Positions 1-64,000 of a stretch of 64,000 bases of DNA are shown one piece after another; within the stretch, counting starts at the first letter, position 1, and each line of letters begins with the position of its first letter. The position numbers and the translations under genes were made by a program. Where the stretch lies: the NCBI RefSeq assembly GCF_048403405.1, contig NZ_CP183129.1; one strand, 5' to 3'. This DNA comes from Escherichia coli. Lineage in GTDB: Bacteria > Pseudomonadota > Gammaproteobacteria > Enterobacterales > Enterobacteriaceae. Under the pieces are notes generated by a model. It searched no databases. It was not told the DNA's origin and saw only the letters and a program-made list of their open reading frames with translations.

Positions 1-120
1 GGCCTGAGCTATGAAGAGATAGCCGCTATCATGGATTGTCCGGTAGGTACGGTGCGTTCACGTATCTTCCGAGCGAGGGAAGCTATTGATAACAAAGTTC
101 AACCGCTTATCAGGCGTTGA
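1..120 (+). CDS. rpoE: RNA polymerase sigma-E factor, C-terminal 39 codons (5'-truncated by window edge)
   Basis: Frame-1 reading frame runs off the 5' edge and ends at TGA 118-120; the tail ...AIMDCPVGTVRSRIFRAREAIDNKVQPLIRR looks like sigma-70-family region 4; rseABC follow immediately. Confidence 0.85.
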   Translation, partial: GLSYEEIAAIMDCPVGTVRSRIFRAREAIDNKVQPLIRR

Positions 121-152
121 CGATAGCGGGATACTGGATAAGGGTATTAGGC

Positions 153-803
153 ATGCAGAAAGAACAACTTTCCGCTTTAATGGATGGCGAAACGCTGGAT
201 AGTGAGCTGCTTAACGAACTGGCTCATAACCCAGAAATGCAGAAAACCTGGGAAAGCTATCACTTAATCCGTGACTCAATGCGGGGTGATACTCCCGAGG
301 TGCTCCATTTCGATATCTCTTCACGCGTGATGGCCGCCATTGAAGAAGAGCCAGTACGTCAACCGGCGACATTGATCCCGGAAGCCCAGCCTGCGCCGCA
401 TCAATGGCAGAAAATGCCATTCTGGCAGAAAGTACGTCCGTGGGCGGCACAGCTTACCCAAATGGGCGTAGCCGCATGCGTATCGCTTGCAGTTATCGTT
501 GGCGTCCAGCACTATAATGGACAATCTGAAACGTCCCAGCAGCCCGAAACGCCGGTATTTAATACACTGCCGATGATGGGTAAAGCCAGCCCGGTAAGCC
601 TGGGAGTACCTTCTGAAGCGACCGCAAACAATGGTCAACAGCAGCAGGTACAGGAGCAGCGTCGTCGCATTAATGCAATGTTGCAGGATTACGAACTGCA
701 ACGCCGACTCCACTCTGAACAGCTTCAGTTTGAGCAGGCGCAAACCCAGCAAGCCGCTGTACAGGTGCCAGGAATTCAAACTTTAGGAACGCAATCGCAG
801 TAA
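153..803 (+). CDS. rseA: anti-sigma-E factor RseA (216 aa)
   Basis: ORF 117..803; the ATG at 153 gives MQKEQLSALMDGETLD...; single central hydrophobic segment; stop overlaps rseB start. Confidence 0.9.
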   Translation: MQKEQLSALMDGETLDSELLNELAHNPEMQKTWESYHLIRDSMRGDTPEVLHFDISSRVMAAIEEEPVRQPATLIPEAQPAPHQWQKMPFWQKVRPWAAQLTQMGVAACVSLAVIVGVQHYNGQSETSQQPETPVFNTLPMMGKASPVSLGVPSEATANNGQQQQVQEQRRRINAMLQDYELQRRLHSEQLQFEQAQTQQAAVQVPGIQTLGTQSQ

Positions 804-1759
804 TGAAGCAACTTTGGTTTGCCATGTCATTAGTGACAGGTAGCCTGTTATTCTCTGCTAACGCCTCGGCCACTCCCGCGTCCGGGGCGTTATTACAGCA
901 GATGAACCTGGCCAGTCAGTCACTGAATTACGAGCTGTCATTCATCAGCATCAATAAACAGGGTGTTGAGTCTCTGCGTTATCGACATGCACGCCTCGAT
1001 AACCGTCCTCTTGCACAATTGTTGCAAATGGATGGCCCGCGCCGGGAAGTGGTACAGCGCGGCAATGAAATCAGCTATTTTGAACCGGGACTTGAACCGT
1101 TCACGCTTAATGGCGATTACATTGTTGATTCTCTACCATCGCTCATCTATACCGATTTCAAACGCCTTTCTCCTTACTACGACTTTATCTCCGTCGGGCG
1201 CACGCGTATTGCTGATCGTCTTTGCGAAGTCATTCGTGTGGTTGCCCGAGATGGTACACGCTACAGCTACATCGTGTGGATGGACACCGAATCGAAATTA
1301 CCGATGCGGGTTGATCTCCTTGATCGCGATGGTGAAACGCTGGAACAATTTCGCGTGATTGCTTTTAATGTCAATCAGGATATCAGCAGCAGTATGCAGA
1401 CGTTGGCGAAGGCAAATTTGCCGCCGTTGCTTTCTGTTCCTGTAGGTGAAAAAGCTAAATTCAGCTGGACGCCAACCTGGTTGCCACAGGGTTTTAGCGA
1501 AGTTTCCAGTAGTCGACGTCCGCTACCGACGATGGACAACATGCCTATCGAATCACGTCTCTATTCCGACGGATTATTCAGCTTTTCGGTAAACGTTAAC
1601 CGCGCTACGCCATCGAGCACCGATCAGATGTTGCGCACCGGACGCAGAACCGTCAGTACAAGCGTACGTGATAACGCCGAAATCACCATTGTCGGTGAAC
1701 TGCCGCCGCAAACGGCGAAACGCATTGCCGAGAATATTAAGTTCGGGGCAGCGCAATGA
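803..1759 (+). CDS. rseB: sigma-E regulatory protein RseB (318 aa, periplasmic, signal peptide)
   Basis: ORF 803..1759 with N-terminal signal sequence MKQLWFAMSLVTGSLLFSANASA; operon position after rseA. Confidence 0.9.
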   Translation: MKQLWFAMSLVTGSLLFSANASATPASGALLQQMNLASQSLNYELSFISINKQGVESLRYRHARLDNRPLAQLLQMDGPRREVVQRGNEISYFEPGLEPFTLNGDYIVDSLPSLIYTDFKRLSPYYDFISVGRTRIADRLCEVIRVVARDGTRYSYIVWMDTESKLPMRVDLLDRDGETLEQFRVIAFNVNQDISSSMQTLAKANLPPLLSVPVGEKAKFSWTPTWLPQGFSEVSSSRRPLPTMDNMPIESRLYSDGLFSFSVNVNRATPSSTDQMLRTGRRTVSTSVRDNAEITIVGELPPQTAKRIAENIKFGAAQ

Positions 1760-2235
1760 TCAAAGAGTGGGCTACCGTCATCTCCTGGGAAAACGGGCAG
1801 GCGCTGGTTAGTTGTGATGTTAAAGCCTCATGCAGCAGCTGCGCTTCACGCGCCGGTTGCGGTAGCCGCGTGTTGAATAAACTTGGCCCGCAAACCACGC
1901 ATACCATTGTCGTACCCTGTGATGAGCCGTTAGTGCCGGGGCAAAAAGTAGAATTAGGAATCGCCGAAGGCAGCCTGCTTAGCTCCGCATTACTGGTTTA
2001 TATGTCGCCGTTGATGGGACTATTCCTCATCGCTTCACTATTTCAGCTACTCTTTGCTTCAGATATTGCAGCATTATGCGGTGCGATTCTCGGTGGCGTT
2101 GGTGGATTCCTGATTGCACGTGGCTGCTCTCGAAAGTTTGCTGCCCGGTCTGAATGGCAACCGATCATCTTAAGCGTGGCCTTGCCGCCTGGCCTTGTGC
2201 GATTTGAAACATCTTCGGAAGACGCGAGCCAGTGA
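1756..2235 (+). CDS. rseC: RseC/SoxR-reducing system membrane protein (159 aa)
   Basis: ORF 1756..2235 overlapping rseB stop (ATGA); Cys cluster CSSCASRAGC and two hydrophobic segments. Confidence 0.85.
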   Translation: MIKEWATVISWENGQALVSCDVKASCSSCASRAGCGSRVLNKLGPQTTHTIVVPCDEPLVPGQKVELGIAEGSLLSSALLVYMSPLMGLFLIASLFQLLFASDIAALCGAILGGVGGFLIARGCSRKFAARSEWQPIILSVALPPGLVRFETSSEDASQ

Positions 2236-2432
2236 TTTCACTGGCTTTGTTGCATTTTGCATAACAAATGCGAGGACGTTTCCAGATACCACAATCCATA
2301 CGGTATGAACATTTCCTCGCCTCAATGTTGTAGTGTAGAATGCGGCGTTTCTATTAATACAGACGTTAAGCTCAGAACAGCGACTTCTAAAAGCCTGGTT
2401 AACCGGGCATTAAGGCACAATAATCATACTTT

Positions 2433-4232
2433 ATGAAGAATATACGTAACTTTTCGATCATAGCTCACATTGACCACGGTAAATCGACGCTGTCTGACCG
2501 TATTATCCAGATCTGCGGTGGCCTGTCTGACCGTGAAATGGAGGCGCAGGTTCTCGATTCCATGGATCTTGAGCGTGAGCGTGGCATTACCATCAAAGCG
2601 CAAAGCGTGACGCTGGACTACAAAGCGTCTGACGGCGAAACCTATCAGCTTAACTTTATCGACACCCCGGGCCACGTTGACTTCTCTTATGAAGTTTCTC
2701 GTTCGCTGGCTGCCTGTGAAGGTGCATTGCTGGTGGTCGACGCCGGGCAGGGCGTAGAAGCGCAAACCCTGGCAAACTGCTACACCGCCATGGAAATGGA
2801 TCTCGAAGTGGTGCCGGTACTGAACAAGATTGACCTGCCGGCAGCCGATCCTGAACGCGTGGCGGAAGAAATTGAAGATATTGTCGGCATCGACGCCACC
2901 GACGCGGTGCGCTGTTCAGCGAAAACCGGCGTTGGCGTACAGGACGTTCTCGAACGTCTGGTGCGCGACATTCCGCCGCCGGAAGGCGATCCGGAAGGCC
3001 CGTTGCAGGCACTCATTATCGACTCCTGGTTCGACAACTACCTGGGCGTTGTTTCACTTATCCGTATTAAAAACGGCACCCTGCGTAAGGGCGACAAAGT
3101 GAAAGTCATGAGTACCGGGCAGACCTATAACGCCGACCGTCTGGGCATCTTCACGCCAAAACAGGTTGACCGTACTGAACTGAAATGCGGCGAAGTAGGC
3201 TGGCTGGTATGTGCGATTAAAGATATCCACGGCGCTCCAGTAGGCGATACCTTAACGCTGGCGCGTAATCCGGCAGAAAAGGCGCTGCCTGGCTTTAAGA
3301 AAGTCAAACCGCAGGTATACGCCGGTCTGTTCCCGGTAAGTTCCGACGACTATGAAGCCTTCCGTGATGCGCTGGGTAAACTCAGCCTGAACGATGCCTC
3401 ACTGTTCTATGAGCCGGAAAGCTCAAGCGCGCTGGGCTTTGGTTTCCGCTGCGGCTTCCTCGGTCTGCTGCACATGGAGATCATCCAGGAACGTCTGGAA
3501 CGTGAATACGATCTGGATCTGATTACCACTGCGCCGACCGTAGTGTATGAAGTTGAAACCACGTCAAGAGAAGTTATCTACGTCGACAGCCCATCCAAGC
3601 TGCCAGCGGTAAATAACATCTACGAACTGCGCGAGCCGATTGCAGAATGTCACATGCTGCTGCCGCAGGCATATCTCGGCAACGTTATTACGCTGTGCGT
3701 AGAAAAACGCGGCGTGCAGACCAATATGGTTTACCACGGTAATCAGGTGGCGCTGACGTACGAGATCCCGATGGCGGAAGTGGTGCTCGATTTCTTCGAT
3801 CGCCTGAAATCTACCTCGCGTGGTTATGCGTCTCTGGATTACAACTTCAAACGCTTCCAGGCGTCCGACATGGTACGTGTAGACGTATTAATCAACGGTG
3901 AACGTGTTGATGCGCTGGCGTTGATCACCCACCGTGATAATTCGCAAAACCGCGGTCGCGAGCTGGTGGAGAAGATGAAAGATCTAATCCCACGCCAGCA
4001 GTTTGATATCGCTATTCAGGCAGCGATTGGTACGCACATCATTGCGCGCTCCACCGTGAAACAGCTGCGTAAAAACGTACTGGCTAAATGTTATGGCGGC
4101 GATATCAGCCGTAAGAAAAAGCTGCTGCAGAAGCAGAAAGAAGGTAAGAAACGCATGAAGCAGATCGGTAACGTCGAGCTGCCGCAGGAAGCGTTCCTCG
4201 CCATTCTGCACGTCGGCAAAGACAACAAATAA
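2433..4232 (+). CDS. lepA: translation elongation factor 4 (LepA), 599 aa
   Basis: GTPase motifs [17 protein letters not shown] and NKID at the N-terminus; length and context upstream of lepB. Confidence 0.95.
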
Positions 4233-4247
4233 CCCTTAGGAGTTGGC

Positions 4248-5222
4248 ATGGCGAATATGTTTGCCCTGATTCTGGTGATTGCCACACTAGTGACGGGCAT
4301 TTTATGGTGCGTGGATAAATTCTTTTTCGCACCTAAACGGCGGGAACGTCAGGCAGCGGCGCAGGCGGCTGCCGGTGACTCACTGGATAAAGCAACACTG
4401 AAAAAGGTTGCGCCGAAGCCTGGCTGGCTGGAAACCGGTGCTTCTGTTTTTCCGGTGCTGGCTATCGTATTGATTGTGCGTTCGTTTATTTATGAACCGT
4501 TCCAGATCCCGTCAGGTTCGATGATGCCGACTCTGTTAATCGGTGATTTTATTCTGGTAGAGAAGTTTGCTTATGGCATTAAAGATCCTATCTACCAGAA
4601 AACGCTGATCGAAACCGGTCATCCGAAACGCGGCGATATCGTGGTCTTTAAATATCCGGAAGATCCAAAGCTTGATTACATCAAGCGCGCGGTGGGTTTA
4701 CCGGGCGATAAAGTCACTTACGATCCGGTCTCAAAAGAGCTGACGATTCAACCGGGATGCAGTTCCGGCCAGGCGTGTGAAAACGCGCTGCCGGTCACCT
4801 ACTCAAACGTGGAACCGAGCGATTTCGTTCAGACCTTCTCACGCCGTAATGGTGGGGAAGCGACCAGCGGATTCTTTGAAGTGCCGAAAAACGAAACCAA
4901 AGAAAATGGAATTCGTCTTTCCGAGCGTAAAGAGACACTGGGTGATGTGACGCACCGCATTCTGACAGTGCCGATTGCGCAGGATCAGGTGGGGATGTAT
5001 TACCAGCAGCCAGGGCAACAACTGGCAACCTGGATTGTTCCTCCGGGACAATACTTCATGATGGGTGACAACCGCGACAACAGCGCGGACAGCCGTTACT
5101 GGGGCTTTGTGCCGGAAGCGAATCTGGTCGGTCGGGCAACGGCTATCTGGATGAGCTTCGATAAGCAAGAAGGCGAATGGCCGACAGGTGTGCGCTTAAG
5201 TCGCATTGGCGGCATCCATTAA
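4248..5222 (+). CDS. lepB: signal peptidase I (324 aa)
   Basis: ORF 4248..5222; two N-terminal transmembrane segments; catalytic-Ser box SGSMMPTL; C-terminal GDNRDNSADSRYWGFV box. Confidence 0.95.
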   Translation: MANMFALILVIATLVTGILWCVDKFFFAPKRRERQAAAQAAAGDSLDKATLKKVAPKPGWLETGASVFPVLAIVLIVRSFIYEPFQIPSGSMMPTLLIGDFILVEKFAYGIKDPIYQKTLIETGHPKRGDIVVFKYPEDPKLDYIKRAVGLPGDKVTYDPVSKELTIQPGCSSGQACENALPVTYSNVEPSDFVQTFSRRNGGEATSGFFEVPKNETKENGIRLSERKETLGDVTHRILTVPIAQDQVGMYYQQPGQQLATWIVPPGQYFMMGDNRDNSADSRYWGFVPEANLVGRATAIWMSFDKQEGEWPTGVRLSRIGGIH

Positions 5223-5234
5223 TAGCCCATCTTC

Positions 5235-5276
5235 ATTCACGTTGTCGCCGTTATGGCGACAACGTGAATTATTTAT
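5235..5276 (+). terminator. intrinsic terminator downstream of lepB
   Basis: 15-bp inverted repeat attcacgttgtcgcc / ggcgacaacgtgaat (5235-5249 / 5255-5269) followed by an AT-rich tract. Confidence 0.5.
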
Positions 5277-5367
5277 GAGATAAATCTCCCGTGGCTAACG
5301 ACATCCCCCGTCGTTGTGTATAGAATATTCCCCCGAAGTTTAAGGTTGGCACCTCCAGGTTGCCACG

Positions 5368-5461
5368 GCACACGAAACAGCGTTGGTCCCCATATACCGG
5401 TAAACTGAAACTGCAGCGAAGCAGTTAGCAGAACCATGTATATCAGGTCTGTTTCGTGTGC
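5368..5461 (+). promoter_or_regulatory. rnc leader long-range stem (candidate RNase III autoregulatory processing hairpin)
   Basis: Perfect 13-bp inverted repeat gcacacgaaacag (5368-5380) / ctgtttcgtgtgc (5449-5461) in the 5' UTR ending about 35 nt upstream of the rnc ATG. Confidence 0.45.
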
Positions 5462-5464
5462 TGA

Positions 5465-7077
<1,613 letters not shown>

Positions 7078-7088
7078 GAGTAACTCCG

Positions 7089-7817
7089 ATGGAAGGCTGG
7101 CAGCGCGCATTTGTCCTGCATAGTCGCCCGTGGAGCGAAACCAGCCTGATGCTGGACGTCTTCACGGAGGAATCGGGTCGCGTGCGTCTGGTTGCCAAAG
7201 GCGCACGCTCTAAACGCTCTACTCTGAAAGGTGCATTACAGCCTTTCACCCCTCTCTTGCTACGTTTCGGCGGGCGTGGCGAAGTCAAAACGCTGCGCAG
7301 TGCTGAAGCCGTCTCGCTGGCGCTGCCATTAAGCGGTATCACGCTTTACAGCGGTCTGTACATCAACGAACTTCTCTCCCGCGTACTGGAATACGAGACG
7401 CGCTTCTCTGAACTCTTTTTCGATTACTTGCACTGCATTCAGTCTCTTGCAGGTGCCACTGGTACGCCAGAACCCGCGCTGCGCCGCTTTGAACTGGCAC
7501 TGCTCGGGCATCTGGGCTATGGCGTCAATTTTACCCATTGTGCGGGTAGCGGCGAGCCGGTAGATGACACCATGACGTATCGTTATCGCGAAGAAAAAGG
7601 GTTTATCGCAAGCGTCGTTATCGACAATAAAACGTTCACCGGAAGGCAGTTAAAAGCGTTAAACGCGCGGGAATTTCCTGACGCAGACACACTGCGCGCC
7701 GCGAAACGCTTTACCCGCATGGCGCTTAAGCCGTATCTTGGCGGTAAACCATTAAAGAGCAGGGAACTGTTCCGGCAGTTTATGCCTAAGCGAACGGTGA
7801 AAACACATTATGAATGA
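7089..7817 (+). CDS. recO: DNA repair protein RecO (242 aa)
   Basis: ORF 7089..7817; conserved position between era and pdxJ. Confidence 0.9.
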
Positions 7818-7828
7818 TGAGGATTGTC

Positions 7829-8560
7829 ATGGCTGAATTACTGTTAGGCGTCAACATTGACCATATTGCAACGCTGCGTAACGCACGCGGTACTGCTTAC
7901 CCGGATCCGGTGCAGGCGGCGTTTATTGCTGAGCAGGCGGGAGCGGACGGCATTACCGTGCATTTACGTGAAGATCGCCGCCACATTACTGACCGTGATG
8001 TGCGCATCCTGCGTCAGACGCTGGATACCCGCATGAATCTGGAGATGGCGGTGACCGAAGAGATGCTGGCGATCGCCGTTGAGACGAAGCCACATTTTTG
8101 CTGTCTGGTACCGGAAAAGCGTCAGGAAGTAACAACCGAAGGCGGCCTGGACGTCGCAGGGCAGCGTGACAAAATGCGCGATGCCTGTAAACGTCTGGCG
8201 GAGGCCGGGATCCAGGTTTCTCTGTTTATCGACGCCGATGAAGGGCAGATCAAAGCTGCGGCAGAGGTTGGCGCACCGTTTATCGAGATCCACACCGGTT
8301 GCTATGCTGATGCCAAAACTGACGCCGAACAGGCGCAAGAGCTGGCGCGTATCGCCAAAGCCGCGACCTTTGCCGCTAGTCTCGGTCTGAAAGTTAACGC
8401 TGGTCACGGTCTGACCTATCACAACGTGAAAGCTATTGCCGCCATCCCTGAGATGCATGAACTGAATATCGGTCATGCCATTATTGGTCGTGCAGTGATG
8501 ACCGGACTGAAAGATGCGGTGGCAGAAATGAAGCGTTTGATGCTGGAAGCGCGTGGCTAA
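7829..8560 (+). CDS. pdxJ: pyridoxine 5'-phosphate synthase PdxJ (243 aa)
   Basis: ORF 7814..8560; the ATG at 7829 gives [21 protein letters not shown]... Confidence 0.9.
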
Positions 8561-8940
8561 TGGCAATATTAGGTTTAGGTACGGATATTGTGGAGATCGC
8601 TCGCATTGAAGCGGTGATCACCCGATCCGGTGAGCGCCTGGCACGCCGCGTATTAAGCGATAACGAATGGGAAATTTGGAAAACGCACCACCAGCCGGTG
8701 CGTTTTCTGGCGAAACGCTTTGCCGTAAAAGAAGCCGCAGCAAAAGCGTTTGGCACCGGGATCCGCAATGGTCTGGCGTTTAATCAGTTTGAAGTATTTA
8801 ACGATGAGCTTGGTAAGCCACGGCTGCGACTGTGGGGCGAGGCATTAAAACTGGCGGAAAAGCTCGGCGTTGTAAATATGCATGTAACGCTGGCAGATGA
8901 ACGCCACTATGCTTGCGCCACGGTAATTATTGAAAGTTAA
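8560..8940 (+). CDS. acpS: holo-[acyl-carrier-protein] synthase (126 aa)
   Basis: ORF 8560..8940 overlapping the pdxJ stop; [16 protein letters not shown]... 4'-phosphopantetheinyl transferase fold. Confidence 0.9.
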
Positions 8941-8959
8941 AATAATACCGTTCTCTTTA

Positions 8960-9038
8960 AAAAGTAAAACCCCCGAACTGGTAAGGAACAGGGGGTTTAC
9001 TTTACAACTTTAATTTTGTGCAGCACGCACCCTCAACA
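8960..9038 (-). ncRNA. ohsC: OhsC-like antitoxin sRNA (approximate boundaries)
   Basis: Minus strand: -10-like CATAAT (9050..9045), then hairpin 8998..8966 with a U-tract; contains the reverse complement of 9018-9039, which matches the shoB 5' UTR. Confidence 0.5.
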
Positions 9039-9359
9039 AGAGCGATTATGGATCAGGGCGGTTATCTTTTACAAGCAACTTGCAATCTTTAGCATAAAAA
9101 CTCGAGCCTTTACGAAGAAAACAATATTGATGGAAAGATTAACGTGACCGCCAATTCGGAAGTACATTAAAATTGGCTTCGTTATTGGCGATTTTGCTGT
9201 GCTTTATACCATGCCACAGAATTCCCCCATTGAAACGAGTGGTGTCGTCAAAGCTCTGGTGTGGAGTGCAGCATGCACCCTCAATAACTCGCACGTTCAG
9301 TTTTGGGGAGATGTAAGGGCTAATCTGAACGGCTGCATTCCTTGTTTAAGGAAAAACGA

Positions 9360-9440
9360 ATGACTGATTGCCGATACCTTATTAAACGGGTCATCAAAAT
9401 CATCATTGCTGTTTTACAGCTGATCCTTCTGTTCTTATAA
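9360..9440 (+). CDS. shoB: small hydrophobic type I toxin ShoB (26 aa)
   Basis: ATG 9360 preceded by AAGGAAAAACGA; encodes MTDCRYLIKRVIKIIIAVLQLILLFL; too short for the ORF track; lies in the acpS-yfhL spacer. Confidence 0.7.
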   Translation: MTDCRYLIKRVIKIIIAVLQLILLFL

Positions 9441-9457
9441 CATAAGGAAACGTACTT

Positions 9458-9496
9458 AAGGCGCGTCAGGTTAACCAGCCAGGCGCGCCTTTAATA
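9458..9496 (+). terminator. intrinsic terminator downstream of shoB
   Basis: Inverted repeat aaggcgcg...cgcgcctt followed by an AT/T-rich tract. Confidence 0.4.
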
Positions 9497-9634
9497 ATTA
9501 TAAATAAGTGCTTATACAGATAGTGTTATCATTCATGAAATAATTGATATTTATGATCACATCACGAAAATAAATATAAGAACCTGAAGGCTCACACTAT
9601 AAAGTCAACAATAGTCTACTCCAGGAGCAGAATA

Positions 9635-9931
<297 letters not shown>

Positions 9932-9950
9932 TTATACGCGCATTCTTTAC

Positions 9951-10799
9951 TCAGACCAGTTTTTTCACCAGCGCTTCACTGTGACGAATACGTTCTGGAG
10001 CCAGTTCCAGATCCTGCTGAATCAGCGCAATGAACAGCAAATCCGTTAACATTCCCTGCGCGTGACAAGCAGAGATTGAAGCACTGTTTGTCGCTTGTTC
10101 TTCGGCAATGGTATACAGGCAATGAGAAGCACGCTGTTGCAGGGCATTCGGAGTAAAGCCGGTAATCGCCAGCACTTTTCCGCCCACTCGCAGCATCTCA
10201 TCTGCCGCCAGGTTTAACTCGCGTCGTACACCGGTGTAAGAAATGGCTAATAACAGATCGTCAGGGGACGACGCCTGTACGGTAGCGAGTAGCGCATGCA
10301 TATCGCGCACTGCGGCAGCATTGAAGCCAATCTTCATCAGCTTCCAGGCAAAGTTTTGCGCCACCAGACCCGAAGCGCCAATACCGGTCAGAATTATCCG
10401 CCGCGCAGAGCGCAACATTGTTACGCATTCATGCAGTTTCTCTTCACTATTAACGTTTAGCGTTGCGTACATAGCGGCAGTATTTTCTTTAATCAGTTTT
10501 TCGCCGACCAGCCGTAACGGATCATCACCGCGGATTTGGTTATGAATGGGCACGGAGGGCGATTCCGGCTGGCTTGCCAGCGCTTCACTCAACGCCAACT
10601 TAAGCGCCGGAAAACCTTTATAGCCGAGTTTTTGCGCGAACTTCACGACGCTGGACTGACTGACTCCGGCTTCGTTGGCCAGTTGCTGAGAGCTTAAATG
10701 GCGCGCCGTATCAGGTTGTAGCAGCAGATAATCCGCCAGTTTTTTATCACTCTGGGCAAGCCCCTGGTAACGCTGACGGATACGAAGTAAGCCGTTCAT
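9951..10799 (-). CDS. yfhH: RpiR/MurR-family transcriptional regulator, HTH + SIS domain (282 aa)
   Basis: ORF 9951..10871; internal ATG giving MNGLLRIRQRYQGL...; N-terminal HTH, C-terminal sugar-isomerase-like domain. Confidence 0.8.
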   Translation of the reverse strand: MNGLLRIRQRYQGLAQSDKKLADYLLLQPDTARHLSSQQLANEAGVSQSSVVKFAQKLGYKGFPALKLALSEALASQPESPSVPIHNQIRGDDPLRLVGEKLIKENTAAMYATLNVNSEEKLHECVTMLRSARRIILTGIGASGLVAQNFAWKLMKIGFNAAAVRDMHALLATVQASSPDDLLLAISYTGVRRELNLAADEMLRVGGKVLAITGFTPNALQQRASHCLYTIAEEQATNSASISACHAQGMLTDLLFIALIQQDLELAPERIRHSEALVKKLV

Positions 10800-11007
10800 A
10801 TCTTTCCTCGCGATGAAATAGTGGCGACAACAGGCAATATGAGACAAACGCGAGTGAATTTTATATTCCATTGCCGCTAATTTCCATGAATTAAAAATTC
10901 CAGTTAGCCATGATGCGGTCGATTGTTGCCGGAAAAGTGATGATCTATCTGTTAGGCTATGTAGTAGCGAAAATTAATCAGGATGTTTCAGTCCAGAGGA
11001 GTATGGT

Positions 11008-11643
11008 TTGGCAACTCACGAGCGTCGTGTGGTGTTTTTTGACTTAGATGGAACATTGCATCAGCAGGATATGTTCGGCAGTTTTTTGCGTTATTTACTG
11101 CGGCGCCAACCGCTGAATGCGTTGCTTGTCCTGCCGTTGTTGCCGATCATAGCCATTGCGTTATTGATAAAAGGCCGTGCGGCACGCTGGCCGATGAGTC
11201 TGCTTCTGTGGGGATGCACTTTTGGTCACAATGAAGCGCGTTTGCAGGCGTTGCAGGCCGATTTCGTACGCTGGTTTCGTGACAATGTTACCGCCTTTCC
11301 GCTGGTTCAGGAGCGATTAACCACCTACCTGTTAAGTTCCGATGCTGATATCTGGTTGATTACCGGCTCTCCGCAGCCGCTGGTTGAAGCGGTTTATTTC
11401 GATACGCCCTGGCTGCCGCGGGTTAATCTTATCGCCAGTCAGATTCAGCGTGGCTATGGTGGTTGGGTATTGACGATGCGTTGCCTCGGGCATGAGAAGG
11501 TCGCGCAACTGGAGCGTAAAATCGGCACGCCACTGCGGTTGTACAGTGGCTATAGCGACAGTAATCAGGACAACCCGCTGCTTTATTTCTGTCAGCATCG
11601 TTGGCGAGTAACCCCGCGCGGTGAACTCCAGCAACTGGAATAG
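11008..11643 (+). CDS. pgpC: phosphatidylglycerophosphatase C, HAD-like (211 aa)
   Basis: HAD motif I FFDLDGTL near the N-terminus followed by hydrophobic segments. Confidence 0.85.
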   Translation: MATHERRVVFFDLDGTLHQQDMFGSFLRYLLRRQPLNALLVLPLLPIIAIALLIKGRAARWPMSLLLWGCTFGHNEARLQALQADFVRWFRDNVTAFPLVQERLTTYLLSSDADIWLITGSPQPLVEAVYFDTPWLPRVNLIASQIQRGYGGWVLTMRCLGHEKVAQLERKIGTPLRLYSGYSDSNQDNPLLYFCQHRWRVTPRGELQQLE

Positions 11644-11655
11644 AGTAAAGCATAG

Positions 11656-13757
<2,102 letters not shown>

Positions 13758-13922
13758 TTAGTTAATTCTCTGTGTCGTGCGCGTCCCAGCTTGAAAAAAC
13801 GTAATAATAGTGAAAGGTTTACTCATAAATGAGCGGCATTTTGCGTAAACCTGCGCCAGTTGGCAACTTATTACAGCCATTGGCGGCACGCGTTGCTAAT
13901 TCGCGATGGTGATTTTATTTCC

Positions 13923-13938
13923 ACGCAAACGGTTTCGT
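13923..13938 (+). promoter_or_regulatory. PurR operator (pur box) in the purL control region
   Basis: ACGCAAACGGTTTCGT matches the 16-bp pur box palindrome, about 80 bp upstream of the purL ATG. Confidence 0.5.
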
Positions 13939-14014
13939 CAGCGCATCAGATTCTTTATAATGACGCCCGTTTCCCCCCCTTGGGTACACCGAAAGCTTAG
14001 AAGACGAGAGACTT

Positions 14015-17000
14015 ATGATGGAAATTCTGCGTGGTTCGCCTGCATTGTCGGCATTCCGAATCAACAAACTGCTGGCACGTTTTCAGGCTGCCAGGCTCCC
14101 GGTTCACACTATTTACGCCGAGTATGTCCATTTTGCTGACCTCAATGCGCCGTTAAACGATGATGAGCACGCACAACTTGAACGCCTGCTGAAATATGGC
14201 CCGGCACTCGCCAGCCACGCCCCGCAAGGCAAACTCCTGCTGGTGACCCCGCGTCCTGGCACCATCTCTCCCTGGTCTTCGAAAGCGACCGATATTGCCC
14301 ATAACTGCGGGCTGCAACAGGTAAACCGTCTTGAGCGCGGCGTGGCTTACTATATAGAAGCCGGTACGCTGACCAATGAACAATGGCAGCAGGTTACCGC
14401 TGAACTGCACGACCGCATGATGGAAACGGTCTTTTTTGCTTTAGATGATGCAGAGCAGCTGTTTGCACACCATCAACCGACTCCGGTCACCAGCGTTGAT
14501 TTGCTGGGGTTGGGCCGTCAGGCGCTAATCGACGCTAACCTGCGTCTTGGCCTGGCACTGGCGGAAGATGAAATTGACTATTTGCAGGATGCTTTCACAA
14601 AGCTTGGTCGTAACCCGAACGACATCGAACTGTATATGTTTGCCCAGGCGAACTCCGAGCACTGCCGCCACAAAATTTTTAACGCCGACTGGGTTATCGA
14701 TGGTGAACAGCAGCCGAAATCGCTGTTTAAGATGATCAAAAACACCTTCGAAACTACGCCGGATCACGTTCTCTCTGCTTATAAAGATAACGCCGCCGTC
14801 ATGGAAGGGTCTGAAGTGGGCCGCTACTTTGCTGACCACGAAACGGGCCGCTACGATTTCCATCAGGAACCGGCGCATATTCTGATGAAAGTTGAAACCC
14901 ACAACCACCCGACGGCGATTTCTCCGTGGCCGGGCGCGGCGACCGGTTCCGGCGGTGAAATCCGCGATGAAGGTGCCACCGGACGCGGCGCGAAGCCGAA
15001 AGCTGGTTTGGTTGGTTTCTCCGTTTCCAACCTGCGAATTCCTGGCTTCGAACAGCCGTGGGAAGAAGATTTCGGTAAGCCTGAGCGCATTGTCACCGCG
15101 CTGGACATCATGACCGAAGGCCCGCTGGGTGGCGCGGCATTTAACAACGAATTTGGTCGTCCGGCACTGAACGGCTACTTCCGTACTTATGAAGAAAAAG
15201 TGAACAGCCACAATGGCGAAGAGCTGCGCGGTTATCACAAACCGATCATGCTGGCGGGCGGGATCGGCAACATTCGTGCCGATCACGTACAAAAAGGCGA
15301 GATCAACGTTGGTGCGAAGCTGGTCGTTCTCGGCGGCCCGGCAATGAACATCGGTCTTGGCGGCGGCGCGGCGTCTTCCATGGCGTCTGGTCAGTCTGAT
15401 GCCGACCTCGACTTCGCTTCCGTACAGCGCGACAACCCGGAGATGGAGCGTCGCTGCCAGGAAGTGATCGACCGTTGCTGGCAGCTTGGTGATGCCAACC
15501 CAATCCTGTTTATCCACGACGTTGGCGCAGGCGGTCTTTCTAACGCCATGCCGGAACTGGTGAGCGACGGCGGGCGCGGCGGTAAATTCGAACTGCGCGA
15601 TATCCTGAGCGACGAACCGGGCATGAGCCCGCTGGAAATCTGGTGTAACGAATCCCAGGAACGCTACGTGCTGGCGGTTGCTGCCGATCAGTTACCGCTG
15701 TTTGACGAACTGTGTAAGCGTGAGCGCGCGCCATACGCGGTGATTGGTGAAGCGACCGAAGAACTGCATCTTTCTTTGCACGATCGTCATTTTGATAATC
15801 AGCCGATCGATCTGCCGCTGGACGTCCTGCTTGGTAAAACGCCGAAGATGACCCGCGAAGTACAAACGCTGAAAGCGAAGGGTGATGCGCTGGTTCGTGA
15901 AGGGATTACCATTGCTGACGCGGTGAAACGCGTGCTGCACCTGCCGACCGTGGCGGAGAAAACTTTCCTGGTGACCATTGGTGACCGCAGCGTAACCGGC
16001 ATGGTAGCGCGCGATCAGATGGTGGGTCCGTGGCAGGTGCCGGTCGCTAACTGCGCGGTCACTACCGCCAGCCTCGATAGCTACTACGGCGAAGCGATGG
16101 CGATTGGCGAGCGTGCGCCGGTTGCGCTGCTGGATTTCGCCGCCTCTGCCCGTCTGGCGGTCGGTGAAGCGTTAACCAATATTGCCGCAACACAGATTGG
16201 CGATATCAAACGCATTAAACTTTCCGCCAACTGGATGGCGGCGGCAGGCCACCCTGGTGAAGATGCGGGCCTGTATGAAGCCGTTAAAGCTGTGGGCGAA
16301 GAACTTTGTCCGGCGCTGGGCCTGACGATCCCGGTGGGTAAAGACTCTATGTCGATGAAAACCCGCTGGCAGGAAGGTAACGAAGAGCGCGAAATGACGT
16401 CGCCGCTGTCGCTGGTGATTTCTGCATTTGCCCGCGTGGAAGATGTGCGTCACACCATCACGCCGCAGCTTTCTACCGAAGATAACGCATTACTGCTGAT
16501 TGAACTGGGCAAAGGCAATAACGCGCTGGGCGCAACGGCGCTGGCGCAGGTTTATCGTCAGCTTGGCGACAAACCGGCAGATGTACGCGATGTCGCGCAA
16601 CTGAAAGGTTTCTATGACGCGGTTCAGGCGCTGGTAGCACAGTGTAAGCTGCTCGCGTACCACGACCGCTCTGATGGCGGCCTGCTGGTAACGCTGGCGG
16701 AAATGGCCTTTGCTGGTCATTGCGGCATTGACGCGGATATCGCCACTCTGGGTGACGATCGCCTGGCGGCGTTGTTTAACGAAGAACTGGGTGCGGTGAT
16801 TCAGGTTCGTGCCGCTGACCGTGAAGCAGTTGAAGCGGTACTGGCACAGCATGGGCTTGCGGATTGCGTCCATTATGTTGGGCAGGCGGTTTCCGGTGAC
16901 CGTTTTGTGATTACCGCCAACGGGCAGACTGTATTCAGCGAAAGCCGCACCACGTTGCGTGTCTGGTGGGCAGAAACTACCTGGCAGATGCAGCGCCTGC

Positions 17001-17902
17001 GTGACAACCCGGAGTGTGCCGACCAGGAGCACCAGGCGAAATCAAACGACGCCGATCCGGGCCTGAATGTAAAACTGTCGTTCGATATCAACGAAGATGT
17101 GGCAGCACCGTATATTGCCACTGGCGCACGTCCGAAAGTTGCTGTGCTGCGTGAGCAGGGCGTGAACTCGCATGTTGAAATGGCGGCAGCTTTCCACCGT
17201 GCAGGCTTCGATGCTATCGACGTGCATATGAGCGACCTGCTGGCTGGACGCACGGGCCTGGAGGATTTCCACGCCCTGGTCGCGTGCGGTGGTTTCTCCT
17301 ACGGTGATGTGCTGGGTGCCGGTGAAGGTTGGGCGAAGTCTATCCTGTTCAATGACCGTGTACGCGATGAGTTTGCAACCTTCTTCCATCGTCCGCAAAC
17401 GCTGGCGCTGGGGGTATGTAACGGTTGCCAGATGATGTCTAACCTGCGCGAACTGATCCCAGGTAGTGAGTTGTGGCCACGTTTTGTGCGTAACACCTCC
17501 GATCGCTTTGAAGCGCGTTTCAGCCTGGTTGAAGTGACCCAAAGCCCGTCACTGCTATTGCAGGGGATGGTGGGCTCGCAAATGCCGATTGCTGTGTCTC
17601 ACGGTGAAGGGCGTGTGGAAGTGCGTGATGCGGCGCATCTGGCGGCACTGGAAAGCAAAGGGCTGGTGGCACTGCGCTATGTCGATAACTTCGGCAAAGT
17701 CACTGAAACCTACCCGGCTAACCCGAACGGTTCTCCGAACGGTATTACGGCGGTCACGACTGAAAGTGGTCGAGTCACCATTATGATGCCGCACCCGGAA
17801 CGTGTTTTCCGTACTGTCAGCAACTCCTGGCATCCGGAAAACTGGGGCGAGGATGGGCCGTGGATGCGTATTTTCCGCAATGCACGTAAGCAGTTGGGGT
17901 AA
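14015..17902 (+). CDS. purL: phosphoribosylformylglycinamidine synthase (1295 aa)
   Basis: Large single ORF; C-terminal glutamine amidotransferase domain with catalytic Cys in GVCNGCQMM. Confidence 0.95.
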
Positions 17903-17960
17903 GCCGTCAACCCATTGGTTTTGCAGCCGGATGAGGCATTAAGCACCAACTACTATTATA

Positions 17961-17985
17961 AGCTCCCAACTTCGGGAGCTTTTTT
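17961..17985 (+). terminator. purL intrinsic terminator
   Basis: agctccc-aacttc-gggagct hairpin followed by TTTTT. Confidence 0.6.
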
Positions 17986-17986
17986 G

Positions 17987-18100
17987 TGTCTGTAAATCAC
18001 GACAATGGGTGGTTTGCCGTGTCGCTTTCTGGCGACATTTAACTCATTGATTTTAATATTATCTAATAAGTTTATCTTAAGTTGTCTCTTTTTAGCGACA
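17987..18100 (+). promoter_or_regulatory. three GlrR-type activator sites (TGTC-N10-GACA) upstream of glmY
   Basis: TGTCtgtaaatcacGACA (17987-18004), TGTCgctttctggcGACA (18020-18037) and TGTCtctttttagcGACA (18083-18100). Confidence 0.6.
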
Positions 18101-18189
18101 CAGTGGCTGATTTACATTCAAATAGCGAAGAAGCCATAAATCCCTCAAAGCAGCATATAATCAGTACGTTACCAAACTATTTTCTTTAT

Positions 18190-18209
18190 TGGCACAGTTA
18201 CTGCATAAT
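18190..18209 (+). promoter_or_regulatory. glmY promoter with overlapping sigma-54 (-24/-12) and sigma-70 (-10) elements
   Basis: TGGCAC-agtta-CTGCA (18190-18205) matches the sigma-54 consensus TGGCAC-N5-TTGCA; CATAAT at 18204-18209; +1 predicted near 18217. Confidence 0.6.
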
Positions 18210-18216
18210 AGTAACC

Positions 18217-18400
18217 AGTGGCTCATTCACCGACTTATGTCAGCCCCTTCGGGACGTGCTACATAAAATACGAATGACGCACAACAAGGTGCCTGCCGTC
18301 CAACTTCTGATATCAGCGTAGCTATATCAACCATCGGGCGAAACGTCGAGTTAGGCACCGCCTTATTCCATAACAAAGCCGGGTAATTCCCGGCTTTGTT
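18217..18400 (+). ncRNA. glmY: GlmY small RNA (184 nt)
   Basis: Begins AGTGGCTCATTCACCGACTTATGTCAGCCCC; ends with hairpin aaagccggg-taatt-cccggcttt (18375-18397) plus a U-tract; lies between purL and glrK. Confidence 0.85.
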
Positions 18401-18458
18401 GTATCTGAACTTCCCCTCGGTTAGCATCAGGCTATTCGCGTCTGACGAGAGTAACACC

Positions 18459-19886
18459 TTGAAACGCTGGCCCGTTTTTCCCCGCTCATTACGACAACTG
18501 GTAATGCTGGCATTTTTGCTGATTCTGCTGCCCCTGTTGGTGCTGGCATGGCAAGCCTGGCAAAGCCTGAATGCACTTAGCGATCAGGCAGCGCTGGTTA
18601 ACCGCACTACGCTTATTGATGCCCGGCGCAGTGAAGCGATGACCAACGCGGCACTGGAGATGGAGCGCAGCTACCGTCAGTACTGCGTGCTGGACGACCC
18701 TACGCTTGCGAAGGTTTATCAAAGCCAGCGCAAGCGTTACAGCGAAATGCTTGATGCCCACGCAGGCGTGCTGCCGGACGATAAACTCTACCAGGCATTA
18801 CGTCAGGATTTGAACAATCTGGCTCAACTTCAGTGTAACAACAGTGGTCCTGATGCCGCCGCCGCCGCGCGTCTTGAAGCCTTTGCCAGTGCCAATACCG
18901 AAATGGTGCAGGCCACGCGCACAGTAGTGTTCTCTCGTGGGCAGCAACTTCAGCGTGAAATCGCCGAACGTGGGCAATATTTTGGTTGGCAATCGCTGGT
19001 GCTATTTCTGGTGAGTCTGGTGATGGTGCTACTTTTCACGAGGATGATTATCGGTCCGGTGAAAAATATCGAGCGCATGATCAACCGGCTGGGGGAAGGG
19101 CGTTCTCTGGGCAATAGTGTCTCGTTCAGTGGACCGAGCGAGTTACGCTCGGTTGGGCAACGTATTCTTTGGTTAAGTGAGCGCCTGTCATGGCTGGAAT
19201 CCCAACGCCATCAATTTTTAAGACATTTATCTCATGAATTAAAAACGCCACTGGCGAGTATGCGCGAGGGCACTGAATTACTGGCTGACCAGGTTGTCGG
19301 GCCGCTTACGCCAGAGCAAAAAGAGGTGGTGAGCATTCTTGATAGCAGCAGCCGCAATTTGCAAAAGTTGATCGAACAACTGCTTGATTACAACCGTAAA
19401 CAGGCGGACGGTGCGGTGGAACTGGAGAATGTTGAGTTAGCGCCACTGGTGGAAATGGTGGTTTCTGCTCATAGCCTGCCCGCGCGGGCTAAAATGATGC
19501 ATACCGATGTCGATCTCAAAGCAACAGCTTGCCTGGCGGAGCCAATGCTGCTGATGAGCGTACTGGATAATCTTTACTCCAATGCGGTGCACTACGGGGC
19601 TGAATCCGGTAACATTTGCCTTCGCAGCAGTTTACATGGCGCGCGGGTTTATATTGATGTCATCAATACAGGAACACCCATTCCGCAAGAGGAACGCGCC
19701 ATGATCTTCGAACCCTTTTTTCAGGGAAGCCACCAGCGAAAAGGGGCGGTGAAGGGCAGCGGTCTGGGATTAAGCATTGCCAGGGATTGTATTCGCCGTA
19801 TGCAAGGGGAACTGTATCTGGTCGACGAGAGCGGGCAAGACGTTTGCTTCCGCATTGAATTGCCGTCGTCGAAAAACACGAAATAA
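18459..19886 (+). CDS. glrK: sensor histidine kinase GlrK (475 aa, TTG start)
   Basis: ORF 18396..19886; the in-frame TTG at 18459 gives (M)KRWPVFPRSLRQ...; two transmembrane segments; H-box LSHELKTPL; HATPase domain. Confidence 0.85.
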   Translation: MKRWPVFPRSLRQLVMLAFLLILLPLLVLAWQAWQSLNALSDQAALVNRTTLIDARRSEAMTNAALEMERSYRQYCVLDDPTLAKVYQSQRKRYSEMLDAHAGVLPDDKLYQALRQDLNNLAQLQCNNSGPDAAAAARLEAFASANTEMVQATRTVVFSRGQQLQREIAERGQYFGWQSLVLFLVSLVMVLLFTRMIIGPVKNIERMINRLGEGRSLGNSVSFSGPSELRSVGQRILWLSERLSWLESQRHQFLRHLSHELKTPLASMREGTELLADQVVGPLTPEQKEVVSILDSSSRNLQKLIEQLLDYNRKQADGAVELENVELAPLVEMVVSAHSLPARAKMMHTDVDLKATACLAEPMLLMSVLDNLYSNAVHYGAESGNICLRSSLHGARVYIDVINTGTPIPQEERAMIFEPFFQGSHQRKGAVKGSGLGLSIARDCIRRMQGELYLVDESGQDVCFRIELPSSKNTK

Positions 19887-20050
19887 TGCTAACAGCCTAT
19901 CCCATCAGGCTATTTTATTTGCCAGTTTGGCCCTGGGCAGTGCTCGAAATCCTCACGTACGACATGTACGCTCCGGTTTCTCCGCGCTGTCCATGTCCAG
20001 ACTGTCTGTAACAATTACGCCCACTGGGAAAGGCGCTAAGTCTGGTGAAT

Positions 20051-20764
20051 ATGCGACACATTTTTCAACGATTATTGCCCCGACGGCTGTGGCTGGCAGG
20101 GCTGCCATGTCTGGCATTGCTGGGTTGTGTGCAGAGTCACAATAAACCAGCCATTGATACGCCAGCAGAAGAAAAAATTCCGGTTTATCAACTGGCTGAC
20201 TATCTTTCTACTGAATGTAGCGACATCTGGGCGCTGCAAGGTAAATCAACCGAAACCAATCCGCTTTACTGGCTGCGGGCGATGGATTGTGCTGATCGTT
20301 TAATGCCTGCGCAGTCGCGTCAGCAAGCTCGCCAATATGACGACGGCAGCTGGCAAAAGACCTTTAAACAAGGGATTTTGCTCGCCGACGCCAAAATTAC
20401 GCCGTATGAGCGCCGCCAGCTGGTCGCGCGCATTGATGCGCTAAGTACCGAGATCCCGGCACAGGTTCGCCCTCTGTATCAACTCTGGCGCGACGGTCAG
20501 GCGCTGCAACTGCAACTGGCGGAAGAGCGCCAACGCTACGGCAAACTCCAGCAATCCAGCGACAGCGAGCTGGATACATTGCGCCAGCAACATCACGTTC
20601 TACAGCAGCAACTGGAACTCACCACCCGCAAGCTGGAAAACCTGACCGATATTGAACGCCAGCTCTCGACCCGCAAACCGGCTGGAAATTTCTCGCCGGA
20701 TACGCCGCACGAGGGTGAAAAGCCCGCGCCATCCATCCATGAGGTCACTCCTGATGAGCCATAA
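20051..20764 (+). CDS. qseG: outer-membrane lipoprotein QseG (237 aa)
   Basis: Signal peptide with lipobox LALLGC; coiled-coil rich C-terminus; sits between the kinase and regulator genes. Confidence 0.8.
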   Translation: MRHIFQRLLPRRLWLAGLPCLALLGCVQSHNKPAIDTPAEEKIPVYQLADYLSTECSDIWALQGKSTETNPLYWLRAMDCADRLMPAQSRQQARQYDDGSWQKTFKQGILLADAKITPYERRQLVARIDALSTEIPAQVRPLYQLWRDGQALQLQLAEERQRYGKLQQSSDSELDTLRQQHHVLQQQLELTTRKLENLTDIERQLSTRKPAGNFSPDTPHEGEKPAPSIHEVTPDEP

Positions 20765-22088
20765 ACCTGCGCATTTATTATTGGTCGATGACGATCCGGG
20801 ATTGCTGAAACTGCTTGGCCTGCGCCTGATCAGCGAAGGCTACAGTGTGGTCACGGCGGAAAGTGGCGCTGAAGGATTACGGGTACTGAATCGCGAAAAA
20901 GTAGATTTAGTTATCAGCGACCTGCGGATGGATGAAATGGACGGTATGCAGCTGTTTGCTGAAATTCAGAAAGTGCAGCCTGGAATGCCAGTAATTATTC
21001 TTACCGCGCATGGTTCTATTCCCGATGCCGTTGCTGCAACACAGCAGGGAGTGTTCAGTTTCCTCACCAAGCCTGTCGATAAAGACGCGCTATATCAGGC
21101 AATTGACGATGCGCTGGAACAATCCGCGCCAGCCACCGATGAACGCTGGCGCGAGGCGATTGTCACCCGCAGCCCGCTGATGCTGCGTTTGCTGGAACAG
21201 GCGCGGCTGGTGGCGCAATCAGACGTCAGCGTTTTGATTAATGGCCAGAGCGGCACCGGGAAAGAGATTTTCGCCCAGGCTATCCACAACGCCAGCCCGC
21301 GTAACAGCAAGCCGTTTATTGCTATTAACTGTGGTGCATTGCCCGAGCAATTGCTGGAGTCGGAACTGTTTGGTCATGCGCGTGGCGCGTTTACTGGCGC
21401 TGTCAGCAATCGCGAAGGTTTATTCCAGGCGGCGGAAGGCGGTACGCTATTTCTCGATGAGATTGGCGATATGCCCGCACCGTTGCAGGTTAAACTGCTG
21501 CGCGTGTTGCAGGAGCGTAAAGTGCGCCCGCTGGGCAGTAACCGCGATATTGATATCGACGTGCGGATTATTTCTGCCACTCACCGCGACCTGCCAAAAG
21601 CGATGGCGCGCGGGGAATTCCGCGAAGATCTCTATTACCGCCTCAACGTTGTCAGCCTGAAAATTCCGGCACTGGCGGAGCGTACAGAAGACATTCCGCT
21701 ACTGGCAAATCACCTGTTGCGCCAGGCGGCAGAGCGACATAAACCGTTTGTCCGCGCGTTCTCCACCGATGCGATGAAACGCCTGATGACCGCGAGCTGG
21801 CCGGGTAATGTGCGCCAGTTGGTCAACGTGATTGAACAGTGCGTGGCGCTGACCTCATCTCCGGTGATTAGCGATGCATTAGTAGAGCAGGCGCTGGAGG
21901 GCGAAAACACGGCGCTGCCAACCTTTGTTGAAGCACGTAATCAGTTTGAACTCAACTATTTGCGTAAGCTGCTGCAAATCACCAAAGGCAACGTCACCCA
22001 CGCGGCGAGAATGGCGGGGCGCAACCGGACAGAATTTTATAAACTGCTTTCCCGACACGAGCTGGATGCAAACGATTTCAAGGAATGA
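20754..22088 (+). CDS. glrR: sigma-54-dependent response regulator GlrR (444 aa)
   Basis: Receiver LLVDDD; AAA+ Walker A GQSGTGKE; sigma-54 contact motif GAFTGA; C-terminal HTH; 11-nt overlap with qseG. Confidence 0.9.
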
Positions 22089-22112
22089 ATTGGCGTTATG
22101 TGTTACGTTTAG

Positions 22113-22487
<375 letters not shown>

Positions 22488-22500
22488 ACCGCGTCAAGGA

Positions 22501-22524
22501 TTGCCGGATGTTTCCATCCGGCAA
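22501..22524. terminator. bidirectional hairpin between convergent glnB and hmp
   Basis: ttgccggatg-tttc-catccggcaa perfect 10-bp stem. Confidence 0.5.
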
Positions 22525-22531
22525 CATCAAA

Positions 22532-23722
22532 TCACAGCACCTTATGCGGACCAAAGCATTCGTAATGAATGTTTTCCTGCTTCACGCCCAGATCCACTAA
22601 CTGTTTCGCGGCAAACTGCATGAAGCCAACCGGGCCGCAGAGATAGAACTGCATTGTCGGATCGCTGAACGCACCTTCCAGTTTGCTCAAATCCATCAGA
22701 CCTTCGCTATCAAACTGACCTTTAGAGCGATCGGCTTCGCTCGGCTGACGATACCAGGTGTGCGCGGTAAAGCGCGGCAGTGACAGCCCCAGTTCCTTAA
22801 CTTCATCAGCAAAGGCGTGAACATCGCCATTTTCTGCCGCATGGAACCAGTTCACTTGTGCTGTGTGGCCTGCTTTTGCCAGTGTGTCGAGCATTGCCAG
22901 CATTGGCGTTTGGCCGACACCAGCAGAGATTAACGTCACCGGCGTGTCATCTGCGACAGCCATAAAGAAATCACCTGCCGGAGCGACCAGTTTCACGACA
23001 TCGCCAACATTGGCGTGATTGTGCAGCCAGTTGGATACCTGCCCACCCTCTTCGCGTTTCACCGCAATACGATAGCCTTTGCCATCCGGTTTGCGAGTCA
23101 AAGAGTACTGACGAATTTCCTGATGCGGGAAACCTTCCGGCTTCAGCCAGACGCCGAGATATTGCCCTGGACGGTATTCTGCCACTGCGCCACCGTCGAC
23201 CGGCTCCAGTTCGAAGCTGGTGATAAGCGCGCTGCGCGGTGTTTTAGCCACAATGCGGAAATCGCGAGTACCTTCCCAGCCACCGGCTTTGCTGGCGTTT
23301 TCGTTATAGATTTCCGCCTCGCGATTGATAAATACATTAGCCAGTACGCCATAGGCTTTACCCCATGCGTCCAGCACTTCCTGGCCCGGGCTGAACATTT
23401 CGTCCAGCGTCGCCAACAGGTGTTCACCGACAATGTTGTACTGTTCCGGTTTGATCTGGAAACTGGTGTGCTTCTGCGCGATTTTTTCTACCGCTGGCAG
23501 CAGCGCAGGCAGGTTTTCAATATTACTGGCGTAGGCGGCAATGGCGTTAAACAGGGCTTCACGTTGATCGCCATTACGCTGGTTACTCATGTTAAAAATT
23601 TCTTTGAGTTCTGGGTTATGAGTAAACATACGGTCGTAGAAATGGGCGGTTAACTTTGGCCCTGTTTCCACCAGTAAAGGGATGGTGGCTTTTACTGTAG
23701 CGATGGTTTGAGCGTCAAGCAT
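22532..23722 (-). CDS. hmp: flavohemoglobin / nitric oxide dioxygenase (396 aa)
   Basis: N-terminal globin domain followed by FAD- and NAD-binding reductase domains. Confidence 0.95.
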
Positions 23723-23749
23723 ATGGTCTTCCTTTTTTTTGCATCTTAA

Positions 23750-23772
23750 TTGATGTATCTCAAATACATCTT
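23750..23772. promoter_or_regulatory. NsrR-type operator overlapping the hmp promoter
   Basis: Near-palindrome ttgatgtatctcaaatacatctt (read on the hmp strand: AAGATGTATTTGAGATACATCAA), 28 bp upstream of the hmp start. Confidence 0.55.
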
Positions 23773-23916
23773 ATAAAAAATAGCCCTGCAATGTAAATGG
23801 TTCTTTGGTGTTTTTCAGAAAGAATGTGATGAAGTGAAAAATTTGCATCACAAACCTGAAAAGAAATCCGTTTCCGGTTGCAAGCTCTTTATTCTCCAAA
23901 GCCTTGCGCAGCCTGA

Positions 23917-23932
23917 AGGTAATCGTTTGCGT
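23917..23932 (+). promoter_or_regulatory. possible PurR half-operator upstream of glyA
   Basis: aggtaatCGTTTGCGT: the right half matches the pur box, the left half is weak. Confidence 0.3.
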
Positions 23933-24050
23933 AAATTCCTTTGTCAAGACCTGTTATCGCACAATGATTCGGTTATACTGTTCGCCGTTGTCCAACAGGA
24001 CCGCCTATAAAGGCCAAAAATTTTATTGTTAGCTGAGTCAGGAGATGCGG

Positions 24051-25304
24051 ATGTTAAAGCGTGAAATGAACATTGCCGATTATGATGCCGAACTGTGGCA
24101 GGCTATGGAGCAGGAAAAAGTACGTCAGGAAGAGCACATCGAACTGATCGCCTCCGAAAACTACACCAGCCCGCGCGTAATGCAGGCGCAGGGTTCTCAG
24201 CTGACCAACAAATATGCTGAAGGTTATCCGGGCAAACGCTACTACGGCGGTTGCGAGTATGTTGATATCGTTGAACAACTGGCGATCGATCGTGCGAAAG
24301 AACTGTTCGGCGCTGACTACGCTAACGTCCAGCCGCACTCCGGCTCCCAGGCTAACTTTGCGGTGTACACCGCGCTGCTGGAACCAGGCGATACCGTTCT
24401 GGGTATGAACCTGGCGCATGGCGGTCACCTGACTCACGGTTCTCCGGTTAACTTCTCCGGTAAACTGTATAACATCGTTCCTTACGGTATCGATGCTACC
24501 GGTCATATCGACTACGCCGATCTGGAAAAACAAGCCAAAGAACACAAACCGAAAATGATTATCGGTGGCTTCTCTGCATATTCCGGCGTGGTGGACTGGG
24601 CGAAAATGCGTGAAATCGCTGACAGCATCGGTGCTTACCTGTTCGTTGATATGGCGCACGTTGCGGGCCTGGTTGCTGCTGGCGTTTACCCGAACCCAGT
24701 TCCTCATGCTCACGTTGTTACTACCACCACTCACAAAACCCTGGCGGGTCCGCGCGGTGGCCTGATCCTGGCGAAAGGTGGTAGCGAAGAGCTGTACAAA
24801 AAACTGAACTCTGCCGTTTTCCCTGGTGGTCAGGGCGGTCCGTTGATGCACGTAATCGCCGGTAAAGCGGTTGCTCTGAAAGAAGCGATGGAGCCTGAGT
24901 TCAAAACTTACCAGCAGCAGGTCGCGAAAAACGCCAAAGCGATGGTAGAAGTGTTCCTGGAACGCGGCTACAAAGTGGTTTCTGGTGGTACTGATAACCA
25001 CCTGTTCCTGGTTGATCTGGTTGATAAAAACCTGACTGGTAAAGAAGCTGACGCCGCTCTGGGCCGTGCTAACATCACCGTTAACAAAAACAGCGTACCG
25101 AACGATCCGAAGAGCCCGTTTGTGACCTCCGGTATTCGCGTGGGTACTCCGGCGATTACCCGTCGTAGCTTTAAAGAAGCCGAAGCGAAAGAACTGGCTG
25201 GCTGGATGTGTGACGTGCTGGACAGCATCAATGATGAAGCGGTTATTGAGCGCATCAAAGGTAAAGTTCTCGACATCTGTGCACGTTACCCGGTTTACGC
25301 ATAA
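24051..25304 (+). CDS. glyA: serine hydroxymethyltransferase (417 aa)
   Basis: PLP-lysine motif [13 protein letters not shown]; start chosen at [12 protein letters not shown]. Confidence 0.95.
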
Positions 25305-25328
25305 GCGAAACGGTTAATCTGTTGAAAA

Positions 25329-25350
25329 AAGGCTTCCTTCGGGAAGCCTT
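25329..25350. terminator. bidirectional hairpin between convergent glyA and yphH
   Basis: aaggcttcc-ttcg-ggaagcctt preceded by an A-run and followed by tct. Confidence 0.55.
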
Positions 25351-25367
25351 TCTACGTTATCGCGCCA

Positions 25368-26567
25368 TCAAATCTGTCGTAACTGCGCCTCAACATACAA
25401 ATAGCCAATCCCCAGCACCTGTTGTGCGCGGCTTAATTGCCCAAAGCCAATTTTCGTCTCTTTCACGCTCGGTCCTTCGTCGCGGTCGAACGGGTTAAAT
25501 CCCGTCTGGCGAATAATGGTATTAAGCCAGTGCTCACCAAAGGCACAACTGCGACCGTACAACCAAATCTGATTAATATTGAGGATGTTGAGGAAGTTAT
25601 ACAGACTCAAACCAATGGCATTGGCAGAGCGATCAACCCAGCTGGTGATCCACGGTTCTCCACTCTGCCAGGCAGCGATTAACTGCGCTGTTGTCAGTTT
25701 TTCAGGATCAAGCTGAGTATTAACCGGTTGTGATTTTAGCCATACCCGCGCCTGTTTTTTTAATGCGCTTAACGAGGCGACGGTTTCCAGGCAACCATAA
25801 CGTCCGCAGTCGCAGACGACGCCATCCGGATTAACGATGGTGTGACCAATCTGTCCGCTACCATACAAACAGCCGCGATAAATTTGCTCGTTAATCACGA
25901 ACGACGAGCCAATGCCGTAATCAACGTTGATCACGCAGAAATCCCGTTCCTGCGAATTATTTTGCCATTTCTCCGCCAGCGCCAGCATCACGCAGTCATT
26001 ATCGACCATCACCCGAATGCCGAGCTTCTCTTCCAGCAGATACTTTACCTCAACCGGCGTTGTCCACGGCGCTTGCGGCATGGTTTGCGACACGCCGGTC
26101 ACCGGATCAACCTGACCGTGGATTGCCAGCGCCAGGTTGATGGTACGGTCCGGCCACAATTTACGGTGGCGATGCCAGCATTTTTCGATTTCGGACAGCA
26201 GCGCCTGCGGCGTCGGTGCATCAATCTGTAAATACTCAAATTCACCTTTCGGACTTAAACAGGCGTTAGCGACCTGACACTCAATACTGGTGGGCGTCAC
26301 GTTCAGGCACAGCGTCCAGTCACCTTCCGGCGCAATCAGCCATGTACCGCTACTATGCCCGCGCGTCTGGCTTTCATCGTCGATATTCACCACCCGTTTT
26401 TCGCTTTCCAGTTCCTGCAAAATATTACTGACCGCCGGAATCGAAATTTGCGCCAGCCGGGCCAGGGTTGATTTATTGGCGCGCTTTTGCCGGTACAGCA
26501 GTTCCAGAATCACGCATTTGTTATGGTGGCGAATCTGTTGATTATTAATGCAGGCTCTCATCTTCAC
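25368..26567 (-). CDS. yphH: ROK-family (NagC/Mlc-like) transcriptional regulator (399 aa)
   Basis: N-terminal HTH; ROK zinc motif CDCGRYGCLE; divergent from yphG. Confidence 0.85.
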   Translation of the reverse strand: MKMRACINNQQIRHHNKCVILELLYRQKRANKSTLARLAQISIPAVSNILQELESEKRVVNIDDESQTRGHSSGTWLIAPEGDWTLCLNVTPTSIECQVANACLSPKGEFEYLQIDAPTPQALLSEIEKCWHRHRKLWPDRTINLALAIHGQVDPVTGVSQTMPQAPWTTPVEVKYLLEEKLGIRVMVDNDCVMLALAEKWQNNSQERDFCVINVDYGIGSSFVINEQIYRGCLYGSGQIGHTIVNPDGVVCDCGRYGCLETVASLSALKKQARVWLKSQPVNTQLDPEKLTTAQLIAAWQSGEPWITSWVDRSANAIGLSLYNFLNILNINQIWLYGRSCAFGEHWLNTIIRQTGFNPFDRDEGPSVKETKIGFGQLSRAQQVLGIGYLYVEAQLRQI

Positions 26568-26678
26568 TAAACCTTGTTTAGTTAATTGCGTGATTATTCC
26601 GCGAAAACATTGCCAGATTGTTCAATACACTGCCACAAATCTTTTAATTCAGTATGTCTTGTTAATATTGAGGGCACC

Positions 26679-29600
26679 ATGACTCCAGTAAAAGTGTGGC
26701 AAGAGCGCGTTGAGATCCCGACCTATGAAACCGGGCCGCAGGATATACATCCCATGTTCCTGGAAAATCGCGTTTATCAGGGATCGTCCGGCGCGGTTTA
26801 TCCCTACGGCGTGACCGATACGCTGAGCGAGCAGAAAACCCTGAAATCCTGGCAGGCGGTGTGGCTGGAAAACGACTACATCAAAGTGATGATCCTGCCG
26901 GAACTGGGCGGTCGGGTGCATCGCGCGTGGGATAAAGTGAAACAGCGCGATTTTGTCTATCACAATGAAGTCATTAAACCGGCGCTGGTGGGGCTGCTGG
27001 GACCGTGGATCTCCGGCGGGATTGAGTTTAACTGGCCGCAACACCATCGCCCGACCACCTTTATGCCCGTTGATTTCACCCTCGAAGCCCATGAAGACGG
27101 CGCACAGACGGTGTGGGTAGGCGAAACGGAGCCGATGCATGGTTTACAGGTGATGACAGGTTTCACCCTGCGTCCTGACCGGGCGGCGCTGGAAATCGCC
27201 AGCCGCGTCTATAACGGCAACGCCACGCCGCGTCATTTCTTGTGGTGGGCCAACCCGGCAGTGAAAGGGGGTGAAGGGCATCAGAGCGTTTTCCCACCGG
27301 ATGTGACTGCGGTGTTTGATCACGGCAAACGGGCCGTCTCTGCTTTCCCCATCGCCACCGGCACTTACTACAAAGTGGACTACTCCGCTGGAGTGGACAT
27401 TTCTCGCTATAAAAATGTGCCTGTTCCAACCTCATATATGGCTGAAAAATCACAGTACGATTTTGTTGGCGCGTGGTGTCACGATGAAGATGGCGGTTTG
27501 CTGCACGTTGCCAACCACCATATTGCGCCAGGTAAAAAACAGTGGAGTTGGGGACACAGTGAATTTGGCCAGGCGTGGGATAAGAGTCTGACCGACAATA
27601 ACGGCCCGTATATCGAACTGATGACCGGTATTTTTGCCGATAACCAGCCTGATTTTACCTGGCTTGATGCGTACGAAGAGAAGCGTTTCGAGCAGTATTT
27701 CCTGCCTTATCATTCTCTGGGCATGGTGCAAAATGCCTCCCGCGATGCGGTGATAAAACTCCAGCGTAGTGAGCGGGGGATTGAGTGGGGGCTGTATGCC
27801 ATCTCTCCGTTGAAAGGATACCGTCTGGCGATCCGCGAAATCGGCAAATGCAACGCGTTACTCGATGATGCCGTGGCCCTGACACCAGCGACCGCCATCC
27901 AGGGCGTGTTGCACGGTATCAATCCTGACAGACTGACCATTGAACTCTCCGATGCCGACGGCAATATTGTACTGAGTTATCAGGAACATCAGCCGCAAGA
28001 GTTGCCGTTGCCGGACGTCGCCAAAGCGCCACTGGCAGCACAAGACATTACCAGTACAGATGAAGCCTGGTTTATCGGTCAGCATCTGGAGCAATATCAT
28101 CACGCCAGCCGTTCACCGTTCGATTACTACCTGCGCGGCGTGGCGCTGGATCCGCTGGATTATCGCTGTAACCTGGCGCTGGCGATGCTGGAATATAACC
28201 GCGCCGATTTCCCGCAAGCGGTGGCGTATGCCACTCAGGCGCTGAAACGCGCACATGCGCTGAACAAAAATCCGCAGTGCGGACAGGCGAGTTTGATTCG
28301 CGCCAGTGCTTACGAACGTCAGGGACAATATCAACAAGCCGAAGAGGATTTCTGGCGTGCGGTCTGGAGCGGCAACAGTAAAGCCGGAGGCTATTATGGT
28401 CTGGCACGACTGGCGGCGCGTAATGGTAACTTCGACGCGGGTCTGGATTTTTGCCAACAAAGTCTTCGCGCCTGCCCAACCAATCAGGAAGTGCTTTGCC
28501 TGCATAATCTGCTGCTGGTGTTAAGTGGTCGTCAGGACAACGCGCGTTTGCAGCGCGAGAAACTGCTGCGCGATTATCCGCTGAACGCCACTCTGTGGTG
28601 GCTGAACTGGTTCGATGGTCGTAGCGAATCAGCTCTCGCGCAGTGGCGCGGTCTGTGTCAGGGACGCGACGTTAACGCCCTGATGACCGCCGGGCAACTG
28701 ATTAACTGGGGAATGCCCACCCTGGCGGCAGAGATGCTGAACGCACTGGACTGCCAGCGCACGCTGCCGCTTTACCTGCAAGCCAGCTTGCTGCCGAAAG
28801 CCGAACGTGGCGAACTGGTCGCAAAAGCCATTGATGTCTTCCCGCAGTTTGTCCGTTTCCCGAATACGCTGGAAGAAGTGGCGGCGCTGGAGAGTATTGA
28901 AGAGTGCTGGTTTGCCCGTCATTTATTGGCCTGCTTCTACTACAACAAGCGTAGCTACGGCAAAGCCATTGCCTTATGGCAACGTTGCGTAGAGATGTCG
29001 CCGGAGTTTGCCGACGGCTGGCGCGGGTTAGCGATCCATGCGTGGAATAAGCAACACGATTATGAGCTGGCCGCGCGTTATCTTGATAATGCTTATCAGC
29101 TTGCGCCGCAGGATGCACGTCTGCTTTTCGAACGGGATTTGCTGGATAAGTTAAGTGGAGCCACACCGGAGAAACGACTGGCGCGTCTGGAAAATAATCT
29201 GGAAATTGCGCTGAAACGCGACGACATGACCGCAGAACTGCTCAATTTGTGGCATCTCACGGGTCAGGCAGACAAAGCGGCGGACATTCTCGCCACGCGC
29301 AAATTCCACCCGTGGGAAGGCGGGGAAGGGAAGATCACCAGTCAGTTTATCCTCAACCAGTTATTACGCGCCTGGCAGCATCTTGATGCCAGAGAGCCGC
29401 AGCAGGCCAGCGAACTGCTTCATGCCGCGCTGCATTATCCGGAGAATTTAAGCGAAGGCCGTTTACCGGGGCAAACTGATAACGACATCTGGTTCTGGCA
29501 GGCGATATGCGCCAACGCGCAGGGCGATGAAACTGAAGCGACGCGTTGTTTACGTCTGGCGGCGACTGGCGATCGCACCATTAACATTCACAGTTATTAC

Positions 29601-29960
29601 AACGATCAGCCGGTTGATTATCTCTTCTGGCAAGGAATGGCGCTGCGACTGCTGGGTGAACAGCAAACCGCACAGCAACTGTTTAGTGAAATGAAACAGT
29701 GGGCGCAAGAGATGGCGAAAACCAGTATTGAGGCGGATTTCTTTGCTGTTTCACAACCTGACCTGTTATCGCTGTATGGCGATTTACAACAGCAGCATAA
29801 AGAAAAATGCCTGATGGTGGCGATGCTGGCGTCCGCGGGACTCGGGGAGGTTGCGCACTATGAATCTGCTCGCGCTGAATTGACGGCGATTAATCCGGCC
29901 TGGCCGAAAGCGGCATTATTCACCACTGTGATGCCTTTTATTTTTAACCGCGTTCACTAA
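26679..29960 (+). CDS. yphG: large uncharacterised protein with a C-terminal TPR-like repeat region (1093 aa from ATG 26679; 1124 aa if ATG 26586 is used)
   Basis: ORF 26586..29960; the 26679 ATG has GAGGG 6 nt upstream and leaves room for divergent promoters; no signal peptide or transmembrane segment seen. Confidence 0.8.
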   Translation: MTPVKVWQERVEIPTYETGPQDIHPMFLENRVYQGSSGAVYPYGVTDTLSEQKTLKSWQAVWLENDYIKVMILPELGGRVHRAWDKVKQRDFVYHNEVIKPALVGLLGPWISGGIEFNWPQHHRPTTFMPVDFTLEAHEDGAQTVWVGETEPMHGLQVMTGFTLRPDRAALEIASRVYNGNATPRHFLWWANPAVKGGEGHQSVFPPDVTAVFDHGKRAVSAFPIATGTYYKVDYSAGVDISRYKNVPVPTSYMAEKSQYDFVGAWCHDEDGGLLHVANHHIAPGKKQWSWGHSEFGQAWDKSLTDNNGPYIELMTGIFADNQPDFTWLDAYEEKRFEQYFLPYHSLGMVQNASRDAVIKLQRSERGIEWGLYAISPLKGYRLAIREIGKCNALLDDAVALTPATAIQGVLHGINPDRLTIELSDADGNIVLSYQEHQPQELPLPDVAKAPLAAQDITSTDEAWFIGQHLEQYHHASRSPFDYYLRGVALDPLDYRCNLALAMLEYNRADFPQAVAYATQALKRAHALNKNPQCGQASLIRASAYERQGQYQQAEEDFWRAVWSGNSKAGGYYGLARLAARNGNFDAGLDFCQQSLRACPTNQEVLCLHNLLLVLSGRQDNARLQREKLLRDYPLNATLWWLNWFDGRSESALAQWRGLCQGRDVNALMTAGQLINWGMPTLAAEMLNALDCQRTLPLYLQASLLPKAERGELVAKAIDVFPQFVRFPNTLEEVAALESIEECWFARHLLACFYYNKRSYGKAIALWQRCVEMSPEFADGWRGLAIHAWNKQHDYELAARYLDNAYQLAPQDARLLFERDLLDKLSGATPEKRLARLENNLEIALKRDDMTAELLNLWHLTGQADKAADILATRKFHPWEGGEGKITSQFILNQLLRAWQHLDAREPQQASELLHAALHYPENLSEGRLPGQTDNDIWFWQAICANAQGDETEATRCLRLAATGDRTINIHSYYNDQPVDYLFWQGMALRLLGEQQTAQQLFSEMKQWAQEMAKTSIEADFFAVSQPDLLSLYGDLQQQHKEKCLMVAMLASAGLGEVAHYESARAELTAINPAWPKAALFTTVMPFIFNRVH

Positions 29961-30056
29961 ACCCTATTAACTGTAATATTTGAGCGGCACGCGCTGCCGC
30001 TCATCACAAAATAATTAGAATAAGCCGTTGTAAATAAAAACCCTACAGGAGGCACT

Positions 30057-31040
30057 ATGCCTAAAAAAATGAGAACAACCCGTAATCTATTATTAATGGC
30101 TACGCTATTAGGTAGCGCTCTATTTGCCAGGGCAGCGGATAAAGAAATGACCATTGGTGCAATATACCTTGATACCCAGGGATATTACGCTGGCGTGCGT
30201 CAGGGCGTTCAGGATGCGGCAAAAGATTCTTCAGTACAGGTACAGTTAATTGAAACTAACGCCCAGGGCGATATTTCGAAAGAAAGTACTTTTGTAGATA
30301 CCCTCGTGGCGCGTAATGTCGATGCCATTATTTTATCGGCAGTATCTGAAAATGGCAGTAGCCGTACCGTTCGTCGCGCCAGTGAAGCGGGTATTCCGGT
30401 GATTTGCTACAACACCTGTATTAATCAAAAGGGTGTCGATAAATATGTCTCGGCATATCTGGTTGGTGACCCGCTGGAATTTGGTAAAAAACTGGGTAAC
30501 GCTGCCGCCGATTATTTTATTGCCAACAAAATTGACCAGCCGAAAATTGCCGTCATCAATTGCGAAGCCTTTGAAGTTTGTGTGCAACGACGTAAAGGGT
30601 TTGAAGAAGTATTAAAAGCCCGCGTTCCCGGCGCGCAAATTGTCGCTAATCAGGAAGGGACTGTTTTAGATAAAGCGATTTCCGTTGGTGAAAAACTAAT
30701 TATCTCCACGTCGGATCTCAACGCCATTATGGGGGAATCGGGCGGTGCGACACTCGGCGCGGTAAAAGCGGTACGTAATCAAAATCAGGCCGGAAAAATT
30801 GCTGTTTTCGGTTCGGATATGACCACTGAAATTGCTCAGGAGCTGGAAAACAATCAGGTGCTGAAAGCGGTGGTGGATATTTCCGGTAAGAAAATGGGCA
30901 ATGCTGTTTTCGCGCAAACTTTGAAGGTTATCAATAAACAAGCCGACGGTGAAAAAGTGATTCAGGTGCCAATCGATCTCTATACCAAAACGGAAGACGG
31001 TAAACAGTGGCTGGCAACGCACGTTGATGGTCTGCCCTAA
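30057..31040 (+). CDS. yphF: ABC transporter periplasmic sugar-binding protein (327 aa)
   Basis: Signal peptide MPKKMRTTRNLLLMATLLGSALFARA; type I periplasmic binding fold; SD AGGAGG upstream. Confidence 0.85.
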   Translation: MPKKMRTTRNLLLMATLLGSALFARAADKEMTIGAIYLDTQGYYAGVRQGVQDAAKDSSVQVQLIETNAQGDISKESTFVDTLVARNVDAIILSAVSENGSSRTVRRASEAGIPVICYNTCINQKGVDKYVSAYLVGDPLEFGKKLGNAAADYFIANKIDQPKIAVINCEAFEVCVQRRKGFEEVLKARVPGAQIVANQEGTVLDKAISVGEKLIISTSDLNAIMGESGGATLGAVKAVRNQNQAGKIAVFGSDMTTEIAQELENNQVLKAVVDISGKKMGNAVFAQTLKVINKQADGEKVIQVPIDLYTKTEDGKQWLATHVDGLP

Positions 31041-31062
31041 TCGCTGATTCGCAGAGGTCCCT

Positions 31063-32574
31063 ATGTTCACGGCAACAGAGGCAGTCCCGGTAGCAAAAGT
31101 GGTGGCAGGAAATAAGCGTTATCCCGGCGTCGTTGCGTTGGATAACGTTAACTTCACGCTCAATAAAGGCGAAGTTCGTGCGCTGTTAGGCAAAAACGGC
31201 GCGGGCAAATCGACCCTCATTCGAATGCTTACCGGCAGTGAACGTCCGGATAGCGGTGATATCTGGATTGGCGAGACGCGACTGGAAGGTGACGAAGCTA
31301 CGTTGACTCGCCGTGCCGCTGAACTGGGGGTTCGTGCGGTTTATCAGGAGTTAAGTCTGGTGGAGGGACTGACGGTGGCGGAAAACCTCTGCCTCGGTCA
31401 GTGGCCCCGCCGCAACGGCATGATTGATTACCTGCAAATGGCGCAGGATGCCCAACGTTGCTTACAGGCGCTGGGCGTTGACGTTAGCCCTGAACAACTT
31501 GTTTCAACGCTAAGCCCGGCACAAAAGCAACTGGTGGAAATTGCGCGGGTGATGAAGGGCGAGCCGCGCGTGGTCATTCTTGATGAACCTACCAGTTCGC
31601 TTGCCAGTGCGGAAGTTGAACTGGTGATCAGTGCGGTTAAAAAGATGTCGGCACTGGGCGTGGCGGTGATTTATGTCAGCCACCGGATGGAAGAAATCCG
31701 CCGCATTGCCTCCTGTGCCACCGTTATGCGCGATGGTCAGGTGGCGGGCGATGTGATGCTCGAAAACACCTCCACGCATCATATTGTGTCGCTAATGCTC
31801 GGGCGCGATCACGTTGATATTGCGCCGGTTGCCCCTCAGGAAATTGTCGATCAGGCTGTGCTGGTAGTCCGTGCGTTACGCCATAAGCCCAAGCTGGAGG
31901 ATATCAGCTTTACGCTACGTCGTGGCGAAGTACTCGGCATTGCTGGCCTGCTGGGGGCAGGGCGCAGTGAATTGCTGAAGGCGATTGTTGGGCTGGAGAC
32001 GTATGAACAGGGCGAAATTGTTATCAACGGCGAGAAAATCACGCGCCCCGATTACGGCGACATGCTGAAACGCGGCATTGGCTATACGCCAGAAAACCGC
32101 AAAGAAGCGGGGATCATTCCCTGGCTGGGCGTTGACGAAAATACAGTGCTGACCAATCGGCAAAAAATCAGCGCCAACGGTGTGCTGCAATGGTCCACCA
32201 TCCGCCGCCTGACCGAAGAGGTGATGCAGCGGATGACGGTCAAGGCCGCCAGTAGCGAAACGCCCATCGGCACGCTTTCTGGCGGCAATCAGCAAAAAGT
32301 GGTGATCGGTCGTTGGGTCTATGCCGCCAGCCAGATTTTGTTGCTCGACGAGCCAACGCGTGGCGTCGATATCGAAGCCAAACAGCAGATTTACCGTATT
32401 GTCCGCGAGCTGGCTGCCGAAGGAAAAAGTGTGGTGTTTATCTCCAGTGAAGTGGAGGAGTTGCCGCTGGTGTGTGACCGCATCCTGTTATTACAGCACG
32501 GTACGTTCTCGCAGGAGTTTCACTCGCCGGTCAATGTGGATGAGCTGATGTCCGCCATTCTGTCTGTGCACTGA
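31063..32574 (+). CDS. yphE: sugar ABC transporter ATP-binding protein, duplicated ABC domains (503 aa)
   Basis: Walker A GKNGAGKST, a second ABC domain and signature LSGGNQQK. Confidence 0.9.
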   Translation: MFTATEAVPVAKVVAGNKRYPGVVALDNVNFTLNKGEVRALLGKNGAGKSTLIRMLTGSERPDSGDIWIGETRLEGDEATLTRRAAELGVRAVYQELSLVEGLTVAENLCLGQWPRRNGMIDYLQMAQDAQRCLQALGVDVSPEQLVSTLSPAQKQLVEIARVMKGEPRVVILDEPTSSLASAEVELVISAVKKMSALGVAVIYVSHRMEEIRRIASCATVMRDGQVAGDVMLENTSTHHIVSLMLGRDHVDIAPVAPQEIVDQAVLVVRALRHKPKLEDISFTLRRGEVLGIAGLLGAGRSELLKAIVGLETYEQGEIVINGEKITRPDYGDMLKRGIGYTPENRKEAGIIPWLGVDENTVLTNRQKISANGVLQWSTIRRLTEEVMQRMTVKAASSETPIGTLSGGNQQKVVIGRWVYAASQILLLDEPTRGVDIEAKQQIYRIVRELAAEGKSVVFISSEVEELPLVCDRILLLQHGTFSQEFHSPVNVDELMSAILSVH

Positions 32575-32598
32575 TGAATTTTACCGAGGAACCTGAAG

Positions 32599-33597
32599 AT
32601 GTCTGCTTCGTCATTACCATTGCCGCAGGGCAAGAGCGTCTCGCTCAAACAATTTGTCAGTCGCCATATTAATGAGATCGGTTTGCTGGTGGTGATCGCC
32701 ATTCTTTATCTGGTCTTCTCTCTGAACGCGCCGGGTTTTATCTCATTGAATAACCAGATGAACGTGCTGCGCGATGCCGCCACCATTGGGATTGCCGCCT
32801 GGGCGATGACGCTGATTATTATCTCCGGAGAAATTGATGTCAGCGTTGGGCCGATGGTGGCTTTTGTCTCGGTGTGCCTGGCATTTTTGCTGCAATTTGA
32901 AGTTCCGCTGGCGATAGCTTGTCTGCTGGTGTTGCTGTTAGGCGCGCTGATGGGAACGCTGGCCGGGGTGCTGCGCGGCGTGTTTAACGTGCCAAGTTTT
33001 GTTGCCACGCTGGGTTTATGGAGCGCCCTGCGCGGAATGGGGCTGTTTATGACGAACGCCTTGCCAGTGCCGATTGACGAAAACGAAGTGCTGGACTGGC
33101 TGGGGGGACAATTTCTCGGTGTGCCGGTATCCGCGCTGATCATGATGGTGTTGTTTGCGCTGTTTGTGTTCATCAGCCGCAAAACCGCCTTCGGGCGCTC
33201 GGTTTTTGCTGTTGGCGGTAATGCCACTGCAGCACAGTTGTGCGGTATTAACGTTCGTCGGGTACGCATTCTTATTTTTACCCTTTCGGGATTATTAGCG
33301 GCGGTGACCGGCATTTTGTTGGCGGCGCGCCTCGGTTCCGGTAACGCAGGTGCCGCAAACGGTCTGGAGTTTGACGTCATCGCCGCGGTCGTGGTTGGCG
33401 GTACGGCGCTTTCCGGTGGTCGCGGCTCGTTGTTCGGTACGCTGCTTGGCGTACTGGTGATTACGCTAATCGGTAACGGTCTGGTGCTGCTCGGGATTAA
33501 CTCCTTTTTCCAGCAGGTGGTGCGCGGCGTCATCATCGTGGTGGCGGTGCTGGCGAATATCTTGCTGACTCAGCGAAGCAGTAAAGCGAAACGCTAA
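32599..33597 (+). CDS. yphD: sugar ABC transporter permease (332 aa)
   Basis: Polytopic hydrophobic protein of the RbsC/AraH-like permease type immediately after yphE. Confidence 0.85.
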   Translation: MSASSLPLPQGKSVSLKQFVSRHINEIGLLVVIAILYLVFSLNAPGFISLNNQMNVLRDAATIGIAAWAMTLIIISGEIDVSVGPMVAFVSVCLAFLLQFEVPLAIACLLVLLLGALMGTLAGVLRGVFNVPSFVATLGLWSALRGMGLFMTNALPVPIDENEVLDWLGGQFLGVPVSALIMMVLFALFVFISRKTAFGRSVFAVGGNATAAQLCGINVRRVRILIFTLSGLLAAVTGILLAARLGSGNAGAANGLEFDVIAAVVVGGTALSGGRGSLFGTLLGVLVITLIGNGLVLLGINSFFQQVVRGVIIVVAVLANILLTQRSSKAKR

Positions 33598-33662
33598 ACC
33601 TTAACGCCCCTGGCGCGGGTGCGGCAGGGATGAAAATTAATCGTATTGTTAATGAGGGATTT

Positions 33663-34724
33663 ATGAAAACGATGCTGGCAGCTTATTTACCAGGAAATTC
33701 GACCGTCGATCTGCGGGAAGTTGCGGTGCCGACGCCGGGGATTAACCAGGTACTGATCAAAATGAAATCCTCCGGGATTTGCGGAAGTGATGTCCACTAT
33801 ATCTATCATCAACACCGTGCCACGGCAGCGGCACCCGATAAACCGTTATACCAGGGATTTATCAACGGTCATGAACCGTGCGGGCAAATTGTGGAGATGG
33901 GGCAAGGCTGCCGCCATTTTAAAGAGGGCGACCGCGTGCTGGTGTATCACATTTCTGGCTGTGGTTTTTGCCCGAACTGCCGCCGCGGCTTTCCTATCTC
34001 TTGTACTGGCAAAGGAAAAGCGGCTTACGGCTGGCAGCGTGACGGCGGCCATGCTGAATACCTGCTGGCGGAAGAAAAAGATCTGATCCTGCTCCCGGAC
34101 GCGCTGAGCTATGAAGATGGTGCGTTTATCAGTTGCGGCGTTGGTACAGCGTATGAAGGGATTTTGCGCGGCGAAGTTTCCGGCAGTGATAACGTGCTGG
34201 TGGTCGGTCTGGGGCCGGTCGGCATGATGGCGATGATGCTGGCGAAAGGTCGCGGTGCAAAACGGATCATCGGCGTTGATATGCTGCCGGAACGTCTGGC
34301 GATGGCGAAACAGTTAGGGGTGATGGATCACGGCTATTTAGCAACCACCGAAGGTCTGCCGCAGATTATCGCCGAACTCACCCACGGTGGCGCGGATGTT
34401 GCGCTCGATTGTTCCGGTAATGCCGCAGGTCGCTTACTGGCGTTGCAATCCACTGCTGACTGGGGACGGGTGGTTTACATCGGAGAAACCGGAAAAGTGG
34501 AGTTCGAGGTTAGCGCCGATCTGATGCATCATCAACGGCGGATTATTGGCTCCTGGGTAACCAGTTTGTTCCATATGGAAAAATGTGCCCACGATTTGAC
34601 TGACTGGAAACTGTGGCCGCGTAATGCCATTACCCATCGCTTCACGCTGGAACAGGCAGGAGATGCCTATGCGCTGATGGCGAGCGGTAAATGCGGGAAA
34701 GTTGTGATTAACTTCCCGGATTAA
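33663..34724 (+). CDS. yphC: Zn-dependent alcohol/polyol dehydrogenase family protein (353 aa)
   Basis: GHEPCG zinc-ligand motif and Rossmann GLGPVG; start chosen at MKTMLAAYLPG. Confidence 0.85.
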   Translation: MKTMLAAYLPGNSTVDLREVAVPTPGINQVLIKMKSSGICGSDVHYIYHQHRATAAAPDKPLYQGFINGHEPCGQIVEMGQGCRHFKEGDRVLVYHISGCGFCPNCRRGFPISCTGKGKAAYGWQRDGGHAEYLLAEEKDLILLPDALSYEDGAFISCGVGTAYEGILRGEVSGSDNVLVVGLGPVGMMAMMLAKGRGAKRIIGVDMLPERLAMAKQLGVMDHGYLATTEGLPQIIAELTHGGADVALDCSGNAAGRLLALQSTADWGRVVYIGETGKVEFEVSADLMHHQRRIIGSWVTSLFHMEKCAHDLTDWKLWPRNAITHRFTLEQAGDAYALMASGKCGKVVINFPD

Positions 34725-34735
34725 GGAGTCAGCGG

Positions 34736-35608
34736 ATGACCATCTATACGTTATCTCACGGGCCGCTAGAGCTGGACGTTTCTGACCGGGGCGGCGTCAT
34801 CGAAGGCTTCTGGCGTGACGCGACGCCGCTCTTACGTCCCGGTAAAAAAAGCGGTGTGGCAACCGATGCCTCTTGTTTTCCGCTGGTGCCGTTTGCAAAC
34901 CGGGTGAGCGGCAATCGTTTTGTCTGGCAGGGGCGTGAGTATCAACTGCAACCGAATGTTGAGTGGGATGCGCACTATCTGCACGGCGACGGCTGGCTGG
35001 GGCAGTGGCAATGTGTCTCGCGCAGCGAAGATAGCTTGTGTCTGGTGTATGAACATCGCAGCGGTGTTTATCACTATCGGGTAAGTCAGGCGTTTCATTT
35101 AACGGCAGATACGCTGACGGTGACGCTCTCTGTCACCAATCAAGGGGCAGAGACGCTGCCATTTGGTACCGGCTGGCATCCTTATTTTCCGTTGTCACCA
35201 CAAACGCGGATTCAGGCGCAGGCGAGCGGTTACTGGCTGGAGCGGGAGCAGTGGCTGGCGGGTGAGTTTTGCGAGCAGCTACCGCAGGAACTGGATTTCA
35301 ACCAGCTCGCGCCGTTGCCGCGCCAGTGGGTGAACAATGGTTTTGCCGGATGGAATGGTCAGGCTCGCATCGAGCAGCCGCAGGAGGGTTATGCCATCAT
35401 CATGGAAACGACGCCACCTGCACCATGTTATTTCATCTTTGTTTCCGACCCGGCGTTTGATAAAGGATATGCGTTTGATTTCTTCTGTCTGGAACCGATG
35501 AGCCATGCGCCGGATGACCATCATCGCCCGGAAGGTGGTGATCTCATTGCGCTTGCACCAGGGGAATCAACAACTTCAGAGATGTCGTTGCGGGTTGCGT
35601 TACTGTAA
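34736..35608 (+). CDS. yphB: aldose 1-epimerase (mutarotase)-like protein (290 aa)
   Basis: ORF 34736..35608 with conserved His/Glu pattern of the aldose-epimerase superfamily. Confidence 0.8.
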   Translation: MTIYTLSHGPLELDVSDRGGVIEGFWRDATPLLRPGKKSGVATDASCFPLVPFANRVSGNRFVWQGREYQLQPNVEWDAHYLHGDGWLGQWQCVSRSEDSLCLVYEHRSGVYHYRVSQAFHLTADTLTVTLSVTNQGAETLPFGTGWHPYFPLSPQTRIQAQASGYWLEREQWLAGEFCEQLPQELDFNQLAPLPRQWVNNGFAGWNGQARIEQPQEGYAIIMETTPPAPCYFIFVSDPAFDKGYAFDFFCLEPMSHAPDDHHRPEGGDLIALAPGESTTSEMSLRVALL

Positions 35609-35617
35609 TTTATAAAA

Positions 35618-35649
35618 TGCCGGATAAGGCGTTCACGCCGCATCCGGCA
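35618..35649. repeat. REP element between convergent yphB and yphA
   Basis: tgccggataaggcgttcacgccgcatccggca, a canonical REP palindrome. Confidence 0.6.
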
Positions 35650-35655
35650 TCTTTC

Positions 35656-36078
35656 CTAACGCCGATCGAGAGAAATCGCCCCCGGCCCGGTAATTGCCAA
35701 CAGCAGGAATGCGCCAGCGATACTGACATTCTTCCAGAAATTAATCATATTTGGCCCAACCGCATCGCCGGTCATATCCCAGTAATGGTGACCAATCACC
35801 GCCGTACCCAGCGTGTAGAAAATAAACAGCACCGCCAGCGGACGGGTGAAAAAGCCAAGCACGATTAATATCGCGGCGGGCACTTCCATAACTACCGCAA
35901 TAATCGCTGCCAGCATCGGCATTGGCGCGCCCAGCGAGGCCATATATTGGACCGTACCGTCAAAACCCATCATTTTGGGAAAACCAAAAATAATGAAAAT
36001 TAAGACCACGGCGATACGGGCAATTAATAACAAAACGGGGCGTGCAGCACCAAAATCAAAATAACGTAGTGAGTTCAT
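35656..36078 (-). CDS. yphA: DoxX-family inner membrane protein (140 aa)
   Basis: ORF 35656..36150; start at [10 protein letters not shown]; four hydrophobic helices. Confidence 0.8.
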
Positions 36079-36174
36079 AACCAATCCCTTTGCAAGATAA
36101 TGTGATTTAAACGTAATACACACTCTTGCACCTCGCCACGCCCCAGGCATTGAGATATTCGCTAATTATCCTGG

Positions 36175-37386
<1,212 letters not shown>

Positions 37387-38199
37387 TTAAAGATCCAGCC
37401 CAGCCGCTACGTGGCGAATGCCGCGAATCGCTAAACCCGCATCAGCGTTGATCATCACACCGCTTAATGCGCGATTATTGCGCCGCGATGCCAACATCAC
37501 ATACGGACCCGTAAAATCCGCCGGTTGCGGGAAAAATTGCAGCGGTAAAATGGCGGCAATTTTCTCCGGCGTCAGAGACTGCATTATCGAGGTTTCACTT
37601 TGCCCGAGCGCCTGTGGGCCGCGCAGGTCGCTGGCCATACCACACGGGCCGACGCCATTCACCCGCACTTTCGGTGCCAGTTCATAAGCCAGTTGGCGAA
37701 TAAGTCCGGTTGCGGCATGTTTACTGGCGGTGTACAGCGGGCCACCGCCGCCGGGATACCAGGCGGCATTTGACAGTGTGAAAATCATGCTGCCTTCACT
37801 GGCGATTAACGCCGGAGCGCAGGCTTTTGCGCCCAGCAGGTAACCGAGTACGTTGACGTTAAACAGCTCGTGGAAGCCAGTTTCGAGCGTCTCTGCGGGA
37901 GTATTAACCAGTGAGGCATTGTGATCCCAGATGCCCGCATTGCCGATAAAACAATCCAGCTTGCCAGAACGAGTCAGGATCTGATCGACCGCGCGTTGAT
38001 AATCGGCATAGCAGGTCACGTTACCTTCCACCGCCAGAATATGTTCGCCAAATCGCTGACGCAGACTGGCGACTTTTGCCGCCGACAGTTCCAGCGTGGC
38101 AACCTGCGCGCCTTCTTCGATAAATCGCTCGACCAGCGCCAGGCCTAATCCCGATCCGCCGCCGGTAATAAAGATGGACTCGTTATGCAGATCGCTCAT
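37387..38199 (-). CDS. hcaB: cis-dihydrodiol dehydrogenase, SDR family (270 aa)
   Basis: Cofactor motif TGGGSGLG; SDR fold. Confidence 0.9.
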
Positions 38200-38515
38200 G
38201 GCTGCGCCTCCGGTAAGTCGATGAAGATGTCACCACCTTCAACGTGTACTGGATAAGTGGTTAGCGGATCGGTGGCGGGCAGGCATAACGCTTTCCCCGT
38301 TTTCAGGCAAAAACTGGCGGCGTGCAGCGGGCACTCCACCGTGGCGTCATCTTCCAGATACCCTTCTGACATCGACGCATTACCATGGCTGCAACGATCG
38401 TTAATGGCATAAAACTCGCCGCCTACGTTGAACAGGGCGATGACGGGCGAGGTATCGATCCGGAGAGCCTCACCCTCCGGCACATCCGCAACGGGACACG
38501 CATAAATTCGATTCA

Positions 38516-38516
<1 letters not shown>
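38196..38516 (-). CDS. hcaC: Rieske [2Fe-2S] ferredoxin subunit (106 aa)
   Basis: Rieske motifs CSHGNA and CPLHAASF. Confidence 0.9.
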
Positions 38517-40428
<1,912 letters not shown>

Positions 40429-40527
40429 CTATTTTTGTGCCATAAGGATGTTGCTGGTTGGTTGCTAATATGTGAAATAGTTAATTTCTACCAGCTGAGA
40501 CGTTTTTTCGATAACAAGGGGAAGGTG

Positions 40528-41418
40528 ATGGAACTACGGCATTTACGCTATTTCGTCGCAGTGGCGCAGGCACTGAACTTTACCCGTGCGGCGGAAAAAC
40601 TGCATACCTCACAGCCTTCGTTAAGCAGCCAGATCCGCGATCTTGAAAACTGTGTCGGTGTTCCGTTGCTGGTGAGGGATAAGCGCAAAGTCGCGTTGAC
40701 GGCGGCGGGAGAATGTTTTCTCCAGGACGCGCTGGCAATCCTCGAACAAGCGGAAAATGCCAAATTACGGGCGCGGAAAATTGTTCAGGAAGACAGACAA
40801 TTAACCATTGGCTTTGTGCCATCGGCGGAAGTGAATTTACTGCCAAAAGTATTACCGATGTTTCGTCTCAGACAGCCAGACACCTTAATTGAGCTGGTGA
40901 GTTTAATCACCACGGAACAGGAAGAAAAAATTCGCCGTGGTGAACTCGACGTCGGCTTAATGCGCCATCCTGTTTATAGCCCGGAGATTGATTATCTGGA
41001 GCTTTTTGACGAACCATTAGTGGTGGTGTTACCGGTTGATCACCCTTTAGCACATGAAAAAGAGATCACCGCCGCGCAACTGGATGGCGTGAATTTCGTC
41101 AGTACTGATCCTGCGTATTCCGGTTCGCTTGCGCCGATCGTTAAAGCGTGGTTTGCGCAAGAAAACAGCCAGCCAAATATCGTCCAGGTAGCAACGAATA
41201 TTCTGGTGACCATGAATCTGGTGGGGATGGGGCTGGGCGTCACTTTGATACCCGGTTATATGAATAATTTTAATACCGGCCAGGTGGTATTTCGACCCAT
41301 TGCCGGAAATGTGCCTTCCATTGCTTTACTGATGGCGTGGAAGAAAGGGGAGATGAAGCCGGCATTACGCGATTTCATCGCCATTGTGCAGGAACGTTTG
41401 GCAAGCGTAACGGCATAA
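40528..41418 (+). CDS. hcaR: LysR-family transcriptional activator of the hca operon (296 aa)
   Basis: ORF 40435..41418; start at MELRHLRYFVAVAQ (LysR HTH); divergent from hcaE. Confidence 0.9.
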   Translation: MELRHLRYFVAVAQALNFTRAAEKLHTSQPSLSSQIRDLENCVGVPLLVRDKRKVALTAAGECFLQDALAILEQAENAKLRARKIVQEDRQLTIGFVPSAEVNLLPKVLPMFRLRQPDTLIELVSLITTEQEEKIRRGELDVGLMRHPVYSPEIDYLELFDEPLVVVLPVDHPLAHEKEITAAQLDGVNFVSTDPAYSGSLAPIVKAWFAQENSQPNIVQVATNILVTMNLVGMGLGVTLIPGYMNNFNTGQVVFRPIAGNVPSIALLMAWKKGEMKPALRDFIAIVQERLASVTA

Positions 41419-41577
41419 TTACGCATTATTTTTGCAACATGCGTCGCGGATCGCAGTTTTTTAGTGCTTGTGAACTGGTGTTACAGACATCGGGAAGCAG
41501 GCTCGAATATTCTTATTTTTCAACTTGCACCAACATTCGATTAACCCCAGACTAACGCCTCCTGATGGGAGGGACTC

Positions 41578-42717
41578 ATGGTTTTGCAATCCACGCGCTG
41601 GTTGGCGCTCGGCTATTTCACATACTTTTTTAGTTACGGCATTTTTCTACCTTTCTGGAGCGTCTGGCTTAAAGGGATTGGTTTAACGCCAGAAACCATC
41701 GGCCTGTTATTGGGGGCAGGTCTGGTTGCCCGTTTTCTCGGGAGTTTGCTCATCGCGCCCCGCGTCAGCGATCCTTCTCGCCTGATTTCCGCCTTGCGCG
41801 TGCTGGCACTGCTGACACTTCTCTTTGCTGTCGCCTTCTGGGCGGGGGCGCACGTAGCGTGGCTGATGCTGGTGATGATTGGCTTTAACCTCTTTTTCTC
41901 ACCGCTGGTACCGTTGACCGATGCACTGGCGAATACGTGGCAAAAGCAGTTCCCGCTTGATTACGGCAAAGTGCGACTGTGGGGCTCGGTGGCGTTTGTC
42001 ATTGGCTCGGCGCTGACGGGCAAACTGGTCACTATGTTTGATTATCGGGTGATCCTCGCGCTGTTGACGTTGGGCGTGGCATCCATGCTGCTCGGCTTTC
42101 TCATCCGTCCGACGATTCAGCCACAAGGGGCAAGCCGCCAGCAGGAGAGCACCGGTTGGTCAGCGTGGTTGGCGCTGGTTCGCCAGAACTGGCGCTTTCT
42201 GGCCTGCGTTTGTTTATTGCAGGGGGCGCATGCGGCCTATTACGGTTTTAGCGCCATTTACTGGCAGGCCGCTGGCTACTCGGCCTCGGCGGTGGGCTAT
42301 TTGTGGTCGCTGGGCGTGGTGGCGGAAGTCATTATCTTTGCGCTGAGTAATAAACTTTTCCGCCGTTGTAGTGCACGCGATATGCTGTTGATCTCAGCGA
42401 TTTGCGGCGTAGTGCGCTGGGGCATTATGGGAGCAACTACGGCGTTGCCGTGGTTGATAGTGGTGCAAATTCTGCATTGTGGCACCTTCACGGTCTGCCA
42501 CCTGGCCGCCATGCGCTATATTGCCGCTCGCCAGGGTAGCGAAGTCATCCGTTTACAGGCGGTTTACTCTGCCGTCGCGATGGGCGGCAGTATCGCGATC
42601 ATGACCGTTTTCGCCGGTTTCCTGTATCAATATCTGGGCCACGGCGTGTTCTGGGTGATGGCGCTGGTGGCGCTTCCGGCAATGTTTTTGCGCCCGAAAG
42701 TTGTTCCCTCATGCTGA
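41578..42717 (+). CDS. hcaT: MFS transporter, putative 3-phenylpropionate permease (379 aa)
   Basis: 12-helix hydrophobic profile. Confidence 0.85.
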   Translation: MVLQSTRWLALGYFTYFFSYGIFLPFWSVWLKGIGLTPETIGLLLGAGLVARFLGSLLIAPRVSDPSRLISALRVLALLTLLFAVAFWAGAHVAWLMLVMIGFNLFFSPLVPLTDALANTWQKQFPLDYGKVRLWGSVAFVIGSALTGKLVTMFDYRVILALLTLGVASMLLGFLIRPTIQPQGASRQQESTGWSAWLALVRQNWRFLACVCLLQGAHAAYYGFSAIYWQAAGYSASAVGYLWSLGVVAEVIIFALSNKLFRRCSARDMLLISAICGVVRWGIMGATTALPWLIVVQILHCGTFTVCHLAAMRYIAARQGSEVIRLQAVYSAVAMGGSIAIMTVFAGFLYQYLGHGVFWVMALVALPAMFLRPKVVPSC

Positions 42718-43989
42718 TTCGAGCATTTTGCGGATCTGCTCCTGTTGATGTGTTGTCAACGTCAGGTCCGTATAGATCAGCGGTGGTGAAAAGAGCGGTA
42801 ACGGCATAGTATAAGGAGCAATAATCAGTGCCGCGCTGCGCGGAGCGCCTGTCTGCAAAAATGCCTTTACCGACATATGTTTAATATTGAGCGGCAGTAA
42901 CGTTAGTTCGCGTAGCTGCTGCTCAATCTGCGCTTCTCGCTCGCTATCATTCCCGGTCAGTAGAATAATCTGTTTCTCATGCAGGTCGTTTTCCTGCATT
43001 AGCCAGGCACCGAAAATCACCGCGACCAGACCGCTTTCCTCATCAGAAAGATGGACGCCGTATTCACTTTCAAATCCGGCCAGCGCCGCGCGGGTGGTGC
43101 GCACCAGGCGTGGATACAGGCGGGCGAACTCTTCCGGCAGGGTGTTATCAATACCGATGGCAAACAAACTGCGATTTAACGCCTGGGCGAGGTGGGTATA
43201 AAGCTGATCGCATAACCCCTGTTCATCATAAAAACGAACATTTCCCAGCTCACGAAAATGGTTTACCAGACGTTTGATAGACTTACGCAGTTGTCTGTCC
43301 CGCTGATGCGCATCCCGCAGTGGATCGGGAACCCGCAACATGGAAAAAAGTAATGCCATAAACAGTGGCTCATCAGGCGGTACAGGCTGGAGCGCCCGAC
43401 GCTGCCAGTGGCGTCCAATTTCCTGCGCTACCTGAAATTCAAGGCAGGATTCCGCCCAGCGACGTTGGAGCGGATTAAACTGAGGCGTAATTCCAGCGTG
43501 GTGTTGCAGCAAACAATATTGCAGATACAGACACAGGAAATGAATATCGCGCGTTTCAAAGCGTTTTTGCAGCCGTCGGGAGCAGAGATTCACTAACGCT
43601 TGTAGATTGGTATCGTCGTAAAAGTTACGCGCAATTCCGCGCCGCTTCAGTTCACTCTTCAGGGCGGGGGTGAAATGGCTGGTAATAAATGACGGACATA
43701 GACGGAAACCACGTCGTAGCCAGTGAAATAAACACAAACGTTGGTTAAGCACTGTACCTTCAACCCGGTAGCTACCGTCATAACCAGTAGTCAGTGTGAG
43801 TTGATGATAGCGCAGGATCTCACGTCCTGTTTCGCTGATATCAAGACTGGCAATATCATCATCCACACCATTAAGCTCGCTGAAAGTTGCCGTGGTGGCG
43901 GTCAACCCCGGCTGAAAGAGTGTCAGCAAGATCTGGCAGCGGCGCTGGGGAGCCGAAAGGACAGATGGTGGAGCAAGCGTAGGCATCAT
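42709..43989 (-). CDS. csiE: stationary-phase inducible protein CsiE (426 aa)
   Basis: ORF 42709..44010; start at MMPTLAPPSVLSAPQRR; 3' end overlaps hcaT by 9 nt. Confidence 0.8.
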   Translation of the reverse strand: MMPTLAPPSVLSAPQRRCQILLTLFQPGLTATTATFSELNGVDDDIASLDISETGREILRYHQLTLTTGYDGSYRVEGTVLNQRLCLFHWLRRGFRLCPSFITSHFTPALKSELKRRGIARNFYDDTNLQALVNLCSRRLQKRFETRDIHFLCLYLQYCLLQHHAGITPQFNPLQRRWAESCLEFQVAQEIGRHWQRRALQPVPPDEPLFMALLFSMLRVPDPLRDAHQRDRQLRKSIKRLVNHFRELGNVRFYDEQGLCDQLYTHLAQALNRSLFAIGIDNTLPEEFARLYPRLVRTTRAALAGFESEYGVHLSDEESGLVAVIFGAWLMQENDLHEKQIILLTGNDSEREAQIEQQLRELTLLPLNIKHMSVKAFLQTGAPRSAALIIAPYTMPLPLFSPPLIYTDLTLTTHQQEQIRKMLESA

Positions 43990-44179
43990 CTGTAGATCTC
44001 CCATAAGCATAATTGATAAGAATAGCTAAAGTTTGCTCATGGAAATGGCGAAGGGAATGCTAATCATCAGAAATGTTGGCAAGCGTCACAGAATTTTTCT
44101 CATCTTAAACTGTTCTGACCAGTGGATTAGCATGTCTTAAGGTGGTTTTGTGAATGATTATCGTGCTAGCGATCATGGG

Positions 44180-45034
44180 TTAGTTCTGCGGATTCAACGC
44201 GCTAAGGATAAAATCCACCATCTGTTCGCGATAAACATCGCCGTGACGATCGGAAAAAGCATCAATGTGTTCGCCATCCGGGATTAGGATCAACCGTTTT
44301 GGCTCTTTTGCCAGGCTATACAACTTTTCGCTGTGCTGCCATGGGATAACGTGATCAGCTTTACCGTGAATCAGTAAAAGCGGGATCGGGCTGACGCTGG
44401 CGATGTAATTTTCGCCGCTGTAACTCTCATCAAGTAAGTAGCCACTGCCGGGGATCATCTGGTTGGCGATGGTCGCATAAGAGGCAAATGTGGAGTCGAG
44501 GATCACCGCACGTATGCCTTCACGATCACCCTGACCAATAACATCCAGAATATTCGCCCCGCCAATACTCTGCCCGAACAGCACCAGCCGTTGTGGGTTT
44601 ACATCACTGCGATGGCGCACCACATTGATGGCACTTTGCGTATCGTCCAGCAATCCGGCCTGGGACGGCGTGCCTTTTGATTTACCAAACCCGCGATAAT
44701 CAAACATAAAAACGTTGAAATTACGCTCGGGTAACCAACTGACCAGCGGCCAGTGGGCGGACATATTTCCGGCATTGCCGTGAGCATGAATAATGGTGGC
44801 AATGGCATTTTCAGCGGGGCCAGTTGCAGAAGGGATAAACCAACCATGTAGGCGAGTGCCATCTTTAGCGGTGAATTCTACTGATTCGGCTGACCAGGGA
44901 TCGGGGCCGTAGATTTTGTCGTCAGGGTAATAGAAAAAATTGATGGCGATGCGCGGTATTAAATAAATGCAGAAGGCAACAACAAAGAGAATAAACAGAA
45001 TTTTGAGAACGCGTTTGTTCACTGGCAGCGCCAT
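44180..45034 (-). CDS. yfhR: alpha/beta-hydrolase family protein (284 aa)
   Basis: N-terminal membrane anchor; nucleophile elbow GQSIGG; start at MALPVNKRV. Confidence 0.8.
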   Translation of the reverse strand: MALPVNKRVLKILFILFVVAFCIYLIPRIAINFFYYPDDKIYGPDPWSAESVEFTAKDGTRLHGWFIPSATGPAENAIATIIHAHGNAGNMSAHWPLVSWLPERNFNVFMFDYRGFGKSKGTPSQAGLLDDTQSAINVVRHRSDVNPQRLVLFGQSIGGANILDVIGQGDREGIRAVILDSTFASYATIANQMIPGSGYLLDESYSGENYIASVSPIPLLLIHGKADHVIPWQHSEKLYSLAKEPKRLILIPDGEHIDAFSDRHGDVYREQMVDFILSALNPQN

Positions 45035-45178
45035 AACCTTTCCTTGCGACTTCTTTATCATCCATTAATCGGGGAAAGATGGTGGGAGAGTGGCGAAAGA
45101 AAGTAAAGCGGTGAGGAAGTATTTCGGAATAGCGCCTGAAAGGCGAGGGCGGGTGAGTGACATCACCCGCCAGAGTCA

Positions 45179-45982
45179 TTAACGCTTCAGGGCGTCGCTT
45201 AACTCGTCACGCATGTTCGCCAGCATGGCTTTAACAACGCGCGGGTTACCAGCAACGATGTTACCGGTCAGCATGTAGTTATGACCACCGGTGAAGTCGC
45301 TGACGATGCCGCCCGCTTCACGAACCAGCAGCTCGCCTGCCGCGAAATCCCACGGACGCAGACCGATTTCAAAGAAACCGTCAACGCGACCCGCAGCAAC
45401 GTAAGCCAGATCCAGCGCCGCAGAACCGGTACGACGGAAGTCTGCACATTCGTTGAACAGTTTGCCGACGATGTTGATGTAGGTGGTGGCGTACTGTTTT
45501 GCTTTGAACGGGAAGCCGGTCGCCAGAATAGTACCGTCGAGATCGCGAGCGGTGCTGCCGCGCAGACGGTAGCCGTTCAGCTGTGCGCCCTGACCGCGAG
45601 TGGCGGTGAACAGTTCGTTACGCATAGGATCGTAAACCACAGCAACTTCAGTGCGGCCTTTGATACGAACGGCGATAGATACCGCGAAGTGCGGCAGACG
45701 TTTGATAAAGTTGGTAGTGCCATCCAGTGGATCGATAACCCATTGAACATCCTGATCAGTACCTTCAAGTTCACCGCTTTCTTCGGTGATGATGGTGTGC
45801 TGTGGGTAAGATTTACGAATCGTGTCGATAATCACCGCTTCGGCAGCTTTATCTACGTTGGTCACGAAGTCGTTACTGCCTTTCTGGCTCGCTTCTACAG
45901 CGTCCGGGGTTTCATAGTTTTTGGCAATTAAATTACCCGCCTTGCGCGCTGCGCGCACGGCGATGTTCAGCATCGGATGCAT
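45179..45982 (-). CDS. suhB: inositol-1-monophosphatase (267 aa)
   Basis: IMPase motifs WVIDPLDGTTNF and WDFAAG. Confidence 0.9.
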   Translation of the reverse strand: MHPMLNIAVRAARKAGNLIAKNYETPDAVEASQKGSNDFVTNVDKAAEAVIIDTIRKSYPQHTIITEESGELEGTDQDVQWVIDPLDGTTNFIKRLPHFAVSIAVRIKGRTEVAVVYDPMRNELFTATRGQGAQLNGYRLRGSTARDLDGTILATGFPFKAKQYATTYINIVGKLFNECADFRRTGSAALDLAYVAAGRVDGFFEIGLRPWDFAAGELLVREAGGIVSDFTGGHNYMLTGNIVAGNPRVVKAMLANMRDELSDALKR

Positions 45983-46100
45983 CGGTCTCTCTCACTGGAT
46001 GTTAAAGAACGGGAAAACGGCGCAGAGTATAGCAGCGAGATCGGCATCTGTCTTCGTTTTATGATAAGATGCGCGAATAATCTTTAGACGAAGAAAGACA

Positions 46101-46841
46101 ATGCTGCAAAATATTCGAATTGTGCTGGTGGAGACGTCACACACCGGCAATATGGGTTCTGTTGCCCGTGCCATGAAAACAATGGGATTAACCAATCTGT
46201 GGCTGGTTAATCCACTGGTGAAACCTGACTCCCAGGCGATTGCCCTGGCTGCAGGGGCCAGCGATGTGATTGGTAATGCTCATATCGTCGATACGCTCGA
46301 CGAAGCGTTAGCCGGTTGTAGCCTGGTGGTGGGCACCAGCGCACGCTCCCGCACGCTGCCGTGGCCGATGCTCGACCCGCGCGAATGCGGTCTGAAAAGC
46401 GTCGCTGAAGCGGCAAATACCCCGGTGGCGCTGGTTTTTGGTCGCGAGCGCGTCGGCTTGACCAATGAAGAGTTGCAGAAATGCCATTATCATGTCGCGA
46501 TTGCCGCTAACCCGGAATACAGTTCGCTGAACCTGGCGATGGCGGTTCAGGTTATTGCCTATGAAGTGCGCATGGCCTGGCTGGCAACTCAGGAAAATGG
46601 CGAACAAGTCGAGCATGAAGAGACGCCGTATCCGCTGGTCGATGATCTGGAGCGTTTTTATGGTCATCTGGAACAAACGCTGCTGGCAACCGGTTTTATT
46701 CGTGAAAACCATCCGGGGCAGGTGATGAATAAATTGCGCCGTCTGTTTACCCGTGCGCGCCCGGAAAGCCAGGAATTGAATATCCTGCGCGGCATTCTGG
46801 CTTCTATAGAGCAGCAGAATAAAGGTAATAAGGCCGAATAA
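46101..46841 (+). CDS. trmJ: tRNA (cytidine/uridine-2'-O)-methyltransferase TrmJ (246 aa)
   Basis: SpoU-class methyltransferase; divergent from suhB and upstream of iscR. Confidence 0.9.
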
Positions 46842-46847
46842 CAGTGG

Positions 46848-46935
<88 letters not shown>

Positions 46936-46977
46936 CAGGTACAAACGCCACGATAAAAAAATGGCACTGAAGGTTAA

Positions 46978-47027
46978 ATACCCGACTAAATCAGTCAAGT
47001 AAATAGTTGACCAATTTACTCGGGAAT
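46978..47027 (+). promoter_or_regulatory. candidate IscR type-1 binding sites in the iscR promoter
   Basis: ATACCCGACTAAATCAGTCAAGTAAAT fits ATASYYGACTRwwwYAGTCRRSTAT; a second weaker site AATAGTTGACCAATTTACTCGGGAAT is adjacent. Confidence 0.4.
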
Positions 47028-47110
47028 GTCAGACTTGACCCTGCTATGCAATACCCCCACTTTTACAATAAAAAACCCCGGGCAGGGGCGAGTTTGAGGT
47101 GAAGTAAGAC

Positions 47111-47599
47111 ATGAGACTGACATCTAAAGGGCGCTATGCCGTGACCGCAATGCTTGACGTTGCGCTCAACTCTGAAGCGGGCCCGGTACCGTTGGCTGAT
47201 ATTTCCGAACGTCAGGGAATTTCCCTTTCTTATCTGGAACAACTGTTTTCCCGTCTGCGTAAAAATGGTCTGGTTTCCAGCGTACGTGGACCAGGCGGTG
47301 GTTATCTGTTAGGCAAAGATGCCAGCAGCATCGCCGTTGGCGAAGTGATTAGCGCCGTTGACGAATCTGTAGATGCCACCCGTTGTCAGGGTAAAGGCGG
47401 CTGCCAGGGCGGCGATAAATGCCTGACCCACGCGCTGTGGCGTGATTTGAGCGACCGTCTCACCGGTTTTCTCAACAACATTACTTTAGGCGAACTGGTT
47501 AATAACCAGGAAGTGCTGGATGTGTCTGGTCGTCAGCATACTCACGACGCGCCACGCACCCGCACACAAGACGCGATCGACGTTAAGTTACGCGCTTAA
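47111..47599 (+). CDS. iscR: Fe-S cluster regulator IscR, Rrf2 family (162 aa)
   Basis: N-terminal HTH; cluster-ligand cysteines ([13 protein letters not shown]). Confidence 0.95.
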
Positions 47600-47710
47600 T
47601 AAAAAGTATTCAGAATCAGGCCGGAGTGTTTAACACTCCGTAAACACGGTCGTACATCCAGCCGGTAGCCTGGTTCCTTGCATTGAGTGATGTACGGAGT
47701 TTATAGAGCA

Positions 47711-48925
47711 ATGAAATTACCGATTTATCTCGACTACTCCGCAACCACGCCGGTGGACCCGCGTGTTGCCGAGAAAATGATGCAGTTTATGACGATGGAC
47801 GGAACCTTTGGTAACCCGGCCTCCCGTTCTCACCGTTTCGGCTGGCAGGCTGAAGAAGCGGTAGATATCGCCCGTAATCAGATTGCCGAACTGGTCGGCG
47901 CTGACCCGCGTGAAATCGTCTTTACCTCTGGTGCAACCGAATCTGACAACCTGGCGATCAAAGGTGCAGCCAACTTTTATCAGAAAAAAGGCAAGCACAT
48001 CATCACCAGTAAAACCGAACACAAAGCGGTACTGGATACCTGCCGTCAGCTGGAGCGCGAAGGTTTCGAAGTCACCTACCTGGCACCGCAGCGTAATGGC
48101 ATTATCGACCTGAAAGAACTGGAAGCAGCGATGCGTGACGACACCATCCTCGTTTCCATCATGCACGTAAATAACGAAATCGGCGTGGTGCAGGATATCG
48201 CGGCTATCGGCGAAATGTGCCGTGCTCGCGGCATTATCTATCACGTTGATGCAACCCAGAGCGTGGGCAAACTGCCTATCGACCTGAGCCAGTTGAAAGT
48301 TGACCTGATGTCATTCTCCGGTCACAAAATCTATGGCCCGAAAGGGATCGGTGCGCTGTATGTGCGTCGTAAACCGCGCGTACGCATCGAAGCGCAAATG
48401 CACGGCGGCGGTCACGAGCGCGGTATGCGTTCCGGCACTCTGCCTGTTCACCAGATCGTTGGTATGGGCGAAGCCTATCGCATCGCAAAAGAAGAGATGG
48501 CGACCGAGATGGAACGTCTGCGCGGCCTGCGTAACCGTCTGTGGAACGGCATCAAAGATATCGAAGAAGTTTACCTGAACGGTGACCTGGAACACGGCGC
48601 GCCGAACATTCTCAACGTCAGCTTCAACTACGTTGAAGGTGAGTCGCTGATTATGGCGCTGAAAGACCTCGCGGTTTCTTCAGGTTCCGCCTGTACGTCA
48701 GCAAGCCTCGAACCGTCCTACGTGCTGCGCGCGCTGGGGCTGAACGACGAGCTGGCACATAGCTCTATCCGTTTCTCTTTAGGTCGTTTTACTACTGAAG
48801 AAGAGATCGACTACACCATCGAGTTAGTTCGTAAATCCATCGGTCGTCTGCGTGACCTTTCTCCGCTGTGGGAAATGTACAAGCAGGGCGTGGATCTGAA
48901 CAGCATCGAATGGGCACATCATTAA
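47711..48925 (+). CDS. iscS: cysteine desulfurase IscS (404 aa)
   Basis: PLP motif [10 protein letters not shown] and active-site loop SSGSACTS; start at [19 protein letters not shown]. Confidence 0.95.
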
Positions 48926-48952
48926 TCGGTATCGGAATCAGGAGAATTTATA

Positions 48953-49339
48953 ATGGCTTACAGCGAAAAAGTTATCGACCATTACGAGAATCCGCGTAAC
49001 GTGGGTTCTTTTGACAACAACGACGAGAACGTCGGCAGCGGCATGGTGGGTGCACCGGCCTGTGGCGACGTGATGAAGTTGCAGATTAAAGTCAACGATG
49101 AAGGTATCATTGAAGACGCGCGTTTTAAAACTTACGGCTGCGGTTCTGCTATCGCTTCCAGCTCCCTGGTCACCGAATGGGTGAAAGGGAAGTCTCTCGA
49201 CGAAGCGCAGGCGATCAAAAACACCGATATTGCTGAAGAACTTGAACTGCCGCCGGTGAAAATTCACTGTTCTATTCTGGCAGAAGACGCGATCAAAGCC
49301 GCCATTGCGGACTATAAAAGCAAACGTGAAGCAAAATAA
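48953..49339 (+). CDS. iscU: Fe-S scaffold protein IscU (128 aa)
   Basis: Motifs CGDVMKL, GCGSAIASS and LPPVKIHCS. Confidence 0.95.
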   Translation: MAYSEKVIDHYENPRNVGSFDNNDENVGSGMVGAPACGDVMKLQIKVNDEGIIEDARFKTYGCGSAIASSSLVTEWVKGKSLDEAQAIKNTDIAEELELPPVKIHCSILAEDAIKAAIADYKSKREAK

Positions 49340-49355
49340 GAGTTGAGGTTTGGTT

Positions 49356-49679
49356 ATGTCGATTACACTGAGCGACAGTGCAGCAGCGCGAGTAAATACC
49401 TTTCTGGCTAACCGTGGCAAAGGGTTTGGCCTGCGTCTGGGCGTGAGAACCTCCGGATGTTCAGGTATGGCTTATGTACTGGAATTTGTTGACGAACCGA
49501 CGCCGGAAGACATCGTGTTTGAAGACAAAGGCGTGAAAGTCGTGGTCGATGGCAAAAGCCTGCAATTTCTGGACGGTACGCAGCTGGACTTCGTAAAAGA
49601 AGGCCTGAACGAAGGGTTTAAATTCACCAACCCGAACGTTAAAGATGAGTGTGGTTGCGGCGAAAGCTTCCACGTTTGA
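49356..49679 (+). CDS. iscA: Fe-S A-type carrier IscA (107 aa)
   Basis: C-terminal CGCGESF; start at [13 protein letters not shown]. Confidence 0.9.
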
Positions 49680-49774
49680 TGCGCATACCGATAACCCCAC
49701 CGTGGTCGCCTGCGCGTGGGGTTTGTTTTACCTGATTCGCCGTTATCGCGGCGGATCGCAGCCCTGAGAATGTT

Positions 49775-50290
49775 ATGGATTACTTCACCCTCTTTGGCTT
49801 GCCTGCCCGTTATCAACTCGATACCCAGGCGCTGAGCCTGCGTTTTCAGGATCTACAACGTCAGTATCATCCTGATAAATTCGCCAGCGGAAGCCAGGCG
49901 GAACAACTCGCCGCCGTACAGCAATCTGCAACCATTAACCAGGCCTGGCAAACGCTGCGTCATCCGTTAATGCGCGCGGAATATTTGCTTTCTTTGCACG
50001 GTTTTGATCTCGCCAGCGAGCAGCATACTGTGCGCGATACCGCGTTCCTGATGGAACAGCTGGAGCTGCGCGAAGAACTGGACGAGATCGAACAAGCGAA
50101 AGATGAAGCGCGGCTGGAAAGCTTTATCAAACGTGTGAAAAAGATGTTTGATACCCGCCATCAGTTGATGGTTGAACAGTTAGACAACGAGACGTGGGAC
50201 GCGGCGGCGGATACCGTGCGTAAGCTGCGTTTTCTCGATAAACTGCGAAGCAGTGCCGAACAACTCGAAGAAAAACTGCTCGATTTTTAA
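49775..50290 (+). CDS. hscB: co-chaperone HscB, J-domain (171 aa)
   Basis: J-domain HPD tripeptide (QYHPDKF). Confidence 0.9.
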
Positions 50291-50306
50291 TTTCTGGAAG
50301 CTAAAC

Positions 50307-52157
50307 ATGGCCTTATTACAAATTAGTGAACCTGGTTTGAGTGCTGCGCCGCATCAGCGTCGTCTGGCGGCCGGTATTGACCTGGGCACAACCAACTCGC
50401 TGGTGGCGACAGTGCGCAGCGGTCAGGCCGAAACGTTAGCCGACCATGAAGGCCGTCACCTGCTGCCGTCTGTTGTTCACTATCAACAGCAAGGGCATTC
50501 GGTGGGTTATGACGCGCGTACTAACGCCGCGCTCGACACCGCCAACACCATTAGTTCTGTTAAACGCCTGATGGGGCGCTCGCTGGCTGATATCCAGCAA
50601 CGCTATCCGCATCTGCCTTATCAATTCCAGGCCAGCGAAAACGGCCTGCCGATGATTGAAACGGCGGCGGGGCTGCTGAACCCGGTGCGCGTTTCTGCGG
50701 ACATCCTCAAAGCACTGGCGGCGCGGGCAACTGAAGCCCTGGCAGGCGAGCTGGATGGTGTCGTTATCACCGTTCCGGCGTACTTTGACGATGCCCAGCG
50801 TCAGGGCACCAAAGACGCGGCGCGTCTGGCGGGGTTGCATGTTCTGCGCTTACTTAACGAACCGACTGCTGCGGCTATCGCCTACGGGCTGGATTCCGGT
50901 CAGGAAGGCGTGATCGCCGTTTATGACCTCGGTGGCGGGACGTTTGATATTTCCATTCTGCGCTTAAGTCGCGGCGTGTTTGAAGTGCTGGCAACCGGCG
51001 GTGATTCCGCGCTCGGCGGCGATGATTTCGACCATCTGCTGGCGGATTACATTCGCGAGCAGGCGGGCATTCCTGATCGTAGCGATAACCGCGTTCAGCG
51101 TGAACTGCTGGATGCCGCCATTGCAGCCAAAATCGCGCTGAGCGATGCGGACTCCGTGACTGTGAATGTTGCGGGCTGGCAGGGCGAAATCAGCCGTGAA
51201 CAATTCAACGAACTGATCGCGCCACTGGTAAAACGAACCTTGCTGGCTTGTCGTCGCGCGCTGAAAGACGCTGGCGTAGAAGCTGATGAAGTGCTGGAAG
51301 TGGTGATGGTTGGCGGTTCTACTCGCGTGCCGCTGGTGCGTGAACGAGTAGGCGAATTTTTCGGTCGTCCACCGCTGACTTCTATCGACCCGGATAAAGT
51401 CGTCGCTATTGGCGCGGCGATTCAGGCGGATATTCTGGTGGGTAACAAGCCGGACAGCGAAATGCTGTTGCTGGATGTGATCCCGCTGTCGCTGGGCCTC
51501 GAAACGATGGGCGGCCTGGTGGAGAAAGTGATTCCGCGTAATACCACTATTCCGGTGGCGCGCGCTCAGGATTTCACCACCTTTAAAGATGGTCAGACGG
51601 CGATGTCTATCCATGTAATGCAGGGTGAGCGCGAACTGGTGCAGGACTGCCGCTCGTTGGCGCGTTTTGCGCTTCGTGGTATTCCGGCGCTACCGGCTGG
51701 CGGCGCGCATATTCGCGTGACGTTCCAGGTCGATGCCGACGGTCTTTTGAGCGTGACGGCGATGGAGAAATCCACCGGCGTTGAGGCGTCTATTCAGGTC
51801 AAACCTTCTTATGGCCTGACCGACAGCGAAATCGCTTCGATGATCAAAGACTCAATGAGCTATGCCGAGCAGGACGTAAAAGCCCGTATGCTGGCAGAAC
51901 AAAAAGTAGAAGCGGCGCGTGTGCTGGAAAGTCTGCACGGCGCGCTGGCTGCTGATGCCGCGCTGTTAAGCACCGCAGAGCGTCAGGTCATTGACGATGC
52001 TGCCGCTCACCTGAGTGAAGTGGCGCAGGGCGATGATGTTGACGCTATCGAACAAGCGATTAAAAACGTAGACAAACAAACCCAGGATTTCGCCGCTCGC
52101 CGCATGGACCAGTCGGTTCGTCGTGCGCTGAAAGGCCATTCCGTGGACGAGGTTTAA
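50307..52157 (+). CDS. hscA: Hsp70-type chaperone HscA (616 aa)
   Basis: Hsp70 signature GIDLGTTNS; start at [10 protein letters not shown]. Confidence 0.95.
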
Positions 52158-52158
52158 T

Positions 52159-52494
52159 ATGCCAAAGATTGTTATTTTGCCTCATCAGGATCTCTGCCCT
52201 GATGGCGCTGTTCTGGAAGCGAATAGTGGTGAAACCATTCTCGACGTTGCGCTGCGTAACGGTATCGAGATTGAACACGCCTGTGAAAAATCCTGTGCTT
52301 GCACCACCTGCCACTGCATCGTTCGCGAAGGTTTTGACTCGCTGCCGGAAAGCTCAGAGCAGGAAGACGACATGCTGGACAAAGCCTGGGGACTGGAGCC
52401 GGAAAGCCGTTTAAGCTGCCAGGCGCGCGTTACCGACGAAGATTTAGTGGTCGAAATCCCGCGTTACACTATCAACCATGCGCGTGAGCATTAA
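52159..52494 (+). CDS. fdx: [2Fe-2S] ferredoxin (111 aa)
   Basis: Cysteine motif [12 protein letters not shown]. Confidence 0.95.
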
Positions 52495-52505
52495 CAGAGG
52501 TTAGT

Positions 52506-52706
52506 ATGGGACTTAAGTGGACCGATAGCCGCGAAATTGGCGAAGCACTGTACGATGCGTATCCCGATCTTGATCCGAAAACGGTTCGATTCACCGATAT
52601 GCATCAGTGGATTTGCGATCTGGAAGATTTCGACGACGACCCGCAGGCATCTAACGAAAAAATCCTCGAAGCGATTTTGTTAGTCTGGCTTGACGAAGCC
52701 GAGTGA
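52506..52706 (+). CDS. iscX: IscX (66 aa, acidic)
   Basis: Small acidic ORF immediately after fdx. Confidence 0.85.
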
Positions 52707-52950
52707 TTTCCCCGTCATGCTTCACGCCGCAGATGCGTTGGCTGCGCTCGTTCACCCCAGTCACATAGTTATCTATGCTCCTGGGGCTTCACTCACTTGC
52801 CGCGTGATTCGGCCTTTTGGCCTCACCCCTCCGGGGCCAGCGCAAGCGCTGTTCAAAACGCAATGCGTTTTGTCCTGCAACGCGAATCATTTAGCGGAAA
52901 AATCCTGGGGCTGCCAACTGGCGGCCCTTTTACAAAGAAGGATAACTAAA

Positions 52951-54234
52951 ATGACAGAAGCGATGAAGATTACCCTCTCTACCCAACCTGCCGACGCGCG
53001 CTGGGGAGAAAAAGCGACTTACAGCATTAATAATGATGGCATTACCCTGCATTTGAACGGGGCAGACGATCTGGGGCTGATCCAGCGTGCGGCGCGCAAG
53101 ATTGACGGTCTGGGCATCAAGCATGTTCAGTTAAGCGGTGAAGGCTGGGATGCGGATCGCTGCTGGGCATTCTGGCAAGGTTACAAAGCCCCGAAAGGCA
53201 CGCGTAAAGTGGAGTGGCCGGATCTGGACGATGCCCAGCGCCAGGAACTGGATAACCGCCTGATGATCATCGACTGGGTGCGTGACACCATCAACGCACC
53301 GGCGGAAGAACTGGGGCCATCGCAACTGGCACAGCGTGCTGTTGATCTGATCAGCAATGTCGCGGGCGATCGTGTGACTTACCGGATCACCAAAGGCGAA
53401 GATCTGCGTGATCAAGGTTATATGGGGCTGCACACGGTCGGACGCGGTTCAGAACGTTCTCCGGTATTGCTGGCGCTGGATTACAACCCAACTGGCGATA
53501 AAGAAGCGCCAGTGTACGCGTGCCTGGTTGGTAAAGGCATCACCTTTGATTCCGGCGGCTACAGCATCAAACAGACCGCATTTATGGACTCGATGAAGTC
53601 GGACATGGGCGGCGCGGCAACGGTTACCGGGGCGCTGGCATTTGCCATTACGCGCGGACTGAACAAGCGCGTGAAGCTGTTCCTCTGCTGTGCGGATAGC
53701 CTGATTAGCGGCAATGCGTTCAAGCTGGGCGATATCATCACCTATCGCAACGGTAAAAAAGTTGAAGTGATGAACACTGATGCCGAAGGGCGTCTGGTGC
53801 TGGCCGATGGCCTGATTGATGCCAGTGCGCAGAAACCGGAACTGATCATTGATGCGGCGACCCTCACCGGGGCGGCGAAAACTGCGCTGGGTAATGATTA
53901 TCACGCGCTGTTCAGTTTTGACGATGCGCTTGCCGGTCGCTTGCTGGCGAGTGCCGCGCAGGAGAATGAACCGTTCTGGCGTCTGCCGCTGGCGGAGTTC
54001 CACCGCAGCCAGCTGCCGTCTAACTTTGCGGAACTGAACAATACCGGAAGCGCGGCGTATCCGGCAGGCGCGAGCACGGCGGCGGGCTTCCTGTCGCATT
54101 TTGTTGAGAACTATCAGCAAGGCTGGCTGCATATCGACTGCTCGGCGACTTACCGTAAAGCGCCGGTTGAACAGTGGTCTGCGGGCGCGACCGGGCTAGG
54201 TGTGCGCACGATTGCTAATCTGTTAACGGCGTAA
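52951..54234 (+). CDS. pepB: peptidase B, M17 leucyl-aminopeptidase family (427 aa)
   Basis: ORF 52690..54234; start at MTEAMKITL with SD AAGAAGGA; M17 motif NTDAEGRL. Confidence 0.9.
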
Positions 54235-54244
54235 ACGTCTTATT

Positions 54245-54320
54245 TGGCCTACAAAATTGCGAAAATCCAATAGATTGCGAATCCCTTGTAGGCCTGATAA
54301 GCGTAGCGCATCAGGCACTT
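54245..54320. repeat. REP/BIME-like palindromic repeats between pepB and sseB
   Basis: ggcctacaa...ttgtaggcc 9-bp inverted repeat enclosing duplicated attgcgaa, followed by REP-like gtaggcctgataagcgtagcgcatcaggca. Confidence 0.5.
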
Positions 54321-54352
54321 GTGCCCCGAACGTTGAATGAATTGTGGTTCTT

Positions 54353-55129
54353 ATGTCCGAAACAAAAAACGAACTTGAAGATCTGCTGGAAAAAGCAGCA
54401 ACCGAACCGGCGCACCGCCCGGCCTTTTTCCGTACGCTACTGGAATCCACCGTCTGGGTGCCGGGTACGGCGGCGCAGGGCGAGGCTGTGGTTGAAGATA
54501 GCGCGCTTGATTTACAGCACTGGGAAAAAGAAGACGGCACCAGCGTCATTCCTTTTTTTACCTCGTTAGAAGCACTTCAACAGGCGGTTGAAGACGAACA
54601 GGCATTTGTCGTAATGCCCGTTCGCACATTGTTTGAGATGACCCTTGGCGAAACGCTCTTCCTTAATGCCAAACTGCCGACCGGTAAAGAATTTATGCCG
54701 CGTGAAATCAGTTTGTTGATTGGTGAAGAAGGAAATCCGCTGAGCAGCCAGGAAGTACTGGAGGGCGGTGAATCGCTGATATTATCGGAAGTCGCAGAGC
54801 CACCAGCACAAATGATTGATTCACTCACCACCTTATTTAAAACTATTAAGCCGGTGAAGCGTGCTTTTATTTGTTCAATTAAAGAGAACGAAGAGACACA
54901 GCCTAATTTACTTATTGGCATTGAAGCCGATGGTGATATCGAAGAAATTATTCAGGCGGCGGGAAGTGTAGCGACCGATACATTACCTGGCGATGAACCC
55001 ATCGATATTTGTCAGGTGAAAAAAGGGGAAAAAGGAATTAGCCACTTTATTACCGAACATATTGCGCCATTCTATGAACGTCGCTGGGGTGGCTTTTTGC
55101 GTGACTTTAAACAGAACCGGATAATCTAA
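54353..55129 (+). CDS. sseB: SseB, enhancer of serine sensitivity (258 aa)
   Basis: ORF 54344..55129; start at MSETKNELEDLLEKA. Confidence 0.85.
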   Translation: MSETKNELEDLLEKAATEPAHRPAFFRTLLESTVWVPGTAAQGEAVVEDSALDLQHWEKEDGTSVIPFFTSLEALQQAVEDEQAFVVMPVRTLFEMTLGETLFLNAKLPTGKEFMPREISLLIGEEGNPLSSQEVLEGGESLILSEVAEPPAQMIDSLTTLFKTIKPVKRAFICSIKENEETQPNLLIGIEADGDIEEIIQAAGSVATDTLPGDEPIDICQVKKGEKGISHFITEHIAPFYERRWGGFLRDFKQNRII

Positions 55130-55134
55130 AATAT

Positions 55135-55152
55135 GCCGCCCCAAAGGGCGGC
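55135..55152. terminator. hairpin shared by sseB (+) and the convergent ryfA-like RNA (-)
   Basis: gccgccc-caaa-gggcggc; on the minus strand the stem is followed by AUAUUUUAGAUU. Confidence 0.55.
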
Positions 55153-55160
55153 ATTCGGGC

Positions 55161-55298
55161 TTACTTGCTGCTCTGAAGTTTGTTAACCACCAGTAAATTG
55201 TTACCGGAGAGACTCCGGTTATTATTTACCTCGGTTAACAGCGCACCAGAAACAATAAGTACGATACAAAAGCACCGTATCTTCATTGTGCGGTCCAT
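55161..55298 (-). CDS. candidate small hydrophobic (TimP/type I toxin-like) protein, 45 aa (41 aa from second ATG at 55286)
   Basis: Manual translation: MDRTMKIRCFCIVLIVSGALLTEVNNNRSLSGNNLLVVNKLQSSK; in-frame TGA five codons upstream of the first ATG; no obvious SD; too short for the ORF track. Confidence 0.4.
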   Translation of the reverse strand: MDRTMKIRCFCIVLIVSGALLTEVNNNRSLSGNNLLVVNKLQSSK

Positions 55299-55505
55299 GC
55301 GAAGACCGCATCACGACAGCACCACTGGCGATATTGCCGCGATAGCAAGCGCTGAGACGCGCTTGCCCTAACGGTCGCGGAACATCCTTTCCTTGAGCCA
55401 GCGCCCGCTTGCGAGACGGCGGAAAGGGCCGGTGTCGATAATACGCTAAATAAACAATGATTACTCTCTTTCGCTTGACAAAAAGAGAGTTACTGGCGAG
55501 TATTG

Positions 55506-55606
55506 TGTCCGCTGAGACGCGCTTGCATTACTACGGTAATACAATCTGCTGGAAAGGCCGCGAACCAAACCAGCAACAAATAACCGCCTGATTTTGGCGG
55601 TTTTTT
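55506..55606 (+). ncRNA. candidate antitoxin-type sRNA, module 1 (approximate)
   Basis: TTGACA (55475-55480)-18 bp-AGTATT, then about 100 nt ending in aaccgcc-tgatttt-ggcggtt + TTTTTT (55582-55606); nt 55510-55526 are perfectly complementary to the minus-strand RNA at 55350-55366. Confidence 0.45.
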
Positions 55607-55784
55607 GTTGCTTAAAGAAAGTGAATTTACATGTTTAAGTAATATCTTTTACCGGTTAGTATTTTTAATATTGAGCGGGATTTGTTTATATTTGTCTGAA
55701 TTCGGACTGATAAGCCAAATGAATTCAAAATCTATCCTTTTTTATCTACTTGACATCGTTGATGCATAAAGCGAGTATTGAGTA

Positions 55785-55871
55785 GACGAGATACACTTGC
55801 AGTAATACAACCTGCTGGAAAGGCCGCGAACCAGACCAGCAATAAAAAACCGCCAAATTCGGCGGTTTTTT
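55785..55871 (+). ncRNA. candidate sRNA, module 2, paralog of module 1 (approximate)
   Basis: TTGACA (55750-55755)-18 bp-AGTATT, then a shared core ctgctggaaaggccgcgaacca-accagcaa and terminator ccgcc-aaattc-ggcgg + TTTTTT (55850-55871); lacks the 17-nt complementary box. Confidence 0.4.
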
Positions 55872-55887
55872 ATTGCCTGTAAAAAGC

Positions 55888-56733
55888 TTATTTCAATGGC
55901 TCAACCGGTAAATCTGCCCGTGCGCCCCATTCACTCCATGCGCCGTCGTACAGTTTCACGTTTGGCACATCAAGTGTCGCGAGTGCCAACAAAACCACGG
56001 CTGCCGTTACACCAGAGCCGCAGCTGACGATAATCGGTTTGTCATAGCTGACGCCGCGACCAAAAAATATCGCATCCAGTTCATCGGTCGTTTTTAGTTC
56101 GCCTTCGCGCACCAGTTCCGTCCACGGAACGTTCAATGCACCGGGAATATGTCCGCGACGTAAACCTGGGCGAGGTTCATCAACTTCTGCGTTAAAACGT
56201 GCAGCCGGGCGGGCATCAATAATTTGCGCCGTATTTTCATGGCTTGCCAATAACACATCGGTGACTTTCACCACGGCTTCAGGATTAAACGTGGCGTTAA
56301 ACTCTCCTTCCGGCAGCTCTACTGCACCTTCTTCTAACAGCAGATCATCGCGCTGCCAGCCTGCAAGTCCACCCCCCAGAATCGACACTTTCTCTACACC
56401 AAAGGTGCGCAGCATCCACCATGCTCGTGGGGCTGAGAAAAGATTACCTTCGTCATAGACAATCAGGTGCTTATCCTGGTTAACGCCTAATTCACGCATC
56501 GCCACGGCGAACGTTTCCGGGCGCGGCAGCATGTGCGGAAGCGGGGAAGTGTGATCAGAAAGCGCTTCGATATCAAAAAACACTGCGCCGGGAATATGTC
56601 CATTCAGATACTCCTGAGCAACGTTACGATCTTCCTGTCCAGGCGACGCCATGCGGGCATCAATAATCTGAATTTCCGGGTCATCAATATGTTCGGCGAG
56701 CCAGTCGGCTCCTACAAACCATGTCGTGGACAT
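55888..56733 (-). CDS. sseA: 3-mercaptopyruvate sulfurtransferase, tandem rhodanese domains (281 aa)
   Basis: ORF 55888..56892; start at MSTTWFVGADWL; active-site Cys loop CGSGVTA. Confidence 0.9.
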   Translation of the reverse strand: MSTTWFVGADWLAEHIDDPEIQIIDARMASPGQEDRNVAQEYLNGHIPGAVFFDIEALSDHTSPLPHMLPRPETFAVAMRELGVNQDKHLIVYDEGNLFSAPRAWWMLRTFGVEKVSILGGGLAGWQRDDLLLEEGAVELPEGEFNATFNPEAVVKVTDVLLASHENTAQIIDARPAARFNAEVDEPRPGLRRGHIPGALNVPWTELVREGELKTTDELDAIFFGRGVSYDKPIIVSCGSGVTAAVVLLALATLDVPNVKLYDGAWSEWGARADLPVEPLK

Positions 56734-56939
56734 AGGCATCTCCATTTTTGCCGGGGTTAGGCTAAATTGTCGGATGTTTAGTGAAAGGCGACAAGCAAAA
56801 GAGGCTGATTTGGCTGTCTGAGCCACAATTCTCACTAAAATTCGGATTGTATGGGCGTGATACTGAATTACATAACGTAAATTCTCACGCATAATAATTA
56901 TTCGACGTTGCTAACGGGCCATTGTGGCAGGGATGAAAA

Positions 56940-59900
56940 ATGAAAAAGTTACGCGTAGCCGCCTGCATGCTAATGCTGGCGCTGGCAGGGTGCGACAACA
57001 ACGATAACGCGCCAACAGCGGTGAAAAAAGATGCGCCTTCTGAAGTTACTAAAGCGGCTTCTTCAGAAAACGTGAGTTCAGCAAAACTTTCCGCGCCGGA
57101 GCGACAAAAACTGGCCCAACAGAGTGCCGGTAAGGCGCTGACATTGCTGGATCTCTCTGAAGTTCAACTTGATGGCGCAGCCACGCTGGTGCTGACGTTC
57201 TCCATTCCTCTCGACCCGGATCAGGATTTCTCACGCGTTATCCATGTCGTCGATAAGAAAAGCGGCAAAGTGGATGGTGCCTGGGAGCTGTCAGATAATC
57301 TTAAAGAGTTGCGTTTACGCCACCTCGAACCGAAACGTGATTTGATCGTCACTATTGGCAAGGAGGTCAAAGCACTCAACAACGCAACCTTCAGTAAAGA
57401 TTACGAAAAAACTATAACTACCCGCGATATCCAACCCAGCGTCGGTTTTGCCAGCCGTGGTTCGTTGTTACCTGGTAAAGTTATTGAAGGGCTGCCGGTA
57501 ATGGCGCTCAACGTTAACAATGTTGATGTTAACTTCTTCCGTGTGAAGCCCGAATCTCTGCCTGCATTCATTAGCCAATGGGAATACCGCAATTCGCTGG
57601 CGAACTGGCAGTCTGAAAAACTGCTGCAGATGGCGGATCTGGTTTATACCGGACGGTTTGATCTCAATCCTGCGCGTAACACCCGTGAAAAATTATTGCT
57701 GCCGCTGGGCGATATCAAACCGCTTCAGCAGGCAGGCGTGTATCTGGCTGTGATGAATCAGGCTGGGCGTTACGATTACAGTAATCCCGCGACGCTGTTT
57801 ACGTTAAGTGATATCGGCGTTTCAGCTCACCGTTATCACAATCGTCTGGATATCTTTACCCAAAGTCTGGAAAACGGCGCGGCCCAGCAAGGAATAGAAG
57901 TCTCTTTATTAAATGAGAAAGGGCAGACTCTGACTCAGGCAACCAGTGATGCTCAGGGGCATGTGCAGCTGGAAAATGATAAAAACGCGGCATTACTGCT
58001 GGCGCGTAAAGACGGTCAGACAACGCTACTCGATTTAAAACTTCCGGCGCTGGACTTAGCAGAATTTAACATTGCTGGCGCGCCAGGCTATAGCAAACAG
58101 TTTTTCATGTTTGGCCCGCGCGATCTTTATCGCCCTGGTGAAACAGTCATCCTCAATGGTTTATTGCGTGATGCAGATGGAAAAGCATTGCCCGATCAAC
58201 CCATCAAGTTAGACGTGATTAAACCCGACGGGCAGATACTCAGGAGCGTCGTTAGTCAGCCGGAGAATGGCCTCTACCACTTTACCTGGCCACTCGATAG
58301 CAATGCGGCAACCGGTATGTGGCATATTCGTGCTAACACGGGCGATAACCAGTACCGGATGTGGGATTTCCACGTCGAAGATTTTATGCCAGAGCGCATG
58401 GCGCTGAATCTGACTGGTGAGAAAACCCCGCTAACGCCGAAAGATGAAGTGAGATTTTCCGTGGTGGGGTACTACCTGTATGGTGCGCCTGCTAATGGTA
58501 ATACTTTGCAAGGGCAACTTTTCCTGCGCCCACTGCGTGAAGCTGTGTCAGCCTTACCTGGTTTCGAATTCGGCGATATAGCTGCCGAAAATCTTTCCCG
58601 CACGCTGGATGAAGTTCAGTTGACGCTGGATGATAAAGGGCGTGGCGAAGTTTCTACAGAAAGCCAGTGGAAGGAAACGCATTCCCCATTACAGGTTATT
58701 TTCCAGGGTAGTTTGTTGGAATCGGGCGGTCGCCCGGTGACGCGCCGCGCTGAGCAGGCTATCTGGCCTGCCGATGCATTGCCGGGGATCCGTCCGCAGT
58801 TCGCCTCGAAATCGGTTTACGATTATCGCACTGACAGCACGGTGAAACAGCCCATTGTTGATGAAGGCAGTAACGCCGCTTTTGACATCGTTTATAGCGA
58901 TGCGCAAGGCGTGAAAAAAGCCGTGTCGGGCTTGCAGGTGCGCCTGATTCGCGAACGCCGCGATTACTACTGGAACTGGTCAGAAGATGAAGGCTGGCAA
59001 TCACAGTTTGATCAAAAAGATCTGATTGAAAATGAACAAACTCTGGATCTGAAAGCGGACGAAACCGGCAAGGTCAGTTTCCCGGTAGAGTGGGGCGCTT
59101 ATCGTCTGGAAGTCAAAGCGCCGAATGAAGCGGTCAGTAGTGTGCGTTTCTGGGCTGGCTATAGCTGGCAGGACAACAGCGACGGTAGCGGCGCAGTGCG
59201 TCCGGACCGTGTCACGCTGAAACTGGATAAAGCCAGTTATCGCCCGGGCGACACCATTAAGTTGCATATCGCCGCGCCAACGGCGGGTAAAGGTTATGCG
59301 ATGGTCGAGTCCAGTGAAGGGCCGCTGTGGTGGCAAGAGATTGATGTTCCGGCTCAAGGGCTGGATCTGACGATTCCGGTCGATAAAACCTGGAATCGTC
59401 ATGATTTGTATTTAAGTACGCTGGTGGTACGTCCTGGCGATAAATCTCGCTCTGCGACGCCAAAACGCGCAGTTGGGGTGTTGCATCTGCCGCTTGGCGA
59501 TGAAAACCGTCGTCTCGATCTGGCGCTGGAAACCCCCACCAAAATGCGCCCCAATCAGCCATTAACCGTGAAAATTAAAGCCAGCAATAAAAATGGTGAG
59601 ATGCCAAAACAGGTGAATGTGCTGGTGTCTGCCGTTGATAGCGGTGTGCTGAATATTACTGATTACGTTACCCCCGATCCGTGGCAGGCGTTCTTTGGTC
59701 AGAAACGCTATGGTGCAGACATTTACGATATTTACGGTCAGGTCATTGAAGGTCAGGGGCGTCTGGCAGCTCTGCGTTTTGGTGGCGATGGTGATGAGCT
59801 GAAACGTGGTGGTAAACCGCCGGTCAATCACGTCAATATTGTCGCGCAGCAGGCGCTGCCGGTAACGCTCAACGAACAGGGCGAAGGCTCGGTTACACTG

Positions 59901-61901
59901 CCGATTGGCGATTTTAACGGTGAATTGCGCGTCATGGCGCAAGCCTGGACGGCAGATGACTTCGGTAGCAACGAAAGCAAAGTGATAGTTGCCGCACCGG
60001 TGATTGCTGAACTGAACATGCCGCGCTTTATGGCGAGTGGCGATACCTCGCGTCTGACGCTGGATATCACTAATCTTACCGATAAACCGCAAAAACTGAA
60101 CGTTGCCCTGACCGCCAGTGGTTTGCTTGAACTGGTCAGCGTTTCACCCGCAGCCGTTGAATTAGCGCCAGGTGTGCGTACTACGCTGTTTATCCCGGTG
60201 CGAGCATTGCCGGGTTATGGCGATGGAGAAATTCAGGCCACCATTAGCGGGTTAGCGTTACCGGGTGAAACCGTTGCCGATCAGCATAAGCAGTGGAAAA
60301 TCGGCGTCCGTCCGGCGTTCCCGGCACAAACGGTTAATTACGGTACGGCGTTACAGCCTGGTGAGACATGGGCGATTCCGGCGGATGGATTGCAAAACTT
60401 CTCGCCTGTTACGCTGGAAGGGCAATTGTTGTTGAGCGGCAAACCACCGCTGAACATCGCACATTATATCAAAGAGTTAAAAGCGTATCCGTACGGGTGT
60501 CTTGAGCAAACCGCCAGCGGCCTGTTCCCGTCACTTTATACCAACGCAGCCCAACTGCAGGCGTTGGGCATCAAAGGCGACAGTGATGAGAAACGCCGTG
60601 CATCGGTCGATATCGGCGTTTCCCGTTTGCTGCAAATGCAACGTGATAACGGCGGCTTTGCGCTGTGGGATAAAAACGGTGACGAAGAGTACTGGCTGAC
60701 GGCTTACGTGATGGATTTCCTGGTCCGCGCAGGTGAGCAGGGGTACAGCGTGCCGACAGACGTCATTAACCGGGGAAATGAGCGTCTGCTGCGCTATTTA
60801 CAAGATCCGGGCATGATGTCGATCCCGTACGCGGATAATCTCAAAGCCAGTAAATTCGCCGTACAGTCTTACGCTGCGCTGGTGCTGGCCCGTCAGCAAA
60901 AAGCTCCACTGGGTGCGCTGCGTGAAATCTGGGAGCATCGTGCAGATGCCGCTTCTGGTTTACCGCTGCTGCAACTTGGCGTTGCGCTGAAAACCATGGG
61001 TGATGCGACGCGTGGTGAAGAAGCAATTGCGTTGGCGCTGAAAACGCCGCGTAATAGTGATGAGCGGATATGGCTGGGTGATTACGGTAGTCCACTGCGC
61101 GACAACGCGTTGATGCTCTCCTTGCTGGAAGAAAATAAACTGCTACCCGATGAGCAGAACACTTTGCTGAACACGCTTTCGCAGCAGGCATTTGGTGAAC
61201 GCTGGCTATCGACCCAGGAAAGCAACGCGTTGTTCCTGGCTGCCCGTACGATTCAGGATTTACCGGGTAAATGGCAGGCGCAAACCTCTTTCTCAGCTGA
61301 GCCGCTGACAGGCGAGAAAACGCTAAACAGCAATCTGAATAGCGATCAACTTGCCACCTTGCAGGTGACCAACAGTGGCGATCAGCCGTTATGGCTGCGT
61401 GTGGATGCCAGCGGTTATCCGCAATCCGCACCTTTACCGGCGAACAATGTGCTGCAAATCGAGCGTCATATTCTTGGTACTGATGGTAAGAGTAAATCGC
61501 TGGACTCGTTACGTAGCGGCGATCTGGTGCTGGTCTGGTTGCAGGTAAAAGCCAGTAACAGCGTGCCGGATGCGTTAGTCGTGGATCTGCTGCCTGCGGG
61601 TCTGGAACTGGAAAACCAGAATCTGGCGAACGGTAGCGCCAGCCTGGAGCAAAGTGGTGGCGAAGTGCAAAACTTACTGAACCAGATGCAGCAGGCGAGC
61701 ATTAAGCACATTGAGTTCCGTGATGATCGCTTTGTGGCGGCGGTTGCCGTTGATGAATACCAACCGGTAACGCTGGTGTATCTGGCGCGGGCGGTGACGC
61801 CGGGAACGTATCAGGTACCGCAACCGATGGTGGAATCAATGTATGTTCCCCAATGGCGGGCGACCGGCGCGGCTGAAGATTTGCTGATTGTCAGACCGTA
61901 A
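56940..61901 (+). CDS. yfhM: alpha-2-macroglobulin-family lipoprotein (1653 aa)
   Basis: Lipoprotein signal MKKLRVAACMLMLALAGC; thioester motif CLEQ (YGCLEQTAS); stop abuts pbpC start. Confidence 0.95.
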   Translation: MKKLRVAACMLMLALAGCDNNDNAPTAVKKDAPSEVTKAASSENVSSAKLSAPERQKLAQQSAGKALTLLDLSEVQLDGAATLVLTFSIPLDPDQDFSRVIHVVDKKSGKVDGAWELSDNLKELRLRHLEPKRDLIVTIGKEVKALNNATFSKDYEKTITTRDIQPSVGFASRGSLLPGKVIEGLPVMALNVNNVDVNFFRVKPESLPAFISQWEYRNSLANWQSEKLLQMADLVYTGRFDLNPARNTREKLLLPLGDIKPLQQAGVYLAVMNQAGRYDYSNPATLFTLSDIGVSAHRYHNRLDIFTQSLENGAAQQGIEVSLLNEKGQTLTQATSDAQGHVQLENDKNAALLLARKDGQTTLLDLKLPALDLAEFNIAGAPGYSKQFFMFGPRDLYRPGETVILNGLLRDADGKALPDQPIKLDVIKPDGQILRSVVSQPENGLYHFTWPLDSNAATGMWHIRANTGDNQYRMWDFHVEDFMPERMALNLTGEKTPLTPKDEVRFSVVGYYLYGAPANGNTLQGQLFLRPLREAVSALPGFEFGDIAAENLSRTLDEVQLTLDDKGRGEVSTESQWKETHSPLQVIFQGSLLESGGRPVTRRAEQAIWPADALPGIRPQFASKSVYDYRTDSTVKQPIVDEGSNAAFDIVYSDAQGVKKAVSGLQVRLIRERRDYYWNWSEDEGWQSQFDQKDLIENEQTLDLKADETGKVSFPVEWGAYRLEVKAPNEAVSSVRFWAGYSWQDNSDGSGAVRPDRVTLKLDKASYRPGDTIKLHIAAPTAGKGYAMVESSEGPLWWQEIDVPAQGLDLTIPVDKTWNRHDLYLSTLVVRPGDKSRSATPKRAVGVLHLPLGDENRRLDLALETPTKMRPNQPLTVKIKASNKNGEMPKQVNVLVSAVDSGVLNITDYVTPDPWQAFFGQKRYGADIYDIYGQVIEGQGRLAALRFGGDGDELKRGGKPPVNHVNIVAQQALPVTLNEQGEGSVTLPIGDFNGELRVMAQAWTADDFGSNESKVIVAAPVIAELNMPRFMASGDTSRLTLDITNLTDKPQKLNVALTASGLLELVSVSPAAVELAPGVRTTLFIPVRALPGYGDGEIQATISGLALPGETVADQHKQWKIGVRPAFPAQTVNYGTALQPGETWAIPADGLQNFSPVTLEGQLLLSGKPPLNIAHYIKELKAYPYGCLEQTASGLFPSLYTNAAQLQALGIKGDSDEKRRASVDIGVSRLLQMQRDNGGFALWDKNGDEEYWLTAYVMDFLVRAGEQGYSVPTDVINRGNERLLRYLQDPGMMSIPYADNLKASKFAVQSYAALVLARQQKAPLGALREIWEHRADAASGLPLLQLGVALKTMGDATRGEEAIALALKTPRNSDERIWLGDYGSPLRDNALMLSLLEENKLLPDEQNTLLNTLSQQAFGERWLSTQESNALFLAARTIQDLPGKWQAQTSFSAEPLTGEKTLNSNLNSDQLATLQVTNSGDQPLWLRVDASGYPQSAPLPANNVLQIERHILGTDGKSKSLDSLRSGDLVLVWLQVKASNSVPDALVVDLLPAGLELENQNLANGSASLEQSGGEVQNLLNQMQQASIKHIEFRDDRFVAAVAVDEYQPVTLVYLARAVTPGTYQVPQPMVESMYVPQWRATGAAEDLLIVRP

Positions 61902-64000
61902 ATGCCTCGCTTGTTAACCAAACGCGGCTGCTGGATAACGCTGGCAGCTGCGCCATTTCTCCTTTTTCTTGCAGCGTGGGGAGCAGATAAACTCTGGCCT
62001 CTACCGCTGCATGAAGTCAATCCCGCACGAGTGGTTGTGGCGCAGGATGGGACGCCGCTCTGGCGCTTTGCCGATGCGGAAGGCATCTGGCGTTATCCGG
62101 TAACAATCGAAGATGTTTCTCCACGTTACCTTGAAGCGCTGATCAATTATGAAGATCGCTGGTTCTGGAAGCATCCGGGGGTGAATCCATTCTCGGTGGC
62201 GCGCGCAGCATGGCAAGATCTCACTTCGGGAAGGGTTATTTCCGGTGGCAGCACGCTCACTATGCAGGTTGCTCGTCTGCTTGATCCTCACCCCAAAACA
62301 TTTGGCGGCAAAATTCGCCAGCTCTGGCGCGCGTTGCAACTGGAGTGGCATCTGTCTAAGCGTGAAATTCTTATCTTGTATCTTAACCGCGCTCCGTTTG
62401 GCGGTACGTTGCAGGGGATCGGTGCGGCAAGTTGGGCTTATCTCGGAAAATCGCCTGCGAATTTAAGCTATTCCGAGGCGGCAATGCTGGCGGTGTTACC
62501 GCAAGCGCCCAGCCGTCTTCGCCCGGATCGTTGGCCGGAGCGTGCCGAAGCCGCGCGTAATAAAGTGCTCGAACGGATGGCTGCGCAAGGTGTGTGGTCC
62601 CGTGAGCAGGTAAAAGAGTCAAGGGAAGAACCCATCTGGCTGGCACCCCGACAAATGCCGCAACTGGCACCGCTGTTTTCGCGCATGATGCTCGGTAAAA
62701 GCAAAAGCGACAAAATCGTTACTACGCTGGATGCCGGTCTTCAACGACGTCTGGAAGAACTGGCGCAAAACTGGAAAGGACGATTGCCGGCGCGCAGCTC
62801 ACTGGCGATGATCGTGGTTGATCATACCGATATGTGTGTTCGCGGCTGGGTGGGATCGGTAGATCTCAACGATGATTCACGCTTTGGTCATGTTGATATG
62901 GTCAATGCGATCCGATCGCCAGGATCGGTGCTCAAACCGTTTGTTTATGGTCTGGCGCTGGATGAAGGCTTGATCCACCCGGCATCACTGCTGCAAGACG
63001 TCCCCCGGCGCACCGGTGATTATCGACCAGGTAACTTTGATAGCGGTTTTCATGGCCCGATCAGCATGAGCGAGGCGCTGGTGCGCTCGCTGAATTTACC
63101 AGCTGTGCAGGTGCTGGAAGCCTATGGACCGAAACGGTTTGCAGCAAAATTACGCAATGTTGGATTGCCGTTGTATCTGCCCAACGGCGCTGCGCCGAAT
63201 CTTTCGCTCATTCTCGGCGGCGCTGGTGCAAAACTGGGGGATATGGCGGCGGCCTATACCGCGTTTGCTCGCCACGGCAAGGCAGGTAAATTGCGCTTAC
63301 AGCCTGACGATCCGCTGCTTGAACGGCCTTTAATGTCGTCGGGGGCGGCGTGGATCATTCGCCGGATTATGGCTGATGAAGCGCAACCCTTACCGGATAG
63401 TGCCTTGCCGCGCGTCGCCCCACTGGCATGGAAAACGGGCACCAGCTATGGCTATCGTGATGCCTGGGCGATTGGGGTTAACGCTCGCTATGTTATTGGG
63501 ATCTGGACTGGCAGACCGGACGGCACGCCCGTTGTTGGTCAGTTTGGCTTTGCCAGTGCCGTACCATTGTTGAATCAGGTCAATAATATCTTACTGTCGC
63601 GCAGTGCGAATCTGCCGGAAGACCCGCGCCCGAACTCAGTCACTCGTGGCGTTATCTGCTGGCCAGGCGGACAGTCTTTGCCGGAAGGTGACGGTAACTG
63701 TCGCCGCCGCCTGGCAACCTGGCTGCTGGACGGGAGTCAGCCGCCAACTCTATTACTGCCGGAGCAGGAAGGCATTAATGGCATTCGTTTCCCCATCTGG
63801 CTGGATGAAAACGGCAAACGTGTTGCCGCTGATTGCCCTCAGGCGCGACAAGAAATGATAAATGTCTGGCCGCTACCGCTGGAACCCTGGTTGCCCGCAT
63901 CAGAACGCCGCGCTGTGCGCTTACCACCGGCCTCGACAATTTGCCCGCCATACGGTCACGATGCACAACTCCCACTGCAGCTGACAGGTGTTCGCGATGG
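61902..64000 (+). CDS. pbpC: penicillin-binding protein 1C, N-terminal about 700 codons (3'-truncated by window edge)
   Basis: Starts MPRLLTKRGCWITLAAAPFLLFLAAW; glycosyltransferase motifs (EDRWFWKHPGVN; RFGGTLQGIG); reading frame open to the window end. Confidence 0.9.
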   Translation, partial: MPRLLTKRGCWITLAAAPFLLFLAAWGADKLWPLPLHEVNPARVVVAQDGTPLWRFADAEGIWRYPVTIEDVSPRYLEALINYEDRWFWKHPGVNPFSVARAAWQDLTSGRVISGGSTLTMQVARLLDPHPKTFGGKIRQLWRALQLEWHLSKREILILYLNRAPFGGTLQGIGAASWAYLGKSPANLSYSEAAMLAVLPQAPSRLRPDRWPERAEAARNKVLERMAAQGVWSREQVKESREEPIWLAPRQMPQLAPLFSRMMLGKSKSDKIVTTLDAGLQRRLEELAQNWKGRLPARSSLAMIVVDHTDMCVRGWVGSVDLNDDSRFGHVDMVNAIRSPGSVLKPFVYGLALDEGLIHPASLLQDVPRRTGDYRPGNFDSGFHGPISMSEALVRSLNLPAVQVLEAYGPKRFAAKLRNVGLPLYLPNGAAPNLSLILGGAGAKLGDMAAAYTAFARHGKAGKLRLQPDDPLLERPLMSSGAAWIIRRIMADEAQPLPDSALPRVAPLAWKTGTSYGYRDAWAIGVNARYVIGIWTGRPDGTPVVGQFGFASAVPLLNQVNNILLSRSANLPEDPRPNSVTRGVICWPGGQSLPEGDGNCRRRLATWLLDGSQPPTLLLPEQEGINGIRFPIWLDENGKRVAADCPQARQEMINVWPLPLEPWLPASERRAVRLPPASTICPPYGHDAQLPLQLTGVRD

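What the first reader, a model, noticed from the sequence alone, without database searches (positions are those of the whole stretch)
26586..29960. YphG: 1093/1124-aa cytoplasmic TPR-containing protein embedded in a transporter operon, with ambiguous start
A protein of over 1000 residues with no signal peptide, no transmembrane segment and no recognisable catalytic motif is unusual inside a sugar ABC operon. The N-terminal approximately 450 residues are rich in aromatic and acidic residues, and the C-terminal half has helical repeat character (for example YYLRGVALDPLDYRCNLALAMLEYNRADFPQA). Two in-frame starts exist; 26586 leaves only 18 bp to the divergent yphH start, so I favour 26679 (SD GAGGG).
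Basis: inference. Interest (0 to 1): 0.45.

Follow-up and report, generated by a model that had tools for sequence, protein, structure and literature searches.

The report
YphG: mutarotase-fold sugar enzyme, function unknown
The large E. coli protein YphG is real and starts at the second candidate start codon. Its front third has the fold of a sugar-anomer-converting enzyme and the rest is a long helical-repeat domain, and in hundreds of bacterial species it sits next to a sugar importer, so it is probably an uncharacterised sugar-processing enzyme.

Summary
The ORF 26586..29960 (+) is E. coli yphG, present in 5425 of 5426 complete E. coli genomes.

The true start is ATG 26679, giving 1093 aa. 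Homologues begin there. In other genera the upstream 31 codons are broken by stop codons. The TTG lies inside an invariant non-coding DNA box.

YphG is not a featureless TPR protein.
- A small beta domain follows, then a roughly 630-aa TPR superhelix (AlphaFold pLDDT 95, pTM 0.93).
- The only solved structure with the same build is 5CD6, which has no assigned function.

The N domain is very strongly constrained: 51% mean identity across phyla and dN/dS 0.01-0.03.

Among the 80 closest of at least 597 matching stretches in a one-genome-per-species collection:
- 55 have a monosaccharide-type transporter nearby (sugar-porter MFS or CUT2 ABC);
- 59 have an AraC or ROK regulator;
- 33 have GH2/GH35 beta-galactosidase-type genes;
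- 22 have a mutarotase.

Best reading: a cytoplasmic enzyme that acts on an imported, probably galactose-related, sugar. Substrate and reaction are unknown, and I found no functional literature. This is a known gene with unknown function. It gives a moderately interesting, testable lead.

The parts
25368..26561 (-). yphH, a divergent ROK-family (NagC/Mlc-like) regulator, shown with the RefSeq ATG start at 26561. The mechanical ORF extends to GTG 26567.
   Evidence: Pfam ROK E 2.5e-32 plus a weak MarR HTH hit. RefSeq annotation. A divergent ROK gene sits next to the yphG homologue in 12 Enterobacterales loci.
26564..26585 (+). Box 1, TCACTAAACCTTGTTTAGTTAA, a conserved imperfect palindrome and candidate YphH operator. 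It is followed by the invariant ATTGCGTGA (26585-26593), which contains the TTG 'start' at 26586.
   Evidence: The box pattern occurs twice in 64 kb against 0.02 expected. A copy (1-5 mismatches) lies upstream of yphG in 13 of the 14 Enterobacterales, Aeromonas and Photobacterium loci examined; Photobacterium has none. Regulator binding is an inference.
26586..26678 (+). The 31-codon in-frame extension from TTG 26586. It is not coding and belongs to the 117-bp regulatory intergenic region.
   Evidence: In-frame stops occur in the equivalent stretch of Enterobacter, Budvicia, Citrobacter, Cedecea and Aeromonas. Most cytoplasmic homologues begin at the equivalent of ATG 26679; a few have non-homologous N-terminal extensions. 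All 14 full-length E. coli cluster members listed are 1093 aa.
26670..26674 (+). Shine-Dalgarno GAGGG, 4 nt upstream of ATG 26679.
   Evidence: Sequence. TTGAGGG is conserved in the close relatives and GGAG in the others.
26679..29960 (+). yphG coding sequence, 1093 aa plus stop.
   Evidence: dN/dS 0.05-0.09 against E. albertii and Enterobacter.
26679..27713 (+). YphG residues 1-345: the DUF5107 domain, a galactose-mutarotase-like beta-sandwich and the presumed catalytic or sugar-binding module. Near-invariant polar residues include Y16, Q34, E64, N65, D85, K86, E116, N118, H122, H123, R124, N179, W190, N192, H215, S252, K286, K287, E313, N322, Q323, D325 and E333.
27714..27998 (+). YphG residues 346-440: a second, small beta domain that is poorly conserved.
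   Evidence: AlphaFold secondary structure. 20% mean identity.
27999..29957 (+). YphG residues 441-1093: a linker and a TPR-type helical superhelix of about 33 helices. Conserved polar positions are Q472, Y483, W563, R782, E818 and E880 (motif PWEGGEG, 877-883).
29954..29975 (+). Box 2, TCACTAAACCCTATTAACTGTA, a second copy of the conserved box. It overlaps the yphG stop codon and lies 82 bp upstream of yphF.
   Evidence: Exact match to the cross-genus consensus. A close copy occurs only where the ABC genes follow yphG: E. albertii 1 mismatch, Budvicia diplopodorum 4, Enterobacter 5, none in Enterobacteriaceae RIT691. It is absent where an MFS gene directly follows.
29982..30002 (+). GC-rich hairpin GAGCGGCA-CGCGC-TGCCGCTC between yphG and yphF, with no T-run.
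   Evidence: Read from the sequence. Not reported by the terminator scan. Function unknown.
30057..33597 (+). yphF (30057-31040, periplasmic sugar-binding protein), yphE (31063-32574, ABC ATPase) and yphD (32599-33597, permease): a CUT2 monosaccharide-type ABC importer.
   Evidence: Pfam Peripla_BP_4, ABC_tran x2 and BPD_transp_2. YphF is nearest to the allose, galactose, ribose and galactofuranose binding proteins, all below cut-off.
33630..34724 (+). yphC, a Zn-dependent alcohol/polyol dehydrogenase family protein.
   Evidence: Pfam ADH_N and ADH_zinc_N. Nearest NCBIfam models are L-threonine 3-dehydrogenase and scyllo-inosose 3-dehydrogenase, both below cut-off.
34736..35608 (+). yphB, an aldose 1-epimerase (mutarotase).

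Best explanation
YphG is a cytoplasmic carbohydrate-processing enzyme. Its working part is the N-terminal DUF5107 domain (residues 1-345), a divergent member of the galactose-mutarotase fold. The 630-residue TPR superhelix packs onto this domain as a fixed clamp or lid and perhaps also forms an oligomerisation surface.

Proposed sequence of events:
1. The co-encoded transporter brings a neutral, monosaccharide-sized sugar into the cell. In E. coli this is the YphDEF ABC system. In most other bacteria it is a sugar-porter MFS.
2. YphG binds that sugar in a pocket lined by invariant His, Glu, Lys, Arg and Asn residues (H122/H123, H215, E313, K286/K287, R124, N192, D325, E333).
3. YphG converts it, most likely by acid-base chemistry at or next to the anomeric carbon. 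That would be ring opening followed by anomerisation, ring-form change, epimerisation or isomerisation. The product is a sugar that housekeeping pathways can use.
4. A conventional mutarotase (YphB, or GalM-like in other loci) adjusts the anomer before or after this step.

The recurrent company of beta-galactosidase-type GH2 and GH35 genes and of GalM points to a galactose-configured substrate or product.

Shown here: the gene, its start, the fold, the conservation and the gene neighbourhood. Inferred: that it is catalytic, the type of chemistry, and the galactose link. In E. coli the cluster is probably controlled by the ROK regulator YphH through two copies of a conserved box. That is also an inference.
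For: - **Constraint sits in the N domain.** Mean identity is 51% over 65 diverse representatives, against 20-28% elsewhere. About 47 polar residues are at least 85% conserved. The N domain is 54-58% identical between E. coli and Bacteroidota, Paenibacillus and Acidobacteria. dN/dS is 0.013-0.03.
- **Residues kept in a distant paralogue.** H123, N192, H215, K287 and E313 are retained in 5cd6, which is 21% identical.
- **Gene neighbourhood.** The whole 1100-aa build is conserved end to end in about 110 of the top 150 cluster representatives. Of the 80 closest loci, 55 have a sugar-porter MFS or CUT2 ABC transporter, usually adjacent and on the same strand, 59 have an AraC or ROK regulator, 33 have GH2/GH35, and 22 have a mutarotase.
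- **Transporter swap.** The transporter type changes between ABC and MFS while YphG stays.
- **Minimal loci.** Many loci hold only AraC, MFS and the YphG homologue. No kinase, aldolase or classical isomerase recurs among the 40 or so largest neighbour clusters that were annotated.
- **Compartment.** In Bacteroidota the GH2, GH35 and GDSL neighbours carry signal peptides. The YphG homologues whose N-termini were listed mostly do not.
- **Neighbour identities.** The GH2 neighbours are nearest to the exo-beta-1,4-galactosidase BT4151 model and to PDB 8u01, the GH2_20 subfamily (PMC12243196). The GalM-like neighbours pass the galactose-1-epimerase subfamily cut-off.
- **Domain fusions.** One variant has most of the TPR replaced by an F5/8-type-C galactose-binding-like domain in the same gene context. 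Another carries a CBM9-like domain.
Against: - No biochemical, genetic or phenotypic datum for YphG or DUF5107 was found.
- There is no sequence-level link to aldose 1-epimerases. hhalign probability is 0.04-0.24% and a PDB profile search finds only 5cd6.
- I could not superpose structures. Whether H123, H215 and E313 occupy the positions of the mutarotase His/His/Glu is untested.
- By linear spacing, the position expected for the catalytic His may be taken by W190/N192. This is my reading of a non-significant alignment.
- A real mutarotase in 22 of 80 loci argues against plain mutarotation but does not say what the reaction is.
- The apparent gain in model confidence for the conserved loops in the full-length model could reflect the deeper alignment (66 against 30 sequences) rather than contact with the TPR domain.
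- The galactose link is absent from the Enterobacterales loci themselves.
Confidence: 0.5

Rival explanations
1. YphG cleaves a glycosidic bond. It would be a new family of glycoside hydrolase, phosphorylase or lyase acting in the cytoplasm on a small galactose-containing glycoside or disaccharide. It would release a free aldose whose anomer is then handled by YphB or GalM.
For: - A mutarotase follows in 22 of 80 loci, as in operons where a glycosidase releases one anomer.
- Glycoside hydrolase genes (GH2_20, GH35, GH97, GH95, GH31) are frequent neighbours.
- Some variants are fused to carbohydrate-binding-like domains, F5/8 type C and CBM9, which usually accompany glycan-cleaving modules.
- Some relatives are secreted.
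- The conserved Lys, Arg and His residues could bind phosphate.
Against: - Both transporter types, sugar-porter MFS nearest XylE and CUT2 ABC, are classically monosaccharide carriers (family knowledge).
- The loci often already encode one to three beta-galactosidases.
- The helical domain is not the (alpha/alpha)6 barrel of GH15, GH65 or GH94.
Confidence: 0.25
2. YphG is a non-catalytic sugar sensor or adaptor. The mutarotase-like domain only binds the sugar, and the TPR superhelix binds a protein partner (YphH or AraC regulator, or the transporter) to tune induction or transport.
For: - TPR superhelices are typically protein-binding scaffolds. The matches include OGT, Ski3, Ctr9 and Naa15.
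- A regulator is adjacent in 59 of 80 loci.
- Loci holding only a regulator, a transporter and YphG contain no obvious catabolic enzyme.
Against: - No DNA-binding, NTPase or signalling domain is present.
- The regulator family changes between ROK and AraC, with LacI in a distant secreted subfamily, while YphG stays 40-58% identical. A specific protein-protein contact is hard to reconcile with that.
- About 47 near-invariant polar residues and dN/dS of 0.01-0.03 in the beta-sandwich exceed what simple ligand binding usually needs.
- In one variant the TPR is largely replaced by a carbohydrate-binding-like domain.
- Secreted relatives exist, where no cytoplasmic regulator can be contacted.
Confidence: 0.12
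3. YphG is simply a large mutarotase (anomerase) for one particular sugar. It would be analogous to the transporter-mutarotase pairs next to galactose, fucose, rhamnose or ribose genes.
For: The closest functional fold matches are mutarotases. Pairing of a transporter with a mutarotase-fold protein is the most conserved feature of the loci.
Against: - A conventional mutarotase is encoded alongside it in 22 of 80 loci, including E. coli's own YphB.
- 1100 residues and this degree of conservation are far more than known mutarotases of 290-350 aa need.
- There is no sequence-level similarity to the family.
Confidence: 0.08

Closest known systems
PDB 5CD6 (BDI_1685, Parabacteroides distasonis), a 'TPR-domain containing protein' from structural genomics
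   Different: It is only 21% identical and half the length (575-580 aa, with a short TPR part). It lacks the NQPDF motif and the 216-240 insert. The library entry gives no function for it.
Aldose 1-epimerases / galactose mutarotases (Pfam PF01263): GalM 1l7j, B. subtilis 3mwx, YphB 3nre, YeaD 2hta
   Different: Sequence identity is 8-15%. There is no Pfam or hhalign match. YphG has large conserved insertions, a second beta domain and a 630-aa TPR superhelix. Equivalence of the catalytic residues is not established.
Glycoside phosphorylases and hydrolases with an N-terminal beta-sandwich plus a helical catalytic domain (GH65, GH94, GH15, GH149)
   Same: The order of modules, a mutarotase-like beta-sandwich followed by an all-helical domain, and the role in cytoplasmic sugar breakdown.
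TPR-plus-catalytic-domain enzymes such as O-GlcNAc transferase and SPINDLY
   Same: A long TPR superhelix joined to a carbohydrate-related catalytic module. The YphG TPR part matches their TPR domains (Foldseek E 1e-10 to 1e-8).
   Different: The order is reversed, since their TPR is N-terminal. Their catalytic domain is a GT-B glycosyltransferase, which is unrelated. Their TPRs bind protein substrates, and nothing indicates that for YphG.

Membership tests
Pfam DUF5107 (PF17128) | Match to the family profile above the gathering score | tested here: met
   188.9 bits against a cut-off of 24.4, E 1.4e-55, residues 39-324. RefSeq and other sources name it 'DUF5107 domain-containing protein'.
TPR repeat proteins | Several TPR profile matches above cut-off and a helical-hairpin superhelix | tested here: met
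   TPR_16 62.4/32.7, TPR_14 43.6/23.5, TPR_2 40.9/27 and TPR_1 37.9/27.8 bits against cut-off. The model is all-helical over 460-1092. It matches CTPR, OGT and Ski3 superhelices.
Aldose 1-epimerase / galactose mutarotase (PF01263) | Sequence membership (profile match) | tested here: not met
   No Pfam or NCBIfam hit. hhalign probability 0.04% against YphB and 0.24% against a 16-sequence epimerase alignment. The PDB profile search finds no epimerase.
Aldose 1-epimerase / galactose mutarotase (PF01263) | Galactose-mutarotase beta-sandwich fold | tested here: met
   [not shown]
Aldose 1-epimerase / galactose mutarotase (PF01263) | Catalytic His (acid), Glu (base) and substrate-positioning His/Arg/Asp at equivalent positions in space | not testable with these tools
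   Model coordinates and structural alignments are not returned by the tools. Candidates H122/H123, H215 and E313 are invariant, but their equivalence rests on spacing and on a non-significant alignment.
GH65/GH94/GH15-type enzymes (beta-sandwich + (alpha/alpha)6 barrel) | The helical domain is a closed (alpha/alpha)6 barrel carrying the catalytic acids | tested here: not met
   [not shown]
Secreted or periplasmic carbohydrate-active proteins | N-terminal signal peptide or lipoprotein signal | tested here: not met
   The E. coli protein starts MTPVKVWQERVEIPTY and has a maximum hydropathy of 1.22. A minority of distant relatives do carry signal peptides.
Signal-transducing TPR regulators (MalT-like) | A DNA-binding and/or NTPase domain joined to the repeat sensor | tested here: not met
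   No such domain appears in the Pfam or NCBIfam scans.

The most novel reading that the evidence does not exclude
DUF5107-TPR proteins are a widespread, uncharacterised class of sugar-converting enzymes. They would have a mutarotase-derived active site that carries out a reaction not yet assigned to this fold, for example ring-form conversion, epimerisation or isomerisation of a galactose-type sugar, or cleavage of a small galactoside. On this reading the E. coli yphGFEDCB-yphH cluster is a cryptic, YphH-repressed pathway for a gut sugar that is not on the list of known E. coli carbon sources.
Probability: 0.35. Interest if true: 0.7.

Novelty: new variant of a known kind. Interest (0 to 1): 0.5.

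Why it matters
yphG is one of the largest E. coli genes still without a function. It is present in 5425 of 5426 complete E. coli genomes. Its family spans Enterobacterales, gut Lachnospiraceae and Prevotella, soil Paenibacillus and Sphingobacteriia, and marine Flavobacteriia, and has 1154 clusters at 50% identity with E below 1e-30.

Showing what it does would assign a role to the whole yph cluster (transporter, dehydrogenase, mutarotase, repressor). It would probably add a new reaction or enzyme family to carbohydrate metabolism. It would also improve annotation of many polysaccharide-utilisation loci in which it sits next to beta-galactosidases.

This work supplies concrete handles:
- the correct start for expression constructs;
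- a confident model;
- a short list of residues to mutate;
- a restricted class of candidate substrates;
- two candidate operator sites for the repressor.

Tried and rejected
- **Literature.** Searches for yphG, DUF5107, PF17128, IPR033396, BDI_1685, 5CD6, DUF4380, yphF/E/D, yphH/C/B, the b-numbers and 'yph operon' gave no functional study. YphF induction in a levoglucosan proteomics study accompanies many other sugar transporters and is not specific.
- **Sequence link to mutarotases.** hhalign of the DUF5107 alignments against YphB and against a 16-member epimerase alignment was not significant. A PDB profile search found only 5cd6.
- **GH65/GH94-like phosphorylase architecture.** Rejected, because the helical domain is a TPR superhelix and not an (alpha/alpha)6 barrel.
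- **TTG 26586 as the start.** Rejected.
- **Promoters and terminators.** The sigma-70 consensus scan found none in 26300-30200, so promoter positions remain unknown. The terminator-like hairpin at 29912-29935 has only 3 G-C pairs and lies inside the coding sequence, and I do not treat it as evidence of termination.
- **AlphaFold-database fold search.** The library was not available.
- **YphF ligand.** I could not infer it from its closest solved relative, 5hsg at E 3e-23. The library gives no ligand, and the papers that mention the entry are irrelevant.
Full report
**What is there**

The window is an E. coli chromosome segment. Bases 25300-30100 are 100% identical to several complete genomes and are found in 5425 of 5426 complete E. 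coli genomes, always on the chromosome.

The ORF 26586..29960 (+) is yphG. The cluster is laid out as follows:

| Gene | Coordinates | Product |
|---|---|---|
| yphH | 25368-26561, minus strand | ROK regulator |
| yphG | 26679-29960 | DUF5107 + TPR protein |
| yphF | 30057-31040 | periplasmic sugar-binding protein |
| yphE | 31063-32574 | ABC ATPase |
| yphD | 32599-33597 | permease |
| yphC | 33630-34724 | Zn-dependent dehydrogenase |
| yphB | 34736-35608 | aldose 1-epimerase |

The gaps after yphF are 11-32 bp. The yphG-yphF gap is 96 bp.

**Start codon**

- RefSeq annotates the 1093-aa form. All 14 full-length members listed from the 18,305-member E. coli protein cluster are 1093 aa.
- Across the family, most cytoplasmic members begin 4-10 residues before the conserved motif V-x-x-W-x-E-x-x-x-IPTY, exactly as MTPVKVWQERVEIPTY does.
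- In Enterobacter, Budvicia, Citrobacter, Cedecea and Aeromonas the frame upstream of the conserved Met is closed by stop codons.
- The TTG at 26586 lies inside an invariant non-coding motif, ATTGCGTGA. That motif is conserved at the DNA level even where the frame is closed.
- GAGGG sits 4 nt upstream of the ATG.

**Architecture**

Pfam finds DUF5107 at residues 39-324 (E 1.4e-55) and several TPR models above cut-off between 483 and 640 and around 743-815.

An AlphaFold model of the N-terminal 470 residues alone was mediocre (pLDDT 71). A model of the whole protein, built on 66 full-length homologues, is very confident (pLDDT 95.0, pTM 0.93). It has three parts:
- a beta-sandwich, residues 1-345;
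- a small second beta domain, about 346-440;
- roughly 33 helices from 460 to 1092.

There is no hydrophobic segment (maximum 19-residue hydropathy 1.22), so the E. coli protein is predicted to be cytoplasmic.

The claim that the N-terminal part is unusually aromatic or acidic does not hold.

**Fold comparison**

- The helical part matches open TPR superhelices (OGT, Ski3, Ctr9, designed CTPRs), not (alpha/alpha)6 barrels.
- At the sequence level there is no detectable link to the epimerase family.

So YphG has the mutarotase fold but is not a member of the mutarotase sequence family. I could not test whether the catalytic residues coincide in space, because the tools return no coordinates.

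**Conservation**

An exhaustive profile search found 1154 cluster representatives with E below 1e-30. About 110 of the best 150 are 1000-1200 aa long and align end to end, so the whole build is conserved.

| Region | Mean identity over 65 representatives | dN/dS vs E. albertii and two enterobacterial relatives |
|---|---|---|
| Beta-sandwich, 1-345 | 51% | 0.013-0.03 |
| Second beta domain, 346-440 | 20% | 0.11-0.16 |
| TPR part, 441-1093 | 26-28% | 0.07-0.11 |
| Whole gene | not computed | 0.05-0.09 |

About 47 polar residues in the beta-sandwich are at least 85% conserved. They include E116, H122, H123, R124, N192, H215, K286, K287, E313, N322, Q323, D325 and E333.

The E. coli N domain is 54-58% identical to proteins from Bacteroidota, Paenibacillus and Acidobacteria.

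Several of these residues (H123, N192, H215, K287, E313) survive in the 21%-identical 5cd6.

This pattern is what one expects of an enzyme whose active site is in the beta-sandwich and whose helical domain is structurally required.

**Genomic context**

The 80 closest loci come from Enterobacterales, Aeromonas, Photobacterium, Lachnospiraceae, Butyrivibrio, Ruminococcaceae, Paenibacillus, Bacillus, Cohnella and many Bacteroidota.

I called ORFs, clustered the neighbours and annotated the cluster representatives.

| Neighbour | Loci out of 80 | Notes |
|---|---|---|
| Monosaccharide-type transporter | 55 | 43 sugar-porter MFS (nearest model XylE), about 14 CUT2 ABC; usually adjacent, same strand |
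| AraC (47) or ROK (12) regulator | 59 | usually divergent and adjacent |
| GH2 and/or GH35 | 33 | GH2 of about 936 aa, nearest the exo-beta-1,4-galactosidase BT4151 model and PDB 8u01 |
| Mutarotase | 22 | YphB-like, GalM-like or DUF4432-like |

PDB 8u01 belongs to the GH2_20 subfamily, which is reported to hold beta-galactosidases acting on decorated substrates (PMC12243196).

Occasional neighbours are GH97, GH95, GH31, sulfatases, GDSL esterases and SusC/SusD.

Three patterns stand out.
- In Enterobacterales the ABC system is replaced by an MFS in several genera, while ROK, YphG and the mutarotase stay.
- In Bacteroidota the glycosidases and esterases carry signal peptides. The YphG homologues whose N-termini were listed mostly do not. 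This places the YphG step after import.
- Many loci consist only of AraC, MFS and the YphG homologue. No kinase, aldolase or classical isomerase recurs among the annotated neighbour clusters.

**Interpretation**

The simplest reading is that YphG alone converts an imported, neutral, monosaccharide-sized sugar into something general metabolism can use, using a mutarotase-derived pocket. The recurring beta-galactosidase-type and GalM-type neighbours point to a galactose-configured sugar. I give this broad reading 0.5. It is an inference from fold, conservation and gene context.

Rivals:
- a new bond-cleaving enzyme for a small galactoside (0.25);
- a non-catalytic sensor or adaptor that uses the TPR to contact a regulator or transporter (0.12);
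- a plain, oversized mutarotase (0.08).

Domain variants favour a carbohydrate-directed role for the whole protein. In one, the TPR is largely replaced by an F5/8-type-C galactose-binding-like domain in the same gene context. In another, a CBM9-like domain is added.

The conserved loops were poorly modelled in the isolated N domain and are confident in the full-length model. That fits an active site at the interface of beta-sandwich and TPR. The deeper alignment used for the second model could explain the difference equally well.

**Regulation (noticed while settling the start)**

A 22-bp box, TCACTAAAC-C-NNN-TTWACTGTA, occurs exactly twice in the 64-kb window, against 0.02 expected.
- Box 1 lies at 26564-26585, between yphH and yphG.
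- Box 2 lies at 29954-29975. It overlaps the yphG stop codon, 82 bp before yphF.

A copy of box 1 (1-5 mismatches) lies upstream of yphG in 13 of the 14 Enterobacterales, Aeromonas and Photobacterium loci examined. Close copies of box 2 appear only where the ABC genes follow yphG, and not in all such loci.

The box is an imperfect palindrome and a good candidate for the YphH operator. YphH is described as an uncharacterised third ROK repressor of E. coli (PMC4288165).

A second site ahead of yphF suggests the transporter genes may have their own regulated promoter.

**Novelty and interest**

The gene, the Pfam family and a homologous crystal structure are all catalogued, so the object is known. 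No function is assigned in any library I could search.

What is added here:
- the fold assignment for the E. coli protein with a confident full-length model;
- resolution of the start codon;
- the cross-phylum gene-neighbourhood rule (regulator, monosaccharide transporter, YphG, with or without beta-galactosidases and a mutarotase);
- a list of candidate catalytic residues;
- two candidate operator sites.

I rate it a new variant of a known kind, a mutarotase-fold module welded to a long TPR superhelix. It is of moderate interest (0.5), because substrate and reaction remain unknown but are now directly testable.

Noticed in passing
window 26564-26585 and 29954-29975: Two copies of a conserved imperfect-palindrome box, TCACTAAAC-C-NNN-TTWACTGTA, against 0.02 expected by chance. 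One lies in the yphH-yphG intergenic region. The other overlaps the yphG stop codon upstream of yphF. This is a candidate YphH operator. The second copy hints at a separately regulated promoter for yphFEDCB.
   Followed up: partly
window 29982-30002: A GC-rich hairpin, GAGCGGCA-CGCGC-TGCCGCTC, in the yphG-yphF gap with no T-run on either strand. Its role is unknown. It could be an RNA stability element, a protein-binding palindrome or a REP-like element.
   Followed up: no
window 29912-29935: A weak terminator-like hairpin (8 pairs, only 3 G-C) followed by TTTTATTTTT. It lies inside the last codons of yphG.
   Followed up: no
[not shown]
   Followed up: partly
window 26559-26567: The yphH start is also ambiguous. 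The mechanical ORF begins at GTG 26567, whereas RefSeq uses ATG 26561. Box 1 abuts or overlaps this region and the yphH ribosome-binding site.
   Followed up: no
L090 5795-7918 and L091 4401-6524 (protein P0102): A 707-aa family variant in which most of the TPR superhelix is replaced by an F5/8-type-C (NedA-like galactose-binding) domain. It sits in the usual AraC, GH2, MFS context next to SusC/SusD.
   Followed up: partly
L003 10001-13335 (Paenibacillus sp. V4I3): The homologue is split into a 475-aa DUF5107 ORF and an overlapping 638-aa TPR ORF. This is either a frameshift or a natural two-gene form. A 280-aa protein with no Pfam hit follows.
   Followed up: no
L004 (Echinicola jeungdonensis) 1945-20891: A mirror-image duplication of the AraC, SusC, SusD, MFS, DUF5107 unit, with many fragmented genes. 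This is probably an assembly artefact or a decaying duplicated locus.
   Followed up: no
L093 10001-15487 and L092 4168-8279: More distant subfamilies with signal peptides (30-33% identical) sit in different contexts. One lies next to a xylose-isomerase-like TIM-barrel protein and a GFO/IDH/MocA oxidoreductase. Another lies next to a CBM9-like protein, near RhaT, a mutarotase, an enolase-superfamily protein and dehydrogenases. The family probably covers several substrates.
   Followed up: partly
proteins P0001, P0005, P0013: Some E. coli and relative records hold truncated yphG products of 463-741 aa. The gene may be interrupted in a minority of strains, or the records may come from fragmented assemblies.
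   Followed up: no
literature, PMC8163842: In marine stramenopiles, a DUF5107 orthologue group is one of the markers that separates phagotrophic species from the others. The family therefore also occurs in eukaryotes, possibly as a digestive enzyme.
   Followed up: no

Follow-up and report, generated by a model that had tools for sequence, protein, structure and literature searches.

How do two genes that meet tail to tail, with no spacer between them, bring their transcripts to an end, and does such a meeting point serve a function? The hcaT/csiE junction of Escherichia coli raises this question, and it was analysed in a window of 64,000 nucleotides. The original prediction held that the coding regions of hcaT (plus strand) and csiE (minus strand) share 9 nt at their 3′ ends, that no space for terminators is left between them, and that each transcript must run into the antisense of the other gene, with possible interference between a catabolic transporter and a stationary-phase gene. 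Mapping of 3′ ends by Term-seq was suggested as a check, with ends inside the coding regions taken as a sign of misannotated stops.

The overlap proved exact. The sequence, a six-frame list of open reading frames (ORFs) and the RefSeq annotation all placed the 9 nt common to the two 3′ ends, on opposite strands, at 42709–42717 (Table 1). The shared stretch is codon-aligned on both strands. On the plus strand TCATGCTGA reads TCA TGC TGA (S, C, stop) and closes HcaT with ...RPKVVPSC; on the minus strand it reads TCA GCA TGA (S, A, stop) and closes CsiE with ...RKMLESA. Since the window differs from positions 1411400–1475399 of NZ_CP103479.1 at only 2 of 64,000 bases, the RefSeq annotation of that genome, from which the gene boundaries in Table 1 were taken, transfers to it one-to-one. 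The same 9-nt overlap is annotated in K-12 MG1655 (RefSeq; csiE 2665435..2666715 on the plus strand, hcaT 2666707..2667846 on the minus strand). HcaT matched the Pfam family MFS_1_like (PF12832, E = 3.7e-54) and CsiE the PRD family (PF00874), and the csiE start at 43989 was matched by an orthologue alignment beginning MMPTL. With RefSeq annotation, Pfam domains and orthologues of constant length for both genes, the 9 shared nucleotides constitute a convergent coding-sequence overlap.

Table 1. Features of the hcaT/csiE junction, and a second convergent overlap, in window coordinates
Feature	Position	Strand	Basis or remark
hcaT coding sequence (CDS), 379 aa, MFS transporter	41578..42717	+	Stop TGA 42715-42717; ORF list, RefSeq, Pfam, orthologues
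csiE CDS, 426 aa, PRD-domain stationary-phase protein	42709..43989	-	Stop TGA 42711 down to 42709; ORF list, RefSeq, Pfam
9-nt hcaT/csiE shared stretch, TCATGCTGA	42709..42717	both	Last two sense codons and stop of each gene
csiE 3′ UTR to the Term-seq end	42662..42708	-	Antisense to the last ~18 hcaT codons; Adams et al. 2021
csiE read-through RNA, candidate Rho loading/termination zone	42250..42661	-	C-rich, G-poor, U-poor; antisense to hcaT
hcaT read-through RNA, candidate Rho zone, first C>G stretch	42897..43097	+	+180 to +380 past the hcaT stop; antisense to csiE
tadA/mltF overlap, 4 nt (TTAA)	12201-12204	tadA +, mltF -	tadA ends at 12204, mltF at 12201; RefSeq

Of 5426 complete E. coli genomes, all but two (5424) have the csiE-hcaT locus, and a 61-nt stretch with the junction at its centre was identical in 5054 of these 5424 (93%). 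The surrounding 2.8 kb, at 95–99% identity in most genomes, was less uniform. The overlap as such is already known: it stands in the reference annotation, the pair has been catalogued for transcript overlap, and the csiE 3′ end has been mapped. Among the new parts of the present analysis is the comparison of the junction across 80 species genomes.

That comparison bears on whether both stops are real. CsiE orthologues in Enterobacteriaceae were 424–427 aa long, and every one ended at most two residues from a conserved ...LE. HcaT orthologues, present in 79 of 80 loci at 75–98% identity, measured approximately 375–385 aa across about 80 species, and all ended 3–10 residues past a conserved (L/V)RP(K/R/G)V. 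In all likelihood both coding regions end where annotated, and both stops are credible. The shared 9 nt encode unconstrained tail residues only (SA after ...LE in CsiE, VPSC after ...RPKV in HcaT), which makes double coding at this junction cheap.

For the comparison itself, a CsiE profile search of one genome per species gave 80 loci (L003–L082) from about 30 genera, with E. coli as L001 and L002. The neighbouring gene and both stops were located by script and hcaT by tblastn. The two genes were convergent in 79 of the 80 species genomes, 78 of them by tblastn; in the remaining one (L059) the locus ends at a contig edge, and hcaT antisense sequence is visible with a gap of 0. In a Buttiauxella metagenome-assembled genome (L076), hcaT was absent. 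The stop-to-stop distance was +3 nt or less in 77 of the 79 convergent loci, mostly −9, −6, −4 or 0. The −9 form of the window occurred in Escherichia, the Citrobacter amalonaticus group, Pseudenterobacter and Intestinirhabdus, and −6 in the Citrobacter freundii group, Salmonella arizonae/diarizonae and some Lelliottia and Enterobacter. The commonest form was −4 (TTAA, TTAG, CTAA or CTAG). A distance of 0 was seen in many Enterobacter and in a cryptic-clade Escherichia (L004), whose CsiE is two residues shorter owing to an additional TAA codon, and distances of +2 and +3 in one locus each (L041 and L027, respectively). Longer overlaps, of −14, −17, −22 and −77 (L078, L037, L047 and L064), accompanied the loss of one stop: in the first three hcaT extends 14–22 nt into csiE antisense, and in the last, Kosakonia cowanii, csiE extends 77 nt into hcaT antisense.

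Only two junctions had a real spacer, filled in both cases by REP-like GC-rich palindromes: 89 nt (5237–5325) in Dryocola (L053; distance +89), with a fold of −57 kcal/mol, and 38 nt (5237–5274) in Cedecea sulfonylureivorans (L058; +38). A spacer is thus tolerated where a REP-like element lands, and neither gene was lost in these two lineages. Judging from the genomes compared, the spacer-less abutment is ancestral to the family and predates the genus Escherichia. The overlap length drifts between lineages (−9, −6, −4, 0, +2, +3), as point changes and indels of 3 nt shift the position of the stop codons.

The absence of space for terminators was borne out as well. A consensus scan for terminator-like hairpins with a U-tract came up empty past both stops: it gave no site on the plus strand from 42718 to 44600, nor on the minus strand beyond the csiE stop. 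When the csiE 3′ region was folded over 79 nt (z = 0.26) and 141 nt (z = 0.57), and the hcaT 3′ region over 211 nt (z = 0.03), stability did not exceed that of dinucleotide shuffles. On the empty scan and these three folds, an intrinsic terminator near either stop was dropped as a candidate, and the GC-rich hairpin with a U-tract on both strands that marks a bidirectional intrinsic terminator was not found at the junction. RNAalifold on 77 orthologous junctions returned −0.18 kcal/mol, essentially no consensus structure, on which a conserved RNA structure in the csiE 3′ UTR was dropped too. Synonymous-codon entropy was 1.49 in hcaT codons 361–379 against a gene mean of 1.18 (76 orthologues), and 1.23 in csiE codons 391–424 against a gene mean of 1.185 (74 orthologues). 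With no dip at the 3′ ends, a hidden nucleotide-level element beneath the overlap was likewise discarded. An Rfam scan of the whole window at the gathering threshold gave no match within 41000–44200.

Some further observations were made in the course of these scans. Across the junction, at 42711–42726 of the E. coli sequence, lies an inverted repeat of 5 bp (ATGCT/AGCAT) that could form a small hairpin in either transcript; its stability was not above that of shuffles. Synonymous diversity was low in hcaT codons 1–30 (41578–41667), at 0.67 against the gene mean of 1.18 (76 orthologues), with a weaker 5′ dip in csiE (0.91); the low value in hcaT may result from a translation-initiation or 5′ regulatory constraint. 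Elsewhere in the window, Rfam matched elements expected in E. coli (AsrC, rncO, ohsC, GlmY, iscRS, ryfA and IS128), together with a marginal match to AaHKsRNA22 between iscX and pepB (52808–52880, minus strand; 45.3 bits against a gathering score of 39.8).

How far the transcripts run past the stops can be judged for csiE. In 1995 Marschall and Hengge-Aronis reportedly found that stationary phase induces this gene through sigma-S and cAMP-CRP. The suggested Term-seq mapping is already partly published: Supplementary file 1 of Adams et al. 2021 (eLife, PMC7815308) lists a 3′ end at MG1655 2666762 on the plus strand, with 1664 average reads, classed as ‘primary’ for csiE and ‘antisense’ for hcaT. 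Only the LB OD600 2.0 sheet has this end, which the LB 0.4 and M63 sheets lack, a restriction that fits the reported induction. Transferred by alignment of K-12 with the window, which shows no difference in 42658–42758, this end corresponds to 42662 on the minus strand. It lies 47 nt past the csiE stop and within antisense hcaT, so that the csiE mRNA and the hcaT coding sequence are complementary over at least 56 nt (42662–42717). Neither a U-tract nor a convincing hairpin precedes it. For hcaT, no 3′ end is listed in Adams et al. 2021 (PMC7815308), and the bicyclomycin data of that study (Supplementary file 2; OD 0.5, with csiE off) hold no csiE or hcaT entry.

Transcript overlap was also reported with ExcludonFinder (Sanmartin et al., NAR 2025, PMC12288877): csiE-hcaT is one of the 165 convergent excludons that were seen in at least 50% of 58 MG1655 transcriptomes. 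Overlapping transcription units, as found in convergent excludons, were thus seen for csiE-hcaT in the coding-sequence overlap, the Term-seq end and Table 1 of the ExcludonFinder study; such overlap is unavoidable because the coding sequences themselves overlap. The expectation that each transcript enters the antisense of the other gene was therefore upheld, for csiE by the Term-seq end at +47 and for the pair by its ExcludonFinder listing. The published csiE end gives no sign of misannotated stops, as it lies downstream of the csiE stop.

We consider the junction to be probably an incidental, compact tail-to-tail arrangement with factor-dependent termination. Two real, weakly expressed genes are joined without a spacer, in what looks like ordinary genome compaction and not a regulatory device. 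The junction would stay compact because both genes can do without an intrinsic terminator and the extreme C-terminal residues are free to vary. Termination of both genes is most likely Rho-dependent, as far as base composition can indicate: the ribosome would be released at each stop, and the untranslated read-through RNA would then be terminated by Rho. The mapped csiE end at 42662 would accordingly represent a trimmed or processed product, and the complementarity of at least 56 nt would be a by-product. Given two weak or conditional promoters, the mRNAs probably interfere with each other little, if at all.

A composition scan of the read-through RNAs is in keeping with Rho-dependent termination, more directly for csiE. 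Its candidate zone had a C/G ratio of 1.0–2.0 in most 80-nt windows and a U fraction of 0.09–0.19; from the csiE stop on, C/G was 1.3–1.4 in the first 120 nt and reached up to 2.0 further on. Being antisense to a G/T-rich gene for a membrane protein, this RNA is C-rich, G-poor and U-poor from the outset. Past hcaT, C/G was 0.5–0.95 over the first ~150 nt and 1.1–1.9 thereafter. Untranslated C-rich, G-poor RNA is thus available from the csiE stop on, but past hcaT only from about +180 nt, and the composition is permissive and not diagnostic. In Dar and Sorek 2018 (PMC6061677), Rho-dependent ends are described as processed back to a stable position. The csiE end resembles these in having no U-tract and in lying just past the stop in untranslated RNA that is followed by C-rich, G-poor sequence; it differs in that no stable stem-loop lies upstream.

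The surroundings of the junction agree with an incidental origin. The window runs in the order rpoE-rseABC ... rnc ... glmY ... glyA-yph-hca-hcaT-csiE-yfhR-suhB-isc ... pbpC, and holds seven annotated convergent pairs of coding sequences with stop-to-stop distances of +194, −4, +44, +63, +47, −9 and +31. Two of the seven overlap, hcaT/csiE and tadA/mltF. The presence of a second convergent overlap in the same 64 kb makes the arrangement commonplace, and the hcaT/csiE overlap is statistically not unusual. Like other convergent overlaps that share stop-codon complements, tadA/mltF is arranged tail to tail with no intergenic terminator, and mltF-tadA likewise appears in the ExcludonFinder list (PMC12288877). 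It shares 4 nt, whereas hcaT/csiE shares 9 codon-aligned nucleotides and hence two sense codons per strand as well; in other Enterobacteriaceae the csiE/hcaT junction itself takes the 4-nt (TTAA/TTAG/CTAA/CTAG) or a 6-nt form. Observations that count against an incidental junction are its uniformity in E. coli above the flanking 2.8 kb, the ExcludonFinder listing, which leaves room for a regulatory role, and the near-universal zero-length spacer across the family, which could also reflect selection for the overlap.

Such selection is the core of a second explanation, which we regard as unlikely though conceivable. The terminator-less junction would be a functional excludon, in which csiE transcription driven by sigma-S and cAMP-CRP represses the MFS transporter gene in cis. 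RNA polymerases would collide head-on, RNase III would cut the mRNA duplex (at least 56 bp), or both; the reverse direction would also be possible. Membership in the MG1655 ‘excludome’, in at least 50% of 58 RNA-seq samples (PMC12288877), favours this explanation, but a coverage-based listing is almost automatic once both genes are expressed, because the coding sequences overlap. The csiE 3′ end does map within antisense hcaT, and zero-spacer convergence was kept in 77 of 79 Enterobacteriaceae genomes while the outer genes (yfhR and the hca/yph cluster) come and go. However, the overlap length is not conserved, REP-like spacers occur in two lineages with both genes retained, and the junction shows no conserved structure and no synonymous-site constraint. 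A literature search found no reciprocal-expression, dsRNA or RNase III data on this pair; one microarray table names both genes but gives no usable direction.

Like the excludons collected with ExcludonFinder (PMC12288877), csiE and hcaT are convergent, have little space between them (in this case a negative distance) and belong to overlapping transcription units. In that collection 146 of 165 pairs have a predicted intrinsic terminator inside the neighbour's unit, whereas csiE-hcaT has none on either strand. The defining outcome of an excludon, mutually exclusive expression with RNase III processing, is for csiE-hcaT a possibility. A bolder version appears very unlikely: the junction would be a selected, family-wide cis-antisense switch older than Escherichia, by which stationary-phase csiE silences a core MFS transporter, again through colliding polymerases or a duplex cut by RNase III. 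The transporter would be misnamed ‘hcaT’, since its hca link is limited to E. coli and few genomes besides. If this were true, the csiE-hcaT pair would be a functional module.

It is highly improbable that a cryptic intrinsic or collision-assisted terminator of csiE lies inside the 3′ coding region of hcaT. The candidate is a weak palindrome at 42663–42680, GCCGGAAGCGCCACCAGC on the csiE strand. The Term-seq end at 42662 falls one base beyond it, and on the plus strand the palindrome followed by TTTTTG was recognized as a terminator-like site, the only match of the scan near the junction, located before the hcaT stop. Acting on that strand, though, it would implausibly end hcaT 37 nt ahead of the stop codon of that gene. 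Read on the csiE strand, the stem consists of 5 pairs with a C-A mismatch, and the sequence after it, GCCAUCACCCA, contains no U-tract; the stem is missing from the minimum free energy structure of the 79-nt fold, and the 141-nt fold has only a 4-bp GCGC stem nearby. Neither fold beats shuffles, and the palindrome is not conserved across the 77 junctions.

Bidirectional intrinsic terminators solve the same problem, the ending of two converging units in very short space. By SEnd-seq, Ju and colleagues reportedly found them in 2019 between convergent genes, as GC-rich hairpins with A-tract and U-tract flanks. A collision model has been put forward for them (bioRxiv 10.1101/2022.10.23.513370); no hairpin flanked by an A-tract and a U-tract occurs at or near 42709–42717.

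The chance of an annotation artefact, with one stop not used in vivo owing to an earlier end or a frameshift and hence no true coding overlap, is close to negligible: although the last residues of HcaT and CsiE are unconserved and their translation cannot be proved from sequence alone, both frames run uninterrupted to precisely these stops in Escherichia (L002, L003, L005 and L006), 5054 of 5424 E. coli genomes share the same junction, and misannotated stops were ruled out by the constant lengths of both proteins across about 80 species and by the position of the mapped csiE 3′ end downstream of its stop.

The description of hcaT as a catabolic transporter was not supported. Of 82 loci, just 4 have hcaR beside hcaT, namely the two of E. 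coli (L001 and L002), one further Escherichia (L006) and one Citrobacter (L019); it was not next to hcaT in E. albertii, E. whittamii, the cryptic-clade Escherichia locus or any of the other genera. Because the two genes are neighbours in so few genomes, the 3-phenylpropionate role of HcaT is a label given by adjacency. Conserved linkage of hcaT with hcaR and hcaEFCBD, by which it would belong to the hca (3-phenylpropionate) cluster, was not found.

In the window, yph and hca genes (yphH to hcaR, 25368–41418) stand between glyA and hcaT. In the two loci checked, Salmonella arizonae (L021) and Enterobacter asburiae (L043), glyA lies directly beyond hcaT, and the ancestral order is therefore csiE-hcaT beside glyA. 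In E. coli the yph/hca block thus looks like an insertion that separated hcaT from glyA. At 41405–41424 on the plus strand, 150 nt before hcaT begins, the hcaR stop is overlapped by a terminator-like hairpin, after which comes ATTATTTTTG; this suggests that hcaT is transcribed alone and not with hcaR. On the other side, yfhR (44180–45034, between csiE and suhB) was found beside csiE only in Escherichia loci and, as two distant homologues, at 55–62% identity; in other genera this side of csiE carries two ORFs of about 212 and 328 aa.

The shared 3′ end has a practical consequence, in that deletions or insertions at either end hit both hcaT and csiE. Because the genes overlap, one published Keio csiE deletion primer, which was mis-targeted, also removes the 3′ end of hcaT and truncates its last transmembrane helix (PMC9431181). 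Knock-out phenotypes of csiE or hcaT are therefore to be read with the shared 3′ end in mind. For biology at large the hcaT/csiE overlap carries little weight; the comparative result is of modest value for annotation, as it presents the csiE-hcaT pair as the ancestral unit.

Follow-up and report, generated by a model that had tools for sequence, protein, structure and literature searches.

The iscR–iscS Spacer of Escherichia coli: The iscR Stability Element and an Adjoining Predicted RyhB Pairing Region

Introduction

How can one small RNA direct the loss of the iscSUA part of the iscRSUA mRNA and leave iscR intact, and what in the spacer between iscR and iscS of Escherichia coli would allow this? 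RyhB is a Fur-repressed small RNA encoded elsewhere on the chromosome, and its repression at translation-initiation regions, such as those of sodB and sdhC, depends on Hfq and RNase E. On the iscRSUA mRNA it binds the iscS ribosome-binding site (PMC3089445) and blocks iscS translation, and iscSUA decays while iscR survives (PMC7038943, PMC3089445). In work by independent groups, overexpression of RyhB brings iscRSUA down by 90% and iscS-gfp down threefold (PMC11572966), and a ryhB mutant has IscS raised twofold when iron is chelated (PMC6497325). The Masse laboratory attributes the RyhB-dependent build-up of the iscR transcript to a strong secondary structure that the iscR–iscS intergenic region forms (PMC12533949). 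The papers cited here for this system (PMC12533949, PMC7038943, PMC3089445, PMC11572966 and PMC6497325) all cite Desnoyers et al., EMBO J 2009; the supplements of PMC7815308 that were searched for published 3′-end data have no iscR or iscS entry. Two other small RNAs act on the operon, OxyS and FnrS, and these bind the 5′ UTR of iscR (PMC11572966); they were rejected as further ligands of the spacer, given that target.

A sequence-only reading of this DNA had noticed a hairpin and a second inverted repeat in the spacer, and had put forward that a structured spacer spares iscR while RyhB directs iscSUA decay. That mechanism agrees with the Rfam family RF01517 and with the literature. The analysis reported here covers the identity, fold, conservation and RyhB complementarity of the spacer, which very probably consists of two adjoining, previously described cis-acting RNA modules of the iscRSUA mRNA.

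Materials and Methods

The window is the whole 64-kb stretch of DNA that was analysed. The RyhB sequence was taken from strain MG1655. Two sets of homologues were assembled, the first consisting of 80 iscR loci from reference genomes and the second of 120 metagenome loci, for which the anchor was the 3′ arm of the 9-bp stem described below plus GATGTACGGAG; 56 of the latter were distinct, real elements. Alignment was with a covariance model based on the Rfam structure and took in 75 elements, of which 72 were distinct. The gathering threshold of RF01517 is a covariance-model score of 40 bits.

Identity and Setting of the Spacer Element

The window is E. coli chromosome, and positions 47000–47800 have 100%-identical counterparts, annotated as iscR and iscS, in many complete E. 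coli genomes. The order of open reading frames around the spacer is suhB (on the minus strand), trmJ, iscR, iscS, iscU, iscA, hscB and hscA. With the iscR stop codon ending at 47599 and the iscS ATG at 47711–13, the spacer is 111 nt long (47600–47710), just as the sequence-only reading had placed it. The features of the locus are:

47111–47599, + strand: iscR coding sequence, 162 aa, stop codon included (ORF list; annotation in the 100%-identical E. coli genomes)
47600–47709, + strand: match to Rfam RF01517 (iscRS, 'iscR stability element'), 131.7 bits, E = 6e-34, model positions 1–110 of 110
47711–48925, + strand: iscS coding sequence, 404 aa, counted from the annotated ATG (47711–13)

The spacer element is the already described, Rfam-curated iscR stability element. 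Its score lies well above the gathering threshold, it occupies the sense strand between iscR and iscS, as the family does in E. coli, the match extends over the full length of the model, and the same helices are supported by covariation. The RF01517 consensus has five helices, namely an outer stem, a 9-bp stem, hairpin 1, hairpin 2 and a small hairpin 3, and these are kept by compensatory change except for the outer stem, which is weak, and hairpin 3, which does not covary. A departure from the family description is that the outer 5-bp consensus stem is poorly supported in the 72-sequence alignment. The source description of the element is reportedly that of Desnoyers, Morissette, Prevost and Masse (EMBO J 2009).

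Among E. coli genomes the spacer varies more than the sequence on either side of it: at ≥99% identity it was found in 205 of 5,424 genomes, compared with 4,315 for the 801-nt region. A few bases separate the window strain from K-12 MG1655 (the top of hairpin 1, 47607 and 47672), and these changes preserve the structure. Upstream, the gap between trmJ and iscR is 269 nt in the window and 451 nt in MG1655. A true REP (repetitive extragenic palindromic) element lies in this gap, at 46880–46950, and a 26-nt identical copy of it occurs at 35621–35646.

Fold of the Spacer

The sequence-only reading had taken the spacer to be structured, and folding predicts a stable structure. The whole 111-nt spacer folds at −32.6 kcal/mol (z = −2.5), with 4 of 200 shuffled sequences folding equally well, and the core (47611–47678) folds at −29 kcal/mol (z = −4.8), a value that none of 200 shuffles reached. 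The core is a three-way junction in which the 9-bp stem closes hairpins 1 and 2, and its helices have pair probabilities of 0.88–0.997 in contexts of 114, 221 and 790 nt. The structural features, from 5′ to 3′, are:

47600–47612, + strand: A-rich single-stranded 5′ flank, unpaired in the minimum-energy fold and A-rich in most of the 72 homologues
47607–47611 / 47697–47701, + strand: outer stem of the RF01517 consensus, weak
47613–47621, + strand: 5′ arm of the 9-bp closing stem, GAAUCAGGC, paired with 47668–76 at a probability of 0.90–0.997 in the three contexts
47622–47640, + strand: hairpin 1 (CGGAGUG-UUUAA-CACUCCG), present in the sequence, pair probability 0.99
47644–47666, + strand: hairpin 2, in the Rfam consensus, with a covarying stem and a 12-nt loop, UCGUACAUCCAG (47650–47661)
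47668–47676, + strand: 3′ arm of the 9-bp closing stem, GCCUGGUUC, found in the Rfam consensus, the fold, the covariation analysis and RNAalifold
47679–47694, + strand: hairpin 3 (UGCAUU / GAUGUA), in the minimum-energy fold and recovered by RNAalifold, weak and local

The perfect hairpin that had been picked out from the letters at 47622–47640 (CGGAGTGTT / AACACTCCG) is present and real, and is hairpin 1 of RF01517; a repeat search extended its arms to 9 nt (47622–30 / 47632–40). The earlier structural picture was right in so far as hairpin 1 belongs to the protective fold. It overlooked the 9-bp closing stem, however, and the second repeat on which it also relied lies outside the fold. Considered alone, either inverted repeat is only marginally unusual, and when the spacer was dinucleotide-shuffled 1000 times, 28 of the products had a local perfect stem of ≥7 bp. 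Hairpin 1 is accepted as a real structure because the comparative evidence, in which five of its six pairs covary, decides the matter.

Hairpin 3 is a different case. It contributes about −3 kcal/mol to the core and is lost in longer contexts, where its probability is 0.001–0.055. Adjoining it in the E. coli minimum-energy fold, UCC (47675–77) pairs with GGA (47696–98) of the iscS Shine-Dalgarno sequence. In the longer contexts the end of iscR, ACGCGCUUAAU (47590–47600), pairs with AUUGAGUGAUGU (47682–47694), a pairing that encloses the core and displaces hairpin 3.

Covariation of the Structure

Across the 72 distinct sequences, 91.1% of cells in the whole structure are paired, and 14 pairs are changed on both sides (102 cells). 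None of 500 shuffled alignments reached the observed values, and shifted registers gave 34–52% paired cells. The individual helices rank as follows in the same 72 sequences:

9-bp stem: 99.8% of cells paired; 3 pairs changed on both sides
Hairpin 3: 95.8% of cells paired; 0 pairs changed on both sides
Hairpin 1: 91.9% of cells paired; 5 of 6 pairs changed on both sides
Hairpin 2: 86.2% of cells paired; 5 of 5 pairs changed on both sides
Outer stem: 75.6% of cells paired; 1 of 5 pairs changed on both sides, in a single sequence

The extent of change can be seen in one pair of hairpin 1, which is CG in 29 sequences, UA in 27, GU in 5, UG in 4, GC in 2 and AU in 1. Differences between E. coli strains are likewise concentrated at the top of hairpin 1 and are compensatory, preserving pairing. 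The same ranking of helices was obtained when 19 sequences were aligned with MAFFT, which is blind to structure, and RNAalifold independently recovered the 9-bp stem, hairpin 1 and hairpin 3. When 19 taxa were folded as single sequences, the closing stem and hairpin 1 were retained in about 18. The outer stem of the Rfam consensus, judged from the aligned sequences, appears to have little comparative support, and one of its pairs is possible in just 13 of the 72. Hardly any variation is seen in the hairpin 2 loop, UCGUACAUCCAG, even though the stem that carries it covaries, and the Rfam structure leaves this conservation unexplained.

RyhB Pairing at the iscS Start

The second part of the spacer runs into the iscS translation start, with the Shine-Dalgarno sequence GGAG at 47696–99. 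Here the octamer GAGCAAUG (47706–13), which covers the iscS AUG, is perfectly complementary to RyhB nt 40–47; the alignment of the RyhB core to the iscS start that the sequence-only reading had put forward as a check does, then, find complementarity. The best local duplex adds RyhB nt 53–57, paired with GGAGU (47697–701, the Shine-Dalgarno sequence included), and nt 61–69, paired with UGAGUGAUG (47684–92), and defines the following feature:

47684–47713, + strand: predicted RyhB pairing region, duplex with RyhB nt 39–70, −23.9 kcal/mol

Complementarity of this degree does not stand out statistically in the window. Perfect 8-mer complements to the RyhB core number 55, with 54.7 expected by chance, and duplex energies at least as good as that of the iscS start were found in 334 of 127,942 30-nt windows on both strands, GC-rich coding regions scoring better. 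A scan of duplex energies does not single out the iscS start and was rejected as evidence for a RyhB site. Duplex prediction with the whole RNA was also rejected: by taking no account of intramolecular structure, it produced an artefactual pairing between the RyhB terminator hairpin and the spacer. Energies corrected for accessibility are only about −5 kcal/mol for RyhB and the spacer, with two competing registers, and cofolding prefers the other register, in which 47680–93 pairs with RyhB nt 39–54. The RyhB site is distinguished only by its position at the start codon and by its conservation, not by the statistics of complementarity.

This conservation is considerable. The contact between GAGCAAUG and RyhB nt 40–47 is kept in approximately 37 of 41 distinct Enterobacterales translation-start variants, the E. 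coli RyhB core being assumed throughout. In species with short spacers, the second copy of a RyhB repeat (nt 48–60, ACAUUGCUUCCAG) pairs with UUGGAAGUGAUGU (GGAAGUGAUGU), leaving the Shine-Dalgarno sequence as a loop with a helix on each side. The predicted RyhB pairing is apparently two-part, flanking the Shine-Dalgarno sequence in these models. We infer the exact register of the pairing.

As with the RyhB targets sodB and sdhC, pairing would be at a translation-initiation region, the single-stranded RyhB core (nt 39–70) being complementary to the Shine-Dalgarno/AUG region of iscS. The iscS gene differs from them in being an internal cistron, with polar decay and with the upstream cistron spared by the adjacent structure.

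Three further observations can be added. Within iscS, 48109–48138 (+ strand) forms the second-best RyhB-core duplex on the plus strand of the window (−29.3 kcal/mol), and includes ACTGGAAGCA (48118–27), a 10-nt perfect complement to RyhB nt 52–61; this may mark another RyhB contact within iscS or may be coincidental. In E. coli a GTG at 47687 and an ATG at 47690 are in frame with iscS, and elsewhere this ATG is, in most genera, the start of a mini-ORF of 4–7 codons that ends in TAA, or in a TGA overlapping the iscS AUG. An alternative start at 47690, or a conserved peptide, was judged unlikely, the frame relation to iscS varying between genera. Finally, the stop codon and 5′ flank (47597–47612) read UAAUAAAAAGAAU in K-12, with the pattern UAAUAAAAAG(U/A)AU. 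This resembles (ARN)4, the typical motif of the distal face of Hfq, and a contact with Hfq is possible; the 9-bp stem would place the (ARN)4-like flank beside the predicted RyhB site.

Distribution

Among the reference-genome loci, the core with its 9-bp stem was found in all 16 from Enterobacteriaceae sensu stricto and in no other family. Twelve of these 16 pass the RF01517 threshold. The module GAUGUACGGAG and the start-codon octamer GAGCAAUG are conserved across many Enterobacterales, and both are absent from the loci of Vibrionaceae, Aeromonadaceae and Alteromonadales, where the spacers are 3–57 nt long. On the simplest reading of this distribution, the translation-start region that binds RyhB is the older part, and a structured stabiliser was added to it in the Enterobacteriaceae lineage.

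Additional structures occur at some loci. In several Enterobacteriaceae genera the iscR stop codon is separated from the core by a further, unrelated GC-rich hairpin or insert, and the spacers there are 135–242 nt long. In Erwinia and Pantoea stewartii, strong but non-homologous hairpins (z = −3.8 to −5.7) replace the core.

Alternative Readings of the Spacer

The second inverted repeat is a perfect 8-nt pair, CGTACATC (47651–58) and GATGTACG (47689–96), that ends 14–15 nt before the iscS ATG. The sequence-only reading had listed it (as RNA, CGUACAUC / GAUGUACG) alongside hairpin 1; the repeat does exist, but neither fold nor covariation supports a helix. It is absent from the minimum-energy fold and from the Rfam and RNAalifold consensus structures, and in the Rfam consensus its GUACAUC falls within the hairpin 2 loop and its GAUGUAC within hairpin 3. 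Since the repeat crosses the 9-bp stem (47613–21 / 47668–76), its probability in nested folding is zero, and it might still form as a pseudoknot or alternative conformer, with CGUACAUC (47651–58) in the hairpin 2 loop paired with GAUGUACG (47689–96) upstream of the iscS Shine-Dalgarno sequence. Its eight pairs are all perfect Watson-Crick pairs, stacking of the helix would give about −13.7 kcal/mol compared with about −3 kcal/mol from the competing hairpin 3, and the pair is possible in 94% of cells in the 72 sequences. The loop arm CGUACAUC is identical in 51 of the 72 while its stem covaries, and the commonest change in this 5′ arm, C to U, retains a G-U pair in nine of nine cases. Against this, the helix crosses the best-supported helix of the element, forcing it costs 5.4 kcal/mol, and not one of its pairs is changed on both sides in the 72 sequences. 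An inverted repeat of ≥8 nt turned up somewhere in 36 of 1000 dinucleotide shuffles of the spacer. All 72 sequences have the 3′ arm GAUGUACG unchanged, though partly by ascertainment, and a shuffle control is therefore uninformative. Conservation of this arm is just as strong in Serratia, Yersinia, Dickeya, Hafnia and Tatumella, all of which lack the 5′ arm, and Cedecea, Siccibacter, Shimwellia and others have kept the core and lost the 5′ arm. The motif GUGAUGUACGGAG is likewise kept in Serratia, Yersinia, Hafnia, Dickeya, Pectobacterium, Tatumella, Mixta and others, where the spacers are short and lack both the 5′ arm and the core, so the conservation of the 3′ arm probably has another cause. 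A tertiary contact between the hairpin 2 loop and GAUGUACG is mentioned in none of the sources consulted. The pseudoknot is accordingly doubtful, and it is similarly improbable that such pairing explains the conservation of the loop UCGUACAUCCAG and couples the stabiliser core to the ribosome- and RyhB-binding region of iscS. Were it real, RyhB pairing or ribosome loading and the stabiliser fold would influence each other, and the contact would tune iscS translation or the access of RyhB.

The remaining alternatives assign the spacer, or part of it, to other classes of element. The 3′ part might act mainly without RyhB and mask the iscS ribosome-binding site, serving as a translational structure or RNA thermometer in the manner of RF02783 in Yersinia. 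This family ('IscS-1 ICR thermometer') matches the homologous region in Yersinia, Serratia, Photorhabdus, Dickeya, Hafnia, Mixta and Brenneria, it has the same intercistronic position as the E. coli element, the module GUGAUGUACGGAG..GAGCAAUG is common to E. coli and the matching species, and the pairing of UCC with the Shine-Dalgarno sequence in the E. coli fold is of the kind expected. However, RF02783 gave no match in E. coli (47500–47800) even at E ≤ 1. It lacks the 64-nt junction core and takes in about 96 nt of iscR together with iscS codons specific to Yersinia; the codons used by the Yersinia hairpin belong to an N-terminal extension absent from E. coli IscS. Hairpin 3 is weak and vanishes in longer contexts, and a thermometer leaves the core junction unexplained, which together make this an unlikely account of the E. 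coli sequence. REP elements block exonucleases, and the spacer, being palindromic and intercistronic, could be a copy of that dispersed family acting as a generic 3′ stabiliser. The label 'REP RNA secondary structure' is in fact used in the secondary literature (PMC7038943). Yet a sensitive blastn search (E ≤ 1) of 5,424 E. coli genomes found exactly one copy of the spacer per genome, whereas the true REP upstream of iscR (46880–46950), used as a positive control with the same settings, was found in at least 40 places per genome. The spacer and this neighbouring REP share no alignment longer than 5 nt, there is no second copy of the spacer in the 64-kb window, and the MG1655 record has no annotated REP features near iscR. 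Copy number and the lack of sequence similarity refute membership of the REP family, a reading that has next to nothing left in its favour, and the customary label is a misnomer. What the spacer shares with REP elements, such as the one in malE-malF, and with other intercistronic stem-loops that protect upstream mRNA is the proposed job, a stable 3′ structure that halts 3′-to-5′ exonucleases and leaves cistrons of unequal stability; unlike REP it is single-copy and locus-specific, and its fold has three helices meeting at a junction where REP has a simple palindrome. Just as improbable is that the hairpins are an intrinsic terminator or attenuator, or that a hidden internal iscS promoter is present, so that iscR would be uncoupled from iscSUA transcriptionally. 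A GC-rich hairpin does follow the stop codon, and discoordinate expression of operons is often set by internal terminators (PMC7038943), but a U-tract follows none of the hairpins (hairpin 1 is followed by UAAACACGG), scanning of both strands of the spacer found no terminator-like or promoter-like sites, and the species observed is the full-length iscRSUA mRNA (PMC11572966).

Proposed Mechanism and Significance

The preferred reading remains that of two adjoining modules. Module 1 (47613–47676) is the compact three-way junction, with its 9-bp stem closing two hairpins, and Module 2 (approximately 47684–47713) the iscS translation-initiation region, with its complementarity to the single-stranded core of RyhB. 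Under iron limitation, RyhB together with Hfq would pair over the Shine-Dalgarno sequence and AUG of iscS, blocking the ribosome and exposing the downstream iscSUA RNA to RNase E. The 3′-to-5′ exonucleases would then halt at Module 1, leaving a stable, translatable iscR mRNA, the apo-IscR product of which would switch Fe-S cluster assembly to the Suf system. We infer that the exonuclease block is the core junction, and not hairpin 3 or the outer stem. The present analysis establishes the identity of the element, its fold and covariation, and the RyhB complementarity with its conservation, while RyhB-dependent decay of iscSUA and the dependence of the stable iscR fragment on the spacer are known from the literature (PMC12533949, PMC7038943).

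The element is a textbook case of one small RNA splitting the fates of cistrons within an operon. Loss of iscSUA with iscR spared helps E. coli to switch from Isc to Suf under iron limitation, a switch that has been tied to aminoglycoside tolerance (PMC6497325, PMC11572966). The feature was already known, and the established picture is unchanged. This analysis makes small additions to it: the fold that would protect iscR is a three-way junction whose helices covary and which is restricted to the Enterobacteriaceae proper, and it adjoins a much older, apparently two-part predicted RyhB site that is common to E. coli and the 'thermometer' region of Yersinia.

Other Rfam Matches in the Window

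An Rfam scan found no RyhB gene in the 64-kb window. The other matches were:

1720–2551, − strand: AsrC
5335–5549, + strand: rncO
8961–9037, − strand: ohsC
18217–18364, + strand: GlmY
52808–52880, − strand: AaHKsRNA22, a weak match (45.3 vs 39.8 bits)
55128–55432, − strand: ryfA
55564–55741, − strand: IS128

Follow-up and report, generated by a model that had tools for sequence, protein, structure and literature searches.

The closest described system to the locus analysed here is timP-timR of Salmonella enterica serovar Typhimurium, in which the TimP protein has been detected and is toxic (PMC7667032). The Salmonella timP frame begins at +145, and with that ATG mutated both the protein and its toxicity are lost (PMC7667032). 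In the published model the leader contains four stem-loops, TimR pairs at SL2 and the Shine-Dalgarno sequence is trapped in SL4 (PMC7667032, PMC11228461); translation depends on a 7-bp pseudoknot between SL1 and SL3, which TimR disrupts (PMC11228461). In Escherichia coli K-12 MG1655 the corresponding annotations are ryfA (b4440), timP (b4812) and timR (b4811), and peptide-independent regulation of stress and virulence genes by RyfA has been reported for both UPEC and APEC.

The DNA analysed here (‘the window’) is a stretch of 64,000 nt from E. coli, in which the convergent genes sseB (+, ending at 55129) and sseA (-, stop at 55888) flank a spacer of 758 bp, measured from stop to stop. The original prediction, made from raw sequence, had picked out in this spacer a hydrophobic frame of 45 codons on the minus strand, and the ORF listing places such a frame at 55161..55298 (-), encoding 45 aa (MDRTMKIRCFCIVLIVSGALLTEVNNNRSLSGNNLLVVNKLQSSK). 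The composition attributed to it, a hydrophobic stretch of about 15 residues and a polar, basic tail, is equally apparent: IRCFCIVLIVSGALL, residues 3-17, has a mean Kyte-Doolittle value of 2.48, compared with -0.7, and a net charge of +2, in the tail of the 45-codon frame. Many frames in the same spacer run to 20-63 codons, so frame length alone is no evidence; by itself the 45-codon frame is within chance, and its significance comes from cross-species conservation. The spacer had also been said to lack any ORF of 60 aa or more, which is incorrect, since a 63-aa frame with a TTG start lies on the plus strand at 55180..55371, antisense to timP. This longer frame is not conserved and was rejected as a gene: no antisense frame is open in more than 8 of the 18 orthologues.

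By its RNA- and protein-family matches, the minus-strand frame is timP, a gene for a small membrane toxin, already known and annotated, that lies within the RyfA RNA. The locus is very probably the E. coli timP-timR type I toxin-antitoxin locus, toxicity being assigned to TimP by analogy with Salmonella. Its transcript and coding sequence are as follows.

55128..55432, minus strand: timP mRNA (= RyfA RNA), approximately 303-305 nt, 5′ end likely near 55430-55432; Rfam RF00126
55161..55286, minus strand: timP coding sequence, 41 aa plus stop, MKIRCFCIVLIVSGALLTEVNNNRSLSGNNLLVVNKLQSSK; RefSeq CDS, NF040796, open in 18/18 orthologues

The ryfA-like RNA that had been suspected in the spacer was recovered at full length, the Rfam ryfA family (RF00126) matching 55128..55432 (-) over model positions 1-296/296 with 309.3 bits (gathering score 80). 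The timP frame sits within this ryfA-family transcript, between sseA and sseB and adjoining the latter. The likeness to type I toxin peptides, and the link drawn to Salmonella TimP, proved equally sound: the peptide scored 83.9 bits against the NCBIfam model NF040796 (toxic_TimP; curated cutoff 45), with positions 1-40 of the 40-position profile aligned to residues 1-40 of the 41-aa form, that is, from residue 5 of the 45-aa frame. It has the layout of the TimP family: a hydrophobic signal/anchor segment at the N terminus, then a polar tail, with a total of approximately 38-42 aa. The frame is not ‘unannotated’, as had been supposed; RefSeq and PGAP annotate timP exactly there in E. coli, K-12 (b4812) included, and the RefSeq CDS WP_242880333.1, from the 100% identical strain TUM14771, maps to 55161..55286 (41 aa). 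The 801-bp region is present in 5425/5426 complete E. coli genomes, and all 64 named database relatives found by protein search are TimP or hypothetical protein. The frame is therefore a correct rediscovery, timP/ryfA and timR having already been published (2020, 2024) and annotated in RefSeq and the K-12 reference. Its value is that a reader of raw sequence picked out a genuine small toxin gene, to which the present analysis adds a corrected start codon (55286, giving 41 aa), the missing partner TimR and the control structures.

Elsewhere in the window, a cluster of small Rfam matches was seen at 52635-52880 (-), within the pepB reading frame and towards its 5′ end, comprising AaHKsRNA22 (45.3 bits, gathering score 39.8) and sub-threshold matches to V_AS5 and CssrA; these may be repeat elements.

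The word-indexed protein search returned relatives only from Escherichia, Shigella and one Klebsiella fragment, and cross-genus evidence was therefore taken from a DNA motif scan. One genome per species was scanned for exact matches to the SL4 hairpin, a motif lying wholly upstream of the start codon. There were 35 matches, 15 of them chance matches in unrelated high-GC genomes and 20 enterobacterial, from seven genera (Escherichia, Citrobacter, Superficieibacter, Yersinia, Rahnella, Erwinia and Pantoea); the exact-match requirement missed Salmonella and Klebsiella. All 20 enterobacterial loci were full or end-truncated ryfA matches, and in all 18 complete copies CACAAUG was followed by an intact frame of 38-42 codons. 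No other of the six frames behaved in this way: the timP frame was open in 18/18 orthologues, and the others in 0-8. Median pairwise dN/dS among the 18 was 0.38 (dS about 1), with 0.22 in the hydrophobic half compared with 0.62 in the tail, and pairwise differences at codon positions 1/2/3 were 0.36/0.27/0.45, the third position being the most variable. The frame-breaking indels, or lack of codon-level constraint, in orthologous spacers that the original prediction had named as its own refutation were not found in these loci. The C-terminal half of TimP is weakly constrained (dN/dS 0.62), and RNA structure (hairpin 55252..55289), as opposed to constraint on the protein, could account for part of the slow substitution around the beginning of the frame.

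Upstream of the frame, all four published control elements are present in this E. coli locus, as judged from Rfam structure and comparative sequence. The elements of the transcription unit, all on the minus strand, are listed in transcript order.

55438..55443, minus strand: -10-like TATTAT of the timP promoter, read from sequence, ending 6-7 nt before the Rfam 5′ end; -35 weak
55387..55426, minus strand: SL1 of the timP leader, RNA positions 7-46, with the pseudoknot 5′ arm CGCUGGC at 55397..55403; Rfam structure
55346..55365, minus strand: SL2, predicted TimR-binding stem-loop, with the 17-nt TimR target GCAAGCGCGUCUCAGCG at 55350..55366; exact repeat shared with 55510..55526
55310..55343, minus strand: SL3, loop bearing the pseudoknot 3′ arm GCCAGUG at 55323..55329
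55290..55309, minus strand: SL4, hairpin predicted to sequester the Shine-Dalgarno GGA at 55294..55296, with the upstream ATG in its loop and closing pair; Rfam structure
55128..55154, minus strand: intrinsic terminator of timP, 9-bp stem with 7 G-C pairs, then a U tract; terminator scan (55154..55133)

The proposal of a unit bounded by TATTAT and a hairpin/U-tract terminator agrees with this arrangement, ryfA lying between TATTAT at 55443..55438 and the terminator at 55154..55133; the consensus promoter scan did not report the timP TATTAT. In a 16-sequence alignment the Rfam structure with pseudoknot was 95.7% paired, compared with 38-50% in slid controls, and SL1 (Rfam helices 1-2) was 96-100% paired in the 16 orthologues. 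The 7-bp pseudoknot, RNA positions 30-36 with 104-110 (55397..55403 with 55323..55329), was 100% paired in the 16 sequences, 3 of its 7 pairs showing compensatory changes on both sides, and the terminator (Rfam helix 14) had 4 covarying pairs. The SL4 hairpin alone folds at -13.5 kcal/mol. SL4 was itself the search motif, so its invariance in the ortholog set is uninformative.

The cognate antitoxin RNA, TimR, had been overlooked, and lies on the opposite strand just upstream of timP. Its ends were placed by analogy with K-12 timR (b4811).

55510..55606, plus strand: TimR sRNA, proximal (cognate) copy, 5′ end CGCUGAGACGCGCUUGC complementary to timP SL2; sequence, terminator scan
55475..55480 and 55498..55503, plus strand: TimR promoter, TTGACA and GAGTAT, 17-nt spacing
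55582..55602, plus strand: TimR terminator stem; terminator scan

The first 17 nt of TimR (55510..55526) are the exact complement of 55350..55366, and in the control for this 17-nt complement two matches were obtained in 0/100 shuffles. Restricted to the seed, the TimR-timP duplex has a predicted energy of -37.9 kcal/mol, compared with -18.2 +/- 3.4 kcal/mol for shuffles. A comparison of full-length duplexes had told nothing, since with long interior loops allowed the energies of shuffled sRNAs came close to that of the real pair; the seed-restricted comparison took its place. A 5′ seed of 11-21 nt occurs at the same relative position in 14/18 loci, changing in step with SL2, and across genera the body of TimR is constant while seed and SL2 covary. 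This co-change is comparative evidence for the predicted TimR-timP pairing.

Within the body of TimR, GGAAAGGCCG (55546-55556 +) is nearly complementary to CGGCCCUUUCC at the 5′ end of timP (55421-55431 -), possibly a second contact site. The TimR gene looks like an abridged antisense version of the timP leader, a resemblance that hints at duplication as its origin. Rfam contains no TimR family, and the TimR-type genes of the window gave in it a sub-threshold match to AgrB, the antitoxin RNA of dinQ, and terminator-driven noise. The AgrB model scored 28.8 bits (gathering score 40) at 55793-55874 (+), and 40.7 bits, just over the gathering score, at a TimR-type gene of Pantoea latae (L036 1439-1519, +). 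This likeness may reflect a shared two-hairpin layout, and homology to AgrB is not claimed.

A second TimR-like gene occupies the sseA end of the spacer, with an Rfam match lying between it and TimR.

55785..55871, plus strand: distal TimR-like sRNA gene next to sseA, promoter TTGACA at 55750..55755 and GAGTAT at 55773..55778
55564..55741, minus strand: match to the IS128 RNA family, between the two TimR-type genes; Rfam RF00125, 178.8 bits

The IS128 match corresponds to AT-rich filler (31% G+C), its 3′ hairpin being the reverse face of the TimR terminator. The distal gene has the promoter layout, body and terminator of TimR, the body being 84% identical over 70 nt, with a different 5′ seed. 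Its seed duplex with the resident timP, at -18.2 kcal/mol, equals the shuffle mean, and the gene is accordingly non-cognate; searching the 64-kb window for a target of this seed (≤3 mismatches in 19 nt) returned only the gene itself. The distal allele is present at full length in 348/5426 E. coli genomes, and at least four seed types were seen. An unlikely reading of the distal gene, whose promoter, body and terminator are intact, is that it is an orphan antitoxin and more than a decaying relic. It would then either act in trans as an sRNA on a new target or protect against a timP allele with a different key that recombination had brought in, and the spacer would be a cassette array. If this were true, the ‘lock and key’ sequences of SL2 and TimR would diversify and shuffle within E. 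coli in the sseA-sseB spacer, and the counterpart of the distal gene would be a timP in which SL2 reads GCAAGUGUAUCUCGUC.

The spacer is also arranged differently in other genomes. In K-12 (NC_000913.3, L039 1057-1156 and about 1390-1490) the annotated timR (b4811) is the distal copy, which fits the K-12 SL2 (-35.6 kcal/mol); the proximal copy there is unannotated, carries the seed type of the window and fits K-12 timP more poorly (-25.9 kcal/mol). Since the cognate copy is proximal in the window and distal in K-12, E. coli strains differ in which copy is cognate. A remnant of approximately 20 nt of the timP 5′ end lies between the two TimR copies of K-12. In E. coli S1-IND-02-A (L038 2366-3453) two TimR-timP modules, both complete, stand in tandem, the seed of each fitting the SL2 of the same module; an 87-nt sseB 3′ fragment separates them. 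There are approximately 177 extra timP copies across 5425 E. coli genomes. In Citrobacter amalonaticus (L016 8069-8340) and Yersinia aleksiciae (L031 5125-5409) the timP RNA has a truncated 5′ end, and what adjoins the 3′ half of SL2 is the body of TimR, joined to it directly and read on the timP strand. Neither promoter is left, nor SL1 nor the pseudoknot arm, yet the timP frame is intact. Such a fusion is as expected of a deletion that arose by recombination between a TimR seed and its SL2 copy. Shuffling of TimR seeds from strain to strain may bear on whether E. coli TimP is made and toxic.

Taken over from the Salmonella model, the RyfA transcript of approximately 303 nt would serve as an mRNA, translated from AUG 55286 into the 41-aa TimP, which would be carried to the inner membrane by an uncleaved Sec-type signal/anchor segment (MKIRCFCIVLIVSGALL) and, when overproduced, would make the membrane leaky. 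Translation would be restricted intrinsically, SL4 locking away GGA and the hairpin after it the start codon, and initiation would need the leader form in which the 7-bp pseudoknot joins SL1 (CGCUGGC) to the SL3 loop (GCCAGUG). The first 17 nt of the divergent TimR (55510..55606, +) would base-pair with the loop region of SL2 in the timP leader, disrupting the pseudoknot and blocking initiation, so that TimP would be made only when TimR falls. Toxicity, membrane location, start-codon use and the pseudoknot/TimR mechanism are all ascribed to E. coli from the Salmonella work (PMC7667032, PMC11228461).

Translation most likely begins at the second ATG, 55286 (RNA position 147 from the Rfam 5′ end), as argued by analogy with the Salmonella start and by the sequence, and not at 55298, from which the 45-codon frame had originally been drawn; the conserved and annotated start gives 41 aa. 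Use of the first ATG, yielding a 45-aa protein as also predicted for CFT073, where the frame was drawn as +135..+270 in the UPEC paper, is highly improbable. That codon is in frame and is present in Escherichia, Citrobacter, Yersinia and Pantoea, but in four Rahnella species and Erwinia it is replaced by AAG, while the ATG at 55286 is invariant. Moreover, it falls at 55296..55298, in the loop and closing pair of SL4, where it overlaps the GGA Shine-Dalgarno and has none of its own. It had been held that neither ATG has an obvious Shine-Dalgarno sequence, which is so for the first, but 55286 is preceded at 7 nt by a short GGA (55296..55294) within the 3′ arm of a stable hairpin. Both the NCBIfam model and PGAP begin at the second ATG, and in Salmonella the start at +145 is the one whose mutation abolished the protein.

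Two further readings concern what the transcript and its product do. It is possible, though on balance doubtful, that RyfA acts in E. coli mainly as a regulatory non-coding RNA to which the frame is secondary, or, put strictly, as a dual-function RNA whose output that matters in E. coli is the RNA itself. The RNA belongs to the Rfam family of RyfA sRNAs (309 bits against 80), and in UPEC CFT073 three ryfA alleles with disrupted frames gave full complementation of a ryfA mutant in fimbriae, motility and stress phenotypes; RyfA therefore has a peptide-independent role and may be a dual-function RNA. Work on APEC treats RyfA and TimR as an sRNA pair, and the 2026 paper describes little effect of timR deletion and states that the toxicity of E. 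coli TimP ‘remains to be determined’; RyfA is also reported to be ProQ-bound in APEC. Against a secondary frame, however, stand its integrity in 18/18 orthologues from seven genera, which is true of no other frame, a dN/dS below 1 that is lowest in the hydrophobic segment, and the detection and toxicity of the Salmonella protein (PMC7667032), and the coding and RNA roles of RyfA are compatible. It is rather unlikely that TimP instead serves a physiological, non-toxic function as a small membrane protein, its level tuned by TimR and its toxicity an artefact of overexpression. Deletion of timR in Salmonella allows TimP to be made with normal growth and only mild Cpx induction, and overexpression there involves about 350-fold more TimP protein; but a divergent antisense RNA, a sequestered Shine-Dalgarno and killing on induction all fit type I toxin-antitoxin systems, and no alternative role for TimP has been shown. 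A timP mRNA that encodes a toxin held in check by TimR is the preferred reading.

The locus shares both RNA family (ryfA) and protein family (NF040796) with timP-timR of Salmonella enterica serovar Typhimurium (Andresen et al. 2020, PMC7667032; Eleftheraki and Holmqvist 2024, PMC11228461). In both, timP adjoins sseB, a divergent TimR has a 5′ end complementary to SL2, and the leader has SL1-SL4, of which SL4 traps the Shine-Dalgarno, as well as a 7-bp pseudoknot between SL1 and SL3. They differ in the length of TimP (41 aa in the window, 38 aa in Salmonella), the C-terminal half of which has diverged, and in the contiguous TimR complement (17 nt compared with 18 nt). In Salmonella one further gene, STM2534, separates sseA from timP; the window strain has a second, non-cognate TimR-like gene, and toxicity is predicted for the E. 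coli protein.

The orthologous locus of E. coli K-12 (ryfA b4440, timP b4812, timR b4811) encodes a 41-aa TimP differing at 2 residues from that of the window; the specificity sequences of SL2 and TimR differ between the two, and the distal copy of the window represents a third seed type. An RNA pair homologous to that of the window, RyfA1/RyfA2 with RyfB1, is reported from Shigella dysenteriae. In that species, in work by Fris et al. in 2017, overexpression of RyfB1 reportedly lowers RyfA1, and the RNAs are said to be sibling non-coding sRNAs with two full copies of RyfA. The two RyfA copies reported in Shigella contrast with the single timP of the window, and two-copy arrays occur in some E. 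coli (L038).

Beyond the family itself, tisB-istR1, shoB-ohsC, zor-orz and dinQ-agrB resemble timP-timR in type of peptide, gene layout and mode of control. Each likewise involves a small hydrophobic peptide of the inner membrane (a location predicted for E. coli TimP from Salmonella), an antitoxin sRNA gene that lies beside the toxin gene and not opposite it, the sRNA pairing with the 5′ UTR, and a ribosome-binding site that is structurally sequestered, as in timP. Unlike the toxins of these pairs, TimP has a Sec-type signal, and its mRNA, again unlike theirs, would need no nucleolytic processing, activation consisting in a conformational switch to the pseudoknot form.

What the first reader, a model, noticed from the sequence alone, without database searches (positions are those of the whole stretch)
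55350..55526. 17-nt perfect antisense match between a divergent sRNA-like module and the 5' region of the ryfA-like RNA
The plus-strand segment cgctgagacgcgcttgc occurs twice, at 55350-55366 and 55510-55526. The first copy lies within the minus-strand RNA, about 50 nt upstream of the hydrophobic ORF. The second lies at the 5' end of a plus-strand unit with its own TTGACA promoter and terminator. An RNA from module 1 would therefore form a perfect 17-bp duplex with the toxin-type mRNA leader, the arrangement of trans-encoded type I antitoxins.
Basis: seen in the sequence. Interest (0 to 1): 0.55.

Follow-up and report, generated by a model that had tools for sequence, protein, structure and literature searches.

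The report
Known TimR antitoxin pairing with timP
The 17-base match is real and is the pairing site between the small RNA TimR and the leader of the timP (ryfA) toxin mRNA, a type I toxin-antitoxin system of E. coli and its relatives that was already described in Shigella (2017) and Salmonella (2020-2026), so it is a correct rediscovery, not a new finding.

Summary
Observation confirmed. CGCTGAGACGCGCTTGC occurs exactly twice in the window, at 55350-55366 and 55510-55526 (0.01 copies expected by chance).

Interpretation supported, but already published. The minus-strand RNA is ryfA/timP (Rfam RF00126, 309 bits). Its ORF is TimP (NCBIfam NF040796, 83.9 bits). The plus-strand unit is a TimR/RyfB antitoxin sRNA of about 97 nt (55510-55606), and its first 17 nt pair with stem-loop 2 of the timP 5'UTR.

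My own comparison of 14 loci from six genera agrees. The paired 20-mer always ends exactly 40 nt before SL4. Its sequence differs between genera, yet 96.9% of positions stay paired, and 9 of 20 pairs change on both sides. Salmonella experiments (compensatory mutants, in vitro translation, structure probing) show that TimR binding to SL2 disrupts an SL1-SL3 pseudoknot needed for translation. Both pseudoknot arms are present here.

The side observation is less well known. E. coli lineages carry a second TimR paralogue. In K-12 the annotated, distal copy is the cognate one. In this window the proximal copy is cognate, and the distal "module 2" (~55785-55871) has no target in the window. About 1,600 genomes carry the module-1 seed without its matching site.

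The parts
55128..55432 (-). timP mRNA (ryfA RNA), full length. The TSS is placed at 55432 by homology to the K-12 ryfA annotation.
   Evidence: Rfam RF00126 at 309.3 bits (gathering 80), model positions 1-296 of 296. K-12 ryfA starts 123 nt before SL4, which corresponds to 55432 here.
55438..55443 (-). Probable -10 box (TATTAT) of the timP promoter.
   Evidence: Read from the sequence. It lies 6-11 nt upstream of the inferred TSS. This is an inference.
55397..55403 (-). SL1 arm of the pseudoknot (CGCUGGC).
   Evidence: It is complementary to the SL3 arm. It sits at the same position (94 nt before SL4) and co-varies in 15 loci. The pseudoknot was shown to be essential for translation in Salmonella (PMC11228461).
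55345..55366 (-). SL2 hairpin GCAAGCGC-GUCUCA-GCGCUUGC of the timP 5'UTR (+67 to +88).
   Evidence: Present in the MFE fold and in the Rfam consensus structure. SL2 carries the TimR site in Salmonella (PMC11228461).
55350..55366 (-). TimR-binding site, the first copy of the 17-mer. It covers the SL2 5' arm, the loop and 3 nt of the 3' arm, and includes the 'CGCGT' variable region of Fris 2017.
   Evidence: The paired 20-mer ends exactly 40 nt before SL4 in all 14 loci.
55323..55329 (-). SL3 arm of the pseudoknot (GCCAGUG).
55290..55309 (-). SL4 (GCGGUC-UUCGCAUG-GACCGC), the stable hairpin just upstream of the start codon that sequesters the Shine-Dalgarno region.
   Evidence: The role of SL4 comes from PMC11228461 and PMC13000454.
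55161..55286 (-). timP CDS, 41 aa (MKIRCFCIVLIVSGALLTEVNNNRSLSGNNLLVVNKLQSSK). An in-frame upstream ATG at 55298 would give 45 aa.
   Evidence: RefSeq annotation of the 100%-identical strain TUM14771. NCBIfam NF040796 toxic_TimP at 83.9 bits against a cutoff of 45. ORF list.
55133..55154 (-). Intrinsic terminator of the timP mRNA.
   Evidence: (9-bp stem, 7 GC pairs, T-run), and the end of the Rfam model.
55475..55504 (+). TimR (module 1) promoter: -35 TTGACA at 55475-55480 and a weak -10 GAGTAT(T) at 55498-55504.
   Evidence: Sequence. The same -35 and GCGAGTATTG block precede module 2, both K-12 modules and the CFT073 timR. TTGACA lies 33-36 nt upstream of the seed in 13 loci.
55510..55606 (+). 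TimR antitoxin sRNA (module 1, the cognate copy), about 97 nt.
   Evidence: Its ends are inferred from the K-12 timR annotation (100 nt) by homology. It has the conserved body CUGGAAAGGCCGC and a terminator at 55582-55602 plus a U-run.
55510..55526 (+). TimR seed, the second copy of the 17-mer (TimR nt 1-17).
   Evidence: In a duplex scan of the whole window, the timP site is the best non-self target of this seed.
55750..55871 (+). Module 2, a second TimR-like paralogue next to sseA. It has -35 TTGACA at 55750-55755, an RNA of roughly 55785-55871 and a terminator at 55850-55865 plus a T-run. Its seed GACGAGAUACACUUGC is not cognate to the local timP.
   Evidence: The best duplex with the leader is only 13 bp (9 WC, 3 GU). 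This is the position of the annotated timR in K-12.

Best explanation
The locus is the enterobacterial timPR (ryfA/ryfB) type I toxin-antitoxin module, sitting between sseB and sseA. The minus strand gives a roughly 305-nt mRNA whose long structured 5'UTR (SL1 to SL4) precedes the 41-aa inner-membrane toxin TimP. The plus strand, 78 nt away and divergent, gives the roughly 97-nt sRNA TimR. The first 17 nt of TimR pair with the 5' arm and loop of SL2 in the timP leader (+67 to +83). Translation of timP needs an SL1-SL3 pseudoknot and a long-range rearrangement that frees the Shine-Dalgarno sequence from SL4. TimR binding opens SL2, destabilises the pseudoknot and so blocks initiation without touching the ribosome-binding site. 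Shown here: the repeat, the homology of all parts, the conserved geometry, and the cross-species co-variation of seed with site and of the two pseudoknot arms. Shown elsewhere, in Salmonella: the pairing in vivo, translational repression, dependence on the pseudoknot, and toxicity. Inferred for this strain: that module 1 is transcribed from 55510, and that it represses TimP.
For: Repeat confirmed. Full-length Rfam ryfA match at 309 bits. TimP passes NCBIfam NF040796 at 83.9 bits against a cutoff of 45, and RefSeq annotates timP in an identical strain. K-12 RefSeq annotates timR, ryfA and timP in the same sseA-sseB interval. In 13 of 14 loci from Escherichia, Citrobacter, Superficieibacter, Yersinia, Rahnella and Erwinia, the best leader/upstream duplex has 17-20 WC pairs, control regions give common substrings of only 7-12 nt, and a TTGACA and a terminator flank the sRNA. 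The 20-mer site ends exactly 40 nt before SL4 in all 14 loci. 96.9% of cells are paired against 81.4% in shuffles and 27-51% when partners are slid. Nine of 20 pairs change on both sides. The covariation score is 0.579 against 0.249, reached by 0 of 500 shuffles. Each leader's best-scoring TimR comes from its own locus: cognate mean 18.4, non-cognate 10.0 +/- 2.9. The pseudoknot arms are present and co-vary. Literature: PMC7667032 (18-nt complementarity, M6 compensatory mutants, in vitro translation), PMC11228461 (SL2 site, pseudoknot), PMC13000454 (structural switch), PMC5333039 (RyfB1 lowers RyfA1 specifically), PMC13188913 (TimR northern in CFT073 and CH138). CFT073's promoter region is identical to the window's.
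Against: There is no experiment on this allele (the 'CGCGT' site paired with the CGCUGAGACGCGCUUGC seed) or on this strain. The TimR -10 box is weak and was not called by the promoter scanner. In E. coli, deleting timR gave almost no phenotype, and ryfA phenotypes did not depend on the TimP ORF (PMC13188913, PMC8205139), so the toxin side may be weak or conditional in E. coli. In one search the mRNA 20-mer was chosen as the best-pairing segment, which inflates the pairing percentage somewhat. It nevertheless fell at the same offset in every locus.
Confidence: 0.9

Rival explanations
1. The pairing is the same but the biological role differs. In E. coli, RyfA acts mainly as a regulatory RNA for stress resistance, fimbriae and virulence, and TimR is its RNA antagonist or partner. 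The duplex would then be an sRNA-sRNA regulatory pair and not primarily a toxin-antitoxin switch.
For: UPEC CFT073 ryfA phenotypes persist when the TimP ORF is destroyed (PMC8205139). In APEC, the timR deletion has little effect and the ryfA-timR double deletion restores wild-type behaviour, which suggests that free TimR is active (PMC13188913). RyfA1 overproduction lowers ompC in Shigella, and no peptide was detected there (PMC5333039).
Against: The TimP ORF is conserved and passes its curated family model. The SL4, pseudoknot and translation-control elements are all conserved. Toxicity and translational control are proven in Salmonella (PMC7667032, PMC11228461). The two roles do not exclude each other.
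Confidence: 0.25
2. The 17-mer pair is a passive remnant of a local duplication or a chance repeat and has no RNA-RNA function.
For: The locus does contain tandem duplications of the sRNA module.
Against: The chance expectation is 0.01. In other genera the repeat has a different sequence but the same position and spacing, with 9 of 20 positions showing double compensatory changes. The DNA between the two copies is unrelated promoter sequence and not a duplicated unit.
Confidence: 0.02
3. The functional antitoxin in this strain is the sseA-proximal module 2, which sits where K-12's annotated timR lies, and module 1 is the bystander.
For: K-12 RefSeq places timR next to sseA. In K-12 that distal copy does pair best with the K-12 leader, with 17 WC and 3 GU pairs over 20 positions.
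Against: In the window, the module 2 seed pairs poorly with the leader (13 bp, 9 WC, and not at the canonical site), while module 1 is perfect over 17 nt. Module 2 also lacks the 8-nt segment that forms the first hairpin.
Confidence: 0.03

Closest known systems
timP/TimR of Salmonella enterica (formerly ryfA/STnc2070; Andresen 2020, Eleftheraki & Holmqvist 2024, Eleftheraki 2026)
   Same: Homologous mRNA (Rfam RF00126) and homologous toxin (NF040796). The sRNA is divergent and non-overlapping. Its 5' end pairs over 17-18 nt with SL2 at about +67 to +83 (Salmonella G76 is in the SL2 loop; the loop here is +75 to +80). The SL1-SL3 pseudoknot arms and SL4 are present.
   Different: The seed and site sequences are different alleles. 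Salmonella has an extra gene (STM2534) between sseA and timP. This strain has a second TimR-like paralogue. There is no experimental test for this allele.
RyfA1/RyfB1 and RyfA2/RyfB2 of Shigella dysenteriae (Fris 2017)
   Same: Same locus family. RyfB is a roughly 100-nt divergent transcript with 16-17 nt of complementarity that overlaps the 5-nt 'variable region' of RyfA. The window's site carries the catalogued 'CGCGT' (ryfA1-like) variant. Regulation is allele-specific (RyfB1 does not affect RyfA2).
   Different: S. dysenteriae has two complete ryfA/ryfB pairs. The window has one ryfA and two ryfB-like genes. Fris and co-workers interpreted RyfA1 as a non-coding regulator.
tisB/IstR-1, zorO/OrzO, shoB/OhsC, dinQ/AgrB (type I TA systems with divergent, trans-acting antitoxins)
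   Same: The gene arrangement is the same, the complementarity to the toxin 5'UTR far upstream of the RBS is short (about 18-20 nt), and the RBS is sequestered in structure.
   Different: Those systems need mRNA processing and/or a ribosome standby site, whereas timP is unprocessed and uses a pseudoknot switch. There is no sequence homology. The weak AgrB Rfam hit on module 2 (28.8 bits, below the gathering score of 40) covers only the terminator-like part and does not indicate membership.

Membership tests
timPR (ryfA/ryfB) type I toxin-antitoxin | The toxin mRNA is homologous to ryfA RNA (Rfam RF00126) over its full length. | tested here: met
   309.3 bits against a gathering score of 80, model positions 1-296 of 296, at 55432..55128 on the minus strand.
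timPR (ryfA/ryfB) type I toxin-antitoxin | A small ORF encodes TimP, with an N-terminal hydrophobic/signal segment. | tested here: met
   NCBIfam NF040796 toxic_TimP at 83.9 bits against a cutoff of 45, profile positions 1-40 of 40. RefSeq timP CDS in an identical strain.
timPR (ryfA/ryfB) type I toxin-antitoxin | A roughly 100-nt sRNA is encoded divergently upstream, does not overlap timP, and has its own promoter and intrinsic terminator. | tested here: met
   TTGACA at 55475-55480, terminator at 55582-55602, and a 78-nt gap between the two inferred TSSs. It is homologous to the K-12 annotated timR and the CFT073 timR in promoter, body and terminator. Transcription in this strain was not tested.
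timPR (ryfA/ryfB) type I toxin-antitoxin | The sRNA 5' end is complementary over about 17-20 nt to SL2 of the timP 5'UTR at a conserved position. | tested here: met
   A perfect 17 nt. The site ends 40 nt before SL4 in all 14 loci. Covariation: 9 of 20 pairs change on both sides, reached by 0 of 500 shuffles.
timPR (ryfA/ryfB) type I toxin-antitoxin | The SL1-SL3 pseudoknot and the SD-sequestering SL4 are present in the leader. | tested here: met
   CGCUGGC (55403..55397) is complementary to GCCAGUG (55329..55323). Both are at the same positions and co-vary in 15 loci. SL4 appears in the fold and in the Rfam structure. Formation of the pseudoknot itself cannot be tested here.
timPR (ryfA/ryfB) type I toxin-antitoxin | Located in the sseA-sseB interval, as in E. 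coli K-12. | tested here: met
   sseB at 54344-55129 (+) and sseA from 55888 (-).
timPR (ryfA/ryfB) type I toxin-antitoxin | TimP is toxic when overexpressed, and TimR represses its translation through the complementary stretch. | not testable with these tools
   Shown for Salmonella (PMC7667032, PMC11228461). Not shown for any E. coli allele. E. coli studies report little timR phenotype (PMC13188913).
cis-antisense (overlapping) type I TA such as hok/Sok | The antitoxin gene overlaps the toxin gene on the opposite strand. | tested here: not met
   TimR starts at about 55510 and the timP mRNA at about 55432. The two are divergent, with 78 nt between them.
Rfam IS128 (RF00125) | A match above the gathering score. 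| tested here: met
   178.8 bits against 80 at 55741..55564 on the minus strand. It lies in the spacer between the two TimR modules and overlaps the module 1 terminator in antisense. It is not part of the pairing, and its function is unknown.

The most novel reading that the evidence does not exclude
E. coli lineages keep a second, non-cognate TimR paralogue beside a single timP, and which copy is cognate differs between lineages. In K-12 the distal copy pairs with the 'TGTTT' site, and the proximal copy carries the seed for the 'CGCGT' site that K-12 lacks. In this window the proximal copy pairs with the 'CGCGT' site, and the distal copy has a seed with no known ryfA allele. The extra copies might be more than decaying duplicates. 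They could be functional sRNAs that give pre-existing immunity to incoming timP alleles during recombination, or they could have acquired other targets. The second possibility could explain why 'free TimR' appears deleterious in APEC ryfA mutants.
Probability: 0.2. Interest if true: 0.45.

Novelty: already known. Interest (0 to 1): 0.12.

Why it matters
For the finding itself, very little is new. It shows that reading raw sequence can recover a genuine type I toxin-antitoxin pairing, and it adds an independent covariation test across six genera to a mechanism already proven in Salmonella.

There is a practical point for annotation. RefSeq annotates timP here but no timR. Transferring the K-12 timR position by synteny would label the wrong (non-cognate) copy in this strain.

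The side observations may interest people who study how toxin-antitoxin specificity evolves. They are: swapped cognate and orphan TimR paralogues, seed and site as two islands of divergence in otherwise identical DNA, and deletions between the seed and site direct repeats that remove both promoters at once.

Tried and rejected
Most of the 120 loci were chance matches in GC-rich genomes, and only 13 were Enterobacterales. Salmonella was not captured, so I could not align the experimentally studied TimR directly. The comparison with Salmonella rests on the papers' text and on position numbering.

2. The consensus promoter scan did not call either TimR promoter or the timP promoter. I used homology to the K-12 annotation instead.

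3. RNAduplex energies on full-length RNAs were inflated by long interior loops and are not quoted as affinities. Only the rank of the timP site among window-wide targets of the 30-nt seed was used.

4. I looked for a target of the module 2 seed in the window, using a pattern with up to 3 mismatches and a duplex scan. Nothing stood out.

5. I looked for a ryfA remnant in the inter-module spacer, which would point to a former second timPR pair. None was found.

6. I treated C. amalonaticus L068 as a possible TimR-less timP. It turned out to be a seed-site deletion fusion.

7. A literature search for duplicated or orphan TimR was swamped by unrelated 'TIMP' papers. I can only say that none of the five timPR/ryfA papers I read describes two TimR copies beside one ryfA.

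8. The weak Rfam hits on module 2 (AgrB, RNAI, rimP leader, Leu leader, all below gathering) reflect the terminator hairpin and were dismissed.

Full report
OBSERVATION. The 17-mer CGCTGAGACGCGCTTGC occurs on the + strand at 55350-55366 and 55510-55526 and nowhere else in the window, even with 2 mismatches allowed. Dinucleotide shuffles give 0.01 copies, and the repeat finder reports the same pair. The bases on either side differ, so the perfect stretch is exactly 17 nt.

WHAT THE PARTS ARE. The interval lies between sseB (54344-55129, +) and sseA (from 55888, -).
- On the minus strand, 55432..55128 matches Rfam ryfA (RF00126) end to end at 309 bits against a gathering score of 80.
- The 41-aa ORF at 55286..55161 is annotated as timP in a 100%-identical RefSeq genome. 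It scores 83.9 bits against NCBIfam NF040796 'toxic_TimP', whose cutoff is 45.
- On the plus strand there are two related sRNA-like units. Each has a TTGACA, a shared GCGAGTATTG block, a conserved body CUGGAAAGGCCGC (only two copies in the window) and an intrinsic terminator.
- K-12 RefSeq annotates timR (b4811), ryfA (b4440) and timP (b4812) in the same interval.
- Transferring the K-12 timR ends by homology puts the module 1 RNA at 55510-55606, about 97 nt, so the 17-mer is TimR nt 1-17.
- Transferring the K-12 ryfA start puts the timP TSS at 55432. The site is then +67 to +83 and the SL2 loop is +75 to +80. This agrees with the Salmonella numbering, where G76 lies in the SL2 loop (PMC11228461).

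INDEPENDENT TEST OF THE PAIRING. I collected 13 Enterobacterales loci that contain the SL4 core: Escherichia, Citrobacter, Superficieibacter, Yersinia, Rahnella and Erwinia.
- In 12 of 14 loci (window included) the longest exact repeat between the leader and the DNA upstream lies at the same place, 38-47 nt before SL4, with copies 146-162 nt apart. Control regions give only 7-12 nt.
- When G-U pairs are allowed, 13 of 14 loci give a duplex of 19-23 positions with 17-20 WC pairs, preceded by TTGACA and followed by the conserved body and a terminator.
- The paired 20-mer ends exactly 40 nt before SL4 in all 14 loci.
- The sequence differs between genera, yet 96.9% of cells stay paired, against 81.4% in shuffles and 27-51% with partners slid by 1-3 columns.
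- Nine of 20 pairs change on both sides (43 cells), and the covariation score is 0.579 against 0.249, reached by 0 of 500 shuffles.
- In an all-against-all matrix, every leader's best-scoring TimR comes from its own locus or from a sister species with the same seed. The cognate mean is 18.4 and the non-cognate mean is 10.0 +/- 2.9.
- Caveat: the mRNA 20-mer was picked as the best-pairing segment within a 65-nt stretch, which biases the pairing percentage upward. The invariant offset argues that this bias is small.

MECHANISM. The mechanism is taken from experiments on the Salmonella homologue.
- An 18-nt stretch of complementarity was confirmed in vivo by compensatory M6 mutations, and TimR inhibits timP translation in vitro (PMC7667032).
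- TimR binds SL2. Translation needs a 7-bp SL1-SL3 pseudoknot. TimR prefers the pseudoknot-containing conformer and destabilises the pseudoknot (PMC11228461).
- A further long-range interaction frees the Shine-Dalgarno sequence from SL4 (PMC13000454).
- In the window the corresponding elements are all present: SL2 (55366..55345), the pseudoknot arms CGCUGGC (55403..55397) and GCCAGUG (55329..55323), and SL4 (55309..55290).
- The pseudoknot arms occupy the same positions and co-vary in 15 loci.
- The module 1 seed is largely unpaired in the predicted fold, and the timP site is its best non-self target in the window.
- That module 1 is actually transcribed is an inference. The roughly 100 nt of divergent promoter DNA are identical to those of CFT073, where TimR is detected by northern blot (PMC13188913).

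COMPARISON WITH WHAT IS KNOWN. This is the timPR (ryfA/ryfB) type I toxin-antitoxin system. Fris et al. 2017 (PMC5333039) already described roughly 100-nt divergent RyfB transcripts with 16-17 nt of complementarity to RyfA overlapping a 5-nt 'variable region'. They catalogued four variants in Escherichia and Shigella: CACCC, CCCCC, CGCGT and TGTTT. The window carries CGCGT. Andresen et al. 2020 stated that all timP homologues they examined have a complementary upstream sRNA. Two qualifications apply. Rfam 15 has no family that matches TimR (no hit on the + strand at 55510-55606). And E. coli studies question whether the toxin matters physiologically: ryfA phenotypes are independent of the ORF, and deleting timR has little effect (PMC8205139, PMC13188913).

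SIDE FINDINGS.
(i) Two TimR paralogues and a swap of which one is cognate. K-12 also has two modules. The annotated, distal one (seed UGCUGUGAAGCACCUGCGUU) pairs with the K-12 'TGTTT' site at 17 WC and 3 GU over 20 positions. The unannotated proximal one carries exactly the window's 17-mer seed but meets two mismatches in K-12. In the window the proximal copy is cognate. The distal copy (module 2) pairs with the leader over only 13 bp, lacks an 8-nt hairpin segment, and would need a 'TGTAT' variant that Fris et al. did not find.
(ii) Census across 5,426 complete genomes using short probes. The window-type site is in 2,908, the proximal seed is in 4,540, and the window-type module 2 is in 394. 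So about 1,600 genomes carry the module 1 seed without its site. Single-module genomes also exist: 442/2, CFT073, SCPM-O-B-8794 and E. whittamii.
(iii) Comparing CFT073 with the window, the differences cluster in two islands, the seed and the site, which flank identical promoter DNA.
(iv) In E. coli 06-00048 and C. amalonaticus AUH_CA_2023_1, the DNA between the seed and site direct repeats is deleted. This fuses the reverse complement of the TimR body to SL2 and removes both promoters and SL1. The genotype is rare in E. coli.

VERDICT. Observation confirmed. Interpretation supported. The system is already known. Interest is low for the finding itself (0.12) and modest for the paralogue question.

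Noticed in passing
window 55750-55871 (+): Module 2 is a second TimR-like gene next to sseA, with an intact TTGACA, a shared -10 block, the conserved body and a terminator. Its seed (GACGAGAUACACUUGC) has no complement in the window, and it lacks the 8-nt TTACTACG segment of the first hairpin. Only its 83-nt 3' body is still similar to module 1. This version is present in 394 of 5,426 E. coli genomes.
   Followed up: partly
L122 (K-12 MG1655) 1057-1156 and about 1380-1480, compared with window 55510-55606: Cognate swap. In K-12 the annotated timR (distal, next to sseA) pairs with the K-12 timP site. An unannotated proximal paralogue carries the window's exact 17-mer seed but has no matching site in K-12. 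Transferring the annotation by position would label the non-cognate copy in the window's strain.
   Followed up: partly
L125 (E. coli 06-00048) and L068 (Citrobacter amalonaticus AUH_CA_2023_1), upstream of SL2: The roughly 160 nt between the seed and site direct repeats are deleted. The reverse complement of the TimR body and terminator now runs straight into SL2 of timP, so both promoters and SL1 are lost. These appear to be two independent events. In 06-00048 an IS3-like ISEcB1 sits next to the fusion. The genotype is rare in E. coli.
   Followed up: partly
window 55463-55490: A 10-bp inverted repeat (ACTCTCTTT cgcTTGACAa AAAGAGAGT) brackets the -35 box of TimR. It lies in the non-transcribed 78-nt gap between the divergent TSSs. 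It is conserved in both K-12 modules, in CFT073 and (with one change) in E. whittamii, but is absent from module 2 and from other genera. It could be an operator for an unknown regulator.
   Followed up: no
window 55564-55741 (-): A full Rfam IS128 match (RF00125, 178.8 bits) lies in the spacer between the two TimR modules, on the opposite strand, and runs antisense into the bidirectional terminator of module 1. Relative to the model, 30 nt are missing. IS128 has no known function. It may simply mark the duplicated spacer.
   Followed up: no
L127 (CFT073) compared with window 55287-55625: The two strains are identical over about 100 nt of divergent promoter DNA. They differ in two short islands, the TimR seed with its first hairpin and the timP SL2 site. 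This pattern suggests either coupled allele replacement or co-evolution.
   Followed up: partly
window 55510-55606 (+): Rfam 15 has no family that matches TimR/RyfB, even with permissive E-value filters, and RefSeq genomes other than K-12 leave the sRNA unannotated.
   Followed up: yes

Follow-up and report, generated by a model that had tools for sequence, protein, structure and literature searches.

Tandem TimR-family sRNA genes between timP and sseA of Escherichia coli, including a distal paralogue of different specificity

Two paralogous modules of approximately 130 bp each are located between ryfA/timP and sseA in a 64-kb stretch of Escherichia coli DNA, which was analysed as a whole and is referred to here as the window. 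Judged from sequence, predicted structure, and predicted pairing, both are sRNA genes of the TimR/RyfB family: module 1 is the cognate antitoxin gene of the adjoining timP toxin gene (specificity type alpha), and module 2 is a paralogue of another specificity (type delta). It is likely that module 2 is an orphan that stems from a former toxin-antitoxin cassette and shares its terminator with sseA. While the timPR system itself is already known, the allele and the orphaned arrangement are new; in the literature searched, no description was found of the delta type, of the state with one toxin and two antitoxins, or of the noncognate proximal TimR of K-12.

Two paralogous sRNA modules between timP and sseA

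In Salmonella and other enterobacteria, the antitoxin of the timP (ryfA) type I toxin-antitoxin system is TimR, an sRNA whose gene diverges from timP and whose 5' end pairs with the timP 5' UTR, blocking TimP translation (PMC7667032, PMC11228461). It is also known as STnc2070, or as RyfB1 in Shigella, and is approximately 100 nt long (PMC7667032, PMC11228461, PMC5333039). Homologous TimR/RyfB transcripts have been reported in Salmonella, Shigella, CFT073, and CH138 (PMC7667032, PMC5333039, PMC13188913), and in the E. coli strains CFT073 and CH138, TimR is visible on northern blots (PMC13188913).

The 821 bp that span both modules are 100% identical to E. coli strain TUM14771, in whose locus timP is annotated by PGAP. 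The order of elements is sseB (+), ryfA-timP (-), module 1 (+), a spacer matching "IS128" (-), module 2 (+), and sseA (-), with the following features (window coordinates, strand, identity, and basis).

Ending at 55129, + strand: sseB.
55128..55432, - strand: ryfA RNA, i.e., the timP toxin mRNA (Rfam RF00126, 309 bits, full length).
55161..55286, - strand: timP coding sequence, a small toxic inner-membrane protein of 41 aa (PGAP on the identical locus L002, 362-487, mapped to the window; ORF listed).
55350..55366, - strand: alpha-type TimR target box in the timP 5' UTR (the 17-nt module 1 box repeated on the same strand; the -44 kcal/mol duplex forms here).
55475..55503, + strand: putative module 1 promoter, TTGACA, 17-bp spacer, GAGTAT (read from the sequence; hexamers conserved in all TimR alleles as well as in Citrobacter and Kluyvera).
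55507..55608, + strand: module 1, alpha-type TimR (RyfB-like) sRNA with predicted ends (17/17 complementarity to timP; fold with SL1, SL2, and terminator).
55510..55526, + strand: alpha antisense box of module 1 (17-nt repeat, duplex energies).
55564..55741, - strand: Rfam IS128 match, comprising the AT-rich inter-module spacer and the module 1 terminator in reverse (RF00125, 179 bits).
55750..55778, + strand: putative module 2 promoter, TTGACA, 17-bp spacer, GAGTAT (read from the sequence; BLAST conservation).
55782..55873, + strand: module 2, delta-type TimR paralogue and apparent orphan here, predicted RNA of approximately 90 nt (aligns with the TimR family without the SL1 5' arm; fold z-score -5.6; no pairing with the local timP).
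55785..55801, + strand: delta recognition box GACGAGATACACTTGCA (single in the window; 17/17 complementary to the delta-type timP of L044, L060, L061, and L065).
55812..55841, + strand: conserved core and stem-loop 2 of module 2 (21-nt core same as in module 1).
55839..55876, both strands: palindromic intrinsic terminator, usable by module 2 (+) and sseA (-) (inverted repeat; hairpin and U-run on either strand).
55888..56733, - strand, stop codon at 55888-55890: sseA (3-mercaptopyruvate sulfurtransferase), convergent with module 2 (PGAP on the identical locus; ORF).

An alignment of 55465-55615 with 55740-55880 yielded a mean column identity of 84%, and a 70-nt direct repeat (55536-55605 and 55802-55871) is 84% identical. 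Moreover, the 64-kb window contains exactly two copies of a 21-nt core, CTGCTGGAAAGGCCGCGAACC (55546-55566 and 55812-55832), where none is expected by chance. A preliminary description of this DNA had proposed tandem modules with a common TTGACA, a common core, and a Rho-independent terminator. These elements were found again, with TTGACA at 55475-55480 (module 1) and 55750-55755 (module 2), the identical core in both modules, and the terminators in the predicted folds. The -10 element had been described as gAGTATTg after an 18-bp spacer; the bases are the same, but we read them as GAGTAT after a spacer of 17 bp (55498-55503 and 55773-55778). Neither module promoter was flagged in a consensus promoter scan of the sequence, since the -10 element agrees with the consensus at just 3 of 6 positions. 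Therefore, the case for a putative sigma-70 promoter rests on conservation, TTGACA-17-GAGTAT being kept across TimR alleles and genera (Citrobacter, Kluyvera).

The modules differ at their 5' ends. One DNA strand carries the 17-nt box CGCTGAGACGCGCTTGC both in ryfA (55350-55366) and in module 1 (55510-55526), and since ryfA is encoded on the minus strand, the RNAs of module 1 and of ryfA/timP are perfectly complementary over it. Module 2 carries GACGAGATACACTTGCA at the equivalent position (55785-55801), and the 8 nt forming the 5' arm of the first hairpin are absent from it; GAGA and CTTGCA are common to both boxes. Thus, while module 2 is indeed devoid of the 17-nt box of module 1, as had been described, the wording that it lacks an antisense box applies to the alpha box: the box has not been lost but is represented by a homologous one of other specificity.

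Family membership was computed from sequence and structure, for which 11 distinct TimR sequences were aligned (E. coli alleles, gut-metagenome contigs, and sequences of Citrobacter and Kluyvera). In the consensus, a single-stranded 5' box is followed by a short SL1, whose compensatory changes are GC-to-AU, and then by the invariant SL2 and a terminator. Module 1 begins 43 bp from the ryfA 5' end and is divergent from timP, its 5' end is complementary to timP at 17 of 17 positions (-44 kcal/mol), and SL1 is located at 55527-55540. The 3' scaffold, i.e., SL2 with the core followed by the intrinsic terminator, is present in both modules. Module 2 lies in the same sseB-sseA intergenic region with no adjoining timP, so that a small hydrophobic toxin ORF, as expected for a type I toxin-antitoxin system, accompanies module 1 only (the 41-aa timP in the ryfA match). 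Furthermore, among the 11 aligned TimRs, the 5' arm of SL1 is missing from module 2 alone, owing to an 8-nt gap. Apart from this gap, module 2 fits the TimR architecture and is therefore assigned as a TimR-family gene with a different 5' box; the missing SL1 implies that even the delta allele may be impaired.

Rfam contains no TimR family. The matches to AgrB (RF02891, 28.8 versus a gathering score of 40) and RNAI (RF00106, 22.5 versus 47) were rejected, being driven by the terminator, and all weak matches on the modules (AgrB, RNAI, rimP, Leu-leader, and IS128) are sub-threshold and located on the terminators. Elsewhere in the window, an AaHKsRNA22 match was obtained at 52808-52880 (-) upstream of pepB (45.3 bits, above the gathering score of 39.8) and is adjoined by sub-threshold matches to V_AS5 and CssrA (52635-52880, -), and a sub-threshold ES036/CssrF match lies between pepB and sseB (54253-54295, +); these matches may represent repeat elements. 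The K-12 names ryfB and ryfC of sRNA libraries refer to what we take to be the shoB/ohsC locus and not to the sseB-sseA locus. Library data for K-12 ryfB/ryfC (e.g., PMC4606813) were left out.

As an exact pattern with one free base, which does not find core variants, the 21-nt core recovered loci of Escherichia, Citrobacter, Salmonella, and Kluyvera (L011, L013, L015, and L018). The scan of genome contigs returned only eight loci, two of which (in a Phycisphaerae MAG and an Oscillospiraceae MAG) were discarded as chance matches devoid of timP/TimR context. That the core is constant while the 5' box varies freely among genera could reflect conservation for protein binding or for structure.

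The module 2 terminator is a palindrome (55839-55876) with a long hairpin followed by a U-run, and it folds strongly on both strands. The preliminary description had recognised its symmetry and placed it 18 nt past the sseA stop; the palindrome stands, and the distances are 16 nt between the sseA stop and the T-run end (55871) and 11 nt between the stop and the palindrome end. That it serves sseA as well, as proposed there, is supported by this geometry, by the folding of both strands, and by the same arrangement at single-cassette loci of Escherichia sp. and Citrobacter, where the TimR terminator likewise abuts sseA. The shared bidirectional terminator thus appears to be ancestral, and its use by sseA plausibly explains the persistence of the distal module's 3' part.

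Pairing specificity and the distribution of the delta toxin

Cognate and noncognate pairing was computed with RNAduplex. Module 1 pairs with the local timP at -44.2 kcal/mol (shuffles -26.8 +/- 2.8), and module 2 at -17.7 kcal/mol, which equals the shuffles (-18.8 +/- 2.9), its longest run being 5. These duplex energies led us to reject the idea that module 2 cross-represses the local timP. That module 2 might nevertheless repress the resident alpha timP more weakly than module 1 does, in the way AgrA acts on dinQ, would be suggested by the architecture, since in the similarly built dinQ-agrA/agrB locus the toxin mRNA is still lowered by a paralogue of partial complementarity (PMC3567139), and by the GAGA and CTTGCA shared between the boxes. 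We regard this as extremely improbable, since the duplexes (-16.7 to -17.7 kcal/mol) are not better than those of shuffles and contain no perfect run longer than 5, and since RyfB1 is without effect on RyfA2 although that pair is more similar (PMC5333039).

Across the E. coli loci compared, the timP box and the TimR box change together. Four specificity types were distinguished, with names coined in this analysis; their boxes, given on the window + strand, are as follows.

Alpha: CGCTGAGACGCGCTTGC (window timP and module 1).
Beta: GCTGTGAA[A/G]CACCTGC (K-12 timP).
Gamma: CACTGTGGGGTGCCTG (O157 and others).
Delta: GACGAGATACACTTGCA (window module 2).

In a 4x4 duplex matrix, cognate combinations ranged from -33 to -38 kcal/mol and noncognate combinations from -14 to -27 kcal/mol. 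The delta TimR forms 17 perfect pairs with delta timP (-33.3 kcal/mol), compared to a longest run of 5 with the alpha timP of the window (-16.7 kcal/mol). For the variable region of ryfA, Fris et al. listed four versions, including CGCGT, TGTTT, and CACCC/CCCCC (PMC5333039), which correspond to the alpha, beta, and gamma boxes, respectively. The delta variable region, TGTAT in the RNA, is absent from these four published versions and constitutes a fifth.

Population frequencies were computed for 5,426 complete E. coli genomes. The delta module was found in 394 of them, with one copy each, and its promoter and 5' region (55745-55812) is at least 99% identical by BLAST in 390 of the 394 carriers; among the matches listed, this segment is 100% identical, some matches stopping before a C/T site at 55811. 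The delta box has no other match in the 64-kb window, and BLAST, to which matches shorter than approximately 19 nt are not visible, revealed no second place for it in any of the 5,426 genomes. A chimeric BLAST query, consisting of alpha timP flanks and the delta box, had returned alpha as its best result; this test was flawed because the real delta timP has beta-like flanks, and it was superseded by a query with L044. The latter, a gut-metagenome contig, is one of 37 loci from a metagenome scan for alpha-like timP boxes. It harbors a timP with the delta box as well as a distal TimR that is 100% identical to module 2 of the window, including the same spacer junction. With this query, delta-type timP was identified in 39 of the 5,426 genomes, and subtraction (394 - 39) leaves approximately 355 genomes with delta TimR and without delta timP. 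As for complements of the module 2 5' region, for which a genome search had been suggested, no target of the delta box was found in the window, and the delta-type timP of other E. coli strains provides one.

Nine delta-bearing genomes were sampled in even steps down the match ranking. Alpha timP, alpha TimR, and delta TimR were found in 7 of the 9, as in the window, while the remaining 2 encode delta timP, a beta-like TimR, and delta TimR. In TUM14771, the window-identical locus holds the single timP place, which is of alpha type; in this strain type, module 2 thus lacks a partner and is an orphan antitoxin gene, as judged from the 64-kb window and the 100% identical locus of this one complete genome. 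The expectation of a duplicated regulator of which one copy had lost or changed its target is thus borne out, in that the modules are paralogous sRNA genes and module 2 cannot pair with the local target.

Insertion sequences were observed at some delta loci. In three genomes with delta timP (L060, L061, and L065), an IS200/IS605-family element separates CCAGCAA from the delta TimR terminator, having inserted exactly between the two; as the end of the element provides its own hairpin and T5 right after SL2, the sRNA may still terminate. Strain MSB1_4I (NZ_LR898874.1) carries a delta-type timP, and its match to the delta TimR promoter begins at query base 8, inside the -35 element, with an IS1A transposase underlying the locus match; the promoter of the cognate antitoxin may hence be disrupted.

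Origin and present role of the distal module

Full tandem duplicates were found at two loci (L006 and L007), which encode sseB, timP, TimR, the spacer, an 87-nt sseB 3' fragment, timP, TimR, and sseA, and thus represent the S. dysenteriae-like state. In K-12, the spacer is still there, together with part of the sseB fragment and the initial bases of the second timP; from the window, the whole second timP is gone. These sequences suggest that module 2 stems from a former second timPR cassette. In K-12 MG1655 (L001, ~675-1140), timP is of beta type and the adjoining TimR of alpha type. The cognate beta TimR of this strain is the distal module, approximately 320 bp further, with a stump of the second timP 5' end and its promoter region just upstream.

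Of the 5,426 E. coli genomes, 2,153 contain the IS128 spacer, which is flanked by a module on either side in all spacer-bearing loci that were retrieved. Compared to this number, only approximately 177 additional timP places were identified, from which it follows that roughly 2,000 genomes (approximately 40%) possess two TimR genes and one timP. A derivation of the spacer from a decayed sseB 3' end was rejected (local alignment score 18, shuffles 17.5 +/- 2.4).

Traces of recombination were found at several places. The 555-bp alleles that are common in other strains are without exactly one 266-bp repeat unit, the outcome expected of recombination between the two module cores. Loci of the window type and of the delta/beta/delta type share the right half (spacer, delta TimR, and sseA) and differ in the left half, and delta could therefore have been orphaned by deletion of the second toxin gene or by replacement of the left half through recombination. 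Moreover, the window segment separating the 5' end of ryfA from the -35 element of module 1 (55433-55473) was compared with that of eight other alpha/alpha/delta genomes; 10 of 43 positions differ, 9 of them in the window alone. It agrees instead with the promoter region of beta cassettes, namely copy 1 of L006 and the remnant in K-12; the locus is thus a mosaic, and the segment looks like a gene-conversion patch.

Outside E. coli, a locus of Salmonella enterica subsp. arizonae CCUG 6322T (L015, reverse-complement strand) was observed in which, just upstream of the core match, the timP 3' part joins the TimR hairpin and core directly. A deletion between the two boxes, which lie on the same strand, seems to have removed the 5' ends of timP and TimR along with both promoters, and if so, the direct-repeat boxes are a deletion substrate.

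Taken together, module 1 would act as the cognate alpha-type antitoxin of the adjoining timP, and module 2 as a delta-specific TimR whose box fits a rare timP allele that is absent from the strain. Module 2 would derive from a second timPR cassette that has been reduced to its antitoxin gene, either because the toxin gene was deleted or because recombination swapped the left half of the locus; we infer both the order of these recombination events and the orphan's lack of function. From the TimR-type promoter, we further infer that module 2 is probably still transcribed into an RNA of approximately 90 nt ending at the terminator shared with sseA. As this RNA cannot repress the resident timP, the main present role of module 2 is therefore likely to be that of the shared terminator.

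Whether the rest of module 2 is already dead, kept as nothing but the sseA terminator and with too little time for the remainder to decay, has to be weighed against this. The strain has no cognate target for module 2, SL1 is gone, and a whole 266-bp unit is missing from the common 555-bp alleles; in addition, strain 98222 (L063), 1 of the 9 sampled alpha/alpha/delta genomes, carries a 37-nt deletion (window 55843-55879) that removes the terminator shared by module 2 and sseA. The position of the TimR terminator next to sseA at the single-cassette loci of relatives fits a dead remnant as well. However, the promoter hexamers, box, and core of module 2 are intact, with the near-invariance of promoter and box in the 390 of 394 carriers described above, the same sequence is the sole cognate antitoxin in delta-timP genomes, and module 2 is less diverse than its flanks, so that we regard a dead remnant as unlikely. 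Promoters homologous to that of module 2 are, moreover, active in Salmonella, Shigella, CFT073, and CH138 (PMC7667032, PMC5333039, PMC13188913). In nine alpha/alpha/delta genomes, module 2 contains 1 SNP in 138 nt (pi 0.004), compared to a pi of 0.009-0.03 in the flanking segments. This low diversity could reflect selection on the orphan for some function rather than a passive leftover, or it may result from recent spread, the sample of nine genomes being small.

A function in trans, on other mRNAs or as immunity against an incoming delta-type timP, would account for the good conservation of the orphan in approximately 355 genomes despite diverse sseA flanks. It would also be in line with APEC, in which the phenotypes of a ryfA deletion vanish upon additional deletion of timR, leading the authors to propose that a TimR without its partner has an activity of its own (PMC13188913). 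We nevertheless consider such a function very doubtful: no target was found in the window or by BLAST over E. coli genomes, a search to which short seeds are invisible, recent spread explains the low diversity equally well, and the box of the APEC TimR differs, so that effects need not transfer. A broader proposal, which we judge quite improbable, is that the sseB-sseA region is a diversifying toxin-antitoxin hot spot with at least four co-varying timP/TimR classes, in which approximately 40% of strains, K-12 among them, maintain a noncognate TimR as immunity or as an sRNA with new targets.

Implications and comparison with known systems

Work on ryfA/timP and timR in E. coli, including studies of UPEC and APEC virulence, generally assumes one toxin and one antitoxin. 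Our counts indicate two TimR genes, and usually one timP, in approximately 40% of complete E. coli genomes. Since the TimR closest to timP is not always the cognate one, as exemplified by K-12, deletion mutants or "timR" probes could hit the wrong copy or leave a second one in place. The main value of the findings thus lies in a caution for those working on timPR in E. coli; furthermore, the natural TimR genes without partner could be used for testing whether TimR has targets beyond timP.

With TimR (STnc2070; PMC7667032, PMC11228461), module 1 agrees in the sseB-sseA locus, the divergence from timP, the 5' complementarity, the stem-loop, and the intrinsic terminator, i.e., in all respects visible in sequence. 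Module 2 is unlike TimR in that it has no adjoining timP, its box is mismatched to the timP of the strain, and the first hairpin is absent. The Rfam family IS128 (RF00125) corresponds to neither module itself, as it covers the opposite strand of the spacer and the reversed module 1 terminator.

In Shigella dysenteriae, ryfB1 and ryfB2 of approximately 100 nt are encoded divergently to ryfA1 and ryfA2, and RyfB1 lowers RyfA1 and not RyfA2 (PMC5333039). The window resembles this system in its tandem paralogous sRNAs of approximately 100 nt in the same intergenic region and in a specificity that is set by a short variable region of ryfA (PMC5333039). However, S. dysenteriae possesses two complete toxin-antitoxin pairs, whereas the window holds one toxin and two antitoxins. 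The latter arrangement, one small membrane toxin gene with two tandem divergent paralogous sRNAs, is also that of dinQ-agrA/agrB, where only one of the two sRNAs is a fully complementary and effective antitoxin (PMC3567139). The sequences of both systems are unrelated (Rfam AgrB score of 28.8, below the gathering score of 40), and while AgrA keeps 25 of 31 complementary positions to dinQ, module 2 keeps essentially none to the timP of its own strain.
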